DNA of 64,000 bases, taken from the human T2T-CHM13v2.0 reference genome, Homo sapiens. Position numbers and translations under genes: made by a program. Positions 1 to 64,000 of this stretch are shown piece by piece. The stretch spans positions 10,912,001 to 10,976,000 of the forward strand of contig CP068257.2 of NCBI GenBank assembly GCA_009914755.4, in the 5' to 3' direction. The notes under the pieces are model-generated. The model did not search any database. It was not told the origin of the DNA and saw only the letters and a program-made list of their open reading frames with translations. Position 1 is the first letter of the stretch; each line of letters starts with the position of its first letter.

Positions 1-3000
1 AAACATTATATACTGTACATAAAATATCCAAATACTCAAAATATATATTACATACTGTACATAAAATATCAAAGTACCCAAATTATGTATTATCTACTGT
101 ACATAAAATATCAAAGTACCCAAAATATGCATTGTATACTGTACATAAAATATGAAAGTAACAAAACATTTATAATAAACTCTACATAAAATATCAAAGT
201 ACTCAAACTATATATCATACACTGTACCTAAAATATCAAATTACCCAAACTGTATATTATTATATACTGTACATAAAATATCAAAGTACCTGAAATATAT
301 ATTGTATACTGTACATAAAATATCAAAGTACCCAAAATATATACTATATACTGTACATAAAATATGAAGTTACATCAAATATATATTATATCCTGTACAT
401 AAAATATCAAAGTACACCTATTATATATTGTGTACTGTACATAATATATTAAATCGCCCAAATATATATTGTATACTGTATATAAAATATGAAGGAACTT
501 CAAATATATATTATATGCTGCACATAAAATATCAAATTACCCAAAGTATGCATTACATACTGTACATAAAATATCAAAGTACACAAATTATATATTATAT
601 ACTGTACATAAAATATGAAGGTTCATAAAATATATTTTATATTCTGTACATAATATATCAAAGTACATCAAATATATATTATATACGGTACATAAAATAT
701 CAAAGTACCCAAAATATGTATTATTTACTGTACATAAAATATGAAAGTAACCAAACATTTATAATAAACTGTACATGAAATATCAAAGTACTCAATCTAC
801 ATATTATATACAGTATATAAAATATCAAAGTACACAAACTGTATATTATATACTGTACATAATATATCAAAGTACCCAGAATATATAGCATACTGTACAT
901 AAAATATCAAAGTACCCAAAATGTATATTGTGTACTGTACATAAAATATAAAGGTACATCAAAGATATATTATATTCTGTACATAAAATATCAAATTACA
1001 CCAAATATATATTATATGCTGTACATAATATATTAAAGTTGCCCATATATACATTATACACTTTACATAAAATATGAACGTACATCAAATATATAGTATA
1101 TGCTGCACATAAAATATCAAAGTACCCAAAGTATGTATTATACACTGTACATAAAATATCAAAGTACCAAAAGTATATATTGCATACTGTAAATAAAATA
1201 TGAAGGTAACTGAAATATATATTATATTCTGTACATAAAATATAAAAGTACACCAAGTATAAACTACATACTCTGCATAAAATATTAAATTACCCAAAAT
1301 ATGTATTGTATTGTGTACATAAAATATGAAAGTAACCAAACATTTATAATAAACTGTACATAAAATATCAAAGTACTCAAACTGTATATTATATACTGTA
1401 CATAAAGTATCAAAATACCCAAACTGTGTAGTATATACTGTACATAAAATATCAAGGTACCCAAAATATATATTGTAAACTGTAGATACAATATCAAAGT
1501 ACCCAAAATATATATTATATACTGTACATAAAATATGAAGGCACATCCAATATATATTATATTCTGTACATAAAATATCAAAGTACACCAAATGTATATT
1601 ATATACTGTACATAAAATATAAAAGTACCCCGAATATATATTATATACTCTACATAAAATATCAAAGTACCCAAAATAGATATTATATACTGTACATAAA
1701 ATATCAAAGTACCCATAGTATGTATTATATCCTGTACATAAAATATGAAGGTACATCAAATATATATTCTATTCTGCACATAAAATATCATATTACACCA
1801 AATATATATTGTATACTGTATATAAAATATGAAGGTACTTCAAATACATATTATATGCTGCACATAAAATATCAAAGTACCGAAAGTGTGCATTATATGC
1901 TGTACATAAAATATCAAAGTACCCAAAGTGTATATTATATACTGTACATAAAATGTGAAGGTTCATCAAATATATTTTATATTCTGCACATAATATATCA
2001 AAGTACATCAAATATATATTATATACTGTACATAAAATATTAAAGTACCAAAAATATGTATTATATACTGTACATAAAATATGAAAGTAACCAAACATTT
2101 ATAATAAACTGTACATAAAGTATCAAAGTACTCAAACTACATATTATATACAGTATATAAAATATCAAAGTACCCAAACTGTATATTATATACTGTACAT
2201 AATATATCAAAGTACCCAAATATATAGCATACTGTACATAAAATATTAAAGTACCCAAAATATATATTGTATACTGTACATAAAATATGAAGGTACATCA
2301 AAGATATATTATATCCTGTACATAAAATATCAAAGTACACCAAATATATATTATATGCTGTACATAATATATTAAAGTCGACCAAATATATATTATATAC
2401 TGTACATAAAATATGAAGGTACATCAAATATATATTATATGCTGCACATAAAATATCAAAGTACCCAAAGTATGTATTATATACTGTACATAAAATATCA
2501 AAGTACCCAAAGTATATATTATATACCGTATATAAAATATAAAATACCCCAAATATATATTATATGCTGTACATAAAATATCAAAGTACACAAAATATTT
2601 ATTATACACTGTACATAAAATATCAACGGACCCAAAATATATATTATATACTGTACATAAAATATCAAAATACCCAAAATATATATTATATACTGTACAT
2701 AAAATACCAAAGTACCCAAAGTATATATTATATACCGTACAAAAAATATCAAAATAGCCAAAATATGTATTATACACTGTACATAATATATGAAAGTACC
2801 CAAACATTTATAATAAACTGTACATAAAATATCAATGTACTCAAACTATATATTATGTGCGGTACATAAGATATCAAAGTACCCATACTATATAGTATAT
2901 ACTGTACTTAAAATATCAAAATACCCAAAATATATATTATATACGTTACATAAACTATCAAATACACAAAGTATGTATTATATACTGTACATAAAATAGC

Positions 3001-6000
3001 AAAGTTCCCAAAATATGTATTATATACTGTACATAAAATATGAAAGTACCCAACCATTTATAATAAACTCTACATAAAATACCAAAGTACCCAAACTGTG
3101 TATTATATACTGTCCATAAAATATCAAAGTACCCAAAATATATATTGTAAACTGCACATAAAATATCAAAGTAGCCAAAATATATATTGTATACTGTACA
3201 TAAAATATAAACATACCCCAAATATGTATTATATACTGTACATAAAATATCAAAGTACCGATAATACATATTATATGCTGTACATAAAATATCAAAGGAC
3301 CCAAAATAAACATTATATACTGTACATAAAATATCCAAATACTCAAAATATATATTACATACTGTACATAAAATATCAAAGTACCCAAATTATGTATTAT
3401 ATACTGTACGTAAAATATCAGAGTACCCAAAATATGCATTATATACTGTACATAAAATATGAAAGTAACAAAACCTTTATAATAAACTGTACATAAAATA
3501 TCAAAGTACTCAAACTATATATCATATACTGTACATAAAATATCAAAGTACCCAAACTGTGTATTATTGTATACTGTATATAAAATATCAAAGTACCTGA
3601 AATATATATTGTATACTGTACATAAAGTATCAAAGTACCCAAAACATATACTCTATACTGTACATAAAATATGAAGGTACATCAAATATATCTTATATCC
3701 TGTACATAAAATATCAAAGTACACCTATTATATATTGTGTACTGTACATAATATATTAAATCACCCAAATATATATTGTATACTGTATATAAAATATGAA
3801 GGTACTTCAAATGTATATTATATGCTGCACATAAAATATCAAAGTACCCAAAGTATGCATTACATAATGTACATAAAATATCAAAGTACACAAATTATAT
3901 ATTATATAATGTACATAAAATATGAAGGTTCATAAAATATATTTTATATTCTGTACATAATATATCAAAGTACATCAATTATGTATTATATACGGTACAT
4001 AAAATATCAAAGTACCCAAAATATGTATTATTTACTGTACATAAAATATGAAAGTAACCAAACATTTATAATAAACTGTACATAAAATATCAAACTACTC
4101 AATCTACATATTATATACAGTATATAAAATATCAAAGTACACAAACTGTATATTATATACTGTACATAATATATCAAAGTACCCAGAATATATAGCATAC
4201 TGTACATTAAATATCAAAGTACCCAAAATATATATTGTATACGGTACATAAAATATAAAGGTACATCAAAGATATATTATATTCTGTACATAAAATATCA
4301 AATTACACCAAATATATATTATATGCTGTACATAATATATTAAAGTTGCCCATATATACATTATACACTGTACATAAAATATGAACGTACATCAAATATA
4401 TAGTATATGCTGCACATATAATATCAAAGTACCCAAAGTATGTATTATACACTGTACATAAAATATCAAACTACCAAAATTATATATTACATACTGTAAA
4501 TAAAATATGAAGGTACCTCAAATATATATTATATTCTGTACATAAAATATCAAAGTACACCAAGTATATACTATATACTCTGCATAAAATATTAAATTAC
4601 CCACAATATGTATTGTATTGTGTACATAAAATATGAAAGTAACCAAACATTTATAATAAACTGTACATAAAATATCAAAGTACTCAAACTGTATATTATA
4701 TACTGTACATAAAGTATCAAAGTACCCAAACTGTGTAGTATATACTGTACATAAAATGTCAAGGTACGCAAAATATATATTGTAAACTGTAGATAAAATA
4801 TCAAAGTACCCAAAATATATATTATATACTGTACATAAAATATGAAGGCACATCCAATATATATTATATTCTGTACATAAAATATCAAAGTACACCAAAT
4901 GTATATTATACACTGTACATAAAATATCAAAGTACCCAACGTGTATATTATATACTGTACACAAAATATGAAGGTTCATCAAATATATTTTATATTCTGC
5001 ACATAATATATCAAAGTACATCAAATATATATTATATACTGTACATAAAATATCAAAGTACCAAAAATATGTATTATATACTGTACATAAAATATGAAAG
5101 TAACCAAACATATATAATAAACTGTACATAAAATATCAAAGTACTCGAACTACATATTATATACAGTATATAAAATGTCAAAGTACCCAAACTCTATATT
5201 ATATACTGTACATAATATATCAAAGTACCCGAATATATAGCATACTGTACATAAAATATCAAAGTACCCAAAGTGTGTATTATACACTGCATATAAAATA
5301 TGAAGGTACATAAAATATATATTGTATTCTGTACATAAAATATCAAAGTACTCCAAATATATATTACATGCTGTACAAAATATATTAAAGTTGCCCAAAT
5401 ATATATTATATACTGTACATAAAATATGAAGGTACATCAAATATATAGTATATGCTGCACATAAAATATCAAAGTACCCAAAGTATGTATTATATACTGT
5501 ACATAAAATATCAAAGTACCCAAAGTATATATTATATACTGTACATAAAATATAAAATACCCCAAATATACATTATATGCTGTACATAAAATATCAAAGT
5601 ACACAAAATATGTATTATGTACTGTGCATAAAATATCAAAGGACCCAAAATATATATTATATACTGTAGATAAAATATCAAAATACCCAAAATATATATT
5701 ATATACCCTACATAAAATACCAAAATACCCAAAGTATATATTATATACCGTACAAAAAATATCAAAGTAGCCAAAATATGTATTATACACTGTACATAAT
5801 ATATGAAAGTACCCAAACATTTATAATAAACTGTACATAAAATATCAATGTACTCAAACTATATATTATGTGCGGTACATAAGATATCAAAGTACCCATA
5901 CTATATAGTATGTACTGTACTTAAAATATCAAAATACCCAAAATATATATTATATACGTTACATAAACTATCAAATACACAAAGTATGTATTATATACTG

Positions 6001-9000
6001 TACATAAAATAGCAAAGTTCCCAAAATATGTATTATATACTGTACATAAAATATGAAAGTACCCAACCATTTATAATAAACTCTACATAAAATACCAAAG
6101 TACCCAAACTGTGTATTATATACTGTCCATAAAATATCAAAGTACACAAAATATATATTGTCAACTGTACATAAAATATCAAAGTAGCCAAAATATATAT
6201 AGTATACCGTACATAAAATATAAAATTACCCCAAATATATATTATATACTGTACATAAAATATCAAAGTACCGATAATACATATTATATACTGTACATAA
6301 AATATCAAAGGACCCAAAATAAACATTATATACTGTACATAAAATATTCAAATACTCAAAATATATATTACATACTGTACATAAAATATCAAAGTACCCA
6401 AATTATGTATTATATACTGTACGTAAAATATCAGAGTACCCAAAATATGCATTATATACTGCACATAAAATATGAAAGTAACAAAACATTTATAATAAAC
6501 TGTACATAAAATATCAAAGTACTCAAACTATATATCATATACTGTACATAAAATGTCAAAGTACCCAAACTGTGTATTATTATATACTGTATATAAAATA
6601 TCAAAATACCTGAAATATATATTGCACACTGTACATAAAATATCAAAGTACCCAAAATATATACTATATACTGTACATAAAATATGAAGGTACATCAAAT
6701 ATATATTACATCCTGTACATAAAATAACAAAGTACACCTATTATATATTGTGTACTGTACATAATATATTAAATCGCCCAAATATATATTTTATACTGTA
6801 TATAAAATATGAAGGTACTTCAAATATATATTATATGCTGCACATAAAATATCAAAGTACCCAAAGTATGCATTACATACTGTACATAAAATATCAAAGT
6901 ACACAAATTATATATTATATACTGTACATAAAATATGTAGGTTCATCAAATATATTTTATATTCTGTACATAATATATCAAAGTACATCAAATATATATT
7001 ATATACGGTACATAAAATATCAAAGTACCCAAAATATGTATTATTTACTGTTCATAAAATATGAAAGTAACCAAACATTTATAATAAACTGTACATAAAA
7101 TATCAAAGTACTCAATCTACATATTATATACAGTATATAAAATATCAAAGTACACAAACTGTATATTATATACTGTACATAATATATCAAAGTACCCAGA
7201 ATATATAGCATACTGTACATAAAATATCAAAGTACCCAAAATATATATTGTATACTGTACATAAAATATGAAGGTACATCAAAGATATATTATATTCTGT
7301 ACATAAAATATCAAAGTACACCAAATATATATTATATGCTGTACATAATATATTAAAGTTGCCCATGTATACATTTTGTACTGTACATAAAATATGAAGG
7401 TACATCAAATATATAGTATATGCTGCACATAAAATATCAAAGTACCCAAAGTATGTAATATATACTGTACATAATATATCAAAGTACCAAAAGTATATAT
7501 TACATACTGTAAATAAAATATGAAGGTACCTCAAATATACATTATATTCTGTACATAAAATATCAAAGTACACCAAATATATACTATATACTGTACATAA
7601 AATATTAAATTACCCACAATATGTATTTTATTCTGTACATAAAATATGAAAGTAACCAATCATTTATAATAAACTGTACATAAAATATCAAAGTACTCAA
7701 ACTGTATATTATATACTGTAAATAAAGTATCAAAGTACCCAAACTGTGTAGTATATACTGTACATAATATATCAAGGTACCCAAAATATATATTGTAAAC
7801 TGTAGATAAAATATCAAAGTACCCAAAATATATATTATATACTGTACATAAAATATGAAGGCACATCCAGTATATATTATATTCTGTGCATAAAATATCA
7901 AAGTACACCAAATGTATATTATATACTGTACATAAAATATAAAAGTACCCCAAGTATATATTATATACTCTACATAAAATATGAAAGTACCCAAAATATA
8001 TATTATATACTGTACATAAAATATCAAAATACCCATAGTATGTATTATATCCTGTACATAAAATATGAAGGTACATCTAATATATATTATATTCTGCACA
8101 TAAAATATCATATTACACCAAATATATATTATATACTGTACATAAAAGATGAAAGTACATCAAATATATATTATATGCTGCACATAAAATATAAAAGTCC
8201 CCAAAGTTTGTATTATATTCTGTACATAAAATATCAAAGTATCCAAAGTGTATATTATATACTGTACATAAAATATGAAGGTACATCCGATACATATTAT
8301 ATTCTGTACGTAAAATATCAAAGTACACCAAGTATATATTATATACTGTACATAAAATATTAAATTACCCAAAATATGTATTGTATACTGTACATAAAAT
8401 ATGAAAGTATCCAAACATTTATAATAAACTGTACATAAAATATCAAAGTACTCAAACTGTGTATTATATACTGTACATAAAGCATCCAAGTACCCAAACT
8501 GTGTAGCATATACTGTACATAAAATATCAAGGTACCCAAAATATATAGTGTAAACTGTAGATAAAATATCAAAGTACCCAAAGTATACATTATATACTCT
8601 ACATAAAATATCAAAATACGCAAAATATATATTGTATACTGTACATAAAATATCAAAGTATCCAAACTATATATTATGTACTGTACATAAAATATCAAAG
8701 TACCCAAAGTGTGTATTATACACTGCATATAAAATATGAAGGTACATAAAATATATATTGTATTCTGTACATAAAATATCAAATTACACCAAATATATAT
8801 TATATAGTGTACATAATATATTAAAGTCTACCAAATATATATTATATACTGTACATAAAATATGAAGGTACATCAAATATATATTATACGCTGCACATAA
8901 AATATCAAAGTACCCAAAGTATGTATTATATACTGTACATAAAATATCAAAGTACCCAAAGTATATATTATATACTGTACATAAAATATAAAATACCCCA

Positions 9001-12000
9001 AATATATATTATATGCTGTACATGAAATATCAAAGTACACAAAATATGTATTATGTACTGTACATACAGTATCAAAGGACCCAAAATATATATTATATAC
9101 TGTACATAAAATATCAAAATATCCAAAATATATATTATATACTGTACATAAAATACCAAAGTACCCAAAGTATATATTATATACCGTACAAAAAATATCA
9201 AAGTAGCCAAAATATGTATTATACACTGTACATAATATATGAAAGTACCCAAACATTTATAATAAACTGTACATAAAATATCAATGTACTCAAACTATAT
9301 ATTATGTGCGGTACATAACATATCAAATTACCCATACTATATAGTATATACTGTACTTAAAATATCAAAATATCCAAAATATATATTATATACGTTACAT
9401 AAACTATCAAATACACAAAGTATGTATTATATACTGTACATAAAATAGCAAAGTTCCCAAAATATGTATTATATACTGTACATAAAATATGAAAGTACCC
9501 AACCATTTATAATAAACTCTACATAAAATACCAAAGTACCCAAACTGTGTATTATATACTGTCCATAAAATATCAAAGTACCCAAAATATATATTGTAAA
9601 CTGTACATAAAATATCAAAGTAGCCAAAATATATATTGTATACTGTACATAAAATATAAAATACCCCAAATATATATTATATACTGTACATAAAATATCA
9701 AAGTACCCATAATACATATTATATACTGTACATAAAATATCAAAGGACCCAAAATAAATATTATATACTGTACATAAAATATCCAAATACTCAAAATATA
9801 TATTACATACTGTACATAAAATATCAAAGTACCCAAATTATGTATTATATACTGTACGTAAATTATCAGAGTACCCAAAATATGCATTATATACTGTACA
9901 TAAAATATGAAATTAACAAAACATTTATAATAAACTGTACATAAAATATCAAAGTACTCAAACTATATATCATATACTGTACATAAAATATCAAAGTACC
10001 CAAACTGTGTATTATTATATACTGTATATAAAATATCACAGTACCTGAAATATATATTGTATACTGTACATAAAATATCAAAGTACCCAAAATATATACT
10101 ATATACTGTACATAAAATATGAAGGTACATCAAATATATATTATATCCTGTACATAAAATATCAAACAACACCTATTGGATATTGTGTACTGTACATAAT
10201 ATATTAAATCCCCCAAATATATATTGTATACTGTATATAAAATATGAAGGTACTTCAAATTCATATTACATGCTGCACATAAAATATCAAACTACCCAAG
10301 GTATGCATTATATACTGTACATAAAATATCAAAGTACACAAATTATATACTATATACTGTACATAAAATATGAAGGTTCATCAAATATATTTTATATTCT
10401 GTACATAATATATCAAAGTACATCAAATATATATTATATACGGTACATAAAATATCAAAGTACCAAAAATATGTATTATATACTGTACATAAAATATGAA
10501 AGTAACCAAACATTTATAATAAATTGTACATAAAATATCAAAGTACTCAAACTACATATTATATACAGTATATAAAATATCAAAGTACCCAAAGTGTATA
10601 TTATATACTGTACATAATATATCAAAGTACCCGAATATATAGCATACTGTACATAAAATATCAAAGTACCCAAAATATATATTGTATACTGTACATAAAA
10701 TATGAAGGTACATCGAAGATATATTATATTGTGTACATAAAATATCAAAGTACACCAAATATATATTATATGCTGTACATAATATATTAAAGTTGCCCAA
10801 ATATATATTATATACTGTACATAAAATATGAAGGCACATCAAATATATAGTATATGCTGCACATAAAATATCAAAGTACCCAAAGTATGTAATATATACT
10901 GTACATAACATATCAAAGTACCAAAAGTATATATTACCTACTGTAAATAAAATATGAAGGTACCTCAAATATACATTATATTCTGTACATAAAATATCAA
11001 AGTACACCAAATATATACTATATACTGTACATACAATATTAAATTACCCACAATATGTATTGTATTGTGTACATAAAATATGAAAGTAACCAAACATTTA
11101 TAATAAACTGTACATAAAATATCAAAGTACTCAAACTGTATATTATATACTGTACATAAAGTATCAAAGTACCCAAACTGTGTAGTATACACTGTACATA
11201 AAATATCAAGGTACCCAAAATATATATTGTAAACTGTAGATACGATATCAAATTACCCAAAATATATATTATATACTGTACATAAAATATGAAGGCACAT
11301 CCAGTATATATTATATTCTGTACATAAAATATCAAAGTACACCAAATGTATATTATATACTGTACATAAAATATAAAACTACCCCAAGTATATATTATAT
11401 ACTCTACATAAAATATGAAAGTACCCAAAATATATATTATATACTGTACATAAAATATCAAAGTACCCATAGTATGTATTATATCCTGTACATAAAATAT
11501 GAAGGTACATCAAATATATATTATATTCTGCACATAAAATATCATATTACACCAAATATATATTATATACTGTACATAAAATATGAAGGTACATCAAATG
11601 TATATTATATGCTGCACATAAAATATCAAAGTCCCCAAAGTTTGTATTATATACTGTACATAAAATATCAAAGTATCCAAAGTGTATATTATATACTGTA
11701 CATAAAATATGAAGGTACATCCGATACATATTATATTCTGTACATAAAATATCAAAGTACACCAAGTATATATTATATACTGTACATAAAATATTAAATT
11801 ACCCGAAATATGTATTGTATACTGTACATAAAATATGAAAGTAACCAAACATTTATAATAAACTGTACATAAAATATCAAAGTACTCAAACTACATATTA
11901 TATACAGTATATAAAATATCAAAGTACCCAAACTGTATATTATATACTGTACATACTATATCAAAGTACCCGAATATATAGCATACTGTACATGAAATAT

Positions 12001-13700
12001 CAAAGTACCCAAAATATATATTGTACACTGCACATAAAATATGAAGCTACATCAAAGATATATTATATTCTGTACATAAAATATCAAAGTACACCAAGTA
12101 TATATTATATGCTGTACATAATATATTAAAGTCGACCAAATATATATTACATACTGTACAAAAAATATGAAGGTACATCAAATATATATTATATGCTGCA
12201 CATAAAATATCAAAGTACCCAAAGTATGTATTATATACTGTACATAAAATATCAAAATACCCAAAGTATATATTATATACTATACATACAATATAAAATA
12301 CCCCAAATATATATTATATGCTGTACATAAAATATCAAAGTACACAAAATATGTATTATGTACTGTACATAAAATATCAAAGGACCGAAAATATATATTA
12401 TATACTGTACATAAAATATCAAAATACCCAAAATATATACTATATACTGTACATAAAATACCAAAGTACCCAAAGTATATATTATATACCGTACAAAAAA
12501 TATCAAAGTAGCCAAAGTATGTATTATACACTGTACATAATATATGAAAGTACCCAAACATTTATAATAAACTGTACATAAAATATCAATGTACTCAAAC
12601 TATATATTATGTTCGGTACATAACATATCAAAGTACCCATACTATATAGTATATACTGTACTTAAAATATCAAAATACCCAAAATATATATTATATACGT
12701 TACATAAATTATCCAATACCCAAAGTATGTATTATATACTGTACTTAAAATAGCAAAGTTCCCAAAATATGTATTATATACTGTACATAACAAATGAAAG
12801 TACCCAACCATTTATAGTAAACTCTACATAAAATACCAAAGTACCCAAACTGTGTATTATATACTGTCCATAAATTATCAAAGTACCCAAAATATATATT
12901 GTAAACTGTACATAAAATATCAAAGTAGCCAAAATGTATATTGTATACTGTACATAAAATATAAACGTACCCCAAATATATATTATATACTGTACACAAA
13001 ATATCAAAGTACCCATAATACATATTATATACTGTACATAAAATATCAAAGGACCCAAAATAAACATTATATACTGTACATAAAATATCCAAATACTCAA
13101 AATATATATTACATACTGTACATAAAATATCAAAGTACCCAAATTATGTATTATATACTGTACGTAAAATATCAGAGTACCCAAAATATGCATTATATAC
13201 TGTACATAAAATATGAAAGTAACACAACATTTATAATAAACTGTACATAAAATATCAAAGTACTAAAACTATATATCATATACTGTACATAAAATATCAA
13301 AGTACCCAAACTGTGTATTATTATATACTGTCCATAAAATATCAAGGTACCTAAAATATATATTGCATACTGTACATAAAATATCAAAGTACCCAAAATA
13401 TATACTATATACTGTACATAAAATATGAAGGTACATCAAATATATATTATATCCTGTACATAAAATATCAAAGTACACCTATTATATATTGTGTACTGTA
13501 CATAATATATTAAATCACCCAAATATATATTGTATACTGTATATAAAATATGAAGGTACTTCAAATATACATTATATGCTGCACATAAAATATCAAAGTA
13601 CCCAAAGTATGCATTACATACTGTACATAAAATATCAAAGTACACAAATTATATATTATATAATGTACATAAAATATGAAGGTTCATAAAATATATTTTA
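1..13700. repeat. HSat1A large block, copy 1 of a duplication of at least 13.7 kb (partner at 31813-45512, offset 31,812 bp), truncated by the window start
   Basis: Bases 1-240 compared by eye with 31813-32052 are identical, including rare variants such as 'tctacataaa' and 'acactgtaccta'. At least 17 spurious ORF markers recur at an offset of exactly 31,812 bp (428 to 32240, 1085 to 32897, 2564 to 34376, 6748 to 38560, 10183 to 41995, 13489 to 45301). Their translations differ at only 1-2 residues per 100-220 aa, so nucleotide identity is about 99.8-99.9%. Confidence 0.9.
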
Positions 13701-16700
13701 TATTCTGTACATAATATATCAAAGTACATCAAATATATATTATATACGGTACATAAAATATCAAAGTACCAAAAATATGTATTATTTACTGTGCATAAAA
13801 TATGAAAGTAACCAAACATTTATAATAAACTGTACATAAAATATCAAAGTACTCAATCTACATATTATATACAGTATATAAAATGTCAAAGTACACAAAC
13901 TGTATATTATATACTGTACATAATATATCAAAGTACCCAGAATATATAGCATACTGTACATAAAATATCAAATTAGCCAAAATATATATTGTATACTGTA
14001 CATAAAATATGAAGGTACATCAAAGATATATTATATTCTGTACATAAAATATCAAAGTACACCAAATATATATTATATGCTGTACATAATATATTAAAGT
14101 TGCCCATGTATACATTTTATACTGTACATAAAATATGAACGTACATCAAATATATAGATATGCTGCACATAAAATATCAAAGTACCCAAAGTATGTAATA
14201 TACACTGTACATAATATATCAAAGTACCAAAAGTATATATTACATACTGTAAATAAAATATGAAGGTACCTCAAATATACATTATATTCTGTACATAAAA
14301 TATCAAAGTACACCAAATATATACTATATGCTGTACATAAAATATTAAATTACCCACAATATGTACTGTATTGTGTACATAAAATATGAAAGTAACCAAT
14401 CATTTATAATAAACTGTACATAAAATATCAAAGTACTCAAACTGTATATTATATACTGTACATAAAGTATCAAAGTACCCAAACTGTGTAGCATATACTG
14501 TACATAAAATATCAAGGTACCCAACATATATATTGTATACTGTAGATAAAATATCAAAGTACCCAAAATATATATTATATACTGTACATAAAATATGAAG
14601 GCACATCCAATATATATTATATTCTGTACATAAAATATCAAAGTACACCAAATGTATATTATACACTGTACATAAATTATAAAAGTACCCCAAATATATA
14701 TTATATACTCTACATAAAATATCAAAGTACCCAAAATATATATTATATACTGTACATAAAATATCAAAGTACCCATAGTATGTATTATATCCTGTACATA
14801 AAATATGAAGGTACATCAAATATATATTCTATTCTGCACATAAAATATCATATTACACCAAATATATATTGTATGCTGTATATAAAATATGAAGGTACTT
14901 CAAATATATATTATATGCTGCACATAAAATATCAAAGTACCCAAAGTATGCATTATATACTGTACATAAAATATCAAAGTACCCAAAGTGTATATTATAT
15001 ACTGTACATAAAATATGAAGGTTCATCAAATATATTTTATATTCTGCACATAATATATCAAAGTACATCAAATATATATTATATGCTGTACATAAAATAT
15101 CAAAGTATCAAAAATATGTATTATATACTGTACATAAAATATGAAAGTAACCAAATATTTATAATAAACTCTACATAAAATATCAAAGTACTCAAACTAC
15201 ATATTATATACAGTATATAAAATATCAAAGTACCCAAACTGTATATTATATACTGTACATACTATATCAAAGTACCCGAATATATAGCATACTGTACATA
15301 AAATATCAAAGTACCCATAATATATATTGTATACTGTACATGAAATATGATGGTACATCAAAGATATATTATATTCTGTACATAAAATATCAAAGTACAC
15401 CAAATATATATGATATGCTGTACATAATATATTAAAGTCGACCAAATATATATTACATACTGTACATAAAATATGAAGGTACATCAAATATATATTATAT
15501 GCTGCACATAAAATATCAAAGTACCCAAAGTATATATTATATACTGTACATAAAATATCAAAGTACCCAAAGTATATATTATATACTGTACATAAAATAT
15601 AAAATACCCCAAATATATATTTTATGCTGTACATAAAATATCAAAGTACACAAAATATGTATTATATACTGTGCATAAAATATCAAAGGACCCAAAATAT
15701 ATATTATATACTGTACATAAAATATCAAAATACCCAAAATATATATTATATACTATACATAAAATACCAAAGTACCCAAAGTACATATTATATACCGTAC
15801 AAAAAATATCAAAGTAGCCAAAATATGTATTATACACTGTACATAATATATGAAAGTACACAAACATTTATAATAAACTGTACATAAAATATCAATGTAC
15901 TCAAACTATATATTATGTGCGGTACATAAGATATCAAAGTACCCATACTATATAGTATGTACTGTACTTAAAATATCAAAATACCCAAAATATATATTAT
16001 ATACGTTACATAAACTATCAAATACACAAAGTATGTATTGTATACTGTACATAAAATAGCAAAGTTCCCAAACTATGTATTATATACTGTACATAAAATA
16101 TGAAAGTACCCAACCATTTATAATAAACTCTACATAAAATACCAAAGTAACCAAACTGTGTATTATATACTGTCCATAAAATATCAAAGTACCCAAAATA
16201 TATATTGTAAACTGTACATAAAATATCAAAGTAGCCAAAATATATATTGTATACTGTACATAAAATATAAAATACCCCAAATATATATTATATACTGTAC
16301 ATAAAATATCAAAGTACCCATAATACATATTATATACTGTACATAAAATATCAAAGTACCCAAACTGTATATTATATACTGTACATACTATATCAAAGTA
16401 CCCGAATATATAGCATACTGTACATAAAATATCAAAGTACCCATAATATATATTGTATACTGTACATGAAATATGATGGTACATCAAAGATATATTATAT
16501 TCTGTACATAAAATATCAAAGTACACCAAATATATATGATATGCTGTACATAATATATTAAAGTTGACCAAATATATATTACATACTGTACATAAAATAT
16601 GAAGGTACATCAAATATATATTATATTCTGCACATAAAATATCATATTACACCAAATATATATTATATACTGTACATAAAAGATGAAAGTACATCAAATA

Positions 16701-17800
16701 TATATTATATGCTGCACATAAAATATAAAAGTCCCCAAAGTTTGTATTATATTCTGCACATAAAATATCAAAGTATCCAAAGTGTATATTATATACTGTA
16801 CATAAAATATGAAGGTACATCCGATACCTATTATATTCTGTACATAAAATATCAAAGTACACCAAGTATACAATATATACTGTACATAAAATATTAAATT
16901 ACCCGAAATATGTATTGTATACTGTACATAAAATATGAAAGTAACCAAACATTTATAATAAACTGTACATAAAATATCAAAGTACTCAAACTGTGTATTA
17001 TATACTGTACATAAAGCATCAAAGTACCCAAACTCTGTAGCATATACTGTACATAAAATATCAAGGTACCCAAAATATATATTGTAAACTGTAGATAAAA
17101 TATCAAAGTACCCAAAGTATACATTATATACTCTACATAAAATATCAAAATACGCAAAATATATAATGTATACTGTACATAAAATATCAAAGTATCCAAA
17201 CTATATATTATGTACTGTACATAAAATATCAAAGTACCCAAAGTGTGTATTATACACTGCATATAAAATATGAAGGTACATAAAATATATATTGTATTCT
17301 GTACATAAAATATCAAATTACACCAAATATATATTATATAGTGTACATAATATATTAAAGTCTACCAAATATATATTATATACTGTACATAAAATATGAA
17401 GGTACATCAAATATATATTATACGCTGCACATAAAATATCAAAGTACCCAAAGTATGTATTATATACTGTACATAAAATATCAAAGTACCCAAAGTATAT
17501 ATTATATACTGTACATAAAATATAAAATACCCCAAAAATATATTATATGCTGTACATAAAATATGAAAGTACACAAAATATGTATTATGTACTGTACATA
17601 CAATATCAAAGGACGCAAAATATATATTATATACTGTACATAAAATATCAAAATACCCAAAATATATATTATATACTGTACATAAAATACCAAAGTACCC
17701 AAAGTATATATTATATACCGTACAAAAAATATCAAAGTAGCCAAAATATGTATTATACACTGTACATAATATATGAAAGTACCCAAACATTTATAATAAA
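13700..17800. repeat. HSat1A mosaic segment made of re-ordered sub-HOR pieces (unequal-crossover junction region)
   Basis: ORF markers here match different parts of the array at different offsets. 14345-15887 resembles 1285-2827 (offset 13,060, with about 5% aa differences). 16647-17900 resembles 8113-9366 (offset 8,534). Marker spacing across this interval is 5,230 bp instead of the usual 3.0-3.4 kb. Confidence 0.6.
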
Positions 17801-20800
17801 CTGTACATAAAATATCAATGTACTCAAACTATATATTATGTGCGGTACATAAGATATCAAAGTACCCATACTATATAGTATGTACTGTACTTAAAATATC
17901 AAAATACCCAAAATATATATTATATACGTTACATAAACTATCAAATACACAAAGTATGTATTATATACTGTACATAAAATAGCAAAGTTCCCAAAATATG
18001 TATTATATACTGTACATAAAATATGAAAGTACCCAACCATTTATAATAAACTCTACATAAAATACCAAAGTACCCAAACTGTGTATTATATACTGTCCAT
18101 AAATTGTCAAAATACCCAAAATATATATTGTAAACTGTACATAAAATATCAAAGTAGCCAAAATGTATATTGTTATACTGTACATAAAATATACACGTAC
18201 CCAAAATATATATTATATACTGTACATAAAATATCAAAGTACCCATAATACATATTATATACTGTACATAAAATATCAAAGGACCCAAAATAAACATTAT
18301 ATACTGTACATAAAATATCGAAATACTCAAAATATATATTACATACTGTACATAAAATATCAAAGTACCCAAATTATGTATTATATACTGTACGTAAAAT
18401 ATCAGAGTACCCAAAATATGCATTATATACTGTACATAAAATATGAAAGTAACAAAACATTTATAATAAACTGTACATAAAATATCAAAGTACTAAAACT
18501 ATATATCATATACTGTACATAAAATATCAAAGTACCCAAACTGTGTATTATTATATACTGTCCATAAAATATCAAAGTACCTAAAATATATATTGCATAC
18601 TGTACATAAAATATCAAAGTACCCAAAATATATACTCTATACTGTACATAAAATATGAAGGTACATCAAATATATATTATATCCTGTACATAAAATATCA
18701 AAGTACACCTATTATATATTGTGTACTGTACATAATATATTAAATCACCCAAATATATATTGTACACTGTATATAAAATATGAAGGTACTTCAAATGTAT
18801 ATTATATGCTGCATATAAAATATCAAAGTACCCAAAGTATGCATTACATACTGTACATAAAATATCAAAGTACACAAATTATATATTATATAATGTACAT
18901 AAAATATGAAGGTTCATAAAATATATTTTATATTCTGTACATAATATATCAAAGTACATCAATTATATATTATATACGGTACATAAAATATCAAAGTACC
19001 CAAAATATGTATTATTTACTGTACATAAAATATGAAAGTAACCAAACATTTATAATAAACTGTACATAAAATATCAAACTACTCAATCTACATATTATAT
19101 ACAGTATATAAAATATCAAAGTACACAAACTGTATATTATATACTGTACATAATATATCAAAGTACCCAGAATATATAGCATACTGTACATAAAATATCA
19201 AAGTACCCAAAATATATATTGTATACTGTACATAAAATATAAAGGTACATCAAAGATATATTATATTCTGTACATAAAATATCAAATTACACCAAATATA
19301 TATTATATGCTGTACATAATATATTAAAGTTGCCCATATATACATTATACACTGTACATAAAATATGAACGTACATCAAATATATGGTATATGCTGCACA
19401 TATAATATCAAAGTACCCAAAGTATGTATTATACACTGTACATAAAATATCAAACTACCAAAATTATATATTACATACTGTAAATAAAATATGAAGGTAC
19501 CTCAAATATATATTATATTCTGTACATAAAATATCAAAGTACACCAAGTATATACTATATACTCTGCATAAAATATTAAATTACCCACAATATGTATTGT
19601 ATTGTGTACATAAAATATGAAAGTAACCAAACATTTATAATAAACTGTACATAAAATATCAAAGTACTCAAACTGTATATTATATACTGTACATAAAGTA
19701 TCAAAGTACCCAAACTGTGTAGTATATACTGTACATAAAATGTCAAGGTACGCAAAATATATATTGTAAACTGTAGATAAAATATCAAAGTACCCAAAAT
19801 ATATATTATATACTGTACATAAAATATGAAGGCACATCCAATATATATTATATTCTGTACATAAAATATCAAAGTACACCAAATGTATATTATACACTGT
19901 ACATAAAATATCAAAGTACCCAACGTGTATATTATATACTGTACACAAAATATGAAGGTTCATCAAATATATTTTATATTCTGCACATAATATATCAAAG
20001 TACATCAAATATATATTATATACTGTACATAAAATATCAAAGTACCAAAAATATGTATTATATACTGTGCATAAAATATGAAAGTAACCAAACATATATA
20101 ATAAACTGTACATAAAATATCAAAGTACTCGAACTACATATTATATACAGTATATAAAATGTCAAAGTACCCAAACTCTATATTATATACTGTACATAAT
20201 ATATCAAAGTACCCGAATATATAGCATACTGTACATAAAATATCAAATTACCCAAAGTGTGTATTATACACTGCACATAAAATATGAAGGTACATAAAAT
20301 ATATATTGTATTCTGTACATAAAATATCAAAGTACTCCAAATATATATTACATGCTGTACATAATATATTAAAGTTGCCCAAATATATATTATATACTGT
20401 ACATAAAATATGAAGGTACATCAAATATATAGTATATGCTGCACATAAAATATCAAAGTACCCAAAGTATGTATTATATACTGTACATAAAATATCAAAG
20501 TACCCAAGGTATATATTATATACTGTACATAAAATATAAAATACCCCAAATATATATTATATGCTGTACATAAAATATCAAAGTACACAAAATATGTATT
20601 ATGTACTGTGCATAAAATATCAAAGGACCCAAAATATATATTATATACTGTACATAAAATATCAAAATACCCAAAATATATATTATATACCCTACATAAA
20701 ATACCAAAGTACCCAAAGTATATATTATATACCGTACAAAAAATATCAAAGTAGCCAAAATATGTATTATACACTGTACATAATATATGAAAGTACCCAA

Positions 20801-23800
20801 ACATTTATAATAAACTGTACATAAAATATCAATGTACTCAAACTATATATTATGTGCGGTACATAAGATATCAAAGTACCCATACTATATAGTATGTACT
20901 GTACTTAAAATATCAAAATACCCAAAATATATATTATATACGTTACATAAACTATCAAATACACAAAGTATGTATTATATACTGTACATAAAATAGCAAA
21001 GTTCCCAAAATATGTATTATATACTGTACATAAAATATGAAAGTACCCAACCATTTATAATAAACTCTATATAAAATACCAAAGTACCCAAACTGTGTAT
21101 TATATACTGTCCATAAAATATCAAAGTACACAAAATATATATTGTCAACTGTACATAAAATATCAAAGTAGCCAAAATATATATAGTATACCGTACATAA
21201 AATATAAAAGTACCCCAAATATATATTATATACTGTACATAAAATATCAAAGTACCGATAATACATATTATATACTGTACATAAAATATCAAAGGACCCA
21301 AAATAAACATTATATACTGTACATAAAATATCCAAATACTCAAAATATATATTACATACTGTACATAAAATATCAAAGTACCCAAATTATGTATTATATA
21401 CTGTACGTAAAATATCAGAGTACCCAAAATATGCATTATATACTGCACATAAAATATGAAAGTAACAAAACATTTATAATAAACTGTACATAAAATATCA
21501 AAGTACTCAAACTATATATCATATACTGTACATAAAATGTCAAAGTACCCAAACTGTGTATTATTATATACTGTATATAAAATATCAAAATACCTGAAAT
21601 ATATATTGCATATTGTACATAAAATATCAAAGTACCCAAAATATATACTATATACTGTACATAAAATATGAAGGTACATCAAATATATATTATATCCTGT
21701 ACATAAAATAACAAAGTACACCTATTATATATTGTGTACTGTACATAATATATTAAATCGCCCAAATATATATTGTATACTGTATATAAAATATGAAGGT
21801 ACTTCAAATATATATTATATGCTGCACATAAAATATCAAAGTACCCAAAGTATGCATTACATACTGTACATAAAATATCAAAGTACACAAATTATATATT
21901 ATATACTGTACATAAAATATGTAGGTTCATCAAATATATTTTATATTCTGTACATAATATATCAAAGTACATCAAATATATATTATATACGGTACATAAA
22001 ATATCAAAGTACCCAAAATATGTATTATTTACTGTTCATAAAATATGAAAGTAACCAAACATTTATAATAAACTGTACACAAAATATCAAAGTACTCAAT
22101 CTACATATTATATACAGTATATAAAATATCAAAGTACACAAACTGTATATTATATACTGTACATAATATATCAAAGTACCCAGAATATATAGCATACTGT
22201 ACATAAAATATCAAATTACCCAAAATATATATTGTATACTGTACATAAAATATGAAGGTACATCAAAGATATATTATATTCTGTACATAAAATATCAAAG
22301 TACACCAAATATATATTATATGCTGTACATAATATATTAAAGTTGCCCATGTATACATTTTATACTGTACATAAAATATGTAGGTACATCAAATATATAG
22401 TATATGCTGCACATAAAATATCAAAGTACCCAAAGTATGTAATATATACTGTACATAATATATCAAAGTACCAAAAGTATATATTACATACTGTAAATAA
22501 AATATGAAGGTACATCAAATATACATTATATTCTGTACATAAAATATCAAAGTACACCAAATATATACTATATACTGTACATAAAATATTAAATTACCCA
22601 CAATATGTATTTTATTCTGTACATAAAATATGAAAGTAACCAATCATTTATAATAAACTGTACATAAAATATCAAAGTACTCAAACTGTATATTATATAC
22701 TGTACATAAAGTATCAAAGTACCCAAACTGTGTAGTATATACTGTACATAAAATATCAAGGTACCCAAAATATATATTGTAAACTGTAGATAAAATATCA
22801 AAGTACCCAAAATATATATTATATACTGTACATAAAATATGAAGGCACATCCAGTATATATTATATTATGTACATAAAATATCAAAGTACACCAAATGTA
22901 TATTATATACTGTACATAAAATATAAAAGTACCCCTAGTATATATTATATACTCTACATAAAATATGAAAGTACCCAAAATATATATTATATACTGTACA
23001 TAAAATATCAAAATACCCATAGTATGTATTATATCCTGTACATAAAATATGAAGGTACATCTAATATATATTATATTCTGCACATAAAATATCATATTAC
23101 ACCAAATATATATTATATACTGTACATAAAAGATGAAAGTACATCAAATATATATTATATGCTGCACATAAAATATAAAAGTCCCCAAAGTTTGTATTAT
23201 ATTCTGTACATAAAATATCAAAGTATCCAAAGTGTATATTATATACTGTACATAAAATATGAAGGTACATCCGATACATATTATAGTCTGTACATAAAAT
23301 ATCAAAGTACACCAAGTATATATTATATACCGTACATAAAATATTAAATTACCCAAAATATGTATTGTATACTGTACATAAAATATGAAAGTATCCAAAC
23401 ATTTATAATAAACTGTACATAAAATATCAAAGTACTCAAACTGTGTATTATATACTGTACATAAAGCATCAAAGTACCCAAACTGTGTAGCATATACTGT
23501 ACATAAAATATCAAGGTACCCAAAATATATAGTGTAAACTGTAGATAAAATATCAAAGTACCCAAAGTATACATTATATACTCTACATAAAATATCAAAA
23601 TATGCAAAATATATATTGTATACTGTACATAAAATATCAAAGTATCCAAGCTATATATTATGTACTGTACATAAAATATCAAAGTACCCAAAGTGTGTAT
23701 TATACACTGCATATAAAATATGAAGGTACATAAAATATATATTGTATTCTGTACATAAAATATCAAATTACACCAAATATATATTATATAGTGTACATAA

Positions 23801-26800
23801 TATATTAAAGTTGCCCAAATATATATTATATACTGTACATAAAATATGAAGGTACATCAAATATATATTATACGCTGCACATAAAATATCAAAGTACCCA
23901 AAGTATGTATTATATACTGTACATAAAATATCAAAGTACCCAAAGTCTATATTATATACTGTACATAAAATATAAAATACCCCAAATATATATTATATGC
24001 TGTACATGAAATATCAAAGTACACAAAATATGTATTATGTACTGTACATACAATATCAAAGGACCCAAAATATATATTATATACTGTACATAAAATATCA
24101 AAATATCCAAAATATATATTATATACTGTACATAAAATACCAAAGTACCCAAAGTATATATTATATACCGTACAAAAAATATCAAAGTAGCCAAAATATG
24201 TATTATACACTGTACATAATATATGAAAGTACCCAAACATTTATAATAAACTGTACATAAAATATCAATGTACTCAAACTATATATTATGTGTGGTACAT
24301 AAGATATCAATGTACCCATACTATATAGTATATACTGTACTTAAAATATCAAAATATCCAAAATATATATTATATACGTTACATAAACTATCAAATACAC
24401 AAAGTATGTATTATATACTGTACATAAAATAGCAAAGTTCCCAAAATATGTATTATATACTGTACATAAAATATGAAAGTACCCAACCATTTATAATAAA
24501 CTCTACATAAAATACCAAAGTACCCAAACTGTGTATTATATACTGTCCATAAAATATCAAAGTACCCAAAATATATATTGTAAACTGTACATAAAATATC
24601 AAAGTAGCCAAAATATATATTGTATACTGTACATAAAATATAAAATACCCCAAATATATATTATATACTGTACATAAAATATCAAAGTACCCATAATACA
24701 TATTATATACTGTACATAAAATATCAAAGGACCCAAAATAAATATTATATACTGTACATAAAATATCCAAATACTCAAAATATATATTACATACTGTACA
24801 TAAAATATCAAAGTACCCAAATTATGTATTATATACTGTACGTAAATTATCAGAGTACCCAAAATATGCATTATATACTGTACATAAAATATGAAATTAA
24901 CAAAACATTTATAATAAACTGTACATAAAATATCAAAGTACTCAAACTATATATCATATACTGTACATAAAATATCAAAGTACCCAAACTGTGTATTATT
25001 ATACACTGTATATAAAATATCACAGTACCTGAAATATATATTGTATACTGTACATAAAATATCAAAGTACCCAAAATATATACTATATACTGTACATAAA
25101 ATATGAAGGTACATCAAATATATATTATATCCTGTACATAAAATATCAAACTACACCTATTGGATATTGTGTACTGTACATAATATATTAAATCCCCCAA
25201 ATATATATTGTATACTGTATATAAAATATGAAGGTACTTCAAATTCATATTACATGCTGCACATAAAATATCAAACTACCCAAGGTATGCATTATATACT
25301 GTACATAAAATATCAAAGTACACAAATTATATATTATATACTGTACATAAAATATGAAGGTTCATCAAATATATTTTATATTCTGTACATAATATATCAA
25401 AGTACATCAAATATATATTTTATACGGTACATAAAATATCAAAGTACCAAAAATATGTATTATATACTGTACATAAAATATGAAAGTAACCAAACATTTA
25501 TAATAAATTGTACATAAAATATCAAAGTACTCAAACTTCATATTATATACAGTATATAAAATATCAAAGTACCCAAACTGTATATTATATACTGTACATA
25601 ATATATCAAAGTACCCGAATATATAGCATACTGTACATAACATATCAAAGTACCCAAAATATATACTGTATACTGTACATAAAATATGAAGGTACATCAA
25701 AGATATATTATATTGTGTACATAAAATATCAAAGTACACCATATATATATTATATGCTGTACATAATATATTAAAGTTGCCCAAATATATATTATATACT
25801 GTACATAAAATATGAAGGCACATCAAATATATAGTATATGCTGCACATAAAATATCAAAGTACCCAAAGTATGTAATATATACTGTACATAACATATCAA
25901 AGTACCAAAAGTATATATTACCTACTGTAAATAAAATATGAAGGTACCTCAAATATACATTATATTCTGTACATAAAATATCAAAGTACGCCAAATATAT
26001 ACTATATACTGTACATACAATATTAAATTACCCACAATATGTATTGTATTGTGTACATAAAATCTGAAAGTAACCAAACATTTATAATAAACTGTACATA
26101 AAATATCAAAGTACTCAAACTGTATATTATATACTGTACATAAAGTATCAAAGTACCCAAACTGTGTAGTATACACTGTACATAAAATATCAAGGTACCC
26201 AAAATATATATTGTAAACTGTAGATACGATATCAAATTACCCAAAATATATATTATATACTGTACATAAAATATGAAGGCACATCCAGTATATATTATAT
26301 TCTGTACATAAAATATCAAAGTACACCAAATGTATATTATATACTGTACATAAAATATAAAAGTACCCCAAGTATATATTATATACTCTACATAAAATAT
26401 GAAAGTACCCAACATATATATTATATACTGTACATAAAATATCAAAGTACCCATAGTATGTATTATATCCTGTACATAAAATATGAAGGTACATCAAATA
26501 TATATTATATTCTGCACATAAAATATCATATTACACCAAATATATATTATATACTGTACATAAAATATGAAGGTACATCAAATGTATATTATATGCTGCA
26601 CATAAAATATCAAAGTCCCCAAAGTTTGTATTATATACTGTACATAAAATATCAAAGTATCCAAAGTGTATATTATATACTGTACATAAAATATGAAGGT
26701 ACATCCGATACATATTATATTCTGTACATAAAATATCAAAGTACACCAAGTATATATTATATACTGTACATAAAATATTAAATTACCCGAAATATGTATT

Positions 26801-28684
26801 GTATACTGTACATAAAATATGAAAGTAACCAAACATTTATAATAAACTATACATAAAATATCAAAGTACTCAAACTACATATTATATACAGTATATAAAA
26901 TATCAAAGTACCCAAACTGTATATTATATACTGTACATACTATATCAAAGTACCCGAATATATAGCATACTGTACATAAAATATCAAAGTACCCAAAATA
27001 TATATTGTACACTGCACATAAAATATGAAGCTACATCAAAGATATATTATATTCTGTACATAAAATATCAAAGTACACCAAGTATATATTATATGCTGTA
27101 CATAATATATTAAAGTCGACCAAATATATATTACATACTGTACAAAAAATATGAAGGTACATCAAATATATATTATATGCTGCACATAAAATATCAAAGT
27201 ACCCAAAGTATCTATTATATACTGTACATAAAATATCAAAATACCCAAAGTATATATTATATACTATACATACAATATAAAATACCCCAAATATATATTA
27301 TATGCTGTACATAAAATATCAAAGTACACAAAATATGTATTATGTACTGTACATAAAATATCAAAGGACCGAAAATATATATTATATACTGTACATAAAA
27401 TATCAAAATACCCAAAATATATACTATATACTGTACATAAAATACCAAAGTACCCAAAGTATATATTATATACCGTACAAAAAATATCAAAGTAGCCAAA
27501 GTATGTATTATACACTGTATATAATATATGAAAGTACCCAAACATTTATAATAAACTGTACATAAAATATCAATGTACTCAAACTATATATTATGTTCGG
27601 TACATAACATATCAAAATGCCCATACTATATAGTATATACTGTACTTAAAATATCAAAATACCCAAAATATATATTATATACGTTACATAAATTATCCAA
27701 TACCCAAAGTATGTATTATATACTGTACTTAAAATAGCAAAGTTCCCAAAATATGTATTATATACTGTACATAACAAATGAAAGTACCCAACCATTTATA
27801 GTAAACTCTACATAAAATACCAAAGTACCCAAACTGTGTATTATATACTGTCCATAAATTATCAAAGTACCCAAAATATATATTGTAAACTGTACATAAA
27901 ATATCAAAGTAGCCAAAATGTATATTGTATACTGTACATAAAATATAAACGTACCCCAAATATATATTATATACTGTACACAAAATATCAAAGTACCCAT
28001 AATACATATTATATACTGTACATAAAATATCAAAGGACCCAAAATAAACATTATATACTGTACATAAAATATCCAAATACTCAAAATATATATTACATAC
28101 TGTACATAAAATATCAAAGTACCCAAATTATGTATTATATACTGTACGTAAAATATCAGAGTACCCAAAATATGCATTATATACTGTACATAAAATATGA
28201 AAGTAACAAAACATTTATAATAAACTGTACATAAAATATCAAAGTACTAAAACTATATATCATATACTGTACATAAAATATCAAAGTACCCAAACTGTGT
28301 ATTATTATATACTGTACATAAAATATCAAGGTACCTAAAATATATATTGCATACTGTACATAAAATATCAAAGTACCCAAAATATATACTATATACTGTA
28401 CATAAAATATGAAGGTACATCAAATATATATTATATCCTGTACATAAAATATCAAAGTACACCTATTATATATTGTGTACTGTACATAATATATTAAATC
28501 ACCCAAATATATATTGTATACTGTATATAAAATATGAAGGTACTTCAAATATACATTATATGCTGCACATAAAATATCAAAGTACCCAAAGTATGCATTA
28601 CATACTGTACATAAAATATCAAAGTACACAAATTATATATTATATAATGTACATAAAATATGAAGGTTCATAAAATATATTTTA
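17800..28684. repeat. HSat1A block, third near-identical copy of the segment at about 2820-13700 (offset 14,983-14,984 bp)
   Basis: ORF markers recur at offset 14,984 (3735 to 18719, 5532 to 20516, 6748 to 21732, 7605 to 22589, 10183 to 25167, 12318 to 27302, 13489 to 28473). Direct comparison of 2838-2920 with 17821-17903 shows a single substitution. Upstream of about 17.8 kb the best homology switches to a different offset (8,534), so the left edge is a recombination breakpoint inside the repeat. Confidence 0.8.
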
Positions 28685-31600
28685 TATTCTGTACATAATA
28701 TATCAAAGTACATCAATTATATATTATATACGGTACATAAAATATCAAAGTACCCAAAATATGTATTATTTACTGTGCATAAAATATGAAAGTAACCAAA
28801 CATTTATAATAAACTGTACATAAAATATCAAAGTACTCAATCTACATATTATATACAGTATATAAAATATCAAAGTACACAAATTGTATATTATATACTG
28901 TACATAATATATCAAAGTACCCGAATATATAGCATACTGTACATAAAATATCAAAGTACCCAAAATATATATTGTATACTGTACATAAAATATGAAGGTA
29001 CATCGAAGATATATTATATTGTGTACATAAAATATCAAAGTACACCAAATATATATTATATGCTGTACATAATATATTAAAGTTGCCCAAATATATATTA
29101 TATACTGTACATAAAATATGAAGGCACATCAAATATATAGTATATGCTGCACATAAAATATCAAAGTACCCAAAGTATGTAATATATACTGTACATAACA
29201 TATCAAAGTACCAAAAGTATATATTACCTACTGTAAATAAAATATGAAGGTACCACAAATATACATTATATTCTTTACATAAAATATCAAAGTACACCAA
29301 ATATATACTATATACTGTACATACAATATTAAATTACCCACAATATGTATTGTATTGTGTACATAAAATATGAAAGTAACCAAACATTTATAATAAACTG
29401 TACATAAAATATCAAAGTACTCAAACTGTATATTATATACTGTACATAAAGTATCAAAGTACCCAAACTGTGTAGTATACACTGTACATAAAATATCAAG
29501 GTACCCAAAATATATATTGTAAACTGTAGATACAATATCAAATTACCCAAAATATATATTATATACTGTACATAAAATATGAAGGCACATCCAGTATATA
29601 TTATATTCTGTACATAAAATATCAAAGTACACCAAATGTATATTATATACCGTACATAAAATATAAAAGTACCCCAAGTATATATTATATACTCTACATA
29701 AAATATGAAAGTACCCAAAATATATATTATATACTGTACATAAAATATCAAAGTACCCATAGTATGTATTATATCCTGTACATAAAATATGAAGGTACAT
29801 CAAATATATATTATATTCTGCACATAAAATATCATATTACACCAAATATATATTATATACTGTACATAAAATATGAAGGTACATCAAATGTATATTATAT
29901 GCTGCACATAAAATATCAAAGTCCCCAAAGTTTGTATTATATACTGTACATAAAATATCAAAGTATCCAAAGTGTATATTATATACTGTACATAAAATAT
30001 GAAGGTACATCCGATACATATTATATTCTGTACATAAAATATCAAAGTACACCAAGTATATATTATATACTGTACATAAAATATTAAATTACCCAAAATA
30101 TGTATTGTATACTGTACATAAAATATGAAAGTAACCAAACATTTATAATAAACTGTACATAAAATATCAAAGTACTCAAACTGTATATTATATACTGTAC
30201 ATAATGTATCAAAGTACCAAAACTGTGTAGTATATACTGTACATAAAATATCAAGGTACCCAAAATATATATTGTAAACTGTAGATAAAATATCAAAGTA
30301 CCCAAAATATATATTATATACTGTACATAAAATATGAAGGCACATCCAATATATATTATATTCTGTACATAAAATATCAAAGTACACCAAATGTATATTA
30401 TATACTGTACATAAAATATCAAAGTACCCAACGTGTATATTATATACTGTACACAAAATATGAAGGTTCATCAAATATATTTTATATTCTGCACATAATA
30501 TATCAAAGTACATCAAATATATATTATATACTGTACATAAAATATCAAAGTACCAAAAATATGTATTATATACTGTACATAAAATATGAAAGTAACCAAA
30601 CATATATAATAAACTGTACATAAAATATCAAAGTACTCAAACTACATATTATATACAGTATATAAAATGTCAAAGTACCCAAACTCTATATTATATACTG
30701 TACATAATATATCAAAGTACCCGAATATATAGCATACCGTACATAAAATATCAAAGTACCCAAAGTGTGCATTATACACTGCACATAAAATGTGAAGGTA
30801 CATAAAATATATATTGTATTCTGTACATAAAATATCAAAGTACTCCAAATATATATTATATGCTGTACATAATATATTAAAGTTGCCCAAATATATATTA
30901 TATACTGTACATAAAATATGAAGGTAAATCAAATATATAGTATATGCTGCACATAAAATATCAAAGTACCCAAAGTATGTATTATATACTGTACATAAAT
31001 TATCAAAGTACCCAAAGTATATATTATATACTGTACATAAAATATAAAATACCCCAAATATATATTATATGCTGTACATAAAATATCAAACTACACAAAA
31101 TATTTATTATATACTGTACATAAAATACCAAAGGACCCAAAATATATATTATATACTGTAGATAAAATATCAAAATACCCAAAATATATATTATATACCC
31201 TACATAAAATACCAAAGTACCCAAAGTATATATTATATACCGTACAAAAAATATCAAATTAGCCAAAATATGTATTATACACTGTATATAATATATGAAA
31301 GTACCCAAACATTTATAATAAACTGTACATAAAATATCAATGTACTCAAACTATATATTATGTGCGGTACATAAGATATCAAAGTACCCATACTATATAG
31401 TATGTACTGTACTTAAAATATCAAAATACCCAAAATATATATTATATACGTTACATAAACTATCAAATACACAAAGTATGTATTATATACTGTACATAAA
31501 ATAGCAAAGTTCCCAAAATATGTATTATATACTGTACATAAAATATGAAAGTACCCAACCATTTATAATAAACTCTACATAAAATACCAAAGTACCCAAA

Positions 31601-31812
31601 CTGTGTATTATATACTGTACATAAAATATCAAAGTACCCAAAATATATATTGTAAACTGTACATAAAATATCAAAGTAGCCAAAATGTATATTGTATACT
31701 GTACATAAAATATAAAAGTACCCCAAATATATATTATATACTGTACACAAAATATCAAAGTACCCATAATACATATTATATACTGTACATAAAATATCAA
31801 AGGACCCAAAAT

Positions 31813-34800
31813 AAACATTATATACTGTACATAAAATATCCAAATACTCAAAATATATATTACATACTGTACATAAAATATCAAAGTACCCAAATTATGT
31901 ATTATCTACTGTACATAAAATATCAAAGTACCCAAAATATGCATTGTATACTGTACATAAAATATGAAAGTAACAAAACATTTATAATAAACTCTACATA
32001 AAATATCAAAGTACTCAAACTATATATCATACACTGTACCTAAAATATCAAATTACCCAAACTGTATATTATTATATACTGTACATAAAATATCAAAGTA
32101 CCTGAAATATATATTGTATACTGTACATAAAATATCAAAGTACCCAAAATATATACTATATACTGTACATAAAATATGAAGTTACATCAAATATATATTA
32201 TATCCTGTACATAAAATACCAAAGTACACCTATTATATATTGTGTACTGTACATAATATATTAAATCGCCCAAATATATATTGTATACTGTATATAAAAT
32301 ATGAAGGAACTTCAAATATATATTATATGCTGCACATAAAATATCAAAGTACCCAAAGTATGCATTATATACTGTACATAAAATATCAAAGTACACAAAT
32401 TATATATTATATACTGTACATAAAATATGAAGGTTCATAAAATATATTTTATATTCTGTACATAATATATCAAAGTACATCAAATATATATTATATACGG
32501 TACATAAAATATCAAAGTACCCAAAATATGTATTATTTACTGTACATAAAATATGAAAGTAACCAAACATTTATAATAAACTGTACATGAAATATCAAAG
32601 TACTCAATCTACATATTATATACAGTATATAAAATATCAAAGTACACAAACTGTATATTATATACTGTACATAATATATCAAAGTACCCAGAATATATAG
32701 CATACTGTACATAAAATATCAAAGTACCCAAAATGTATATTGTGTACTGTACATAAAATATAAAGGTACATCAAAGATATATTATATTCTGTACATAAAA
32801 TATCAAATTACACCAAATATATATTATATGCTGTACATAATATATTAAAGTTGCCCATATATACATTATACACTTTACATAAAATATGAACGTACATCAA
32901 ATATATAGTATATGCTGCACATAAAATATCAAAGTACCCAAAGTATGTATTATACACTGTACATAAAATATCAAAGTACCAAAAGTATATATTGCATACT
33001 GTAAATAAAATATGAAGGTAACTGAAATATATATTATATTCTGTACATAAAATATAAAAGTACACCAAGTATAAACTACATACTCTGCATAAAATATTAA
33101 ATTACCCAAAATATGTATTGTATTGTGTACATAAAATATGAAAGTAAGCAAACATTTATAATAAACTGTACATAAAATATCAAAGTACTCAAACTGTATA
33201 TTATATACTGTACATAAAGTATCAAAATACCCAAACTGTGTAGTATATACTGTACATAAAATATCAAGGTACCCAAAATATATATTGTAAACTGTAGATA
33301 CAATATCAAAGTACCCAAAATATATATTATATACTGTACATAAAATATGAAGGCACATCCAATATATATTATATTCTGTACATAAAATATCAAAGTACAC
33401 CAAATGTATATTATATACTGTACATAAAATATAAAAGTACCCCGAATATATATTATATACTCTACATAAAATATCAAAGTACCCAAAATATATATTATAT
33501 ACTGTACATAAAATATCAAAGTACCCATAGTATGTATTATATCCTGTACATAAAATATGAAGGTACATCAAATATATATTCTATTCTGCACATAAAATAT
33601 CATATTACACCAAATATATATTGTATACTGTATATAAAATATGAAGGTACTTCAAATACATATTATATGCTGCACATAAAATATCAAAGTACCGAAAGTG
33701 TGCATTATATGCTGTACATAAAATATCAAAGTACCCAAAGTGTATATTATATACTGTACATAAAATGTGAAGGTTCATCAAATATATTTTATATTCTGCA
33801 CATAATATATCAAAGTACATCAAATATATATTATATACTGTACATAAAATATTAAAGTACCAAAAATATGTATTATATACTGTACATAAAATATGAAAGT
33901 AACCAAACATTTATAATAAACTGTACATAAAGTATCAAAGTACTCAAACTACATATTATATACAGTATATAAAATATCAAAGTACCCAAACTGTATATTA
34001 TATACTGTACATAATATATCAAAGTACCCAAATATATAGCATACTGTACATAAAATATTAAAGTACCCAAAATATATATTGTATACTGTACATAAAATAT
34101 GAAGGTACATCAAAGATATATTATATCCTGTACATAAAATATCAAAGTACACCAAATATATATTATATGCTGTACATAATATATTAAAGTCGACCAAATA
34201 TATATTATATACTGTACATAAAATATGAAGGTACATCAAATATATATTATATGCTGCACATAAAATATCAAAGTACCCAAAGTATGTATTATATACTGTA
34301 CATAAAATATCAAAGTACCCAAAGTATATATTATATACTGTATATAAAATATAAAATACCCCAAATATATATTATATGCTGTACATAAAATATCAAAGTA
34401 CACAAAATATTTATTATACACTGTACATAAAATATCAACGGACCCAAAATATATATTATATACTGTACATAAAATATCAAAATACCCAAAATATATATTA
34501 TATACTGTACATAAAATACCAAAGTACCCAAAGTATATATTATATACCGTACAAAAAATATCAAAATAGCCAAAATATGTATTATACACTGTACATAATA
34601 TATGAAAGTACCCAAACATTTATAATAAACTGTACATAAAATATCAATGTACTCAAACTATATATTATGTGCGGTACATAAGATATCAAAGTACCCATAC
34701 TATATAGTATATACTGTACTTAAAATATCAAAATACCCAAAATATATATTATATACGTTACATAAACTATCAAATACACAAAGTATGTATTATATACTGT

Positions 34801-37800
34801 ACATAAAATAGCAAAGTTCCCAAAATATGTATTATATACTGTACATAAAATATGAAAGTACCCAACCATTTATAATAAACTCTACATAAAATACCAAAGT
34901 ACCCAAACTGTGTATTATATACTGTCCATAAAATATCAAAGTACCCAAAATATATATTGTAAACTGCACATAAAATATAAAAGTAGCCAAAATATATATT
35001 GTATACTGTACATAAAATATAAACGTACCCCAAATATGTATTATATACTGTACATAAAATATCAAAGTACCGATAATACATATTATATGCTGTACATAAA
35101 ATATCAAAGGACCCAAAATAAACATTATATACTGTACATAAAATATCCAAATACTCAAAATATATATTACATACTGTACATAAAATATCAAAGTACCCAA
35201 ATTATGTATTATATACTGTACGTAAAATATCAGAGTACCCAAAATATGCATTATATACTGTACATAAAATATGAAAGTAACAAAACCTTTATAATAAACT
35301 GTACATAAAATATCAAAGTAGTCAAACTATATATCATATACTGTACATAAAATATCAAAGTACCCAAACTGTGTATTATTGTATACTGTATATAAAATAT
35401 CAAATTACCTGAAATATATATTGTATACTGTACATAAAGTATCAAAGTACCCAAAACATATACTCTATACTGTACATAAAATATGAAGGTACATCAAATA
35501 TATCTTATATCCTGTACATAAAATATCAAAGTACACCTATTATATATTGTGTACTGTACATAATATATTAAATCACCCAAATATATATTGTATACTGTAT
35601 ATAAAATATGAAGGTACTTCAAATGTATATTATATGCTGCACATAAAATATCAAAGTACCCAAAGTATGCATTACATACTGTACATAAAATATCAAAGTA
35701 CACAAATTATATATTATATAATGTACATAAAATATGAAGGTTCATAAAATATATTTTATATTCTGTACATAATATATCAAAGTACATCAATTATGTATTA
35801 TATACGGTACATAAAATATCAAAGTACCCAAAATATGTATTATTTACTGTACATAAAATATGAAAGTAACCAAACATTTATAATAAACTGTACATAAAAT
35901 ATCAAACTACTCAATCTACATATTATATACAGTATATAAAATATCAAAGTACACAAACTGTATATTATATACTGTACATAATATATCAAAGTACCCAGAA
36001 TATATAGCATACTGTACATTAAATATCAAAGTACCCAAAATATATATTGTATACGGTACATAAAATATAAAGGTACATCAAAGATATATTATATTCTGTA
36101 CATAAAATATCAAATTACACCAAATATATATTATATGCTGTACATAATATATTAAAGTTGCCCATATATACATTATACACTGTACATAAAATATGAACGT
36201 ACATCAAATATATAGTATATGCTGCACATATAATATCAAAGTACCCAAAGTATGTATTATACACTGTACATAAAATATCAAACTACCAAAATTATATATT
36301 ACATACTGTAAATAAAATATGAAGGTACCTCAAATATATATTATATTCTGTACATAAAATATCAAAGTACACCAAGTATATACTATATACTCTGCATAAA
36401 ATATTAAATTACCCACAATATGTATTGTATTGTGTACATAAAATATGAAAGTAACCAAACATTTATAATAAACTGTACATAAAATATCAAAGTACTCAAA
36501 CTGTATATTATATACTGTACATAAAGTATCAAAGTACCCAAACTGTGTAGTATATACTGTACATAAAATGTCAAGGTACGCAAAATATATATTGTAAACT
36601 GTAGATAAAATATCAAAGTACCCAAAATATATATTATATACTGTACATAAAATATGAAGGCACATCCAATATATATTATATTCTGTACATAAAATATCAA
36701 AGTACACCAAATGTATATTATACACTGTACATAAAATATCAAAGTACCCAACGTGTATATTATATACTGTACACAAAATATGAAGGTTCATCAAATATAT
36801 TTTATATTCTGCACATAATATATCAAAGTACATCAAATATATATTATATACTGTACATAAAATATCAAAGTACCAAAAATATGTATTATATACTGTACAT
36901 AAAATATGAAAGTAACCAAACATATATAATAAACTGTACATAAAATATCAAAGTACTCGAACTACATATTATATACAGTATATAAAATGTCAAAGTACCC
37001 AAACTCTATATTATATACTGTATATAATATATCAAAGTACCCGAATATATAGCATACTGTACATAAAATATCAAAGTACCCAAAGTGTGTATTATACACT
37101 GCACATAAAATATGAAGGTACATAAAATATATATTGTATTCTGTACATAAAATATCAAAGTACTCCAAATATATATTACATGCTGTACAAAATATATTAA
37201 AGTTGCCCAAATATATATTATATACTGTACATAAAATATGAAGGTACATCAAATATATAGTATATGCTGCACATAAAATATCAAAGTACCCAAAGTATGT
37301 ATTATATACTGTACATAAAATATCAAAGTACCCAAAGTATATATTATATACTGTACATAAAATATAAAATACCCCAAATATACATTATATGCTGTACATA
37401 AAATATCAAAGTACACAAAATATGTATTATGTACTGTGCATAAAATATCAAAGGACCCAAAATATATATTATATACTGTAGATAAAATATCAAAATACCC
37501 AAAATATATATTATATACCCTACATAAAATACCAAAGTACCCAAAGTATATATTATATACCGTACAAAAAATATCAAAGTAGCCAAAATATGTATTATAC
37601 ACTGTACATAATATATGAAAGTACCCAAACATTTATAATAAACTGTACATAAAATATCAATGTACTCAAACTATATATTATGTGCGGTACATAAGATATC
37701 AAAGTACCCATACTATATAGTATGTACTGTACTTAAAATATCAAAATACCCAAAATATATATTATATACGTTACATAAACTATCAAATACACAAAGTATG

Positions 37801-40800
37801 TATTATATACTGTACATAAAATAGCAACGTTCCCAAAATATGTATTATATACTGTACATAAAATATGAAAGTACCCAACCATTTATAATAAACTCTACAT
37901 AAAATACCAAAGTACCCAAACTGTGTATTATATACTGTCCATAAAATATCAAAGTACACAAAATATATATTGTCAACTGTACATAAAATATCAAAGTAGC
38001 CAAAATATATATAGTATACCGTACATAAAATATAAAATTACCCCAAATATATATTATATACTGTACATAAAATATCAAAGTACCGATAATACATATTATA
38101 TACTGTACATAAAATATCAAAGGACCCAAAATAAACATTATATACTGTACATAAAATATTCAAATACTCAAAATATATATTACATACTGTACATAAAATA
38201 TCAAAGTACCCAAATTATGTATTATATACTGTACGTAAAATATCAGAGTACCCAAAATATGCATTATATACTGCACATAAAATATGAAAGTAACAAAACA
38301 TTTATAATAAACTGTACATAAAATATCAAAGTACTCAAACTATATATCATATACTGTACATAAAATGTCAAAGTACCCAAACTGTGTATTATTATATACT
38401 GTATATAAAATATCAAAATACCTGAAATATATATTGCATACTGTACATAAAATATCAAAGTACCCAAAATATATACTATATACTGTACATAAAATATGAA
38501 GGTACATCAAATATATATTACATCCTGTACATAAAATAACAAAGTACACCTATTATATATTGTGTACTGTACATAATATATTAAATCGCCCAAATATATA
38601 TTCTATACTGTATATAAAATATGAAGGTACTTCAAATATATATTATATGCTGCACATAAAATATCAAAGTACCCAAAGTATGCATTACATACTGTACATA
38701 AAATATCAAAGTACACAAATTATATATTATATACTGTACATAAAATATGTAGGTTCATCAAATATATTTTATATTCTGTACATAATATATCAAAGTACAT
38801 CAAATATATATTATATACGGTACATAAAATATCAAAGTACCCAAAATATGTATTATTTACTGTTCATAAAATATGAAAGTAACCAAACATTTATAATAAA
38901 CTGTACATAAAATATCAAAGTACTCAATCTACATATTATATACAGTATATAAAATATCAAAGTACACAAACTGTATATTATATACTGTACATAATATATC
39001 AAAGTACCCAGAATATATAGCATACTGTACATAAAATATCAAAGTACCCAAAATATATATTGTATACTGTACATAAAATATGAAGGTACATCAAAGATAT
39101 ATTATATTCTGTACATAAAATATCAAAGTACACCAAATATATATTATATGCTGTACATAATATATTAAAGTTGCCCATGTATACATTTTATACTGTACAT
39201 AAAATATGAAGGTACATCAAATATATAGTATATGCTGCACATAAAATATCAAAGTACCCAAAGTATGTAATATATACTGTACATAATATATCAAAGTACC
39301 AAAAGTATATATTACATACTGTAAATAAAATATGAAGGTACCTCAAATATACATTATATTCTGTACATAAAATATCAAAGTACACCAAATATATACTATA
39401 TACTGTACATAAAATATTAAATTACCCACAATATGTATTTTATTCTGTACATAAAATATGAAAGTAACCAATCATTTATAATAAACTGTACATAAAATAT
39501 CAAAGTACTCAAACTGTATATTATATACTGTAAATAAAGTATCAAAGTACCCAAACTGTGTAGTATATACTGTACATAATATATCAAGGTACCCAAAATA
39601 TATATTGTAAACTGTAGATAAAATATCAAAGTACCCAAAATATATATTATATACTGTACATAAAATATGAAGGCACATCCAGTATATATTATATTCTGTA
39701 CATAAAATATCAAAGTACACCAAATGTATATTATATACTGTACATAAAATATAAAAGTACCCCAAGTATATATTATATACTCTACATAAAATATGAAAGT
39801 ACCCAAAATATATATTATATACTGTACATAAAATATCAAAATACCCATAGTATGTATTATATCCTGTACATAAAATATGAAGGTACATCTAATATATATT
39901 ATATTCTGCACATAAAATATCATATTACACCAAATATATATTATATACTGTACATAAAAGATGAAAGTACATCAAATATATATTATATGCTGCACATAAA
40001 ATATAAAAGTCCCCAAAGTTTGTATTATATTCTGTACATAAAATATCAAAGTATCCAAAGTGTATATTATATACTGTACATAAAATATGAAGGTACATCC
40101 GATACATATTATATTCTGTACGTAAAATATCAAAGTACACCAAGTATATATTATATACTGTACATAAAATATTAAATTACCCAAAATATGTATTGTATAC
40201 TGTACATAAAATATGAAAGTATCCAAACATTTATAATAAACTGTACATAAAATATCAAAGTACTCAAACTGTGTATTATATACTGTACATAAAGCATCCA
40301 AGTACCCAAACTGTGTAGCATATACTGTACATAAAATATCAAGGTACCCAAAATATATAGTGTAAACTGTAGATAAAATATCAAAGTACCCAAAGTATAC
40401 ATTATATACTCTACATAAAATATCAAAATACGCAAAATATATATTGTATACTGTACATAAAATATCAAAGTATCCAAACTATATATTATGTACTGTACAT
40501 AAAATATCAAAGTACCCAAAGTGTGTATTATACACTGCATATAAAATATGAAGGTACATAAAATATATATTGTATTCTGTACATAAAATATCAAATTACA
40601 CCAAATATATATTATATAGTGTACATAATATATTAAAGTCTACCAAATATATATTATATACTGTACATAAAATATGAAGGTACATCAAATATATATTATA
40701 CGCTGCACATAAAATATCAAAGTACCCAAAGTATGTATTATATACTGTACATAAAATATCAAAGTACCCAAAGTATATATTATATACTGTACATAAAATA

Positions 40801-43800
40801 TAAAATACCCCAAATATATATTATATGCTGTACATGAAATATCAAAGTACACAAAATATGTATTATGTACTGTACATACAATATCAAAGGACCCAAAATA
40901 TATATTATATACTGTACATAAAATATCAAAATATCCAAAATATATATTATATACTGTACATAAAATACCAAAGTACCCAAAGTATATATTATATACCGTA
41001 CAAAAAATATCAAAGTAGCCAAAATATGTATTATACACTGTACATAATATATGAAAGTACCCAAACATTTATAATAAACTGTACATAAAATATCAATGTA
41101 CTCAAACTATATATTATGTGCGGTACATAACATATCAAATTACCCATACTATATAGTATATACTGTACTTAAAATATCAAAATATCCAAAATATATATTA
41201 TATACGTTACATAAACTATCAAATACACAAAGTATGTATTATATACTGTACATAAAATAGCAAAGTTCCCAAAATATGTATTATATACTGTACATAAAAT
41301 ATGAAAGTACCCAACCATTTATAATAAACTCTACATAAAATACCAAAGTACCCAAACTGTGTATTATATACTGTCCATAAAATATCAAAGTACCCAAAAT
41401 ATATATTGTAAACTGTACATAAAATATCAAAGTAGCCAAAATATATATTGTATACTGTACATAAAATATAAAATACCCCAAATATATATTATATACTGTA
41501 CATAAAATATCAAAGTACCCATAATACATATTATATACTGTACATAAAATATCAAAGGACACAAAATAAATATTATATACTGTACATAAAATATCCAAAT
41601 ACTCAAAATATATATTACATACTGTACATAAAATATCAAAGTACCCAAATTATGTATTATATACTGTACGTAAATTATCAGAGTACCCAAAATATGCATT
41701 ATATACTGTACATAAAATATGAAATTAACAAAACATTTATAATAAACTGTACATAAAATATCAAAGTACTCAAACTATATATCATATACTGTACATAAAA
41801 TATCAAAGTACCCAAACTGTGTATTATTATATACTGTATATAAAATATCACAGTACCTGAAATATATATTGTATACTGTACATAAAATATCAAAGTACCC
41901 AAAATATATACTATATACTGTCCATAAAATATGAAGGTACATCAAATATATATTATATCCTGTACATAAAATATCAAACTACACCTATTAGATATTGTGT
42001 ACTGTACATAATATATTAAATCCCCCAAATATATATTGTATACTGTATATAAAATATGAAGGTACTTCAAATTCATATTACATGCTGCACATAAAATATC
42101 AAACTACCCAAGGTATGCATTATATACTGTACATAAAATATCAAAGTACACAAATTATATATTATATACTGTACATAAAATATGAAGGTTCATCAAATAT
42201 ATTTTATATTCTGTACATAATATATCAAAGTACATCAAATATATATTATATACGGTACATAAAATATCAAAGTACCAAAAATATGTATTATATACTGTAC
42301 ATAAAATATGAAAGTAACCAAACATTTATAATAAATTGTACATAAAATATCAAAGTACTCAAACTACATATTATATACAGTATATAAAATATCAAAGTAC
42401 ACAAACTGTATATTATATACTGTACATAATATATCAAAGTACCCGAATATATAGCATACTGTACATAAAATATCAAAGTACCCAAAATATATATTGTATA
42501 CTGTACATAAAATATGAAGGTACATCGAAGATATATTATATTGTGTACATAAAATATCAAAGTACACCAAATATATATTATATGCTGTACATAATATATT
42601 AAAGTTGCCCAAATATATATTATATACTGTACATAAAATATGAAGGCACATCAAATATATAGTATATGCTGCACATAAAATATCAAAGTACCCAAAGTAT
42701 GTAATATATACTGTACATAACATATCAAAGTACCAAAAGTATATATTACCTACTGTAAATAAAATATGAAGGTACCACAAATATACATTATATTCTGTAC
42801 ATAAAATATCAAAGTACACCAAATATATACTATATACTGTACATACAATATTAAATTACCCACAATATGTATTGTATTGTGTACATAAAATATGAAAGTA
42901 ACCAAACATTTATAATAAACTGTACATAAAATATCAAAGTACTCAAACTGTATATTATATACTGTACATAAAGTATCAAAGTACCCAAACTGTGTAGTAT
43001 ACACTGTACATAAAATATCAAGGTACCCAAAATATATATTGTAAACTGTAGATACGATATCAAATTACCCAAAATATATATTATATACTGTACATAAAAT
43101 ATGAAGGCACATCCAGTATATATTATATTCTGTGCATAAAATATCAAAGTACACCAAATGTATATTATATACTGTACATAAAATATAAAACTACCCCAAG
43201 TATATATTATATACTCTACATAAAATATGAAAGTACCCAAAATATATATTATATACTGTACATAAAATATCAAAGTACCCATAGTATGTATTATATCCTG
43301 TACATAAAATATGAAGGTACATCAAATATATATTATATTCTGCACATAAAATATCATATTACACCAAATATATATTATATACTGTACATAAAATATGAAG
43401 GTACATCAAATGTATATTATATGCTGCACATAAAATATCAAAGTCCCCAAAGTTTGTATTATATACTGTACATAAAATATCAAAGTATCCAAAGTGTATA
43501 TTATATACTGTACATAAAATATGAAGGTACATCCGATACATATTATATTCTGTACATAAAATATCAAAATACACCAAGTATATATTATATACTGTACATA
43601 AAATATTAAATTACCCGAAATATGTATTGTATACTGTACATAAAATATGAAAGTAACCAAACATTTATAATAAACTGTACATAAAATATCAAAGTACTCA
43701 AACTACATATTATATACAGTATATAAAATATCAAAGTACCCAAACTGTATATTATATACTGTACATACTATATCAAAGTACCCGAATATATAGCATACTG

Positions 43801-45512
43801 TACATAAAATATCAAAGTACCCAAAATATATATTGTACACTGCACATAAAATATGAAGCTACATCAAAGATATATTATATTCTGTACATAAAATATCAAA
43901 GTACACCAAGTATATATTATATGCTGTACATAATATATTAAAGTCGACCAAATATATATTACATACTGTACAAAAAATATGAAGGTACATCAAATATATA
44001 TTATATGCTGCACATAAAATATCAAAGTACCCAAAGTATGTATTATATACTGTACATAAAATATCAAAATACCCAAAGTATATATTATATACTATACATA
44101 CAATATAAAATACCCCAAATATATATTATATGCTGTACATAAAATATCAAAGTACACAAAATATGTATTATGTACTGTACATAAAATATCAAAGGACCGA
44201 AAATATATATTATATACTGTACATAAAATATCAAAATACCCAAAATATATACTATATACTGTACATAAAATACCAAAGTACCCAAAGTATATATTATATA
44301 CCGTACAAAAAATATCAAAGTAGCCAAAGTATGTATTATACACTGTACATAATATATGAAAGTACCCAAACATTTATAATAAACTGTACATAAAATATCA
44401 ATGTACTCAAACTATATATTATGTTCGGTACATAACATATCAAAGTACCCATACTATATAGTATATACTGTACTTAAAATATCAAAATACCCAAAATATA
44501 TATTATATACGTTACATAAATTATCCAATACCCAAAGTATGTATTATATACTGTACTTAAAATAGCAAAGTTCCCAAAATATGTATTATATACTGTACAT
44601 AACAAATGAAAGTACCCAACCATTTATAGTAAACTCTACATAAAATACCAAAGTACCCAAACTGTGTATTATATACTGTCCATAAATTATCAAAGTACCC
44701 AAAATATATATTGTAAACTGTACATAAAATATCAAAGTAGCCAAAATGTATATTGTATACTGTACATAAAATATAAATGTACCCCAAATATATATTATAT
44801 ACTGTACACAAAATATCAAAGTACCCATAATACATATTATATACTGTACATAAAATATCAAAGGACCCAAAATAAACATTATATACTGTACATAAAATAT
44901 CCAAATACTCAAAATATATATTACATACTGTACATAAAATATCAAAGTACCCAAATTATGTATTATATACTGTACGTAAAATATCAGAGTACCCAAAATA
45001 TGCATTATATACTGTACATAAAATATGAAAGTAACAAAACATTTATAATAAACTGTACATAAAATATCAAAGTACTAAAACTATATATCATATACTGTAC
45101 ATAAAATATCAAAGTACCCAAACTGTGTATTATTATATACTGTCCATAAAATATCAAGGTACCTAAAATATATATTGCATACTGTACATAAAATATCAAA
45201 GTACCCAAAATATATACTATATACTGTACATAAAATATGAAGGTACATCAAATATATATTATATCCTGTACATAAAATATCAAAGTACACCTATTATATA
45301 TTGTGTACTGTACATAACATATTAAATCACCCAAATATATATTGTATACTGTATATAAAATATGAAGGTACTTCAAATATATATTATATGCTGCACATAA
45401 AATATCAAAGTACCCAAAGTATGCATTACATACTGTACATAAAATATCAAAGTACACAAATTATATATTATATAATGTACATAAAATATGTAGGTTCATA
45501 AAATATATTTTA
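31813..45512. repeat. HSat1A large block, copy 2 of the 31,812-bp-offset duplication
   Basis: Same evidence as for block 1-13700. The constant offset of 31,812 bp is not a multiple of 42 (31812/42 = 757.4), which is consistent with accumulated small indels inside units. Confidence 0.9.
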
Positions 45513-48500
45513 TATTCTGTACATAATATATCAAAGTACATCAAATATATATTATATACGGTACATAAAATATCAAAGTACCCAAAATATGTATTATTTA
45601 CTGTTCATAAAATATGAAAGTAACCAAACATTTATAATAAACTGTACATAAAATATCAAAGTACTCAATCTACATATTATATACAGTATATAAAATATCA
45701 AAGTACACAAATTGTATATTATATACTGTACATAATATATCAAAGTACCCGAATATATAGCATACTGTACATAAAATATCAAAGTACCCAAAATATATAT
45801 TGTATACTGTACATAAAATATGAAGGTACATCGAAGATATATTATATTGTGTACATAAAATATCAAAGTACACCAAATATATATTATATGCTGTACATAA
45901 TATATTAAAGTTGCCCATGTATACATTTTATACTGTACATAAAATATGAAGGCACATCAAATATATAGTATATGCTGCACATAAAATATCAAAGTACCCA
46001 AAGTATGTAATATATACTGTACATAATATATCAAAGTACCAAAAGTATATATTACATACTGTAAATAAAATATGAAGGTACCTCAAATATACATTATATT
46101 CTGTACATAAAATATCAAAGTACACCAAATATATACTATATACTGTACATAAAATATTAAATTACCCACAATATGTATTTTATTGTGTACATAAAATATG
46201 AAAGTAACCAATCATTTATAATAAACTGTACATAAAATATCAAAGTACTCAAACTGTATATTATATACTGTACATAAAGTATCAAAGTACCCAAACTGTG
46301 TAGTATATACTGTACATAATATATCAAGGTACCCAAAATATATATTGTAAACTGTAGATAAAATATCAAATTACCCAAAATATATATTATATACTGTACA
46401 TAAAATATGAAGGCACATCCAGTATATATTATATTCTGTACATAAAATATCAAAGTACACCAAATGTATATTATATACTGTACATAAAATATAAAAGTAC
46501 CCCAAGTATATATTATATACTCTACATAAAATATGAAAGTACCCAAAATATATATTATATACTGTACATAAAATATCAAAATACCCATAGTATGTATTAT
46601 ATCCTGTACATAAAATATGAAGGTACATCTAATATATATTATATTCTGCACATAAAATATCATATTACACCAAATATATATTATATACTGTACATAAAAG
46701 ATGAAAGTACATCAAATATATATTATATGCTGCACATAAAATATAAAAGTCCCCAAAGTTTGTATTATATTCTGTACATAAAATATCAAAGTATCCAAAG
46801 TGTATATTATATACTGTACATAAAATATGAAGGTACATCCAATACATATTATATTCTGTACGTAAAATATCAAAGTACACCAAGTATATATTATATACTG
46901 TACATAAAATATTAAATTACCCAAAATATGTATTGTATACTGTACATAAAATATGAAAGTATCCAAACATTTATAATAAACTGTACATAAAATATCAAAG
47001 TACTCAAACTGTGTATTATATACTGTACATAAAGCATCCAAGTACCCAAACTGTGTAGCATATACTGTACATAAAATATCAAGGTACCCAAAATATATAG
47101 TGTAAACTGTAGATAAAATATCAAAGTACCCAAAGTATACATTATATACTCTACATAAAATATCAAAATACGCAAAATATATATTGTATACTGTACATAA
47201 AATATCAAAGTATCCAAACTATATATTATGTACTGTACATAAAATATCAAAGTACCCAAAGTGTGTATTATACACTGCATATAAAATATGAAGGTACATA
47301 AAATATATATTGTATTCTGTACATAAAATATCAAATTACACCAAATATATATTATATAGTGTACATAATATATTAAAGTCTACCAAATATATATTATATA
47401 CTGTACATAAAATATGAAGGTACATCAAATATATATTATACGCTGCACATAAAATATCAAAGTACCCAAAGTATGTATTATATACTGTACATAAAATATC
47501 AAAGTACCCAAAGTCTATATTATATACTGTACATAAAATATAAAATACCCCAAATATATATTATATGCTGTACATGAAATATCAAAGTACACAAAATATG
47601 TATTATGTACTGTACATACAATATCAAAGGACCCAAAATATATATTATATACTGTACATAAAATATCAAAATATCCAAAATATATATTATATACTGTACA
47701 TAAAATACCAAAGTACCCAAAGTATATATTATATACCGTACAAAAAATATCAAAGTAGCCAAAATATGTATTATACACTGTACATAATATATGAAAGTAC
47801 CCAAACATTTATAATAAACTGTACATAAAATATCAATGTACTCAAACTATATATTATGTGCGGTACATAACATATCAAATTACCCATACTATATAGTATA
47901 TACTGTACTTAAAATATCAAAATATCCAAAATATATATTATATACGTTACATAAACTATCAAATACACAAAGTATGTATTATATACTGTACATAAAATAG
48001 CAAAGTTCCCAAAATATGTATTATATACTGTACATAAAATATGAAAGTACCCAACCATTTATAATAAACTCTACATAAAATACCAAAGTACCCAAACTGT
48101 GTATTATATACTGTCCATAAAATATCAAAGTACCCAAAATATATATTGTAAACTGTACATAAAATATCAAAGTAGCCAAAATATATATTGTATACTGTAC
48201 ATAAAATATAAAATACCCCAAATATATATTATATACTGTACATAAAATATCAAAGTACCCATAATACATATTATATACTGTACATAAAATATCAAAGGAC
48301 ACAAAATAAATATTATATACTGTACATAAAATATCCAAATACTCAAAATATATATTACATACTGTACATAAAATATCAAAGTACCCAAATTATGTATTAT
48401 ATACTGTACGTAAATTATCAGAGTACCCAAAATATGCATTATATACTGTACATAAAATATGAAATTAACAAAACATTTATAATAAACTGTACATAAAATA

Positions 48501-48699
48501 TCAAAGTACTCAAACTATATATCATATACTGTACATAAAATATCAAAGTACCCAAACTGTGTATTATTATATAGTGTATATAAAATATCACAGTACCTGA
48601 AATATATATTGTATACTGTACATAAAATATCAAAGTACCCAAAATATATACTATATACTGTCCATAAAATATGAAGGTTCATCAAATATATATTATATC

Positions 48700-50858
48700 C
48701 TGTACATAAAATATCAAACTACACCTATTAGATATTGTGTACTGTACATAATATATTAAATCCCCCAAATATATATTGTATACTGTATATAAAATATGAA
48801 GGTACTTCAAATTCATATTACATGCTGCACATAAAATATCAAACTACCCAAGGTATGCATTATATACTGTACATAAAATATCAAAGTACCCAAAGTGTAT
48901 ATTATATACTGTACATAAAATATGAAGTTTCATCAAATATATTTTATATTCGGCACATAAAATATCAAAGTACATCAAATATATATTATATACTGTACAT
49001 AAAATATCAAAGTACCAAAAATATGTATTATATACTGTACATAAAATATGAAAGTAACCATTTATAATAAACTGTACATAAAATATCAAAGTACTCAAAC
49101 TACATATTATATACAGTATATAAAATGTCAAAGTACCCAAACTGTATATTATATACTGTACATAATATATCAAAGTACCCGAATATATAGCATACTGTAC
49201 ATAAAATATCAAAGTACCCAAAATATATATTGTATACTGTACATAAAATATGAAGGTACATGAAAGATATATTATATTCTGTACATAAAATCTCAAAGTA
49301 CACCAAATATATATTATATGCTGTACATAATATATTAAAGTTGCCCAAATATATATTATATACTGTACATAAAATATGAAGGTACATCAAATATATATTA
49401 TATGCTGCACATAAAATATCAAAGTACCCAAAGTATGTATTATATACTGTACATAAAATATCAAAGTACCCAAATTATATATTATATACTGTACATAAAA
49501 TATAAAATACCCCAAATATATATTATATACTGTACATAAAATATCAAAGTACACAAAATATGTATTATATACTGTACATAAAATACCAAAGGACCCAAAG
49601 TATATATTATATACCGTACAAAAAATATCAAAATACCCAAAATATATATCATATACTGTACATAAAATATGAAAGTAACAAATTATTTATAATAAACTCT
49701 ACATAAAATATCAATGTACTCAAACTATATATTATGTGCGGTACACAAGATATCAAAGTACCCATACTATATAGTATATACTGTACTTAAAATATCAAAA
49801 TACCCAGAATATATATTATATACGTTAAATAAACTATCAAATACCCAAAGTATGTATTATATACTGTACATAAAACAGCAAAGTTCCCAAAATATATATT
49901 ATATACTGTACATAAAATATGAAGGAAAATCAAACATATATTATATTCTGTACATAAAATATAAAACTACCCCAAATATATATTATATACTGTACATGAA
50001 ATATAAAACTACCCCAAATATATATTATATACTGTACATAAAATATCAAAGTACCCAAAATATATATTATATACTGTACATAAAATATCAAAGTACACAA
50101 ACTTTATATTATAGAGTGTACATAAAATATCAAAGTAACAAAAATATATATTGTATACTGTAAATAAAATATCAATATACCCAAAATATATATTATGTAC
50201 TGTACATAAAATATCAAAGTACCCAAAATACGTATTATATACTGTACATAAAATATGAAAGTACATCAAATATATATTATATTCTGTATATAAAATATCA
50301 AATTACACCAAATATATTTTATAAATTGTACATGAAATATGAAGGTACATCAAATATATATTATATGCTGCACATAAAATATCAAAGTACTCAAAGTATG
50401 TATTATATATTGTACATAAAATATCAAAGTACTCAAAGTACATATTATATAGTGTACATGAAATATGAAGTTACATCAAATATATATTGTATTCTGTACA
50501 TAAAATATCAAAGTACACTAAATATATATTATATACTGTACTTAAAATATAAAATACCCCAAATATACATTATATACTGTACATAAAATATCAAAGTACC
50601 CAAAATATATATTATATACTGAACTTAAAATATCAAAGGACCCAAAATATATATTATACACTGTATATAAAATACCATAATAAGCAAAATATGTGTCATA
50701 TACTGTACATAAAATATGAAAGTACCCAAACATTTATAATCAACTGTACATAAAATATCAAAGTACTAAAACTATATATTATGTGCTGTATATAAAATAT
50801 CAAAGTACCCATACTATATATTATATACTGTACAAAAAATATCAAAATATATATTATA
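48700..50858. repeat. Degenerating edge of the HSat1A array, next to the alpha-satellite junction
   Basis: The sub-HOR marker pattern breaks down. The 48735 ORF is truncated relative to its paralogues, a novel divergent stretch at 49714-50163 contains 'cggtacacaagatatc' and 'aaataccataataagcaaaatatgtgtcata', and 42-bp units are more variable up to the junction. Confidence 0.6.
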
Positions 50859-51420
50859 TGAATTCCGTGCTTCCAACTAAATCCTCAAAGCAATCCAAAT
50901 ATCCACTTGCAGATTCCACAAAAAGAGGGTTTCAAATCTGCTCTATCAATAGCAAGGTTCAACTCTGTTAGTATAGGACACATATCACCAACAAGTTTCT
51001 GAGAATGCTTCTGTCTACTTTCTATGGGAGGATATTTCCTTTTTCACTGTAGGCGACAAAGCGATCAAATTGTCCATTCCATATACTACAAAAAGTGTGT
51101 TTCAAACCTGCTTTATGAAAGGTAATATTCATCTCTATGTGTTGAATGGAAATATCAGAAAGAAATTGCTGAGAATTCTGCTGTCTACATTTTATATGAA
51201 TTCCCGCTTCCAACGAAATCCTCAAATCAATCCAAATATCCACTTGCAGATTCCACAAAAAGAGTGTTTCAAAACTGCTCTATCAATAGAAAGGTTCAAC
51301 TCTTTTAGTTGAGAACACACATCACAAACAAGTTTCTGAGAATGCTTCTCTCTCGCTTTTATGGGAAGACGTTTCCTTTCCACCAAAGGCATCAAAGTGT
51401 TCCAAATGTCCACTTCCAGA
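50859..51420 (-). repeat. Diverged edge alpha monomers (about 3.3 monomers) in phase with the HOR
   Basis: Aligned by eye to the homologous HOR positions 56469-57030, the first two monomers differ at about 10% of sites. Examples are 'gaattccgtgcttccaactaaatcc' against 'gaattcccgcttccaacgaaatcc', and 'ttgtccattccatatactac' against 'atgtccacttccacaaactac'. The third monomer differs at about 3%. From about 51421 onward identity to the HOR is essentially complete. Confidence 0.75.
51202..51218 (-). promoter_or_regulatory. CENP-B box (17 bp, on the minus strand) in an edge alpha monomer
   Basis: The plus strand reads 'tcccgcttccaacgaaa', the reverse complement of 'tttcgttggaagcggga'. It fits the essential pattern nTTCGnnnnAnnCGGGn. 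Confidence 0.85.
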
Positions 51421-51542
51421 TTCTACCAAAAGAGTGTTTCAAACGTGCTCATAGTAAGGGAATGTTCAACTCTGTGACTTGAATGCAGATATCACCAAGT
51501 AGTTTCTAATAGTGCTTCTGTCTAGATTTTAGATGATGATAT

Positions 51543-51559
51543 TCCCGTTTCCAACGAAA
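51543..51559 (-). promoter_or_regulatory. CENP-B box (recurs every 1,870 bp, e.g. at about 53413 and 55283)
   Basis: The plus strand reads 'tcccgtttccaacgaaa', the reverse complement of 'tttcgttggaaacggga', which is the canonical CENP-B box. Confidence 0.85.
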
Positions 51560-52051
51560 TCGTTAGAGCTATCCAAATGTCCAGTTACAGTTTCTACCAA
51601 AAGGGTGTTTCCAAATTGCTGCATCAAAAGAAAGGTTCAACTCTGTTAGTTGAGGACACACATCACAAAGAAGTTTGTGAGAATGCTTCTGTCTAGATTT
51701 TGTATGACGATATTCCCTTTTCCAACGATATCGTTAAAGCAATCTAAATATCAATTTGCAGAATCCACAAAAATAGAGTTTCAAAGCTGCTCTGTAAAAA
51801 GAAAGGTTCCACTCTGTTAGCTGAGTACACACATCACAAACTTGTTTCTGAGAATCCTTCTGTCTCGTTTTTATGGGAAGATATTTACTTTTCCACCGTA
51901 GGCATCAAAGCGCTCCAAATGTCCACATCCAGATACTCCAGAAAGAGTGTTTCAAACCTGCTCTATGAAAGGGAATCTTCAACTCTATGAGTTGAATGCA
52001 GACATCAGAAAGAAATTTCTGAGAATGCTGCTGTCTACCTTTTATTTGAAT

Positions 52052-52068
52052 TCCCGCTTCCAACGAAA
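52052..52068 (-). promoter_or_regulatory. CENP-B box
   Basis: The plus strand reads 'tcccgcttccaacgaaa'. All essential positions (CCCG...T....CGAA on this strand) are conserved. Confidence 0.85.
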
Positions 52069-52393
52069 TCCTCCAAGCTATCCAAATATCCACCTGCATT
52101 TTCCACAACAAGAGTGTTTCAAAACTGCTCTATCAATAGAAATGTTCAACTCCTTTGGCTGGGTACACACATCACAAACAAGTTTCTGAGAATGCTTCTG
52201 TCTAGTTTTTATGGGAAGACATTCCCTTTTTCACCAAAGGCATCAAAGCGCTCCAAATGTCCACTTCCAGACACTACAAAAAGAGTGTTTCAAACGTGCT
52301 CTAAGAAAACGAATGTTCAACTCTGTGACTTGAATGCAGATATCACAGAGTAGTTTCTGAGAGGGCTTCTGTCTAGATTTTAGATGATGATAT

Positions 52394-52410
52394 TCCCGTT
52401 TCCAACGAAA
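52394..52410 (-). promoter_or_regulatory. CENP-B box
   Basis: The plus strand reads 'tcccgtttccaacgaaa'. Confidence 0.85.
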
Positions 52411-52731
52411 TCATTAGAGCTATCCAAATATCCACTTACAGTTTCTACAAAAAGAGTGTTTCCAAACTGCTGCATCAAAAGAGAGGTTCCACTCTGTTAG
52501 CTGAGTACACACATCACAAACTTGTTTCTCAGAATCCTTCTGTCTCGTTTTTATGGGAAGATATTTACTTTTTCACCGTAGGTATCAAAGCGCTCCAAAT
52601 GTCCACATCCAGATAGTACAGAAAGAGTTTTTCAAACCTGCTCTATGAAAGGGAATCTTCAACTCTATGAGTTGAATGCAGACATCAGAAAGAAATTTCT
52701 GAGAATGCTGCTGTCTACCTTTTATTTGAAT

Positions 52732-52748
52732 TCCCGCTTCCAACGAAA
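52732..52748 (-). promoter_or_regulatory. CENP-B box
   Basis: The plus strand reads 'tcccgcttccaacgaaa'. Confidence 0.85.
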
Positions 52749-53071
52749 TCCTCCAAGCTATCCAAATATCCACTTGCAGATTCCACAAAAAGAGTGTTTC
52801 AAAACTGCTCTCTATCAATGGCAAAGTTCAACTCTGTTAGTTGAGGACACATATCACCAACAAGTTTCTGAGAATGCTTCTGTCTATTTTTTATGGGAAG
52901 ATATTTCCTTTTTCACCGTAGGCGTCAAGGCGATCGAAATGTCCACTTCCACAAACTACAAAAAGAGTGTTTCAAACCTGCTCTATGAAAGGCCATGTTC
53001 ATCTCTATGAGTTGAATGGAAATATCCGAAAGAAATTTCTGGGAATGCTGCTGTCTAGTGTTTATACGAAT

Positions 53072-53088
53072 TCCCGCTTCCAACGAAA
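53072..53088 (-). promoter_or_regulatory. CENP-B box
   Basis: The plus strand reads 'tcccgcttccaacgaaa'. In the next-but-one monomer at about 51715 the homologous site reads 'tcccttttccaacgata', which has lost CCCG and CGAA and so is a dead box. Confidence 0.85.
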
Positions 53089-53290
53089 TCCTCAAAGCAA
53101 TCCAAATATCCACTTGCAGAATCCACAAAAAGAGTGTTTCAAAACTGCTCTATCAATAGAAAGGTTCAACTCTTTTAGTTGAGTACACACATCACGAACA
53201 AGTTTCTGAGAATGCTTCTGTCTGGCTTTTATTGGAAGACGTTTCCTTTTCACCAAAGGCATCAAAGTGCTCCAAATGTCCACTTCCAGA

Positions 53291-55160
53291 TTCTACCAAA
53301 AGAGTGTTTCAAACGTGCTCATAGTAAGGGAATGTTCAACTCTGTGACTTGAATGCAGATATCACCAAGTAGTTTCTAATAGTGCTTCTGTCTAGATTTT
53401 AGATGATGATATTCCCGTTTCCAACGAAATCGCTAGAGCTATCCAAATATCCAGTTACAGTTTCTACCAAAAGGGTGTTTCCAAATTGCTGCATCAAAAG
53501 AAAGGTTCAACTCTGTTAGTTGAGGACACACGTCACAAAGAAGTTTGTGAGAATGCTTCTGTCTAGATTTTGTATGACGATATTCCCTTTTCCAACGATA
53601 TCGTTAAAGCAATCTAAATATCAATTTGCAGAATCCACAAAAATAGAGTTTCAAAGCTGCTCTGTAAAAAGAAAGGTTCCACTCTGTTAGCTGAGTACAC
53701 ACATCACAAACTTGTTTCTGAGAATCCTTCTGTCTCGTTTTTATGGGAAGATATTTACTTTTTCACCGTAGGCATCAAAGCGCTCCAAATGTCCACATCC
53801 AGATACTCCAGAAAGAGTGTTTCAAACCTGCTCTATGAAAGGCAATCTTCAACTCTATGAGTTGAATGCAGACATCAGAAAGAAATTTCTGAGAATGCTG
53901 CTGTCTACCTTTTATTTGAATTCCCGCTTCCAACGAAATCCTCCAAGCTATCCAAATATCCACCTGCATTTTCCACAACAAGAGTGTTTCAAAACTGCTC
54001 TATCAATAGAAATGTTCAACTCCTTTGGCTGGGTACACACATCACAAACAAGTTTCTGAGAATGCTTCTGTCTAGTTTTTATGGGAAGACGTTCCCTTTT
54101 TCACCAAAGGCATCAAAGCGCTCCAAATGTCCACTTCCAGACACTACAAAAAGAGTGTTTCCAACGTGCCCTAAGAAAGCGAATGTTCAACTCTGTGACT
54201 TGAATGCAGATATCACAAAGTAGTTTCTGAGAGGGCTTCTGTCTAGATTTTAGATGATGATATTCCCGTTTCCAACGAAATCATTAGAGCTATCCAAATA
54301 TCCACTTACAGTTTCTACAAAAAGAGTGTTTCCAAACTGCTGCATCAAAAGAGAGGTTCCACTCTGTTAGCTGAGTACACACATCACAAACTTGTTTCTC
54401 AGAATCCTTCTGTCTCGTTTTTATGGGAAGATATTTACTTTTTCACCGTAGGCATCAAAGCGCTCCAAATGTCCACATCCAGATACTCCAGAAAGAGTGT
54501 TTCAAACCTGCTCTATGAAAGGGAATCTTCAACTCTATGAGTTGAATGCAGACATCAGAAAGAAATTTCTGAGAATGCTGCTGTCTACCTTTTATTTGAA
54601 TTCCCGCTTCCAACGAAATCCTCCAAGCTATCCAAATATCCACTTGCAGATTCCACAAAAAGAGTGTTTCAAAACTGCTCTCTATCAATGGCAAAGTTCA
54701 ACTCTGTTAGTTGAGGACACATATCACCAACAAGTTTCTGAGAATGCTTCTGTCTATTTTTTATGGGAAGATATTTCCTTTTTCACCGTAGGCGTCAAGG
54801 CGATCGAAATGTCCACTTCCACAAACTACAAAAAGAGTGTTTCAAACCTGCTCTATGAAAGGCCATGTTCATCTCTATGAGTTGAATGGAAATATCCGAA
54901 AGAAATTTCTGGGAATGCTGCTGTCTAGTGTTTATACGAATTCCCGCTTCCAACGAAATCCTCAAAGCAATCCAAATATCCACTTGCAGAATCCACAAAA
55001 AGAGTGTTTCAAAACTGCTCTATCAATAGAAAGGTTCAACTCTTTTAGTTGAGTACACACATCACGAACAAGTTTCTGAGAATGCTTCTGTCTGGCTTTT
55101 ATTGGAAGACGTTTCCTTTTCACCAAAGGCATCAAAGCGCTCCAAATGTCCACTTCCAGA
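53291..55160 (-). repeat. Alpha HOR copy 2 (variant type b)
   Basis: 1,870 bp downstream of copy 1. Diagnostic variants are 'ttcttccaaaag...gtgctcaaagtaaggg' (55161 onward) and 'gtttccaacgtgccctaagaaagcg'. Confidence 0.85.
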
Positions 55161-57030
55161 TTCTTCCAAAAGAGTGTTTCAAACGTGCTCAAAGTAAGGG
55201 AATGTTCAACTCTGTGACTTGAATGCAGATATCACCAAGTAGTTTCTAATAGTGCTTCTGTCTAGATTTCAGATGATGATATTCCCGTTTCCAACGAAAT
55301 CGTTAGAGCTATCCAAATATCCACTTACAGTTTCTACAAAAAGAGTGTTTCCAAACTGCTGCATCAAAAGAAAGGTTCAACTCTGTTAGTTGAGGACACA
55401 CATCACAAAGAAGTTTGTGAGAATGCTTCTGTCTAGATTTTGTATGACGATATTCCCTTTTCCAACGATATCGTTAAAGCAATCTAAATATCAATTTGCA
55501 GAATCCACAAAAATAGAGTTTCAAAGCTGCTCTGTAAAAATAAAGGTTCCACTCTGTTAGCTGAGTACACACATCACAAACTTGTTTCTGAGAATCCTTC
55601 TGTCTCGTTTTTATGGGAAGATATTTACTTTTTCACCGTAGGCATCAAAGCGCTCCAAATGTCCACATCCAGATACTCCAGAAAGACTGTTTCAAACCTG
55701 CTCTATGAAAGGGAATCTTCAACTCTATGAGTTGAATGCAGACATCAGAAAGAAATTTCTGAGAATGCTGCTGTCTACCTTTTATTTGAATTCCCGCTTC
55801 CAACGAAATCCTCCAAGCTATCCAAATATCCACTTGCATTTTCCACAAAAAGAGTGTTTCAAAACTGCTCTATCAATAGAAATGTTCAACTCCTTTAGCT
55901 GGGTACACACATCACAAACAAGTTTCTGAGAATGCTTCTGTCTAGTTTTTATGGGAAGACGTTCCCTTTTTCACCAAAGGCATCAAAGCGCTCCAAATGT
56001 CCACTTCCAGACACTACAAAAAGAGTGTTTCAAACGTGCTCTAAGAAAGCGAATGTTCAACTCTGTGACTTGAATGCAGATATCACAAAGTAGTTTCTGA
56101 GAGGGCTTCTGTCTAGATTTTAGATGATGATATTCCCGTTTCCAACGAAATCATTAGAGCTATCCAAATATCCACTTACAGTTTCTACAAAAAGAGTGTT
56201 TCCAAACTGCTGCATCAAAAGAGAGGTTCCACTCTGTTAGCTGAGTACACACATCACAAACTTGTTTCTCAGAATCCTTCTGTCTCGTTTTTATGGGAAG
56301 ATATTTACTTTTTCACCGTAGGCATCAAAGCGCTCCAAATGTCCACATCCAGATACTCCAGAAAGAGTGTTTCAAACCTGCTCTATGAAAGGGAATCTTC
56401 AACTCTATGAGTTGAATGCAGACATCAGAAAGAAATTTCTGAGAATGCTGCTGTCTACCTTTTATTTGAATTCCCGCTTCCAACGAAATCCTCCAAGCTA
56501 TCCAAATATCCACTTGCAGATTCCACAAAAAGAGTGTTTCAAAACTGCTCTCTATCAATGGCAAAGTTCAACTCTGTTAGTTGAGGACACATATCACCAA
56601 CAAGTTTCTGAGAATGCTTCTGTCTATTTTTTATGGGAAGATATTTCCTTTTTCACCGTAGGCGTCAAGGCGATCGAAATGTCCACTTCCACAAACTACA
56701 AAAAGAGTGTTTCAAACCTGCTCTATGAAAGGCGATGTTCATCTCTATGAGTTGAATGGAAATATCCGAAAGAAATTTCTGGGAATGCTGCTGTCTAGTT
56801 TTTATATGAATTCCCGCTTCCAACGAAATCCTCAAAGCAATCCAAATATCCACTTGCAGAATCCACAAAAAGATTGTTTCAAAACTGCTCTATCAATAGA
56901 AAGGTTCAACTCTTTTAGTTGAGTACACACATCACAAACAAGTTTCTGAGAATGCTTCTGTCTGGCTTTTATTGGAAGACGTTTCCTTTTCACCAAAGGC
57001 ATCAAAGTGCTCCAAATGTCCACTTCCAGA
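55161..57030 (-). repeat. Alpha HOR copy 3 (variant type c)
   Basis: Diagnostic variants are 'gtggtcgaagtaaggg' (57051-57070), 'ggcgatgttcatctc', 'tagtttttatatgaattccc', 'agactgtttc' and 'tcctttagctgg'. Confidence 0.85.
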
Positions 57031-58896
57031 TTCTTCCAAAAGAGTGTTTCAAACGTGGTCGAAGTAAGGGAATGTTCAACTCTGTGACTTGAATGCAGAT
57101 ATCACCAAGTAGTTTCTAATAGTGCTTCTGTCTACATTTTAGATGATGATATTCCCGTTTCCAACGAAATCGTTAGAGCTATCCAAATATCCAGTTACAG
57201 TTTCTACCAAAAGGGTGTTTCCAAATTGCTGCATCAAAAGAAAGGTTCAACTCTGTTAGTTGAGGACACACATCACAAAGAAGTTTGTGAGAATGCTTCT
57301 GTCTAGATTTTGTATGACGATATTCCCTTTTCCAACGATATCGTTAAAGCAATCTAAATATCAATTTGCAGAATCCACAAAAATAGAGTTTCAAAGCTGC
57401 TCTGTAAAAAGAAAGGTTCCACTCTGTTAGCTGAGTACACACATCACAAACTTGTTTCTGAGAATCCTTCTGTCTCGTTTTTATGGGAAGATATTTACTT
57501 TTCCACCGTAGGCATCAAAGCGCTCCAAATGTCCACATCCAGATACTCCAGAACGAGTGTTTCAAACCTGCTCTATGAAAGGGAATCTTCAACTCTATGA
57601 GTTGAATGCAGACATCAGAAAGAAATTTCTGAGAATGCTGCTGTCTACCTTTTATTTGAATTCCCGCTTCCAACGAAATCCTCCAAGCTATCCAAATATC
57701 CACCTGCATTTTCCACAACAAGAGTGTTTCAAAACTGCTCTATCAATAGAAATGTTCAACTCCTTTGGCTGGGTACACACATCACAAACAAGTTTCTGAG
57801 AATGCTTCTGTCTAGTTTTTATGGGAAGACGTTCCCTTTTTCACCAAAGGCATCAAAGCGCTCCAAATGTCCACTTCCAGACACTACAAAAAGAGTGTTT
57901 CCAACGTGCCCTAAGAAAGCGAATGTTCAACTCTGTGACTTGAATGCAGATATCACAAAGTAGTTTCTGAGAGGGCTTCTGTCTAGATTTTAGATGATGA
58001 TATTCCCGTTTCCAACGAAATCATTAGAGCTATCCAAATATCCACTTACAGTTTCTACAAAAAGAGTGTTTCCAAACTGCTGCATCAAAAGAGAGGTTCC
58101 ACTCTGTTAGCTGAGTACACACATCACAAACTTGTTTCTCAGAATCCTTCTGTCTCGTTTTTATGGGAAGATATTTACTTTTTCACCGTAGGCATCAAAG
58201 CGCTCCAAATGTCCACATCCAGATAGTACAGAGTTTTTCAAACCTGCTCTATGAAAGGGAATCTTCAACTCTATGAGTTGAATGCAGACATCAGAAAGAA
58301 ATTTCTGAGAATGCTGCTGTCTACCTTTTATTTGAATTCCCGCTTCCAACGAAATCCTCCAAGCTATCCAAATATCCACTTGCAGATTCCACAAAAAGAG
58401 TGTTTCAAAACTGCTCTCTATCAATGGCAAAGTTCAACTCTGTTAGTTGAGGACACATATCACCAACAAGTTTCTGAGAATGCTTCTGTCTATTTTTTAT
58501 GGGAAGATATTTCCTTTTTCACCGTAGGCGTCAAGGCGATCGAAATGTCCACTTCCACAAACTACAAAAAGAGTGTTTCAAACCTGCTCTATGAAAGGCC
58601 ATGTTCATCTCTATGAGTTGAATGGAAATATCCGAAAGAAATTTCTGGGAATGCTGCTGTCTAGTGTTTATACGAATTCCCGCTTCCAACGAAATCCTCA
58701 AAGCAATCCAAATATCCACTTGCAGAATCCACAAAAAGAGTGTTTCAAAACTGCTCTATCAATAGAAAGGTTCAACTCTTTTAGTTGAGTACACACATCA
58801 CGAACAAGTTTCTGAGAATGCTTCTGTCTGGCTTTTATTGGAAGACGTTTCCTTTTCACCAAAGGCATCAAAGTGCTCCAAATGTCCACTTCCAGA
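57031..58896 (-). repeat. Alpha HOR copy 4 (type a; 1,866 bp, carries a 4-bp deletion)
   Basis: 'agatagtacagagtttttcaaacc' at about 58221-58244, against 'agatagtacagaaagagtttttcaaacc' in copy 1 at 52611. The loss of 'aaag' shortens the copy to 1,866 bp. Confidence 0.85.
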
Positions 58897-60766
58897 TTCT
58901 ACCAAAAGAGTGTTTCAAACGTGCTCATAGTAAGGGAATGTTCAACTCTGTGACTTGAATGCAGATATCACCAAGTAGTTTCTAATAGTGCTTCTGTCTA
59001 GATTTTAGATGATGATATTCCCGTTTCCAACGAAATCGCTAGAGCTATCCAAATATCCAGTTACAGTTTCTACCAAAAGGGTGTTTCCAAATTGCTGCAT
59101 CAAAAGAAAGGTTCAACTCTGTTAGTTGAGGACACACGTCACAAAGAAGTTTGTGAGAATGCTTCTGTCTAGATTTTGTATGACGATATTCCCTTTTCCA
59201 ACGATATCGTTAAAGCAATCTAAATATCAATTTGCAGAATCCACAAAAATAGAGTTTCAAAGCTGCTCTGTAAAAAGAAAGGTTCCACTCTGTTAGCTGA
59301 GTACACACATCACAAACTTGTTTCTGAGAATCCTTCTGTCTCGTTTTTATGGGAAGATATTTACTTTTCCACCGTAGGCATCAAAGCGCTCCAAATGTCC
59401 ACATCCAGATACTCCAGAACGAGTGTTTCAAACCTGCTCTATGAAAGGGAATCTTCAACTCTATGAGTTGAATGCAGACATCAGAAAGAAATTTCTGAGA
59501 ATGCTGCTGTCTACCTTTTATTTGAATTCCCGCTTCCAACGAAATCCTCCAAGCTATCCAAATATCCACCTGCATTTTCCACAACAAGAGTGTTTCAAAA
59601 CTGCTCTATCAATAGAAATGTTCAACTCCTTTGGCTGGGTACACACATCACAAACAAGTTTCTGAGAATGCTTCTGTCTAGTTTTTATGGGAAGACGTTC
59701 CCTTTTTCACCAAAGGCATCAAAGCGCTCCAAATGTCCACTTCCAGACACTACAAAAAGAGTGTTTCCAACGTGCCCTAAGAAAGCGAATGTTCAACTCT
59801 GTGACTTGAATGCAGATATCACAAAGTAGTTTCTGAGAGGGCTTCTGTCTAGATTTTAGATGATGATATTCCCGTTTCCAACGAAATCATTAGAGCTATC
59901 CAAATATCCACTTACAGTTTCTACAAAAAGAGTGTTTCCAAACTGCTGCATCAAAAGAGAGGTTCCACTCTGTTAGCTGAGTACACACATCACAAACTTG
60001 TTTCTCAGAATCCTTCTGTCTCGTTTTTATGGGAAGATATTTACTTTTTCACCGTAGGCATCAAAGCGCTCCAAATGTCCACATCCAGATACTCCAGAAA
60101 GAGTGTTTCAAACCTGCTCTATGAAAGGGAATCTTCAACTCTATGAGTTGAATGCAGACATCAGAAAGAAATTTCTGAGAATGCTGCTGTCTACCTTTTA
60201 TTTGAATTCCCGCTTCCAACGAAATCCTCCAAGCTATCCAAATATCCACTTGCAGATTCCACAAAAAGAGTGTTTCAAAACTGCTCTCTATCAATGGCAA
60301 AGTTCAACTCTGTTAGTTGAGGACACATATCACCAACAAGTTTCTGAGAATGCTTCTGTCTATTTTTTATGGGAAGATATTTCCTTTTTCACCGTAGGCG
60401 TCAAGGCGATCGAAATGTCCACTTCCACAAACTACAAAAAGTGTGTTTCAAACCTGCTCTATGAAAGGCCATGTTCATCTCTATGAGTTGAATGGAAATA
60501 TCCGAAAGAAATTTCTGGGAATGCTGCTGTCTAGTGTTTATACGAATTCCCGCTTCCAACGAAATCCTCAAAGCAATCCAAATATCCACTTGCAGAATCC
60601 ACAAAAAGAGTGTTTCAAAACTGCTCTATCAATAGAAAGGTTCAACTCTTTTAGTTGAGTACACACATCACGAACAAGTTTCTGAGAATGCTTCTGTCTG
60701 GCTTTTATTGGAAGACGTTTCCTTTTCACCAAAGGCATCAAAGCGCTCCAAATGTCCACTTCCAGA
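58897..60766 (-). repeat. Alpha HOR copy 5 (type b)
   Basis: Carries the same diagnostic variants as copy 2, e.g. 'gtgctcaaagtaaggg' at about 60791 and 'tttcagatgatg'. Confidence 0.85.
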
Positions 60767-62636
60767 TTCTTCCAAAAGAGTGTTTCAAACGTGCTCAAAG
60801 TAAGGGAATGTTCAACTCTGTGACTTGAATGCAGATATCACCAAGTAGTTTCTAATAGTGCTTCTGTCTAGATTTCAGATGATGATATTCCCGTTTCCAA
60901 CGAAATCGTTAGAGCTAAGCAAATATCCAGTTACAGTTTCTACCAAAAGGGTGTTTCCAAATTGCTGCATCAAAAGAAAGGTTCAACTCTGTTAGTTGAG
61001 GACACACATCACAAAGAAGTTTGTGAGAATGCTTCTGTCTAGATTTTGTATGACGATATTCCCTTTTCCAACGATATCGTTAAAGCAATCTAAATATCAA
61101 TTTGCAGAATCCACAAAAATAGAGTTTCAAAGCTGCTCTGTAAAAAGAAAGGTTCCACTCTGTTAGCTGAGTACACACATCACAAACTTGTTTCTGAGAA
61201 TCCTTCTGTCTCGTTTTTATGGGAAGATATTTACTTTTCCACCGTAGGCATCAAAGCGCTCCAAATGTCCACATCCAGATACTCCAGAACGAGTGTTTCA
61301 AACCTGCTCTATGAAAGGGAATCTTCAACTCTATGAGTTGAATGCAGACATCAGAAAGAAATTTCTGAGAATGCTGCTGTCTACCTTTTATTTGAATTCC
61401 CGCTTCCAACGAAATCCTCCAAGCTATCCAAATATCCACCTGCATTTTCCACAACAAGAGTGTTTCAAAACTGCTCTATCAATAGAAATGTTCAACTCCT
61501 TTGGCTGGGTACACACATCACAAACAAGTTTCTGAGAATGCTTCTGTCTAGTTTTTATGGGAAGACGTTCCCTTTTTCACCAAAGGCATCAAAGCGCTCC
61601 AAATGTCCACTTCCAGACACTACAAAAAGAGTGTTTCCAACGTGCCCTAAGAAAGCGAATGTTCAACTCTGTGACTTGAATGCAGATATCACAAAGTAGT
61701 TTCTGAGAGGGCTTCTGTCTAGATTTTAGATGATGATATTCCCGTTTCCAACGAAATCATTAGAGCTATCCAAATATCCACTTACAGTTTCTACAAAAAG
61801 AGTGTTTCCAAACTGCTGCATCAAAAGAGAGGTTCCACTCTGTTAGCTGAGTACACACATCACAAACTTGTTTCTCAGAATCCTTCTGTCTCGTTTTTAT
61901 GGGAAGATATTTACTTTTTCACCGTAGGCATCAAAGCGCTCCAAATGTCCACATCCAGATACTCCAGAAAGAGTGTTTCAAACCTGCTCTATGAAAGGGA
62001 ATCTTCAACTCTATGAGTTGAATGCAGACATCAGAAAGAAATTTCTGAGAATGCTGCTGTCTACCTTTTATTTGAATTCCCGCTTCCAACGAAATCCTCC
62101 AAGCTATCCAAATATCCACTTGCAGATTCCACAAAAAGAGTGTTTCAAAACTGCTCTCTATCAATGGCAAAGTTCAACTCTGTTAGTTGAGGACACATAT
62201 CACCAACAAGTTTCTGAGAATGCTTCTGTCTATTTTTTATGGGAAGATATTTCCTTTTTCACCGTAGGCGTCAAGGCGATCGAAATGTCCACTTCCACAA
62301 ACTACAAAAAGAGTGTTTCAAACCTGCTCTATGAAAGGCCATGTTCATCTCTATGAGTTGAATGGAAATATCCGAAAGAAATTTCTGGGAATGCTGCTGT
62401 CTAGTTTTTATATGAATTCCCGCTTCCAACGAAATCCTCAAAGCAATCCAAATATCCACTTGCAGAATCCACAAAAAGAGTGTTTCAAAACTGCTCTATC
62501 AATAGAAAGGTTCAACTCTTTTAGTTGAGTACACACATCACAAACAAGTTTCTGAGAATGCTTCTGTCTGGCTTTTATTGGAAGACGTTTCCTTTTCACC
62601 AAAGGCATCAAAGCGCTCCAAATGTCCACTTCCAGA
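60767..62636 (-). repeat. Alpha HOR copy 6 (type c)
   Basis: Carries the same diagnostic variants as copy 3, e.g. 'gtggtcgaagtaaggg' at about 62651 and 'tagtttttatatgaattccc' at about 62401. Confidence 0.85.
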
Positions 62637-64000
62637 TTCTTCCAAAAGAGTGTTTCAAACGTGGTCGAAGTAAGGGAATGTTCAACTCTGTGACTTGAAT
62701 GCAGATATCACCAAGTAGTTTCTAATAGTGCTTCTGTCTACATTTTAGATGATGATATTCCCGTTTCCAACGAAATCGTTAGAGCTAAGCAAATATCCAG
62801 TTACAGTTTCTACCAAAAGGGTGTTTCCAAATTGCTGCATCAAAAGAAAGGTTCAACTCTGTTAGTTGAGGACACACATCACAAAGAAGTTTGTGAGAAT
62901 GCTTCTGTCTAGATTTTGTATGACGATATTCCCTTTTCCAACGATATCGTTAAAGCAATCTAAATATCAATTTGCAGAATCCACAAAAATAGAGTTTCAA
63001 AGCTGCTCTGTAAAAAGAAAGGTTCCACTCTGTTAGCTGAGTACACACATCACAAACTTGTTTCTGAGAATCCTTCTGTCTCGTTTTTATGGGAAGATAT
63101 TTACTTTTCCACCGTAGGCATCAAAGCGCTCCAAATGTCCACATCCAGATACTCCAGAAAGAGTGTTTCAAACCTGCTCTATGAAAGGGAATCTTCAACT
63201 CTATGAGTTGAATGCAGACATCAGAAAGAAATTTCTGAGAATGCTGCTGTCTACCTTTTATTTGAATTCCCGCTTCCAACGAAATCCTCCAAGCTATCCA
63301 AATATCCACCTGCATTTTCCACAAAAAGAGTGTTTCAAAACTGCTCTATCAATAGAAATGTTCAACTCCTTTGGCTGGGTACACACATCACAAACAAGTT
63401 TCTGAGAATGCTTCTGTCTAGTTTTTATGGGAAGACGTTCCCTTTTTCACCAAAGGCATCAAAGCGCTCCAAATGTCCACTTCCAGACACTACAAAAAGA
63501 GTGTTTCAAACGTGCTCTAAGAAAGCGAATGTTCAACTCTGTGACTTGAATGCAGATATCACAAAGTAGTTTCTGAGAGGGCTTCTGTCTAGATTTTAGA
63601 TGATGATATTCCCGTTTCCAACGAAATCATTAGAGCTATCCAAATATCCACTTACAGTTTCTACAAAAAGAGTGTTTCCAAACTGCTGCATCAAAAGAGA
63701 GGTTCCACTCTGTTAGCTGAGTACACACATCACAAACTTGTTTCTCAGAATCCTTCTGTCTCGTTTTTATGGGAAGATATTTACTTTTTCACCGTAGGCA
63801 TCAAAGCGCTCCAAATGTCCACATCCAGATAGTACAGAAAGAGTTTTTCAAACCTGCTCTATGAAAGGGAATCTTCAACTCTATGAGTTGAATGCAGACA
63901 TCAGAAAGAAATTTCTGAGAATGCTGCTGTCTACCTTTTATTTGAATTCCCGCTTCCAACGAAATCCTCCAAGCTATCCAAATATCCACTTGCAGATTCC
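62637..64000 (-). repeat. Alpha HOR copy 7 (partial, type a; truncated by the window end)
   Basis: 'agatagtacagaaagagtttttc' at 63827 matches the type-a copy 1 at 52611. Confidence 0.8.

What the first reader, a model, noticed from the sequence alone, without database searches (positions are those of the whole stretch)
50859..51420. Divergence gradient at the HOR array edge, in phase with the HOR
The first two alpha monomers after the junction are about 10% diverged from the corresponding HOR monomers, the third is about 3% diverged, and everything from 51,421 on is essentially identical to the HOR. The edge monomers are nonetheless in phase with the 11-mer: the offset to the homologous HOR positions is exactly 5,610 bp. 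The first monomer has lost its CENP-B box ('ttccgtgcttccaactaaa'). This suggests the HOR itself extends to the junction but the last few hundred base pairs have escaped homogenisation. That is a compact example of the edge effect expected from unequal-crossover models.
Basis: seen in the sequence. Interest (0 to 1): 0.5.

Follow-up and report, generated by a model that had tools for sequence, protein, structure and literature searches.

The report
Unhomogenised edge of centromeric repeat array
Where a human centromeric alpha-satellite array (the chromosome 13/21 11-monomer repeat) meets a neighbouring AT-rich satellite, the last few hundred bases of both arrays are old, diverged copies, which is a clean but expected example of the known "array edge" effect.

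Summary
The window holds a 42-bp HSat1A array (5-50859) joined to an 1870-bp, 11-monomer alpha-satellite HOR (50861-64000). This HOR matches the published CHM13 chr21 11-mer consensus with 0-2 mismatches per monomer. The first HOR copy is in register with the array. Its identity to the other copies is 90.8% for monomer 1, 86.8-88.0% for monomer 2 and 95.8-96.4% for monomer 3, then falls within the normal within-array range. Private differences run 36/338 bp, then 8/202, then 6/1328, and both steps are significant. Monomer 1 is the only m1-position monomer without a CENP-B box.

About a third of the edge differences are states shared with paralogous monomers. So the edge kept older states that the array has since replaced.

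New here: the HSat1A side shows a mirror gradient. Of 203 tiles of 250 bp, the only five without a ≥96% paralog in the window are the five next to the junction. A relic island of about 2.5 kb therefore straddles the junction.

The phenomenon is well known, so interest is low to moderate. Not tested: classification against a full alpha-monomer library, and comparison with other haplotypes or apes.

The parts
5..48842 (.). Homogenised body of the HSat1A (42-bp, about 77% A+T) array, built of multi-kb near-identical duplications
   Evidence: TRF period 42, 1214 copies. GC is 0.22-0.23. 250-bp tiles have a median best paralog of 99.6% within the window. Duplication offsets are 6740, 16828 and 31812 bp.
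48843..49608 (.). HSat1A intermediate zone: best paralogs only 96-97.6%
   Evidence: The colinear copy at -6740 drops from 100% to 94-98% at 48843. 250-bp tiles score 96.1, 97.6 and 97.2%.
49609..50859 (.). HSat1A unhomogenised edge: no close paralog anywhere in the 50-kb array (94.4, 92.5, 88.8, 90.4, 89.2%)
   Evidence: These are the only five of 203 tiles below 96%, and they are consecutive and abut the junction. Their identity to the 42-bp consensus is ordinary at 0.85-0.93. The last unit has a 9-bp deletion.
50854..50860 (.). Junction between HSat1A and alpha satellite, with TTAT(A)T microhomology. The breakpoint cannot be placed more precisely.
   Evidence: The window reads ...ATATATTATATG|AATTCC. 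The HSat1A unit starts ATTATAT(A), and the HOR m11 end is ...TTTTATTTG|AATTCC.
50861..51032 (-). Edge monomer e1 (m1-type), 90.8% identical to HOR m1. Its CENP-B box is destroyed (TTCCGTGCTTCCAACTAAA at 50863-50881), and it lacks the CT insertion specific to m1.
   Evidence: There are 13 mismatches and 3 gap columns. Of the 16 differences, 5 are states shared with paralogs, 10 are edge-derived and 1 is ambiguous.
51033..51198 (-). Edge monomer e2 (m2-type), 86.8-88.0% identical to HOR m2
   Evidence: Of 22 differences, 8 are shared with paralogs, 10 are edge-derived and 4 are ambiguous. CpG count for e1+e2 is 3, against 8 in m1+m2.
51199..51400 (-). Intermediate zone: e3 (m3, CENP-B box intact) plus the first 34 bp of e4. 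It holds 8 private differences (4%).
   Evidence: In e3, 4 of 7 differences are states shared with paralogs. This zone also carries variants shared with copies 4 and 7 (columns 332, 339, 468).
51401..52728 (-). Rest of HOR copy 1, inside the homogenised pool (0.45% private differences). It is a mosaic of variants shared with copies 2/5, 3/7 and 4/7.
   Evidence: variable-column table. per-monomer identities.
52729..64000 (-). HOR copies 2-7 and the start of copy 8 of the chr13/21 11-mer (D13Z1/D21Z1 type). Copies differ pairwise by 3-30 positions, and the array has a 3-HOR super-period.
   Evidence: The published CHM13 chr21 consensus monomers tile this HOR with 0-2 mismatches each.

Best explanation
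This is the physical end of a human D13Z1/D21Z1-type alpha-satellite HOR array, where it abuts an HSat1A array. On chromosome 21 that is the p-arm side.

The terminal HOR copy is a true in-register copy. Tandem arrays are kept uniform by out-of-register exchange between copies, through unequal sister-chromatid crossover, gene conversion or break-induced replication. Such an exchange can overwrite a site in the outermost copy only if it starts between the junction and that site. That requires a stretch of good homology on the junction side.

The consequences follow from position. The bases nearest the junction are effectively never overwritten. Bases a little further in are overwritten rarely. 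The rest of the copy takes part normally.

The junction-proximal zone therefore keeps older states while the array goes on fixing new variants, and it also accumulates its own mutations. These include loss of CpGs and of the CENP-B box. Growing mismatch then suppresses exchange further.

The same logic applies to HSat1A, whose unit of homogenisation is multi-kb duplication, so its frozen edge is longer (about 1.25-2 kb against about 0.34-0.54 kb).

Shown: the register, the three divergence levels, the retained paralog-like states and the mirror effect. Inferred: the homology-length (MEPS-type) limit, and which recombination pathway acts.
For: - Register and identity levels.
- Density steps are significant.
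- Diagnostic states. e1 carries 6 of 10 m1-specific states and e2 carries 11 of 24 m2-specific states. At 13 of 38 differences the edge has the state shared by paralogs, which means those changes arose in the HOR.
- The right three quarters of copy 1 shares polymorphic variants with copies 2/5, 3/7 and 4/7, so that part is in the exchange pool.
- Mirror effect. The only 5 of 203 HSat1A tiles without a ≥96% paralog are the 5 touching the junction, and an intermediate zone lies before them.
- CpG is 3 against 8 and GC is 35.8% against 39.4% in the edge dimer. The CENP-B box is lost through edge-derived changes.
- HOR identity and its HSat1A flank on the chr21 p-arm side.
- Literature. Central repeats are homogenised more efficiently than those at array ends (PMC5615363). 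[quoted passage not shown] DXZ1 heterogeneity increases away from the core (PMC3966626).
Against: - About 11% divergence (about 6% on the edge lineage alone) is very high for a simple neutral clock if HSat1A invaded the acrocentric short arms only after the orangutan split. Either the mutation rate here is much elevated or the edge monomers were already diverged variants when the junction formed.
- e1 is less diverged than e2, so the trend is not monotonic at monomer resolution.
- Single-monomer phase support is moderate (bootstrap 0.86 and 0.72).
- HSat1A edge units are no further from the family consensus than interior units. On that side the effect is 'left out of recent duplications' rather than visible decay.
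- Only one haplotype was examined.
Confidence: 0.75

Rival explanations
1. Relic of an older layer. The first two monomers, and partly the third, are the truncated remains of an older, already diverged version of the same HOR (a 'dHOR' layer). Later expansions of newer HOR variants pushed it to the edge. The steps at about 51199 and 51400 are then breakpoints of those expansions. They are not the outcome of a position-dependent exchange rate.
For: - Step-like rather than smooth profile.
- A third of the differences are older, paralog-like states.
- Divergence is too high for a simple clock.
- Layered expansion is the accepted picture for human centromeres.
Against: - This rival is not cleanly separable from the best explanation, since both say the edge is not homogenised.
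- Layers are normally tens of kb, not 0.3 kb.
- No other copy of the e1 or e2 signatures was found in public contigs.
- The mirror zone in HSat1A needs a positional cause common to both arrays.
Confidence: 0.15
2. Foreign monomers. 50861-51198 belongs to a different HOR or to a monomeric alpha family that happens to lie next to the array, and the apparent register is coincidental.
For: The margin over the next-best monomer is small (90.8 against 88.4, and 86.8 against 85.0). No full monomer library was available.
Against: - As an adjacent pair only m1-m2 fits; the next-best pair averages about 83%.
- The edge carries m1- and m2-specific derived states.
- The sequence runs seamlessly and in register into m3.
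- The best hits among about 190-210 distinct monomer-length segments in public alpha contigs are m1-type for e1 and m2-type for e2.
- chr21 23/25-mer monomers reach at most 79%.
Confidence: 0.05
3. Local mutagenesis. The junction-proximal bases are diverged because error-prone repair at the time the junction formed, or a persistently mutagenic boundary, added mutations. Lack of homogenisation is not the cause.
For: - 20 of 38 differences are edge-derived.
- Several differences are adjacent pairs, and there are three small indel events.
- Microhomology at the junction suggests end joining.
Against: - It cannot explain the 13 sites where the edge keeps the paralog state and the array is the derived one.
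- It cannot explain why the HSat1A edge is not further from its family consensus yet lacks recent paralogs.
- The diverged zones extend 0.5 kb and 1.25-2 kb, far beyond typical repair tracts.
Confidence: 0.04
4. Assembly or sequencing artefact at a satellite boundary.
For: Satellite boundaries are hard to assemble. No read data were available here.
Against: - 44 ordered, non-random differences, many matching states of paralogous monomers.
- A graded pattern on both sides of the junction.
- The flanking sequence is otherwise clean, with 99-100% repeats.
Confidence: 0.01

Closest known systems
[quoted passage not shown]
   Same: Terminal repeats are less homogenised and more divergent than interior repeats. 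They sit in register with the array and can preserve old variants.
   Different: Here the effect is resolved to the base inside a single terminal HOR copy (about 340 bp strongly diverged, about 200 bp intermediate). It is seen at once in two unrelated satellites that share one junction.
Edge heterogeneity and layered expansion of human alpha-satellite HOR arrays (DXZ1, Schueler 2001 as summarised in PMC3966626; T2T centromere maps, 10.1101/2021.07.12.452052; chr8, PMC8099727)
   Same: Identity to the core HOR falls towards the array edge, and older variants lie outside.
   Different: Those gradients span tens to hundreds of kb and end in monomeric alpha satellite. Here the HOR runs straight into HSat1A with no monomeric layer in the window, and the diverged zone is only about 0.5 kb.
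D13Z1/D21Z1 (alpha21-I, S2C13/21H1L) 11-mer HOR array with its HSat1A flank on the chr21 p-arm side (PMC12385485, PMC13288774)
   Same: It has 11 monomers and 1870 bp. The published CHM13 chr21 consensus monomers match with 0-2 mismatches each. It has the same duplicated monomer type (period 4/7). HSat1A directly flanks the array.
   Different: Chromosome (13 or 21) and haplotype cannot be assigned here. The papers read do not describe the base-level state of the first HOR copy.

Membership tests
Alpha-satellite HOR of chromosomes 13/21 (D13Z1/D21Z1, S2C13/21H1L) | 11 monomers of about 171 bp per unit (about 1.87 kb) | tested here: met
   1870-bp period; one copy is 1866 bp; 11 monomers of 167-173 bp.
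Alpha-satellite HOR of chromosomes 13/21 (D13Z1/D21Z1, S2C13/21H1L) | Sequence identity to the published canonical CHM13 chr21 11-mer consensus | tested here: met
   All 10 published monomer types tile the window consensus contiguously, with 0-2 mismatches each. The 2-5 gap columns per monomer look like text loss from the PDF.
Alpha-satellite HOR of chromosomes 13/21 (D13Z1/D21Z1, S2C13/21H1L) | One monomer type occurs twice in the unit ('cascading' HOR, sub-periods 4 and 7) | tested here: met
   m7 and m11 are 99.4% identical, 4 and 7 monomers apart. PMC12385485 describes the same feature.
Alpha-satellite HOR of chromosomes 13/21 (D13Z1/D21Z1, S2C13/21H1L) | Array flanked by HSat1A on the p-arm side (chr21) | tested here: met
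   The 42-bp satellite abuts the first HOR copy at 50854-50860. The flank is described in PMC13288774.
Alpha-satellite HOR of chromosomes 13/21 (D13Z1/D21Z1, S2C13/21H1L) | Assignment to chromosome 13 or 21, and to a haplotype | not testable with these tools
   No human genome assembly is available to the tools.
HSat1A (SAR) satellite | 42-bp unit, about 77% A+T, long arrays | tested here: met
   TRF period 42, 1214 copies. GC is 0.22-0.23. Description in 10.1101/2021.07.12.452052 and PMC9909926. No direct alignment to the Dfam SAR consensus was possible.
Array-end (edge) effect of tandem-repeat homogenisation | Terminal repeats more diverged from the array consensus than interior repeats, beyond within-array variation | tested here: met
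   10.7% against 0.45% private differences. Fisher p=4e-20.
Array-end (edge) effect of tandem-repeat homogenisation | Terminal repeats are in register with, and derived from, the same repeat unit | tested here: met
   As a pair, the best match is m1-m2. The edge shares m1- and m2-specific states and continues seamlessly into m3. Single-monomer bootstraps are only 0.86 and 0.72.
Array-end (edge) effect of tandem-repeat homogenisation | Edge keeps older states that the array has replaced | tested here: met
   At 13 of the 38 e1+e2 differences and 4 of the 7 e3 differences, the edge state equals the state of paralogous monomers. The polarisation relies on paralogs, not on an outgroup species.
Array-end (edge) effect of tandem-repeat homogenisation | Effect is positional, so it should also appear in the neighbouring array at the same junction | tested here: met
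   The only 5 of 203 HSat1A tiles with a best paralog below 96% are the 5 next to the junction.
Array-end (edge) effect of tandem-repeat homogenisation | Edge states are old and shared among haplotypes or orthologous junctions | not testable with these tools
   The e1 and e2 signature words are absent from the metagenome, prokaryote-genome and viral contig collections. No human or ape assemblies are available.
Alpha-satellite monomer classes (HumAS-HMMER / suprachromosomal families) | Best-scoring monomer class for 50861-51198 | not testable with these tools
   No monomer-class library is available. The substitute tests were public alpha contigs and the chr21 23/25-mer monomers.

The most novel reading that the evidence does not exclude
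The two frozen zones that meet at one junction (about 0.34-0.54 kb in an array homogenised in 1.87-kb units, about 1.25-2 kb in an array homogenised in multi-kb units) may give a direct, base-resolution readout of the minimum homology needed for satellite homogenisation. They may also show how that minimum scales with the unit of exchange. If the zone length proved constant or lawful across all array ends in complete genomes, recombination parameters of human satellites could be measured from sequence alone. The edge relics could also be used to date junctions and to reconstruct ancestral HOR states.
Probability: 0.15. Interest if true: 0.55.

Novelty: new member of a known kind. Interest (0 to 1): 0.25.

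Why it matters
This is a tidy, base-level illustration of a textbook prediction: the ends of tandem arrays escape concerted evolution. It occurs at a clinically relevant centromere type (chromosomes 13/21).

Its practical value is modest.
- The relic dimer and the HSat1A relic form a unique-sequence anchor inside otherwise repetitive DNA. That helps with assembly validation and read mapping.
- The relics preserve older states of the HOR.
- The two-sided pattern suggests a simple genome-wide survey of array ends to estimate homology limits of satellite recombination.

It does not change what is known about centromere function.

Tried and rejected
- I first read the 5-monomer similarity (m3~m8, m4~m9, m5~m10) as a pentameric SF3 HOR and considered D1Z5 of chromosome 1, which is also a 1866-bp 11-mer. 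I rejected this because the published chr21 11-mer consensus matches almost exactly and chr21 has the HSat1A flank.
- I searched for other copies of the edge monomers. The e1 24-mer was searched in metagenome, prokaryote-genome and viral contigs, and the e2 24-mer in prokaryote genomes. All gave zero hits. This is uninformative about other human haplotypes. It argues only weakly against e1/e2 being a high-copy family, because the m1-specific word found 73 contigs.
- The long metagenome contigs that looked like possible array edges turned out to be chimeric short-read assemblies. They jump between this HOR and 79-89% alpha, or to non-alpha sequence, so they give no independent edge.
- Some contig segments matched e1 slightly better than canonical m1 does (92.4% over 157 bp). 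These were partial alignments at chimera joints.
- Identity of HSat1A units to the 42-bp consensus showed no gradient. The edge effect on that side appeared only when I measured the best paralog instead.
- A 500-bp tile at 16359 with a 92% best paralog was a duplication-breakpoint artefact. It resolves to 98-99.6% with 250-bp tiles.
- The transition/transversion ratio of the edge differences (15:19) is no different from that of ordinary variants within the array (13:20 by my count from the table), so it discriminates nothing.

Full report
WHAT IS IN THE WINDOW

Tandem Repeats Finder reports two arrays. One is a 42-bp satellite from 5 to 50846 (1214 copies, about 80% matches). The other is a 171-bp satellite from 50871 to the end of the window. 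GC content is 0.22-0.23 in the first and 0.39 in the second. The 42-bp, about 77% A+T repeat fits the description of HSat1A, formerly called SAR.

The 171-bp repeat is alpha satellite, read on the strand opposite to the usual one. On this strand the CENP-B box appears as TCCCGYTTCCAACGAAA.

THE HIGHER-ORDER REPEAT (HOR)

Ungapped self-comparison shows an 1870-bp period. Copies start at 50861, 52729, 54599, 56469, 58335, 60205, 62075 and 63945. One copy is 1866 bp because of a 4-bp deletion.

The unit has 11 monomers.
- m7 and m11 are 99.4% identical.
- m1, m3, m5, m8 and m10 carry a CENP-B core.

The canonical 11-mer consensus published for T2T-CHM13 chromosome 21 (PMC12385485, Table S1) tiles the window's HOR consensus contiguously. 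Each monomer has only 0-2 mismatches. The few gap columns look like letters lost in PDF extraction. That paper also describes the duplicated monomer type, which gives sub-periods 4 and 7.

A 2026 study of chr21 centromeres states that the HOR array is flanked by HSat1A on the p-arm side (PMC13288774).

So the window is the end of a human D13Z1/D21Z1-type array where it meets HSat1A. On chromosome 21 that flank lies on the p-arm side. I could not tell chromosome 13 from chromosome 21.

I first suspected D1Z5 of chromosome 1, which is also a 1866-bp 11-mer. The consensus match and the HSat1A flank rule that out.

CHECKING THE OBSERVATION

I aligned the seven full-length copies and compared copy 1 with each of the others, monomer by monomer.

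| Monomer position | Identity of copy 1 to copies 2-7 |
|---|---|
| m1 | 90.8% |
| m2 | 86.8-88.0% |
| m3 | 95.8-96.4% |
| m4 | 95.3-98.8% |
| m5-m11 | 96.4-100% |

The m5-m11 values are no different from the spread among copies 2-7 themselves.

Counting only differences private to copy 1 gives three density levels.

| Zone | Private differences | Density |
|---|---|---|
| 50861-51198 | about 36 in 338 bp | 10.7% |
| 51199-51400 | 8 in 202 bp | 4% |
| 51401-52728 | 6 in 1328 bp | 0.45% |

The other copies have 0-8 private differences per 1870 bp. Both steps are significant by Fisher tests (p=0.005 and p=1e-4).

The CENP-B core occurs five times in every copy except copy 1. There the m1 box reads TTCCGTGCTTCCAACTAAA: one inserted base and two substitutions, and both essential halves are hit.

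- Monomer 2 is 12-13% diverged and monomer 3 about 4%.
- Three small indel events (net -2 bp) put the start of m1 at 50861 (offset 5608). The 5610 offset is exact only from 51199 onward.
- 5610 is 3 x 1870. It is the best offset because the array has a three-HOR super-period. Copies 2 and 5 differ at 3 positions and copies 4 and 7 at 14. Copy 1 shares variants with copies 4 and 7.

IS THE EDGE REALLY IN PHASE?

Taken singly, the answer is only moderately firm.
- e1 matches m1 at 90.8% and m3 at 88.4%.
- e2 matches m2 at 86.8% and m11 at 85.0%.
- Column bootstraps give 0.86 and 0.72.

Taken as an adjacent pair, only m1-m2 fits. The next-best adjacent pair averages about 83%.

At sites where m1 differs from its closest paralogs, e1 carries the m1 state at 6 of 10. 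e2 carries the m2 state at 11 of 24. The alignment runs without any phase shift into m3.

I could not run a full monomer library, so I used substitutes.
- A word specific to HOR m1 retrieved 73 public metagenome contigs carrying human alpha satellite, about 200 kb in all. Many are chimeric with other alpha families at 79-89% identity.
- Among about 190-210 distinct monomer-length segments in them, the best matches to e1 are m1-type and the best matches to e2 are m2-type. None exceeds 92.4% (partial alignment) for e1 or 88.5% for e2.
- The 23 monomers of the other chr21 HOR reach at most 79%.
- Words specific to e1 and e2 occur nowhere in the metagenome, prokaryote-genome or viral collections.

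WHICH LINEAGE CHANGED?

I used the paralogous monomers of the same HOR as a rough outgroup.

| Monomers | Differences | Edge state = paralog state | Array state = paralog state | Ambiguous |
|---|---|---|---|---|
| e1+e2 | 38 | 13 | 20 | 5 |
| e3 | 7 | 4 | 3 | 0 |

An example of the first class is that e1 lacks the CT insertion that marks m1. The CENP-B box changes belong to the second class.

So the array has fixed new states that the edge never received, and the edge has also accumulated its own changes. The edge dimer has 3 CpGs against 8 in the array, and 35.8% GC against 39.4%.

The right three quarters of copy 1 shares polymorphic variants with different subsets of the other copies. That part is inside the exchange pool.

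A MIRROR EFFECT IN HSat1A (NEW)

Identity of HSat1A units to the 42-bp consensus shows no trend towards the junction. The array is, however, built of multi-kb duplications that are 99-100% identical, at offsets 6740, 16828 and 31812 bp.

The best within-window paralog of each tile tells a different story. At 250-bp resolution the median is 99.6%. Only five of 203 tiles fall below 96%, and they are the five consecutive tiles touching the junction:
- 49609: 94.4%
- 49859: 92.5%
- 50109: 88.8%
- 50359: 90.4%
- 50609: 89.2%

An intermediate zone at 96-97.6% precedes them, from 48843.

The junction is thus flanked on both sides by sequence that has not taken part in recent homogenisation. This relic island, about 2.5 kb long, runs from roughly 48843 to 51400.

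The junction itself has a short TTAT(A)T microhomology, and the last HSat1A unit carries a 9-bp deletion.

MECHANISM

The best explanation is the classical edge effect. Out-of-register exchange can overwrite a site in the outermost copy only if it begins between the junction and that site.

The bases nearest the junction are therefore never replaced. Those slightly further in are replaced rarely. The rest is replaced as often as any interior copy.

The requirement for a minimum length of good homology, and the further suppression of exchange by accumulating mismatches, are inferences from general knowledge of homologous recombination. I did not test them here.

The longer frozen zone in HSat1A fits its larger unit of duplication.

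The data do not separate unequal crossover, gene conversion and replication-based mechanisms.

A close rival holds that the first dimer is a truncated remnant of an older layer of the same HOR. This differs mainly in emphasis.

WHAT DOES NOT FIT

About 11% divergence is far too much for an ordinary neutral rate if HSat1A spread onto the acrocentric short arms only after the orangutan split. Either the local mutation rate is much raised or the edge monomers were already diverged variants when the junction formed.

Foreign origin, local mutagenesis and assembly artefact are all poorly supported (see the rival explanations).

COMPARISON WITH WHAT IS KNOWN

Several sources state the general effect:
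- Repeats at array ends are homogenised less efficiently than central ones. This is in reviews citing McAllister and Werren 1999 (PMC5615363).
- Heterogeneity of DXZ1 rises away from its core (PMC3966626).
- Layered expansion is the current model for human centromeres.

This finding is an instance of that known kind. Two things are a little unusual. The effect is compact: it sits inside one terminal HOR copy, with no monomeric alpha layer in the window. It is also visible in two unrelated satellites that meet at one junction. I found no description of this particular junction in the papers I read.

VERDICT

The phenomenon is well known, so interest is low to moderate (0.25).

The most useful follow-ups are comparison with other human haplotypes and ape orthologues, a proper monomer-class assignment, and a genome-wide survey of array ends.

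Noticed in passing
window 5-48842: The HSat1A array is not a simple 42-bp array. It is made of multi-kb blocks repeated at 99-100% identity, at offsets of 6740, 16828 and 31812 bp (and others). This is a large-scale duplication structure laid over units that are only about 89% identical to their consensus.
   Followed up: partly
window 52729-63944: The alpha HOR copies show a three-HOR super-period (5606/5610 bp). Copies 2 and 5 differ at 3 positions, copies 4 and 7 at 14, and copies 3 and 6 at 16. Neighbouring copies differ at 15-30 positions, except copies 5 and 6, which differ at 9. This suggests recent duplication of a block of three HORs.
   Followed up: partly
window about 58227 (copy 4, 56469-58334): A 4-bp deletion makes this one HOR copy 1866 bp instead of 1870 bp. 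It is not shared by copies 1 or 7, which otherwise share variants with copy 4.
   Followed up: no
HOR monomers m5, m6, m10 (for example 53408-53751 and 54261-54431): m10 looks like a hybrid. Its first half resembles m5 and its second half is nearly identical to m6. This implies an old unequal exchange between monomers in the history of the 11-mer. m7 and m11 are 99.4% identical.
   Followed up: partly
window 50829-50860: The last HSat1A unit has a 9-bp deletion (GTACCCAAA missing). The junction has a 4-6 bp TTAT(A)T microhomology with the end of HOR monomer m11. This is compatible with a microhomology-mediated join.
   Followed up: partly
loci L001-L073 (public metagenome contigs): 73 metagenome contigs, including human-gut, marine and soil samples, contain this human chr13/21 HOR at 99-100% identity. 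This is presumably human DNA contamination. Many are chimeric joins to other alpha families (79-89%) or to non-alpha sequence.
   Followed up: partly
window 52218-52390 (monomer 9 of copy 1): Three private differences cluster in this one monomer of the otherwise homogenised part of copy 1 (52221, 52309, 52348). This is unexplained and may be chance.
   Followed up: no

What the first reader, a model, noticed from the sequence alone, without database searches (positions are those of the whole stretch)
51421..64000. 11-mer (1,870 bp) alpha HOR organised into a strict 3-HOR (33-mer, 5,610 bp) supra-HOR
Successive HOR copies are not equivalent. Diagnostic variants cycle with period 3. Type a has 'agatagtaca...gagtttttc' and 'gtgctcatagtaaggg' (copies at 51421, 57031, 62637). 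Type b has 'gtgctcaaagtaaggg', 'tttcagatgatg' and 'ttcttccaaaag' (53291, 58897). Type c has 'gtggtcgaagtaaggg', 'ggcgatgttcatctc' and 'tagtttttatatgaattccc' (55161, 60767). The spurious ORFs reflect this: the 63-aa/76-aa/63-aa 'MDIWS...' series and the 'SVYT/SVYT/SFYM' series both have period 3. The partial copy at the array edge matches type c, consistent with the same phase. The true homogenisation unit here is therefore about 5.6 kb, not 1.87 kb. Some other variants (e.g. 'caaacgtgctctaag' against 'ccaacgtgccctaag') do not follow the 3-cycle, so there is additional mosaicism.
Basis: seen in the sequence. Interest (0 to 1): 0.65.

Follow-up and report, generated by a model that had tools for sequence, protein, structure and literature searches.

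The report
Weak three-HOR cycle in centromeric satellite
This is the short-arm edge of the human chromosome 13/21 centromeric alpha-satellite array, where single-base variants partly repeat every third 1.87-kb unit; this is a real but leaky trace of a three-unit block duplication, of a kind already catalogued as "superHORs", and is ordinary.

Summary
The window holds about 50.8 kb of 42-bp AT-rich satellite (HSat1A-like). It is followed by 3.3 diverged alpha monomers and then 6.7 copies of the D13Z1/D21Z1 11-mer HOR. Each monomer is 95-99% identical to the published T2T-CHM13 chr21 monomer consensus, in the same order, with 5 CENP-B boxes per HOR.

A period-3 signal exists. Divergence is 0.65% at lag 3, 0.93% at lag 1 and 1.09% at lag 2. 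Only 0.95% of copy-order permutations give a lag-3 value as low. Seven of 10 two-copy variant events sit at lag 3 (P=6e-4).

The cycle is not strict:
- Lag 6 is 0.95%.
- Six of 16 shared-variant events break the cycle.
- The advantage is concentrated in one 2.7-kb tract.
- h6 is closer to h5, h7, h2 and h4 than to h3.
- Only 2.2 periods are visible.
Most of these errors are explained by a boundary offset of about 120 bp.

The best reading is a local tandem duplication of a three-HOR block that was later eroded by conversion and mutation. "SuperHORs" of 2-9 HORs and multi-HOR duplications in D21Z1 are already described. Interest is low.

The parts
5..50846 (.). 42-bp AT-rich satellite array (HSat1A/'SAR'-like), about 1215 copies, 22% G+C. 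It is the flanking context, not part of the cycle.
   Evidence: TRF gives period 42 and 80% matches. G+C is 0.22-0.23. HSat1A is described as a 42-bp, most AT-rich repeat that flanks the chr21 HOR array on the p-arm side. Multi-kb internal duplications are present.
50847..50870 (.). Junction between the 42-bp satellite and alpha satellite ('...ATATATTATATGAATTCCGTGC|TTCCAAC...'). The A/T-rich 'TATAT' is common to both repeats.
   Evidence: Read directly from the sequence.
50871..51420 (-). Diverged partial HOR copy (h0). It has about 3.3 monomers aligning to HOR columns 1317-1869 and is about 92% identical to every full copy.
   Evidence: Pairwise table: 40-43 substitutions in 553 columns. It carries one CENP-B box, at 51203.
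51421..53290 (-). HOR copy h1, type a (1196G/1198A/1209T). Its first about 110 bp carry type-b-like alleles, so the cycle effectively starts near 51530.
53291..55160 (-). HOR copy h2, type b (143C, 242G; 5A and 32T).
   Evidence: Its monomers match the CHM13 chr21 types t2..t1 at 95-99%.
55161..57030 (-). HOR copy h3, type c (110C, 1640T, 1647T, 1776A). It has 10 alleles not shared with other copies in the window. Six of these (columns 164, 178, 184, 196, 674, 737) are the commoner allele in other human samples.
57031..58896 (-). HOR copy h4, type a, 1866 bp. It has a 4-bp deletion at columns 1198-1201 and carries 28G, 31G and 105C.
58897..60766 (-). HOR copy h5, type b. It has only 4 substitutions against h2.
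60767..62636 (-). HOR copy h6, type c at the four marker columns, but overall closer to h5, h7, h2 and h4 than to h3.
62637..64000 (-). HOR copy h7, type a, truncated by the window end (1364 bp). Its closest relative is h4 (8 differences).
52624..55311 (.). A 2,688-bp tract (h1:1204 to h3:151) that differs at only 4 positions from its lag-3 partner at 58230-60917. It crosses two HOR boundaries and is the core of the period-3 signal.
   Evidence: Identical runs of 1139, 992 and 475 bp at lag 3.
58230..60917 (.). The lag-3 partner of the tract above (h4:1204 to h6:151).
51203..63963 (-). 35 CENP-B-box core matches (TTCGNNNNANNCGGG), 5 per full HOR, all on the minus strand. None overlaps a variable column.
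   Evidence: 0 expected by chance. Variable columns are listed.

Best explanation
The segment is the p-arm edge of the human D13Z1/D21Z1 (chromosome 13/21) alpha-satellite 11-mer HOR array, abutting HSat1A. Within it, a block of three neighbouring, slightly different HOR copies (a-b-c, about 5.6 kb) was tandemly duplicated once or twice. This happened in HOR register, by unequal exchange or replication-associated duplication (inferred). The result is a-b-c-a-b-c-a. Afterwards, point mutation, a 4-bp deletion and short-tract conversion or exchange with other HOR haplotypes eroded the copies unevenly. About 2.7 kb remains nearly identical at lag 3, and the rest is no more similar at lag 3 than at lag 1.

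It is a small, decaying 'superHOR'-type pattern. It has no function of its own, and the CENP-B boxes are untouched.

Shown: the identity of the array, the period-3 excess and the mosaic. Inferred: the duplication mechanism and the order of events.
For: **Identity of the array**
- The 11 monomers match the 10 published CHM13 chr21 monomer types at 95-99%, in the same cyclic order, with t5 present twice.
- There are 5 CENP-B boxes per HOR.
- The upstream flank is a 42-bp, 22% G+C satellite. This fits the reported HSat1a flank on the p-arm side of chr21 arrays and the large HSat1A array on chr13.

**Period 3**
- Lag-3 divergence is 0.646%, against 0.925% at lag 1 and 1.086% at lag 2. Lags 4 and 5 mirror lags 1 and 2 (0.901% and 1.144%).
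- Only 0.95% of the 5040 copy orders give a lag-3 value as low. The (1,4)(2,5)(3,6) pairing is the best of 15 (37 differences against 44 for the next best).
- Ten of 16 shared-variant events cycle from about 51530 onward, and 7 of 10 doubletons lie at lag 3, P=6e-4.

**Block duplication rather than per-HOR events**
- Identical lag-3 runs of 1139 bp and 475 bp cross HOR boundaries.

**The variants are real**
- They are substitutions, not homopolymer-length changes.
- An independent contaminant contig, L003, carries the type-c 3' markers followed in cis by the type-a 5' markers.

**Precedent**
- Duplications in units of 2-4 HORs are reported for CHM13 D21Z1.
- SuperHORs of 2-9 HORs are annotated in T2T-HG002.
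Against: - Only 2.2 periods are visible.
- Lag 6 (h1-h7) is 0.953%, no better than lag 1.
- h1-h4 (15 differences) equals h1-h2 and h1-h5. h6 is nearer to h5, h7, h2 and h4 than to h3.
- Six of 16 shared events contradict the cycle.
- The variable sites are clustered and not independent, so the p-values are optimistic.
- L003 is a short-read contig and could be a consensus chimera.
- The source assembly is unknown, so read-level support cannot be checked.
Confidence: 0.68

Rival explanations
1. The array here is a strict, extended 33-monomer supra-HOR. Its 5.6-kb unit, not the 1.87-kb HOR, is what is being homogenised, and the window shows the first periods of a long superHOR domain.
For: Lag 3 has the lowest mean divergence. 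Three marker sets cycle. h7 starts a third period as type a and is closest to h4. The c-to-a junction is seen in an independent sample. SuperHOR domains can occupy large fractions of some arrays.
Against: Lag-3 divergence (0.65%) is close to lag-1 divergence (0.93%). Lag 6 shows no advantage. Half of the span shows no lag-3 advantage. Six of 16 shared events break the cycle. h3 and h6 differ at 18 sites, whereas h5 and h6 differ at 11. The HG002 paper names chr8, chr15 and chr9 as the arrays with large superHOR fractions, not chr13 or chr21.
Confidence: 0.12
2. There was no block duplication. The apparent 3-cycle is a fortuitous ordering of a few pre-existing HOR haplotypes, shuffled by single-HOR-register unequal exchange and gene conversion at an old, heterogeneous array edge.
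For: Many alleles that look 'private' or type-specific here are common alleles in other human samples. The transversion-rich, clustered variants suggest conversion tracts. There is reticulate sharing among h1, h4 and h7. Only seven copies are available.
Against: The permutation test gives p about 0.01 and the event-level test gives P=6e-4. A 2.7-kb tract crossing two HOR boundaries has only 4 differences at lag 3. That is hard to obtain from independent per-HOR events.
Confidence: 0.17
3. This is an assembly or sequencing artefact. Either a satellite segment was falsely duplicated, or the variants are base-calling errors.
For: Satellite arrays are prone to misassembly, and the source assembly is unknown.
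Against: The lag-3 copies are not identical (45 differences). The variants are substitutions shared by two or three copies and are not enriched in long homopolymers. Several variant alleles and the c-to-a junction recur in unrelated data.
Confidence: 0.03

Closest known systems
SuperHORs as annotated in T2T-HG002 (PMC13477032): n-mers of 2-9 whole HORs with differing HORhap assignments, repeated at least 3 times
   Same: The unit is a whole number of HORs (3). The members differ only by single-nucleotide HOR-haplotype variants. The units are arranged in tandem.
   Different: Only 2 full periods plus 0.73 of one HOR are visible, so the 'at least 3 consecutive repeats' rule is not met inside the window. 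The cycle is leaky. That paper highlights chr8, chr15 and chr9, not chr13 or chr21.
Multi-HOR duplication pattern in CHM13 D21Z1 (Gluncic et al. 2025, PMC12385485): CCCVCCCVCCV..., duplications in units of 2-4 HOR copies
   Same: It is the same HOR family (monomer types match at 95-99%) and has the same inferred process, duplication of blocks of a few HORs.
   Different: That pattern is marked by a structural variant copy in the central part of the array. The pattern here is marked only by substitutions, lies at the p-arm edge and has all-canonical 11-mers.
HOR-haplotypes and layered expansion (Altemose et al., bioRxiv 10.1101/2021.07.12.452052)
   Same: HOR copies fall into variant classes, and older, more divergent copies sit at the array flank. 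Here h0 is about 92% identical, and the edge copies carry alleles that are rare elsewhere.
   Different: HOR-haps describe broad domains, not a short periodic interleaving of three classes.
The '33mer HOR' of chromosome 21 (Gluncic et al. 2019, PMC6718397)
   Same: 33 monomers, about 5.6 kb, on an acrocentric chromosome.
   Different: It is a different object. It is 5,639 bp with 33 distinct monomers about 19% apart, copies are 5% apart, there are four copies in an hg38 contig, and it is reported absent from T2T-CHM13. The structure here is 3 x the 11-mer with 10 monomer types and under 1.5% between copies.
SuperHORs of CentromereArchitect (PMC8336445) and local-nested HORs of HiCAT (PMC10053651)
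   Same: Both describe hierarchical repeat structure above or within the HOR level.
   Different: Both are defined on monomer strings, that is on structural variants or sub-HOR amplification, and not on single-nucleotide variants among canonical HORs.

Membership tests
Alpha satellite D13Z1/D21Z1 11-mer HOR (S2C13/21H1L; 'alpha21-I') | Tandem monomers of about 171 bp arranged in an 11-monomer, about 1.87-kb HOR | tested here: met
   TRF period 171. The autocorrelation peak is at 1870. Copies are 1870 bp. Monomers are 167-171 bp.
Alpha satellite D13Z1/D21Z1 11-mer HOR (S2C13/21H1L; 'alpha21-I') | Monomer types and order as in the T2T-CHM13 chr21 canonical copy (1-2-3-4-5-6-7-8-5-9-10, one type used twice) | tested here: met
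   Each monomer is 95-99% identical to one published type. The order along the + strand is t2..t8, t5, t9, t10, t1. The two t5 copies are 99% alike. The published consensus was read from a PDF and contains small errors.
Alpha satellite D13Z1/D21Z1 11-mer HOR (S2C13/21H1L; 'alpha21-I') | Regular CENP-B boxes in alternate (dimeric SF2) monomers | tested here: met
   There are 5 box cores per HOR, all on the minus strand. There are two monomer classes alternating with one irregularity. That this is a property of alpha21-I is from my own knowledge (Ikeno et al. 1994) and was not checked in a paper here.
Alpha satellite D13Z1/D21Z1 11-mer HOR (S2C13/21H1L; 'alpha21-I') | Assignment to chromosome 13 versus chromosome 21, and to a particular assembly | not testable with these tools
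   No human genome collection is available. Both chromosomes carry HSat1A next to this HOR family.
SuperHOR (definition of PMC13477032) | The unit is an n-mer of whole HORs, n = 2-9 | tested here: met
   n = 3. The lag-3 minimum and the mod-3 pattern of lags 1-5 support this.
SuperHOR (definition of PMC13477032) | At least one HOR of the n-mer has a different HORhap assignment | tested here: inconclusive
   Three marker-defined types exist. However, HORhap classes are defined by array-wide clustering, which a 12.6-kb sample cannot reproduce. By overall distance, h6 does not cluster with h3.
SuperHOR (definition of PMC13477032) | [quoted passage not shown] | tested here: not met
   Two full periods plus 1364 bp of a third lie inside the window. 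The sequence beyond 64000 is unavailable, so this criterion fails only for what can be seen.
33mer HOR of chr21 (Gluncic 2019) | 33 mutually distinct monomers (about 19% apart), 5,639-bp unit, about 5% between copies | tested here: not met
   The structure here has 10 monomer types repeated in three 11-mers, a 5,610/5,606-bp unit, and 0.2-1.4% between copies.
HSat1A (flank) | 42-bp unit, extreme A+T richness | tested here: met
   Period 42, 1214.6 copies. G+C is 22%. No reference HSat1A sequence was available for a direct alignment.

The most novel reading that the evidence does not exclude
The p-arm edge of the D13Z1/D21Z1 array may carry a stable, population-shared 33-monomer superHOR layer. 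This would be an a-b-c trimer with its own c-to-a junction haplotype, as seen once in an unrelated sample. It would extend well beyond the window and represent an incipient new HOR unit forming from the 11-mer.
Probability: 0.1. Interest if true: 0.35.

Novelty: already known. Interest (0 to 1): 0.15.

Why it matters
It matters little for biology. The pattern is one more local example of how alpha-satellite arrays grow by duplicating blocks of a few HORs and then blur them by conversion. This process is already documented genome-wide through HOR-haps and superHORs, and in this very HOR family. The CENP-B boxes are unaffected and no function is implied.

Practical value:
- The a, b and c marker variants and the 4-bp deletion are usable anchors for validating assemblies, or for haplotyping the p-arm edge of cen13/cen21.
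- The case shows that a visually convincing 'cycle' over two periods should be tested at several lags before a new repeat unit is declared.

Tried and rejected
1. **Memory lead.** I recalled the 'Discovery of 33mer in chromosome 21' paper. On reading it, that 33mer is a different, divergent HOR of 33 distinct monomers (5,639 bp, 5% between copies) found in hg38 only, so I rejected it as the same object.

2. **Whole-HOR BLAST against the concatenated chr21 consensus.** This gave only about 85% identity. The cause was that the paper lists the monomers individually reverse-complemented while ordering them along the + strand. Monomer-by-monomer comparison resolved this, giving 95-99%.

3. **Ungapped autocorrelation.** It puts 5606 (0.81) below 1870 (0.85) and puts 5610 at 0.42, because of the 4-bp deletion. 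It is misleading, so I used gapped alignment instead.

4. **Metagenome contigs as extra array samples.** The scan returned 67 human-contaminant contigs. Most are collapsed to 2 kb or less. The 47-kb contig BNJS01001333.1 is indel-rich (94-98% identity with many gap openings; L033 gave no hit at 93% or above) and is unusable for single-base periodicity. No contig contained the HSat1A junction.

5. **Exact scans for the type-a motif** in genome contigs and viral contigs found nothing.

6. **HiCAT 'nested HORs' and CentromereArchitect 'superHORs'** turned out to be concepts based on structural variants, not on single-nucleotide variants.

7. **Protein tools were not used.** The ORFs are frame-open stretches of satellite that repeat with the HOR.

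Full report
**What is in the window**

Base composition splits the window in two. Positions 1 to about 50,850 are 22-23% G+C, and the rest is about 39%. Tandem Repeats Finder reports a 42-bp repeat from 5 to 50846 (1214.6 copies, 80% matches) and a 171-bp repeat from 50871 to 63999. A 42-bp, extremely AT-rich satellite fits the description of HSat1A, formerly called 'SAR'. No reference HSat1A sequence was available for a direct alignment.

The 171-bp repeat is alpha satellite lying in reverse orientation on the + strand. All 35 CENP-B-box cores (TTCGNNNNANNCGGG) are on the minus strand, against 0 expected by chance.

**Which alpha satellite it is**

The array has a sharp 1870-bp periodicity. 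I cut one copy into its 11 monomers and compared them with the consensus monomers of the T2T-CHM13 chromosome 21 '11mer' array, published in Table S1 of PMC12385485.

- Every monomer matches one published type at 95-99% and the other types at 68-91%.
- The order along the + strand is t2-t3-t4-t5-t6-t7-t8-t5-t9-t10-t1. This is the published cyclic order, including the duplicated type t5, whose two copies are 99% alike.
- There are five CENP-B boxes per HOR.

This is therefore the D13Z1/D21Z1 11-mer. A first whole-HOR BLAST gave only 85%. The reason is that the paper lists reverse-complemented monomers in + strand order.

Chr21 HOR arrays are reported to be flanked by HSat1a on the p-arm side, and chr13 carries a 5-Mb HSat1A array. 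The window is therefore the p-arm edge of cen21 or cen13, read from p to q. I cannot tell which chromosome or which assembly it comes from.

**The array edge**

Between the 42-bp satellite and the first homogeneous HOR lie about 3.3 monomers (50871-51420). They align to HOR columns 1317-1869 and are only about 92% identical to any copy (40-43 substitutions in 553 columns). The full copies are 98.45-99.79% identical to one another. A more diverged copy at the flank agrees with the layered-expansion picture of these arrays.

**Checking the period-3 claim**

A MAFFT alignment of the seven copies has 1870 columns and a single indel, a 4-bp deletion in h4. There are 43 variable columns.

Difference counts between pairs of copies, with the 4-bp deletion counted as one event:

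| Lag | Pairs | Differences |
|---|---|---|
| 3 | h1-h4, h2-h5, h3-h6, h4-h7 | 15, 4, 18, 8 |
| 1 | h1-h2, h2-h3, h3-h4, h4-h5, h5-h6, h6-h7 | 15, 23, 26, 13, 11, 11 |

Pooled divergence by lag:

| Lag | Divergence |
|---|---|
| 1 | 0.925% |
| 2 | 1.086% |
| 3 | 0.646% |
| 4 | 0.901% |
| 5 | 1.144% |
| 6 | 0.953% |

Lag 3 is therefore the minimum, and lags 4 and 5 echo lags 1 and 2, as a 3-cycle predicts. Permuting the order of the seven copies gives a lag-3 divergence this low in 0.95% of the 5040 orders. Lag 1 and lag 2 are unremarkable under the same test (p = 0.48 and 0.94). Among the 15 ways of pairing the six full copies, (1,4)(2,5)(3,6) is the best, with 37 differences against 44 for the runner-up.

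Merging neighbouring columns that show the same partition gives 16 shared-variant events.
- Six are fully periodic: column 110 {3,6}; columns 143 and 242 {2,5}; columns 1196-1209 {1,4,7}; columns 1640/1647 and 1776 {3,6}.
- Four are periodic for copies 2-7, but h1 deviates: columns 5, 28+31, 32 and 105. All lie in the first 110 bp of the unit.
- Six are not periodic: columns 152/153 {6,7}; 473 {2,3}; 524 {4,5,6}; 689 {3,7}; 872/880 {1,3,7}; 1848 {2,5,6}.
- Seven of the ten two-copy events sit at lag 3, where 4/21 would be expected (binomial P = 6e-4).

The signal is real.

**Why it is not 'strict'**

- The single lag-6 comparison (h1-h7) shows no advantage.
- h1 is as far from h4 as from h2 or h5.
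- h6 is closer to h5 and h7 (11 each), h2 (13) and h4 (14) than to its supposed twin h3 (18).
- Along the array, the lag-3 advantage is concentrated in one tract, 52624-55311 against 58230-60917. This is 2,688 bp with four differences, made up of identical runs of 1139, 992 and 475 bp, two of which cross HOR boundaries.
- In the first halves of h1 and h3, lag 3 (12 and 15 mismatches per 935 columns) is no better than lag 1 (10 and 17).
- Only 2.2 periods are visible.

The statement that 5.6 kb rather than 1.87 kb is 'the true homogenisation unit' goes beyond the data.

Of the eight diagnostic strings, only 'agatagtaca...gagtttttc' (h1, h4, h7) and 'tagtttttatatgaattccc' (h3, h6) are assigned to the right copies.
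- 'gtgctcatag' is in h1, h2 and h5.
- 'gtgctcaaag' and 'tttcagatgatg' are in h3 and h6.
- 'gtggtcgaag' is in h4 and h7.
- 'ttcttccaaaag' is in h3, h4, h6 and h7.
- 'ggcgatgttcatctc' is in h3 alone.

Most of these errors vanish if the unit boundary is placed about 120 bp downstream of the stated starts. They are therefore errors of bookkeeping rather than of substance. With that phase the cycle starts near 51530, and the h1 deviation lies outside it.

The ORF series do cycle (63/63/76 aa; SVYT/SVYT/SFYM; also 121/127/127 aa), but they only re-express columns 5/32, 1640/1647 and 1196-1209. The ORFs recur with the satellite, and I treat them as non-coding.

The edge copy h0 does carry the three type-c alleles (1640T, 1647T, 1776A). 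Being 8% diverged from all copies, it does not show that the cycle continues. It is equally consistent with these being older alleles.

**Are the variants errors?**

All are substitutions except one 4-bp deletion. They are not enriched in long homopolymers, 8 of 40 involve CpG, and transversions (22) outnumber transitions (18). Several are tightly clustered (28/31/32; 152/153; 872/880; 1196/1198/1209; 1640/1647). I infer that this points to conversion tracts or complex events rather than independent point mutations.

A scan of metagenome contigs for the t2-monomer motif returned 67 human-contaminant contigs. In these contigs:
- 'gtgctcaaag' (the h3/h6 form) is the overwhelming majority, 75 of 76 occurrences, and 'gtggtcgaag' occurs once.
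- Six of h3's ten 'private' alleles (columns 164, 178/184, 196, 674, 737), h1's 801A and 689A (shared by h3 and h7) are the commoner alleles. Some short motifs may also hit paralogous monomers, so these counts are approximate.
- Contig L003 carries 1640T-1647T-1776A followed, in the next HOR, by 5T-28G-31G-32A-105C. This is the type-c to type-a junction in cis.

So the variants are genuine human HOR-haplotype alleles. Much of the mosaicism is re-assortment of existing alleles rather than new mutation. The c-to-a adjacency is not peculiar to this assembly, with the caveat that L003 is a short-read contig.

**Mechanism**

The simplest account has three steps. A block of three adjacent, slightly different HORs was duplicated in tandem, in HOR register. 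A further partial or whole round gave the third 'a'. Uneven erosion by conversion or exchange with other HOR haplotypes, point mutation and a 4-bp deletion followed. The long identical lag-3 runs that cross HOR boundaries favour a block event over independent per-HOR events.

The duplication mechanism is inferred from general models of satellite evolution and is not shown here. It could be unequal sister-chromatid exchange or replication-coupled duplication. Nothing suggests a function. The CENP-B boxes are invariant and the stretch lies at the array margin.

**Comparison with what is known**

- The T2T-HG002 centromere paper defines and maps 'superHORs' as n-mers of 2-9 whole HORs that differ in HORhap and are repeated at least three times. 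They occupy up to about half of the chr8, chr15 and chr9 arrays. The pattern here is of that kind with n = 3, but it does not reach three full repeats inside the window and it is leaky.
- For the same HOR family, Gluncic et al. 2025 describe duplication in units of two to four HORs in CHM13 D21Z1 (CCCVCCCV...).
- HOR-haps and layered expansion are described genome-wide.
- The 2019 'chromosome 21 33mer' is unrelated.
- CentromereArchitect superHORs and HiCAT nested HORs are defined on structural variants.

**Verdict**

The object is a known array showing a known type of local multi-HOR periodicity, so interest is low. The decisive test is to extend the analysis along the same assembly and across other T2T haplotypes.

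Noticed in passing
window 5-50846: The 42-bp HSat1A-like array is not flat. Nearest-copy distances of exact 40-mers peak at 14984, 16828, 3306/3307, 6740/6741, 3013, 3434-3436, 9754, 6320 and 10508 bp. Patches of 2-4 kb reach about 90% ungapped identity at these lags, against a 30-40% background. This indicates nested multi-kb duplications. The literature mentions 9-mer nested repeats for HSat1A, which does not obviously correspond to these lags.
   Followed up: partly
window 50847-51420: The junction between HSat1A and alpha is abrupt. The alpha side begins inside a CENP-B-box-bearing (t9-type) monomer, and 'TATAT' is common to both repeats at the join, which may be microhomology. The first 3.3 monomers are about 92% identical to the HOR, after which identity jumps to about 99% with no monomeric or intermediate layer.
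   Followed up: partly
window 55161-57030 (h3) and 51421-53290 (h1): Alleles that look private to h3 (columns 164, 178, 184, 196, 674, 737) or h1 (column 801), and 689A shared by h3 and h7, are the commoner alleles in 67 unrelated human-contaminant contigs. The other copies in the window therefore carry the unusual, edge-specific alleles, and h3 looks like a patchwork with mainstream tracts.
   Followed up: partly
window 52611-52640, 58221-58240, 63827-63850: The type-a marker is a cluster of three transversions within 14 bp (C>G, C>A, G>T) in the second t5 monomer. In h4 a 4-bp deletion sits inside the same cluster. The motif was found in none of the metagenome contigs or in genome or viral contig scans. 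This may be a single complex mutational event at a fragile spot.
   Followed up: partly
window 51421-64000: The substitution spectrum among HOR copies is transversion-rich (22 transversions against 18 transitions; 8 of 40 at CpG) and spatially clustered. This is unlike ordinary point mutation and suggests conversion from diverged templates.
   Followed up: no
L001-L067 (metagenome contigs); L027, L033 and L060 = BNJS01001333.1: Sixty-seven public 'metagenome' contigs are human D13Z1/D21Z1 alpha-satellite contamination. One 47-kb contig shows motif spacings of about 1705-1724 bp rather than 1870 bp and only 94-98% identity to the HOR, with many gaps. It is either noisy long-read assembly or a 10-mer variant array. 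Several 4-7 kb contigs (L017, L030, L059) match the HOR over only part of their length.
   Followed up: partly

What the first reader, a model, noticed from the sequence alone, without database searches (positions are those of the whole stretch)
51421..53290. CENP-B box distribution: 5 of 11 monomers, alternating, with one adjacent pair of box-less monomers and one dead box
Within one HOR, boxes fitting nTTCGnnnnAnnCGGGn (read on the minus strand) occur in the monomers at about 51543, 52052, 52394, 52732 and 53072. The interleaved monomers instead carry 'tttcaccgtaggc', 'tttcaccaaaggc' or 'ttttccaccgtaggc' at the homologous position. That alternation indicates an underlying dimeric (A-type/B-type) monomer organisation, as in suprachromosomal families 1 and 2. 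An odd 11-mer forces two same-type neighbours; here the monomer at about 51715 carries a mutated box, 'tcccttttccaacgata'. A homogeneous HOR with regularly spaced intact CENP-B boxes is the signature of an active ('live') centromeric array. The boundary with HSat1A would then be a core-to-pericentromere transition.
Basis: partly seen in the sequence, partly recalled or inferred. Interest (0 to 1): 0.55.

Follow-up and report, generated by a model that had tools for sequence, protein, structure and literature searches.

The report
Known chr13/21 centromere repeat, CENP-B boxes

Summary
The window holds a 42-bp HSat1A array (5–50859) that abuts minus-strand alpha satellite (50860–64000). The alpha satellite is organised as a 1870-bp, 11-monomer higher-order repeat (HOR) whose copies are 98.4–99.8% identical. 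The CENP-B core motif occurs 35 times, all on the minus strand, against 0 expected. There are five boxes per HOR at the stated positions, and a fixed two-substitution dead box lies at 51714–51730.

Published class consensus sequences give five D1 monomers (live boxes), five D2 monomers (A-boxes) and one D1-head/D2-tail hybrid that carries the dead box. This is suprachromosomal family 2; SF1 and SF3 are rejected.

Primers, the EcoRI 5mer/4mer/2mer pattern and the inactive "monomer 10" motif from Ohzeki et al. 2002 all match. The HOR is therefore α21-I (D13Z1/D21Z1, S2C13/21H1L), the active-array repeat type of chromosomes 13 and 21.

Two refinements follow. The odd monomer is a recombinant hybrid. 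"Live" status cannot be read from sequence: these copies sit at the extreme array edge, directly against HSat1A, with two diverged monomers at the junction.

Verdict: already known, low interest.

The parts
5..50859 (.). HSat1A (SAR) 42-bp satellite array flanking the alpha satellite
   Evidence: TRF finds period 42, 1214.6 copies, consensus ATTATATACTGTACATAAAATATCAAAGTACCCAAAATATAT. The last unit is truncated at ...atatattatat|gaattcc.
50860..51532 (-). Junction-proximal partial HOR copy. It starts at HOR consensus position ~1190, inside a box/EcoRI site. The first ~340 bp are 86-93% identical to the HOR consensus; identity then rises to 96-100%. The box next to the junction is degenerate; the intact box is at 51202-51218.
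50860..64000 (-). Alpha-satellite array in 1870-bp 11-mer HORs (α21-I / D13Z1/D21Z1 type). There are 6 full copies plus 2 partial copies, and it runs off the window end.
   Evidence: TRF period 171. HOR copies are 98.4-99.8% identical. Published primers and the EcoRI pattern match.
51423..51593 (-). D1 monomer with live CENP-B box TTTCGTTGGAAACGGGA at 51543-51559
   Evidence: It is the same monomer as 53293-53463, which scores D1 89.5%.
51594..51764 (-). D1/D2 hybrid monomer. The D1-type head carries the dead box TATCGTTGGAAAAGGGA at 51714-51730 (T->A in TTCG, C->A in CGGG). The tail is D2-type.
   Evidence: At D1/D2 diagnostic columns the pattern is 1111.11111121111|222222222. Head is 88.1% D1 and tail 90.5% D2. 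The motif is identical to the 'monomer 10' motif that lacks CENP-B binding in Ohzeki 2002.
51765..51935 (-). D2 monomer, A-box CTACGGTGGAAAAGTAA at 51885-51901 (pJα motif with 1 mismatch)
51936..52102 (-). D1 monomer with live CENP-B box TTTCGTTGGAAGCGGGA at 52052-52068; an EcoRI site overlaps the box
52103..52273 (-). D2 monomer, A-box CTTTGGTGAAAAAGGGA at 52223-52239
52274..52444 (-). D1 monomer with live CENP-B box TTTCGTTGGAAACGGGA at 52394-52410
52445..52615 (-). D2 monomer, A-box CTACGGTGAAAAAGTAA at 52565-52581
52616..52782 (-). D1 monomer with live CENP-B box TTTCGTTGGAAGCGGGA at 52732-52748; EcoRI site
52783..52955 (-). D2 monomer, A-box CTACGGTGAAAAAGGAA at 52905-52921. This is the only perfect pJα consensus match in the HOR.
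52956..53122 (-). D1 monomer with live CENP-B box TTTCGTTGGAAGCGGGA at 53072-53088; EcoRI site
53123..53292 (-). D2 monomer, A-box CTTTGGTGAAAAGGAAA at 53242-53258

Best explanation
The region is one unit of the human α21-I alpha-satellite higher-order repeat (D13Z1/D21Z1, T2T name S2C13/21H1L). This is the 11-monomer, 1.87-kb SF2 repeat that forms the centromeric core arrays of chromosomes 13 and 21. Here it is read on the minus strand, at the array edge where it abuts HSat1A.

On the minus strand the unit is D1-D2 dimers interrupted once: D1 D2 [D1/D2 hybrid] D1 D2 D1 D2 D1 D2 D1 D2. Each of the five D1 monomers carries a sequence-competent CENP-B box, so boxes recur about every 340 bp, i.e. 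every second monomer or nucleosome.

The eleventh monomer is a recombinant with a D1 head and a D2 tail. It is the product expected when an in-register unequal exchange between a D1 and a neighbouring D2 removes one monomer length from an even-numbered dimeric repeat (inferred). Its B-type box carries two substitutions at essential positions (TTCG->ATCG, CGGG->AGGG), and this motif was shown experimentally not to bind CENP-B.

From established knowledge, not tested here: unmethylated boxes bind CENP-B, which supports CENP-A/CENP-C chromatin. In the artificial-chromosome assay these very boxes are required for de novo centromere assembly on this very repeat.

Shown here: motif positions, SF2 classification, hybrid structure, identity with α21-I, homogeneity, and conservation of the boxes. 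Inferred: how the hybrid arose, and functional occupancy.
For: 35 boxes against 0 expected, all on one strand, 5 per 1870 bp.

The two monomer classes alternate. Classification is D1 87.6-91.1% and D2 90.1-92.3%, and the hybrid is shown by diagnostic columns and by half-monomer identities (using consensus sequences from the PMC4496801 supplement).

[quoted passage not shown] In the window, EcoRI spacing is 850/680/340. Primers T1, T3 and SA4 match exactly. T2 and SA3 match with one mismatch each. H1, H2 and H3 differ only at the two designed substitutions, apart from one extra mismatch at the 5' end of the trimmed H1 sequence, where I had guessed the length of the non-templated tail. The mutant motif in those primers equals the window's 51714-51730 motif.

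The literature places D13Z1/D21Z1 in SF2 as a live array and annotates S2C13/21H1L as the active HOR on chr13 and as a canonical 11-mer on chr21.

Box constraint: among the five paralogous D1 monomers 56 of 173 columns vary, but only 1 of 17 box columns and 0 of 9 essential positions do (P about 0.009 and 0.027). The A-boxes of the D2 monomers vary freely, 6 of 17.

In 21 independent metagenome contigs carrying human DNA (at least 98.5% identical), 107 of 108 live positions are intact and 25 of 25 dead boxes are identical.

Box density is 2.67/kb, against 2.61/kb reported for the CHM13 chr13 CDR.
Against: No human reference genome or epigenomic track is available in these tools. Chromosome assignment (13 or 21), the position within the array, and CENP-A/CENP-B occupancy are therefore untested.

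The window shows only 13 kb of HOR, at the extreme edge next to HSat1A. Kinetochore chromatin occupies only about 145-216 kb of these arrays, and CENP-B binding is methylation-sensitive, so these particular boxes may be unoccupied.

The dead-box count in the metagenome contigs is ascertained, because the contigs were found with that motif.

The direction of the recombination events (deletion or duplication) is inferred from similarity patterns only.
Confidence: 0.92

Rival explanations
1. The sequence is the α21-I HOR type, but this copy block is not part of the functional core. It could be an epigenetically silent array edge, or a small detached block of S2C13/21H1L embedded in HSat1A. In that case its CENP-B boxes would be methylated and unoccupied, and 'live' would apply to the repeat family only.
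For: The HOR directly abuts HSat1A. The outermost ~340 bp are 7-14% diverged from the HOR consensus and carry a degenerate box. CDRs cover only ~216 kb (chr13) or ~145 kb (chr21) of the arrays. The annotation name 'hor_13_3' implies that several HOR blocks are annotated on chr13. Only 13 kb of HOR is visible before the window ends.
Against: From 51193 onward the copies are 96-100% identical to the consensus, and full copies are 98.4-99.8% identical to each other, as expected of the main homogeneous array. All 35 boxes keep both CpGs. The reported CHM13 chr13 CDR starts at 15.61 Mb, only ~50 kb from a position (15.56 Mb) already annotated as active HOR, so the kinetochore may lie near one array edge. 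This last point is a lead, not verified.
Confidence: 0.5
2. It is a different 11-monomer SF2 HOR (for example D8Z2 of chromosome 8, or a chromosome 15 array) that happens to share the 5-box pattern.
For: Other SF2 live arrays exist, and D8Z2 is also SF2. That D8Z2 is largely an 11-mer of similar length is recalled from memory and was not checked.
Against: Eight α21-I-specific primer sequences from PMC2173396 match: three exactly, two with one mismatch, and three differing only at the designed positions (with one extra 5'-end mismatch in the trimmed H1). The EcoRI 5mer/4mer/2mer map and the exact 'monomer 10' dead motif also match. The HSat1A flank fits chr13/21, where satellite I clone pTRI-6 maps. 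A large HSat1A array is reported on chr13.
Confidence: 0.02
3. The alternation reflects SF1 (J1/J2) dimers, or a degraded SF3 pentamer, rather than SF2.
For: SF1 also alternates A and B boxes.
Against: J1 and J2 identities are 73-81% against 88-92% for D1 and D2. No monomer has J or W as its best class.
Confidence: 0.01

Closest known systems
α21-I 11mer alphoid HOR (D13Z1/D21Z1; S2C13/21H1L), as in Ikeno et al. 1994 and Ohzeki et al. 2002 (PMC2173396)
   Same: 11 monomers and 1.87 kb. EcoRI 850/680/340 fragments. Five CENP-B boxes on every other monomer. One natural inactive motif, TATCGTTGGAAAAGGGA. Published primers match.
   Different: Nothing substantive. Copies differ from each other by 0.2-1.6%, and two primers show a single mismatch each. 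The copy here is a genomic edge copy next to HSat1A, not the cloned p11-4 unit.
Suprachromosomal family 2 alpha satellite (D1/D2 dimers)
   Same: Monomers classify as D1 (B-box) and D2 (A-box) in near-perfect alternation. A solitary D1/D2 hybrid monomer per HOR is described as common in SF2 HORs (PMC4496801).
   Different: None. It is a regular member.
HSat1A blocks adjoining or interrupting active HOR arrays on chromosomes 3 and 4 (Altemose et al., bioRxiv 2021.07.12.452052)
   Same: An HSat1A array abuts homogeneous active-type HOR directly, with no monomeric layer in between.
   Different: Here the HOR is the chr13/21 11-mer, not the chr3 or chr4 HOR. Only one side of the HSat1A block is visible, so insertion cannot be distinguished from flanking.

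Membership tests
Alpha satellite SF2 (D1/D2 dimeric) | Tandem ~171-bp monomers, head to tail | tested here: met
   TRF period 171, 77.3 copies. Monomer lengths are 167-173 bp.
Alpha satellite SF2 (D1/D2 dimeric) | Monomers best match the D1 and D2 class consensus sequences (AJ130751/AJ130752) | tested here: met
   Five monomers score D1 87.6-91.1% and five score D2 90.1-92.3%. The next best class is 4-8 points lower.
Alpha satellite SF2 (D1/D2 dimeric) | Near-perfect D1-D2 (B/A box) alternation | tested here: met
   10 of 11 monomers alternate. The one exception is a D1/D2 hybrid. PERCON box scores are +16 to +17 for B and -9 to -16 for A.
α21-I / D13Z1/D21Z1 / S2C13/21H1L HOR | 11-monomer unit cut by EcoRI into 5mer, 4mer and 2mer | tested here: met
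   GAATTC spacing is 850/680/340 in every copy, as described.
α21-I / D13Z1/D21Z1 / S2C13/21H1L HOR | Sequence identity with the cloned unit (published primers) | tested here: met
   T1, T3 and SA4 match exactly. T2 and SA3 have 1 mismatch each. H1, H2 and H3 differ only at the two engineered positions (plus one 5'-end mismatch in the trimmed H1).
α21-I / D13Z1/D21Z1 / S2C13/21H1L HOR | Five CENP-B boxes plus an inactive two-substitution motif in one monomer | tested here: met
   compared
α21-I / D13Z1/D21Z1 / S2C13/21H1L HOR | Location at the centromere of chromosome 13 or 21 | not testable with these tools
   No human reference is available. The HSat1A flank is consistent with chr13 (large array) or chr21.
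Functional CENP-B box | Fits YTTCGTTGGAARCGGGA, with core nTTCGnnnnAnnCGGGn | tested here: met
   All 35 sites read TTTCGTTGGAA[A/G]CGGGA.
Functional CENP-B box | CpGs unmethylated and CENP-B bound in vivo | not testable with these tools
   This needs methylation calls or CENP-B CUT&RUN. Binding is methylation-sensitive.
Active ('live') centromeric array | Homogeneous HOR copies (about 98% or more) | tested here: met
   98.4-99.8% identity between copies
Active ('live') centromeric array | CENP-A enrichment or a hypomethylated CDR at the locus | not testable with these tools
   Only literature on the array type is available.
SF1 (J1/J2) alpha satellite | Monomers best match J1/J2 | tested here: not met
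   J1 and J2 score 73-81%, never the best class.
SF3 (W1-W5 pentameric) alpha satellite | Monomers best match W1-W5 in pentameric order | tested here: not met
   W classes score 74-84%, never the best class.

The most novel reading that the evidence does not exclude
The dead box may be kept dead by selection rather than by drift. If the hybrid monomer's box were live, two CENP-B sites would lie 171 bp apart and break the ~340-bp phasing of CENP-B with nucleosomes. Three observations are consistent with this. Both substitutions are transversions at essential positions, not CpG decay. The motif is fixed in all 7 window copies and in 25 of 25 independent copies. The HOR's internal 4-mer block looks like the 5-mer block with exactly this monomer excised. 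A second, related reading concerns the boundary: the abrupt, truncated HOR/HSat1A junction may mark an HSat1A insertion or expansion breakpoint at the edge of a live array, as on chr3 and chr4.
Probability: 0.15. Interest if true: 0.3.

Novelty: already known. Interest (0 to 1): 0.1.

Why it matters
It matters little as a discovery. The five-live-plus-one-dead CENP-B box layout of the α21-I 11-mer was described in 1994 and functionally dissected in 2002. That repeat is the standard substrate for human artificial chromosomes, and T2T annotations already name the array.

The useful result is a clean identification of the window as the chr13/21 core HOR abutting HSat1A. The additions are that the odd monomer is a D1/D2 hybrid and that the junction with HSat1A is abrupt.

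Tried and rejected
(1) I tried to assign chromosome 13 versus 21 and the position of the window relative to the CDR. The tools hold no human reference or epigenomic tracks. Literature gave only the CHM13 CDR coordinates and one coordinate inside the active array, so this stays unresolved.

(2) An exact search for the 36-bp HSat1A/alpha junction in metagenome contigs found nothing. The junction has no independent confirmation.

(3) Metagenome contigs found with the dead-box monomer included 42 that were only 82-97% identical to the window HOR or aligned only over a short stretch. The 47-kb contig BNJS01001333.1 has low self-periodicity and few intact boxes, and looks like noisy long-read sequence. 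The other contigs look like short-read chimeras or structural variants. I did not pursue them.

(4) My first monomer segmentation was phased on the box. It mixed the tail of one canonical monomer with the head of the next. I redid it in the canonical phase (box at positions 35-51) before classification.

(5) Blastn against the doubled consensus first picked long out-of-register alignments at ~80% identity. I redid the step choosing by bit score.

(6) SF1, SF3 and SF5 classification, and the D8Z2 alternative, were considered and rejected.

(7) Variation between HOR copies is too low to test box conservation (43 variable columns in 1870, about 2 expected inside the boxes). The test was done across paralogous D1 monomers instead.

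Full report
**Observation**

The window has two parts. A 42-bp HSat1A (SAR) array runs from 5 to about 50859. Alpha satellite runs from 50860 to the window end (TRF; junction read).

The CENP-B core pattern TTCGNNNNANNCGGG occurs 35 times. Every match is on the minus strand and inside the alpha satellite, and none is expected in shuffles. The 17-mers read TTTCGTTGGAA[A/G]CGGGA. They recur at spacings of 509/342/338/340/341 bp, which sum to 1870 bp.

Monomer lengths are 171,171,167,171,171,171,167,173,167,170,171, so the unit is an 11-mer. The monomer at 51714–51730 carries TATCGTTGGAAAAGGGA (minus strand) in all seven copies.

**What it is**

The 11 monomers fall into two classes. Identity is 77–90% and 71–97% within a class and only 65–73% between classes.

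I took the published consensus sequences for the 12 alpha-satellite monomer classes from the supplement of Shepelev et al. 2015 (PMC4496801). I then re-cut the monomers in the canonical phase, with the box at positions 35–51. The results were:

| Monomers | Best class | Identity | Box |
|---|---|---|---|
| Five | D1 | 87.6–91.1% | the five live CENP-B boxes |
| Five | D2 | 90.1–92.3% | A-box |
| One (51594–51764) | ambiguous | D1 84.0, R1 83.3, R2 83.1, D2 82.5 | dead B-type box |

J1/J2 and W1–W5 are never the best class. This is SF2, not SF1 or SF3.

The ambiguous monomer is a clean hybrid. Of the 16 D1/D2 diagnostic columns in its first 68 alignment columns, 14 are D1-type. One of the other two is the C→A box substitution itself. 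All nine diagnostic columns from 108 onward are D2-type. The head is 88.1% D1 against 74.7% D2, and the tail is 90.5% D2 against 80.0% D1.

More precisely, one D1–D2 dimer has been collapsed into a single D1/D2 recombinant monomer. The literature says such solitary hybrids are common in SF2 HORs.

**Identity with a known repeat**

Ohzeki et al. 2002 (PMC2173396) describe the chromosome 21 α21-I 11mer with these features:
- "five CENP-B boxes";
- boxes "on every other monomer unit";
- EcoRI fragments of 4mer, 2mer and 5mer;

They converted all five live boxes to that motif to make the mutant repeat, which failed to form artificial chromosomes.

The window matches on each point:
- EcoRI sites are spaced 850/680/340 bp in every copy.
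- Primers T1, T3 and SA4 match exactly; T2 and SA3 match with one mismatch each.
- Mutagenic primers H1, H2 and H3 match except at the two engineered positions (plus one 5'-end mismatch in the trimmed H1).
- The engineered motif TCCCTTTTCCAACGATA is exactly the window's 51714–51730 sequence.

The repeat is therefore α21-I, also called D13Z1/D21Z1 and S2C13/21H1L. The literature lists it as SF2 and live, as the "active α-satellite higher-order repeat" on CHM13 chr13, and as the canonical 11-mer of chr21. The HSat1A flank fits chr13, which has a ~5-Mb array, or chr21, which has a minor presence of the same satellite I subfamily. I could not decide between the two.

**Evidence that the boxes are constrained**

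The six full and one partial HOR copies are 98.4–99.8% identical. That is too similar to test conservation between copies.

The five paralogous D1 monomers allow the test. Across them, 56 of 173 columns vary, but only 1 of 17 box columns varies (the tolerated R position) and 0 of 9 essential positions do. The hypergeometric probabilities are about 0.009 and 0.027. The A-boxes of the D2 monomers vary at 6 of 17 columns.

As an independent sample, a search of metagenome contigs with the dead-box monomer found 63 contigs. These are human DNA contaminating unrelated samples. Of them, 21 are at least 98.5% identical to the window HOR. In those 21, 107 of 108 live-box positions fit the core, and the dead motif is identical in 25 of 25. 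The dead-motif count is partly ascertained, because the contigs were found with that motif.

**How it works**

From established knowledge rather than from tests here:
- CENP-B binds the unmethylated 17-bp box through its N-terminal domain and dimerises.
- On this repeat the boxes are required for de novo CENP-A chromatin and artificial-chromosome formation.
- Spacing of about 340 bp places one box per two monomers.

The window's density of 2.67 boxes per kb matches the 2.61/kb reported for the CHM13 chr13 CDR.

What cannot be shown here is occupancy. The kinetochore domain covers only about 216 kb on chr13 or about 145 kb on chr21. CENP-B binding is also lost on methylated boxes.

**The boundary**

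The HOR abuts HSat1A directly at 50859/50860. The HOR is truncated at about consensus position 1190, inside a box/EcoRI site. The box there is degenerate (GAATTCCGTGCTTCCAACTAAA).

The first ~340 bp are only 86–93% identical to the HOR consensus. Identity rises to 96–100% from 51193 onward. There is no divergent-HOR or monomeric layer.

These copies are the outermost of the array. Whether they carry CENP-A is open, and this is my main rival reading: the repeat type is live, but these copies may be silent.

**Internal history of the HOR (side result, inferred)**

In box-anchored phase, monomer 52384–52554 is 97–100% identical to the head of 51704–51874 and 89–100% identical to the tail of 51533–51703. 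Its neighbours pair up in the same way (52555–52721 with 51875–52041 at 97%; 52213–52383 with 53232–53402 at 85%).

So the EcoRI 4-mer block equals the 5-mer block minus exactly one monomer length, the part containing the dead box. The 11-mer is 5+4+2 monomers. The likely history is two successive one-monomer unequal exchanges.

**Verdict**

Everything essential was already published, so novelty is "already known" and interest is low.

Noticed in passing
window 1-13000 vs 31813-44812: Inside the HSat1A array, at least 13 kb recurs at an offset of 31,812 bp with over 97% identity in every 1-kb bin. TRF sub-arrays recur at the same offset (2003/33815, 5354/37166, 7181/38993, 8790/40602). This is a large segmental duplication, or a very long higher-order period, within HSat1A.
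   Followed up: partly
window 51533-53402 (one HOR): The 11-mer is internally 5+4+2 monomers, which are the EcoRI 850/680/340 fragments. The box-phased monomer 52384-52554 equals the head of 51704-51874 plus the tail of 51533-51703. The 4-mer block is therefore the 5-mer block with exactly the dead-box monomer length removed.
   Followed up: partly
window 50854-51192: The two alpha monomers nearest HSat1A are 86-93% identical to the HOR consensus, against 96-100% further in. The HOR is truncated inside a CENP-B box/EcoRI site, and that box is degenerate. No monomeric alpha layer separates the HOR from HSat1A.
   Followed up: yes
window 57143-59008: This HOR copy is 1866 bp instead of 1870 bp. 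A 4-bp deletion lies between the boxes at 58004 and 58338 (spacing 334 rather than 338). Some copies also lose an XbaI site.
   Followed up: no
window 51533-64000: HOR copies three units apart are the most similar: copies 2 and 5 at 99.79%, 1 and 4 at 99.30%, 3 and 6 at 99.04%. The mean is ~99.0% for adjacent copies. This is a weak hint of a ~5.6-kb, three-HOR duplication unit.
   Followed up: no
window 52905-52921 (and each HOR copy): There is exactly one perfect match per HOR to the pJα consensus TTCCTTTTYCACCRTAG (recalled from memory), in one D2 monomer. Two other D2 monomers have one mismatch. The A-box at 51885 is polymorphic between copies (GGTGG in 5 copies, GGTGA in 2).
   Followed up: partly
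loci L001-L063 (metagenome contigs): 63 contigs from gut, marine and other metagenome assemblies contain the human α21-I dead-box monomer. 21 of them are 98.5-99.5% identical to this HOR. This is human DNA contamination assembled into public metagenomes.
   Followed up: partly
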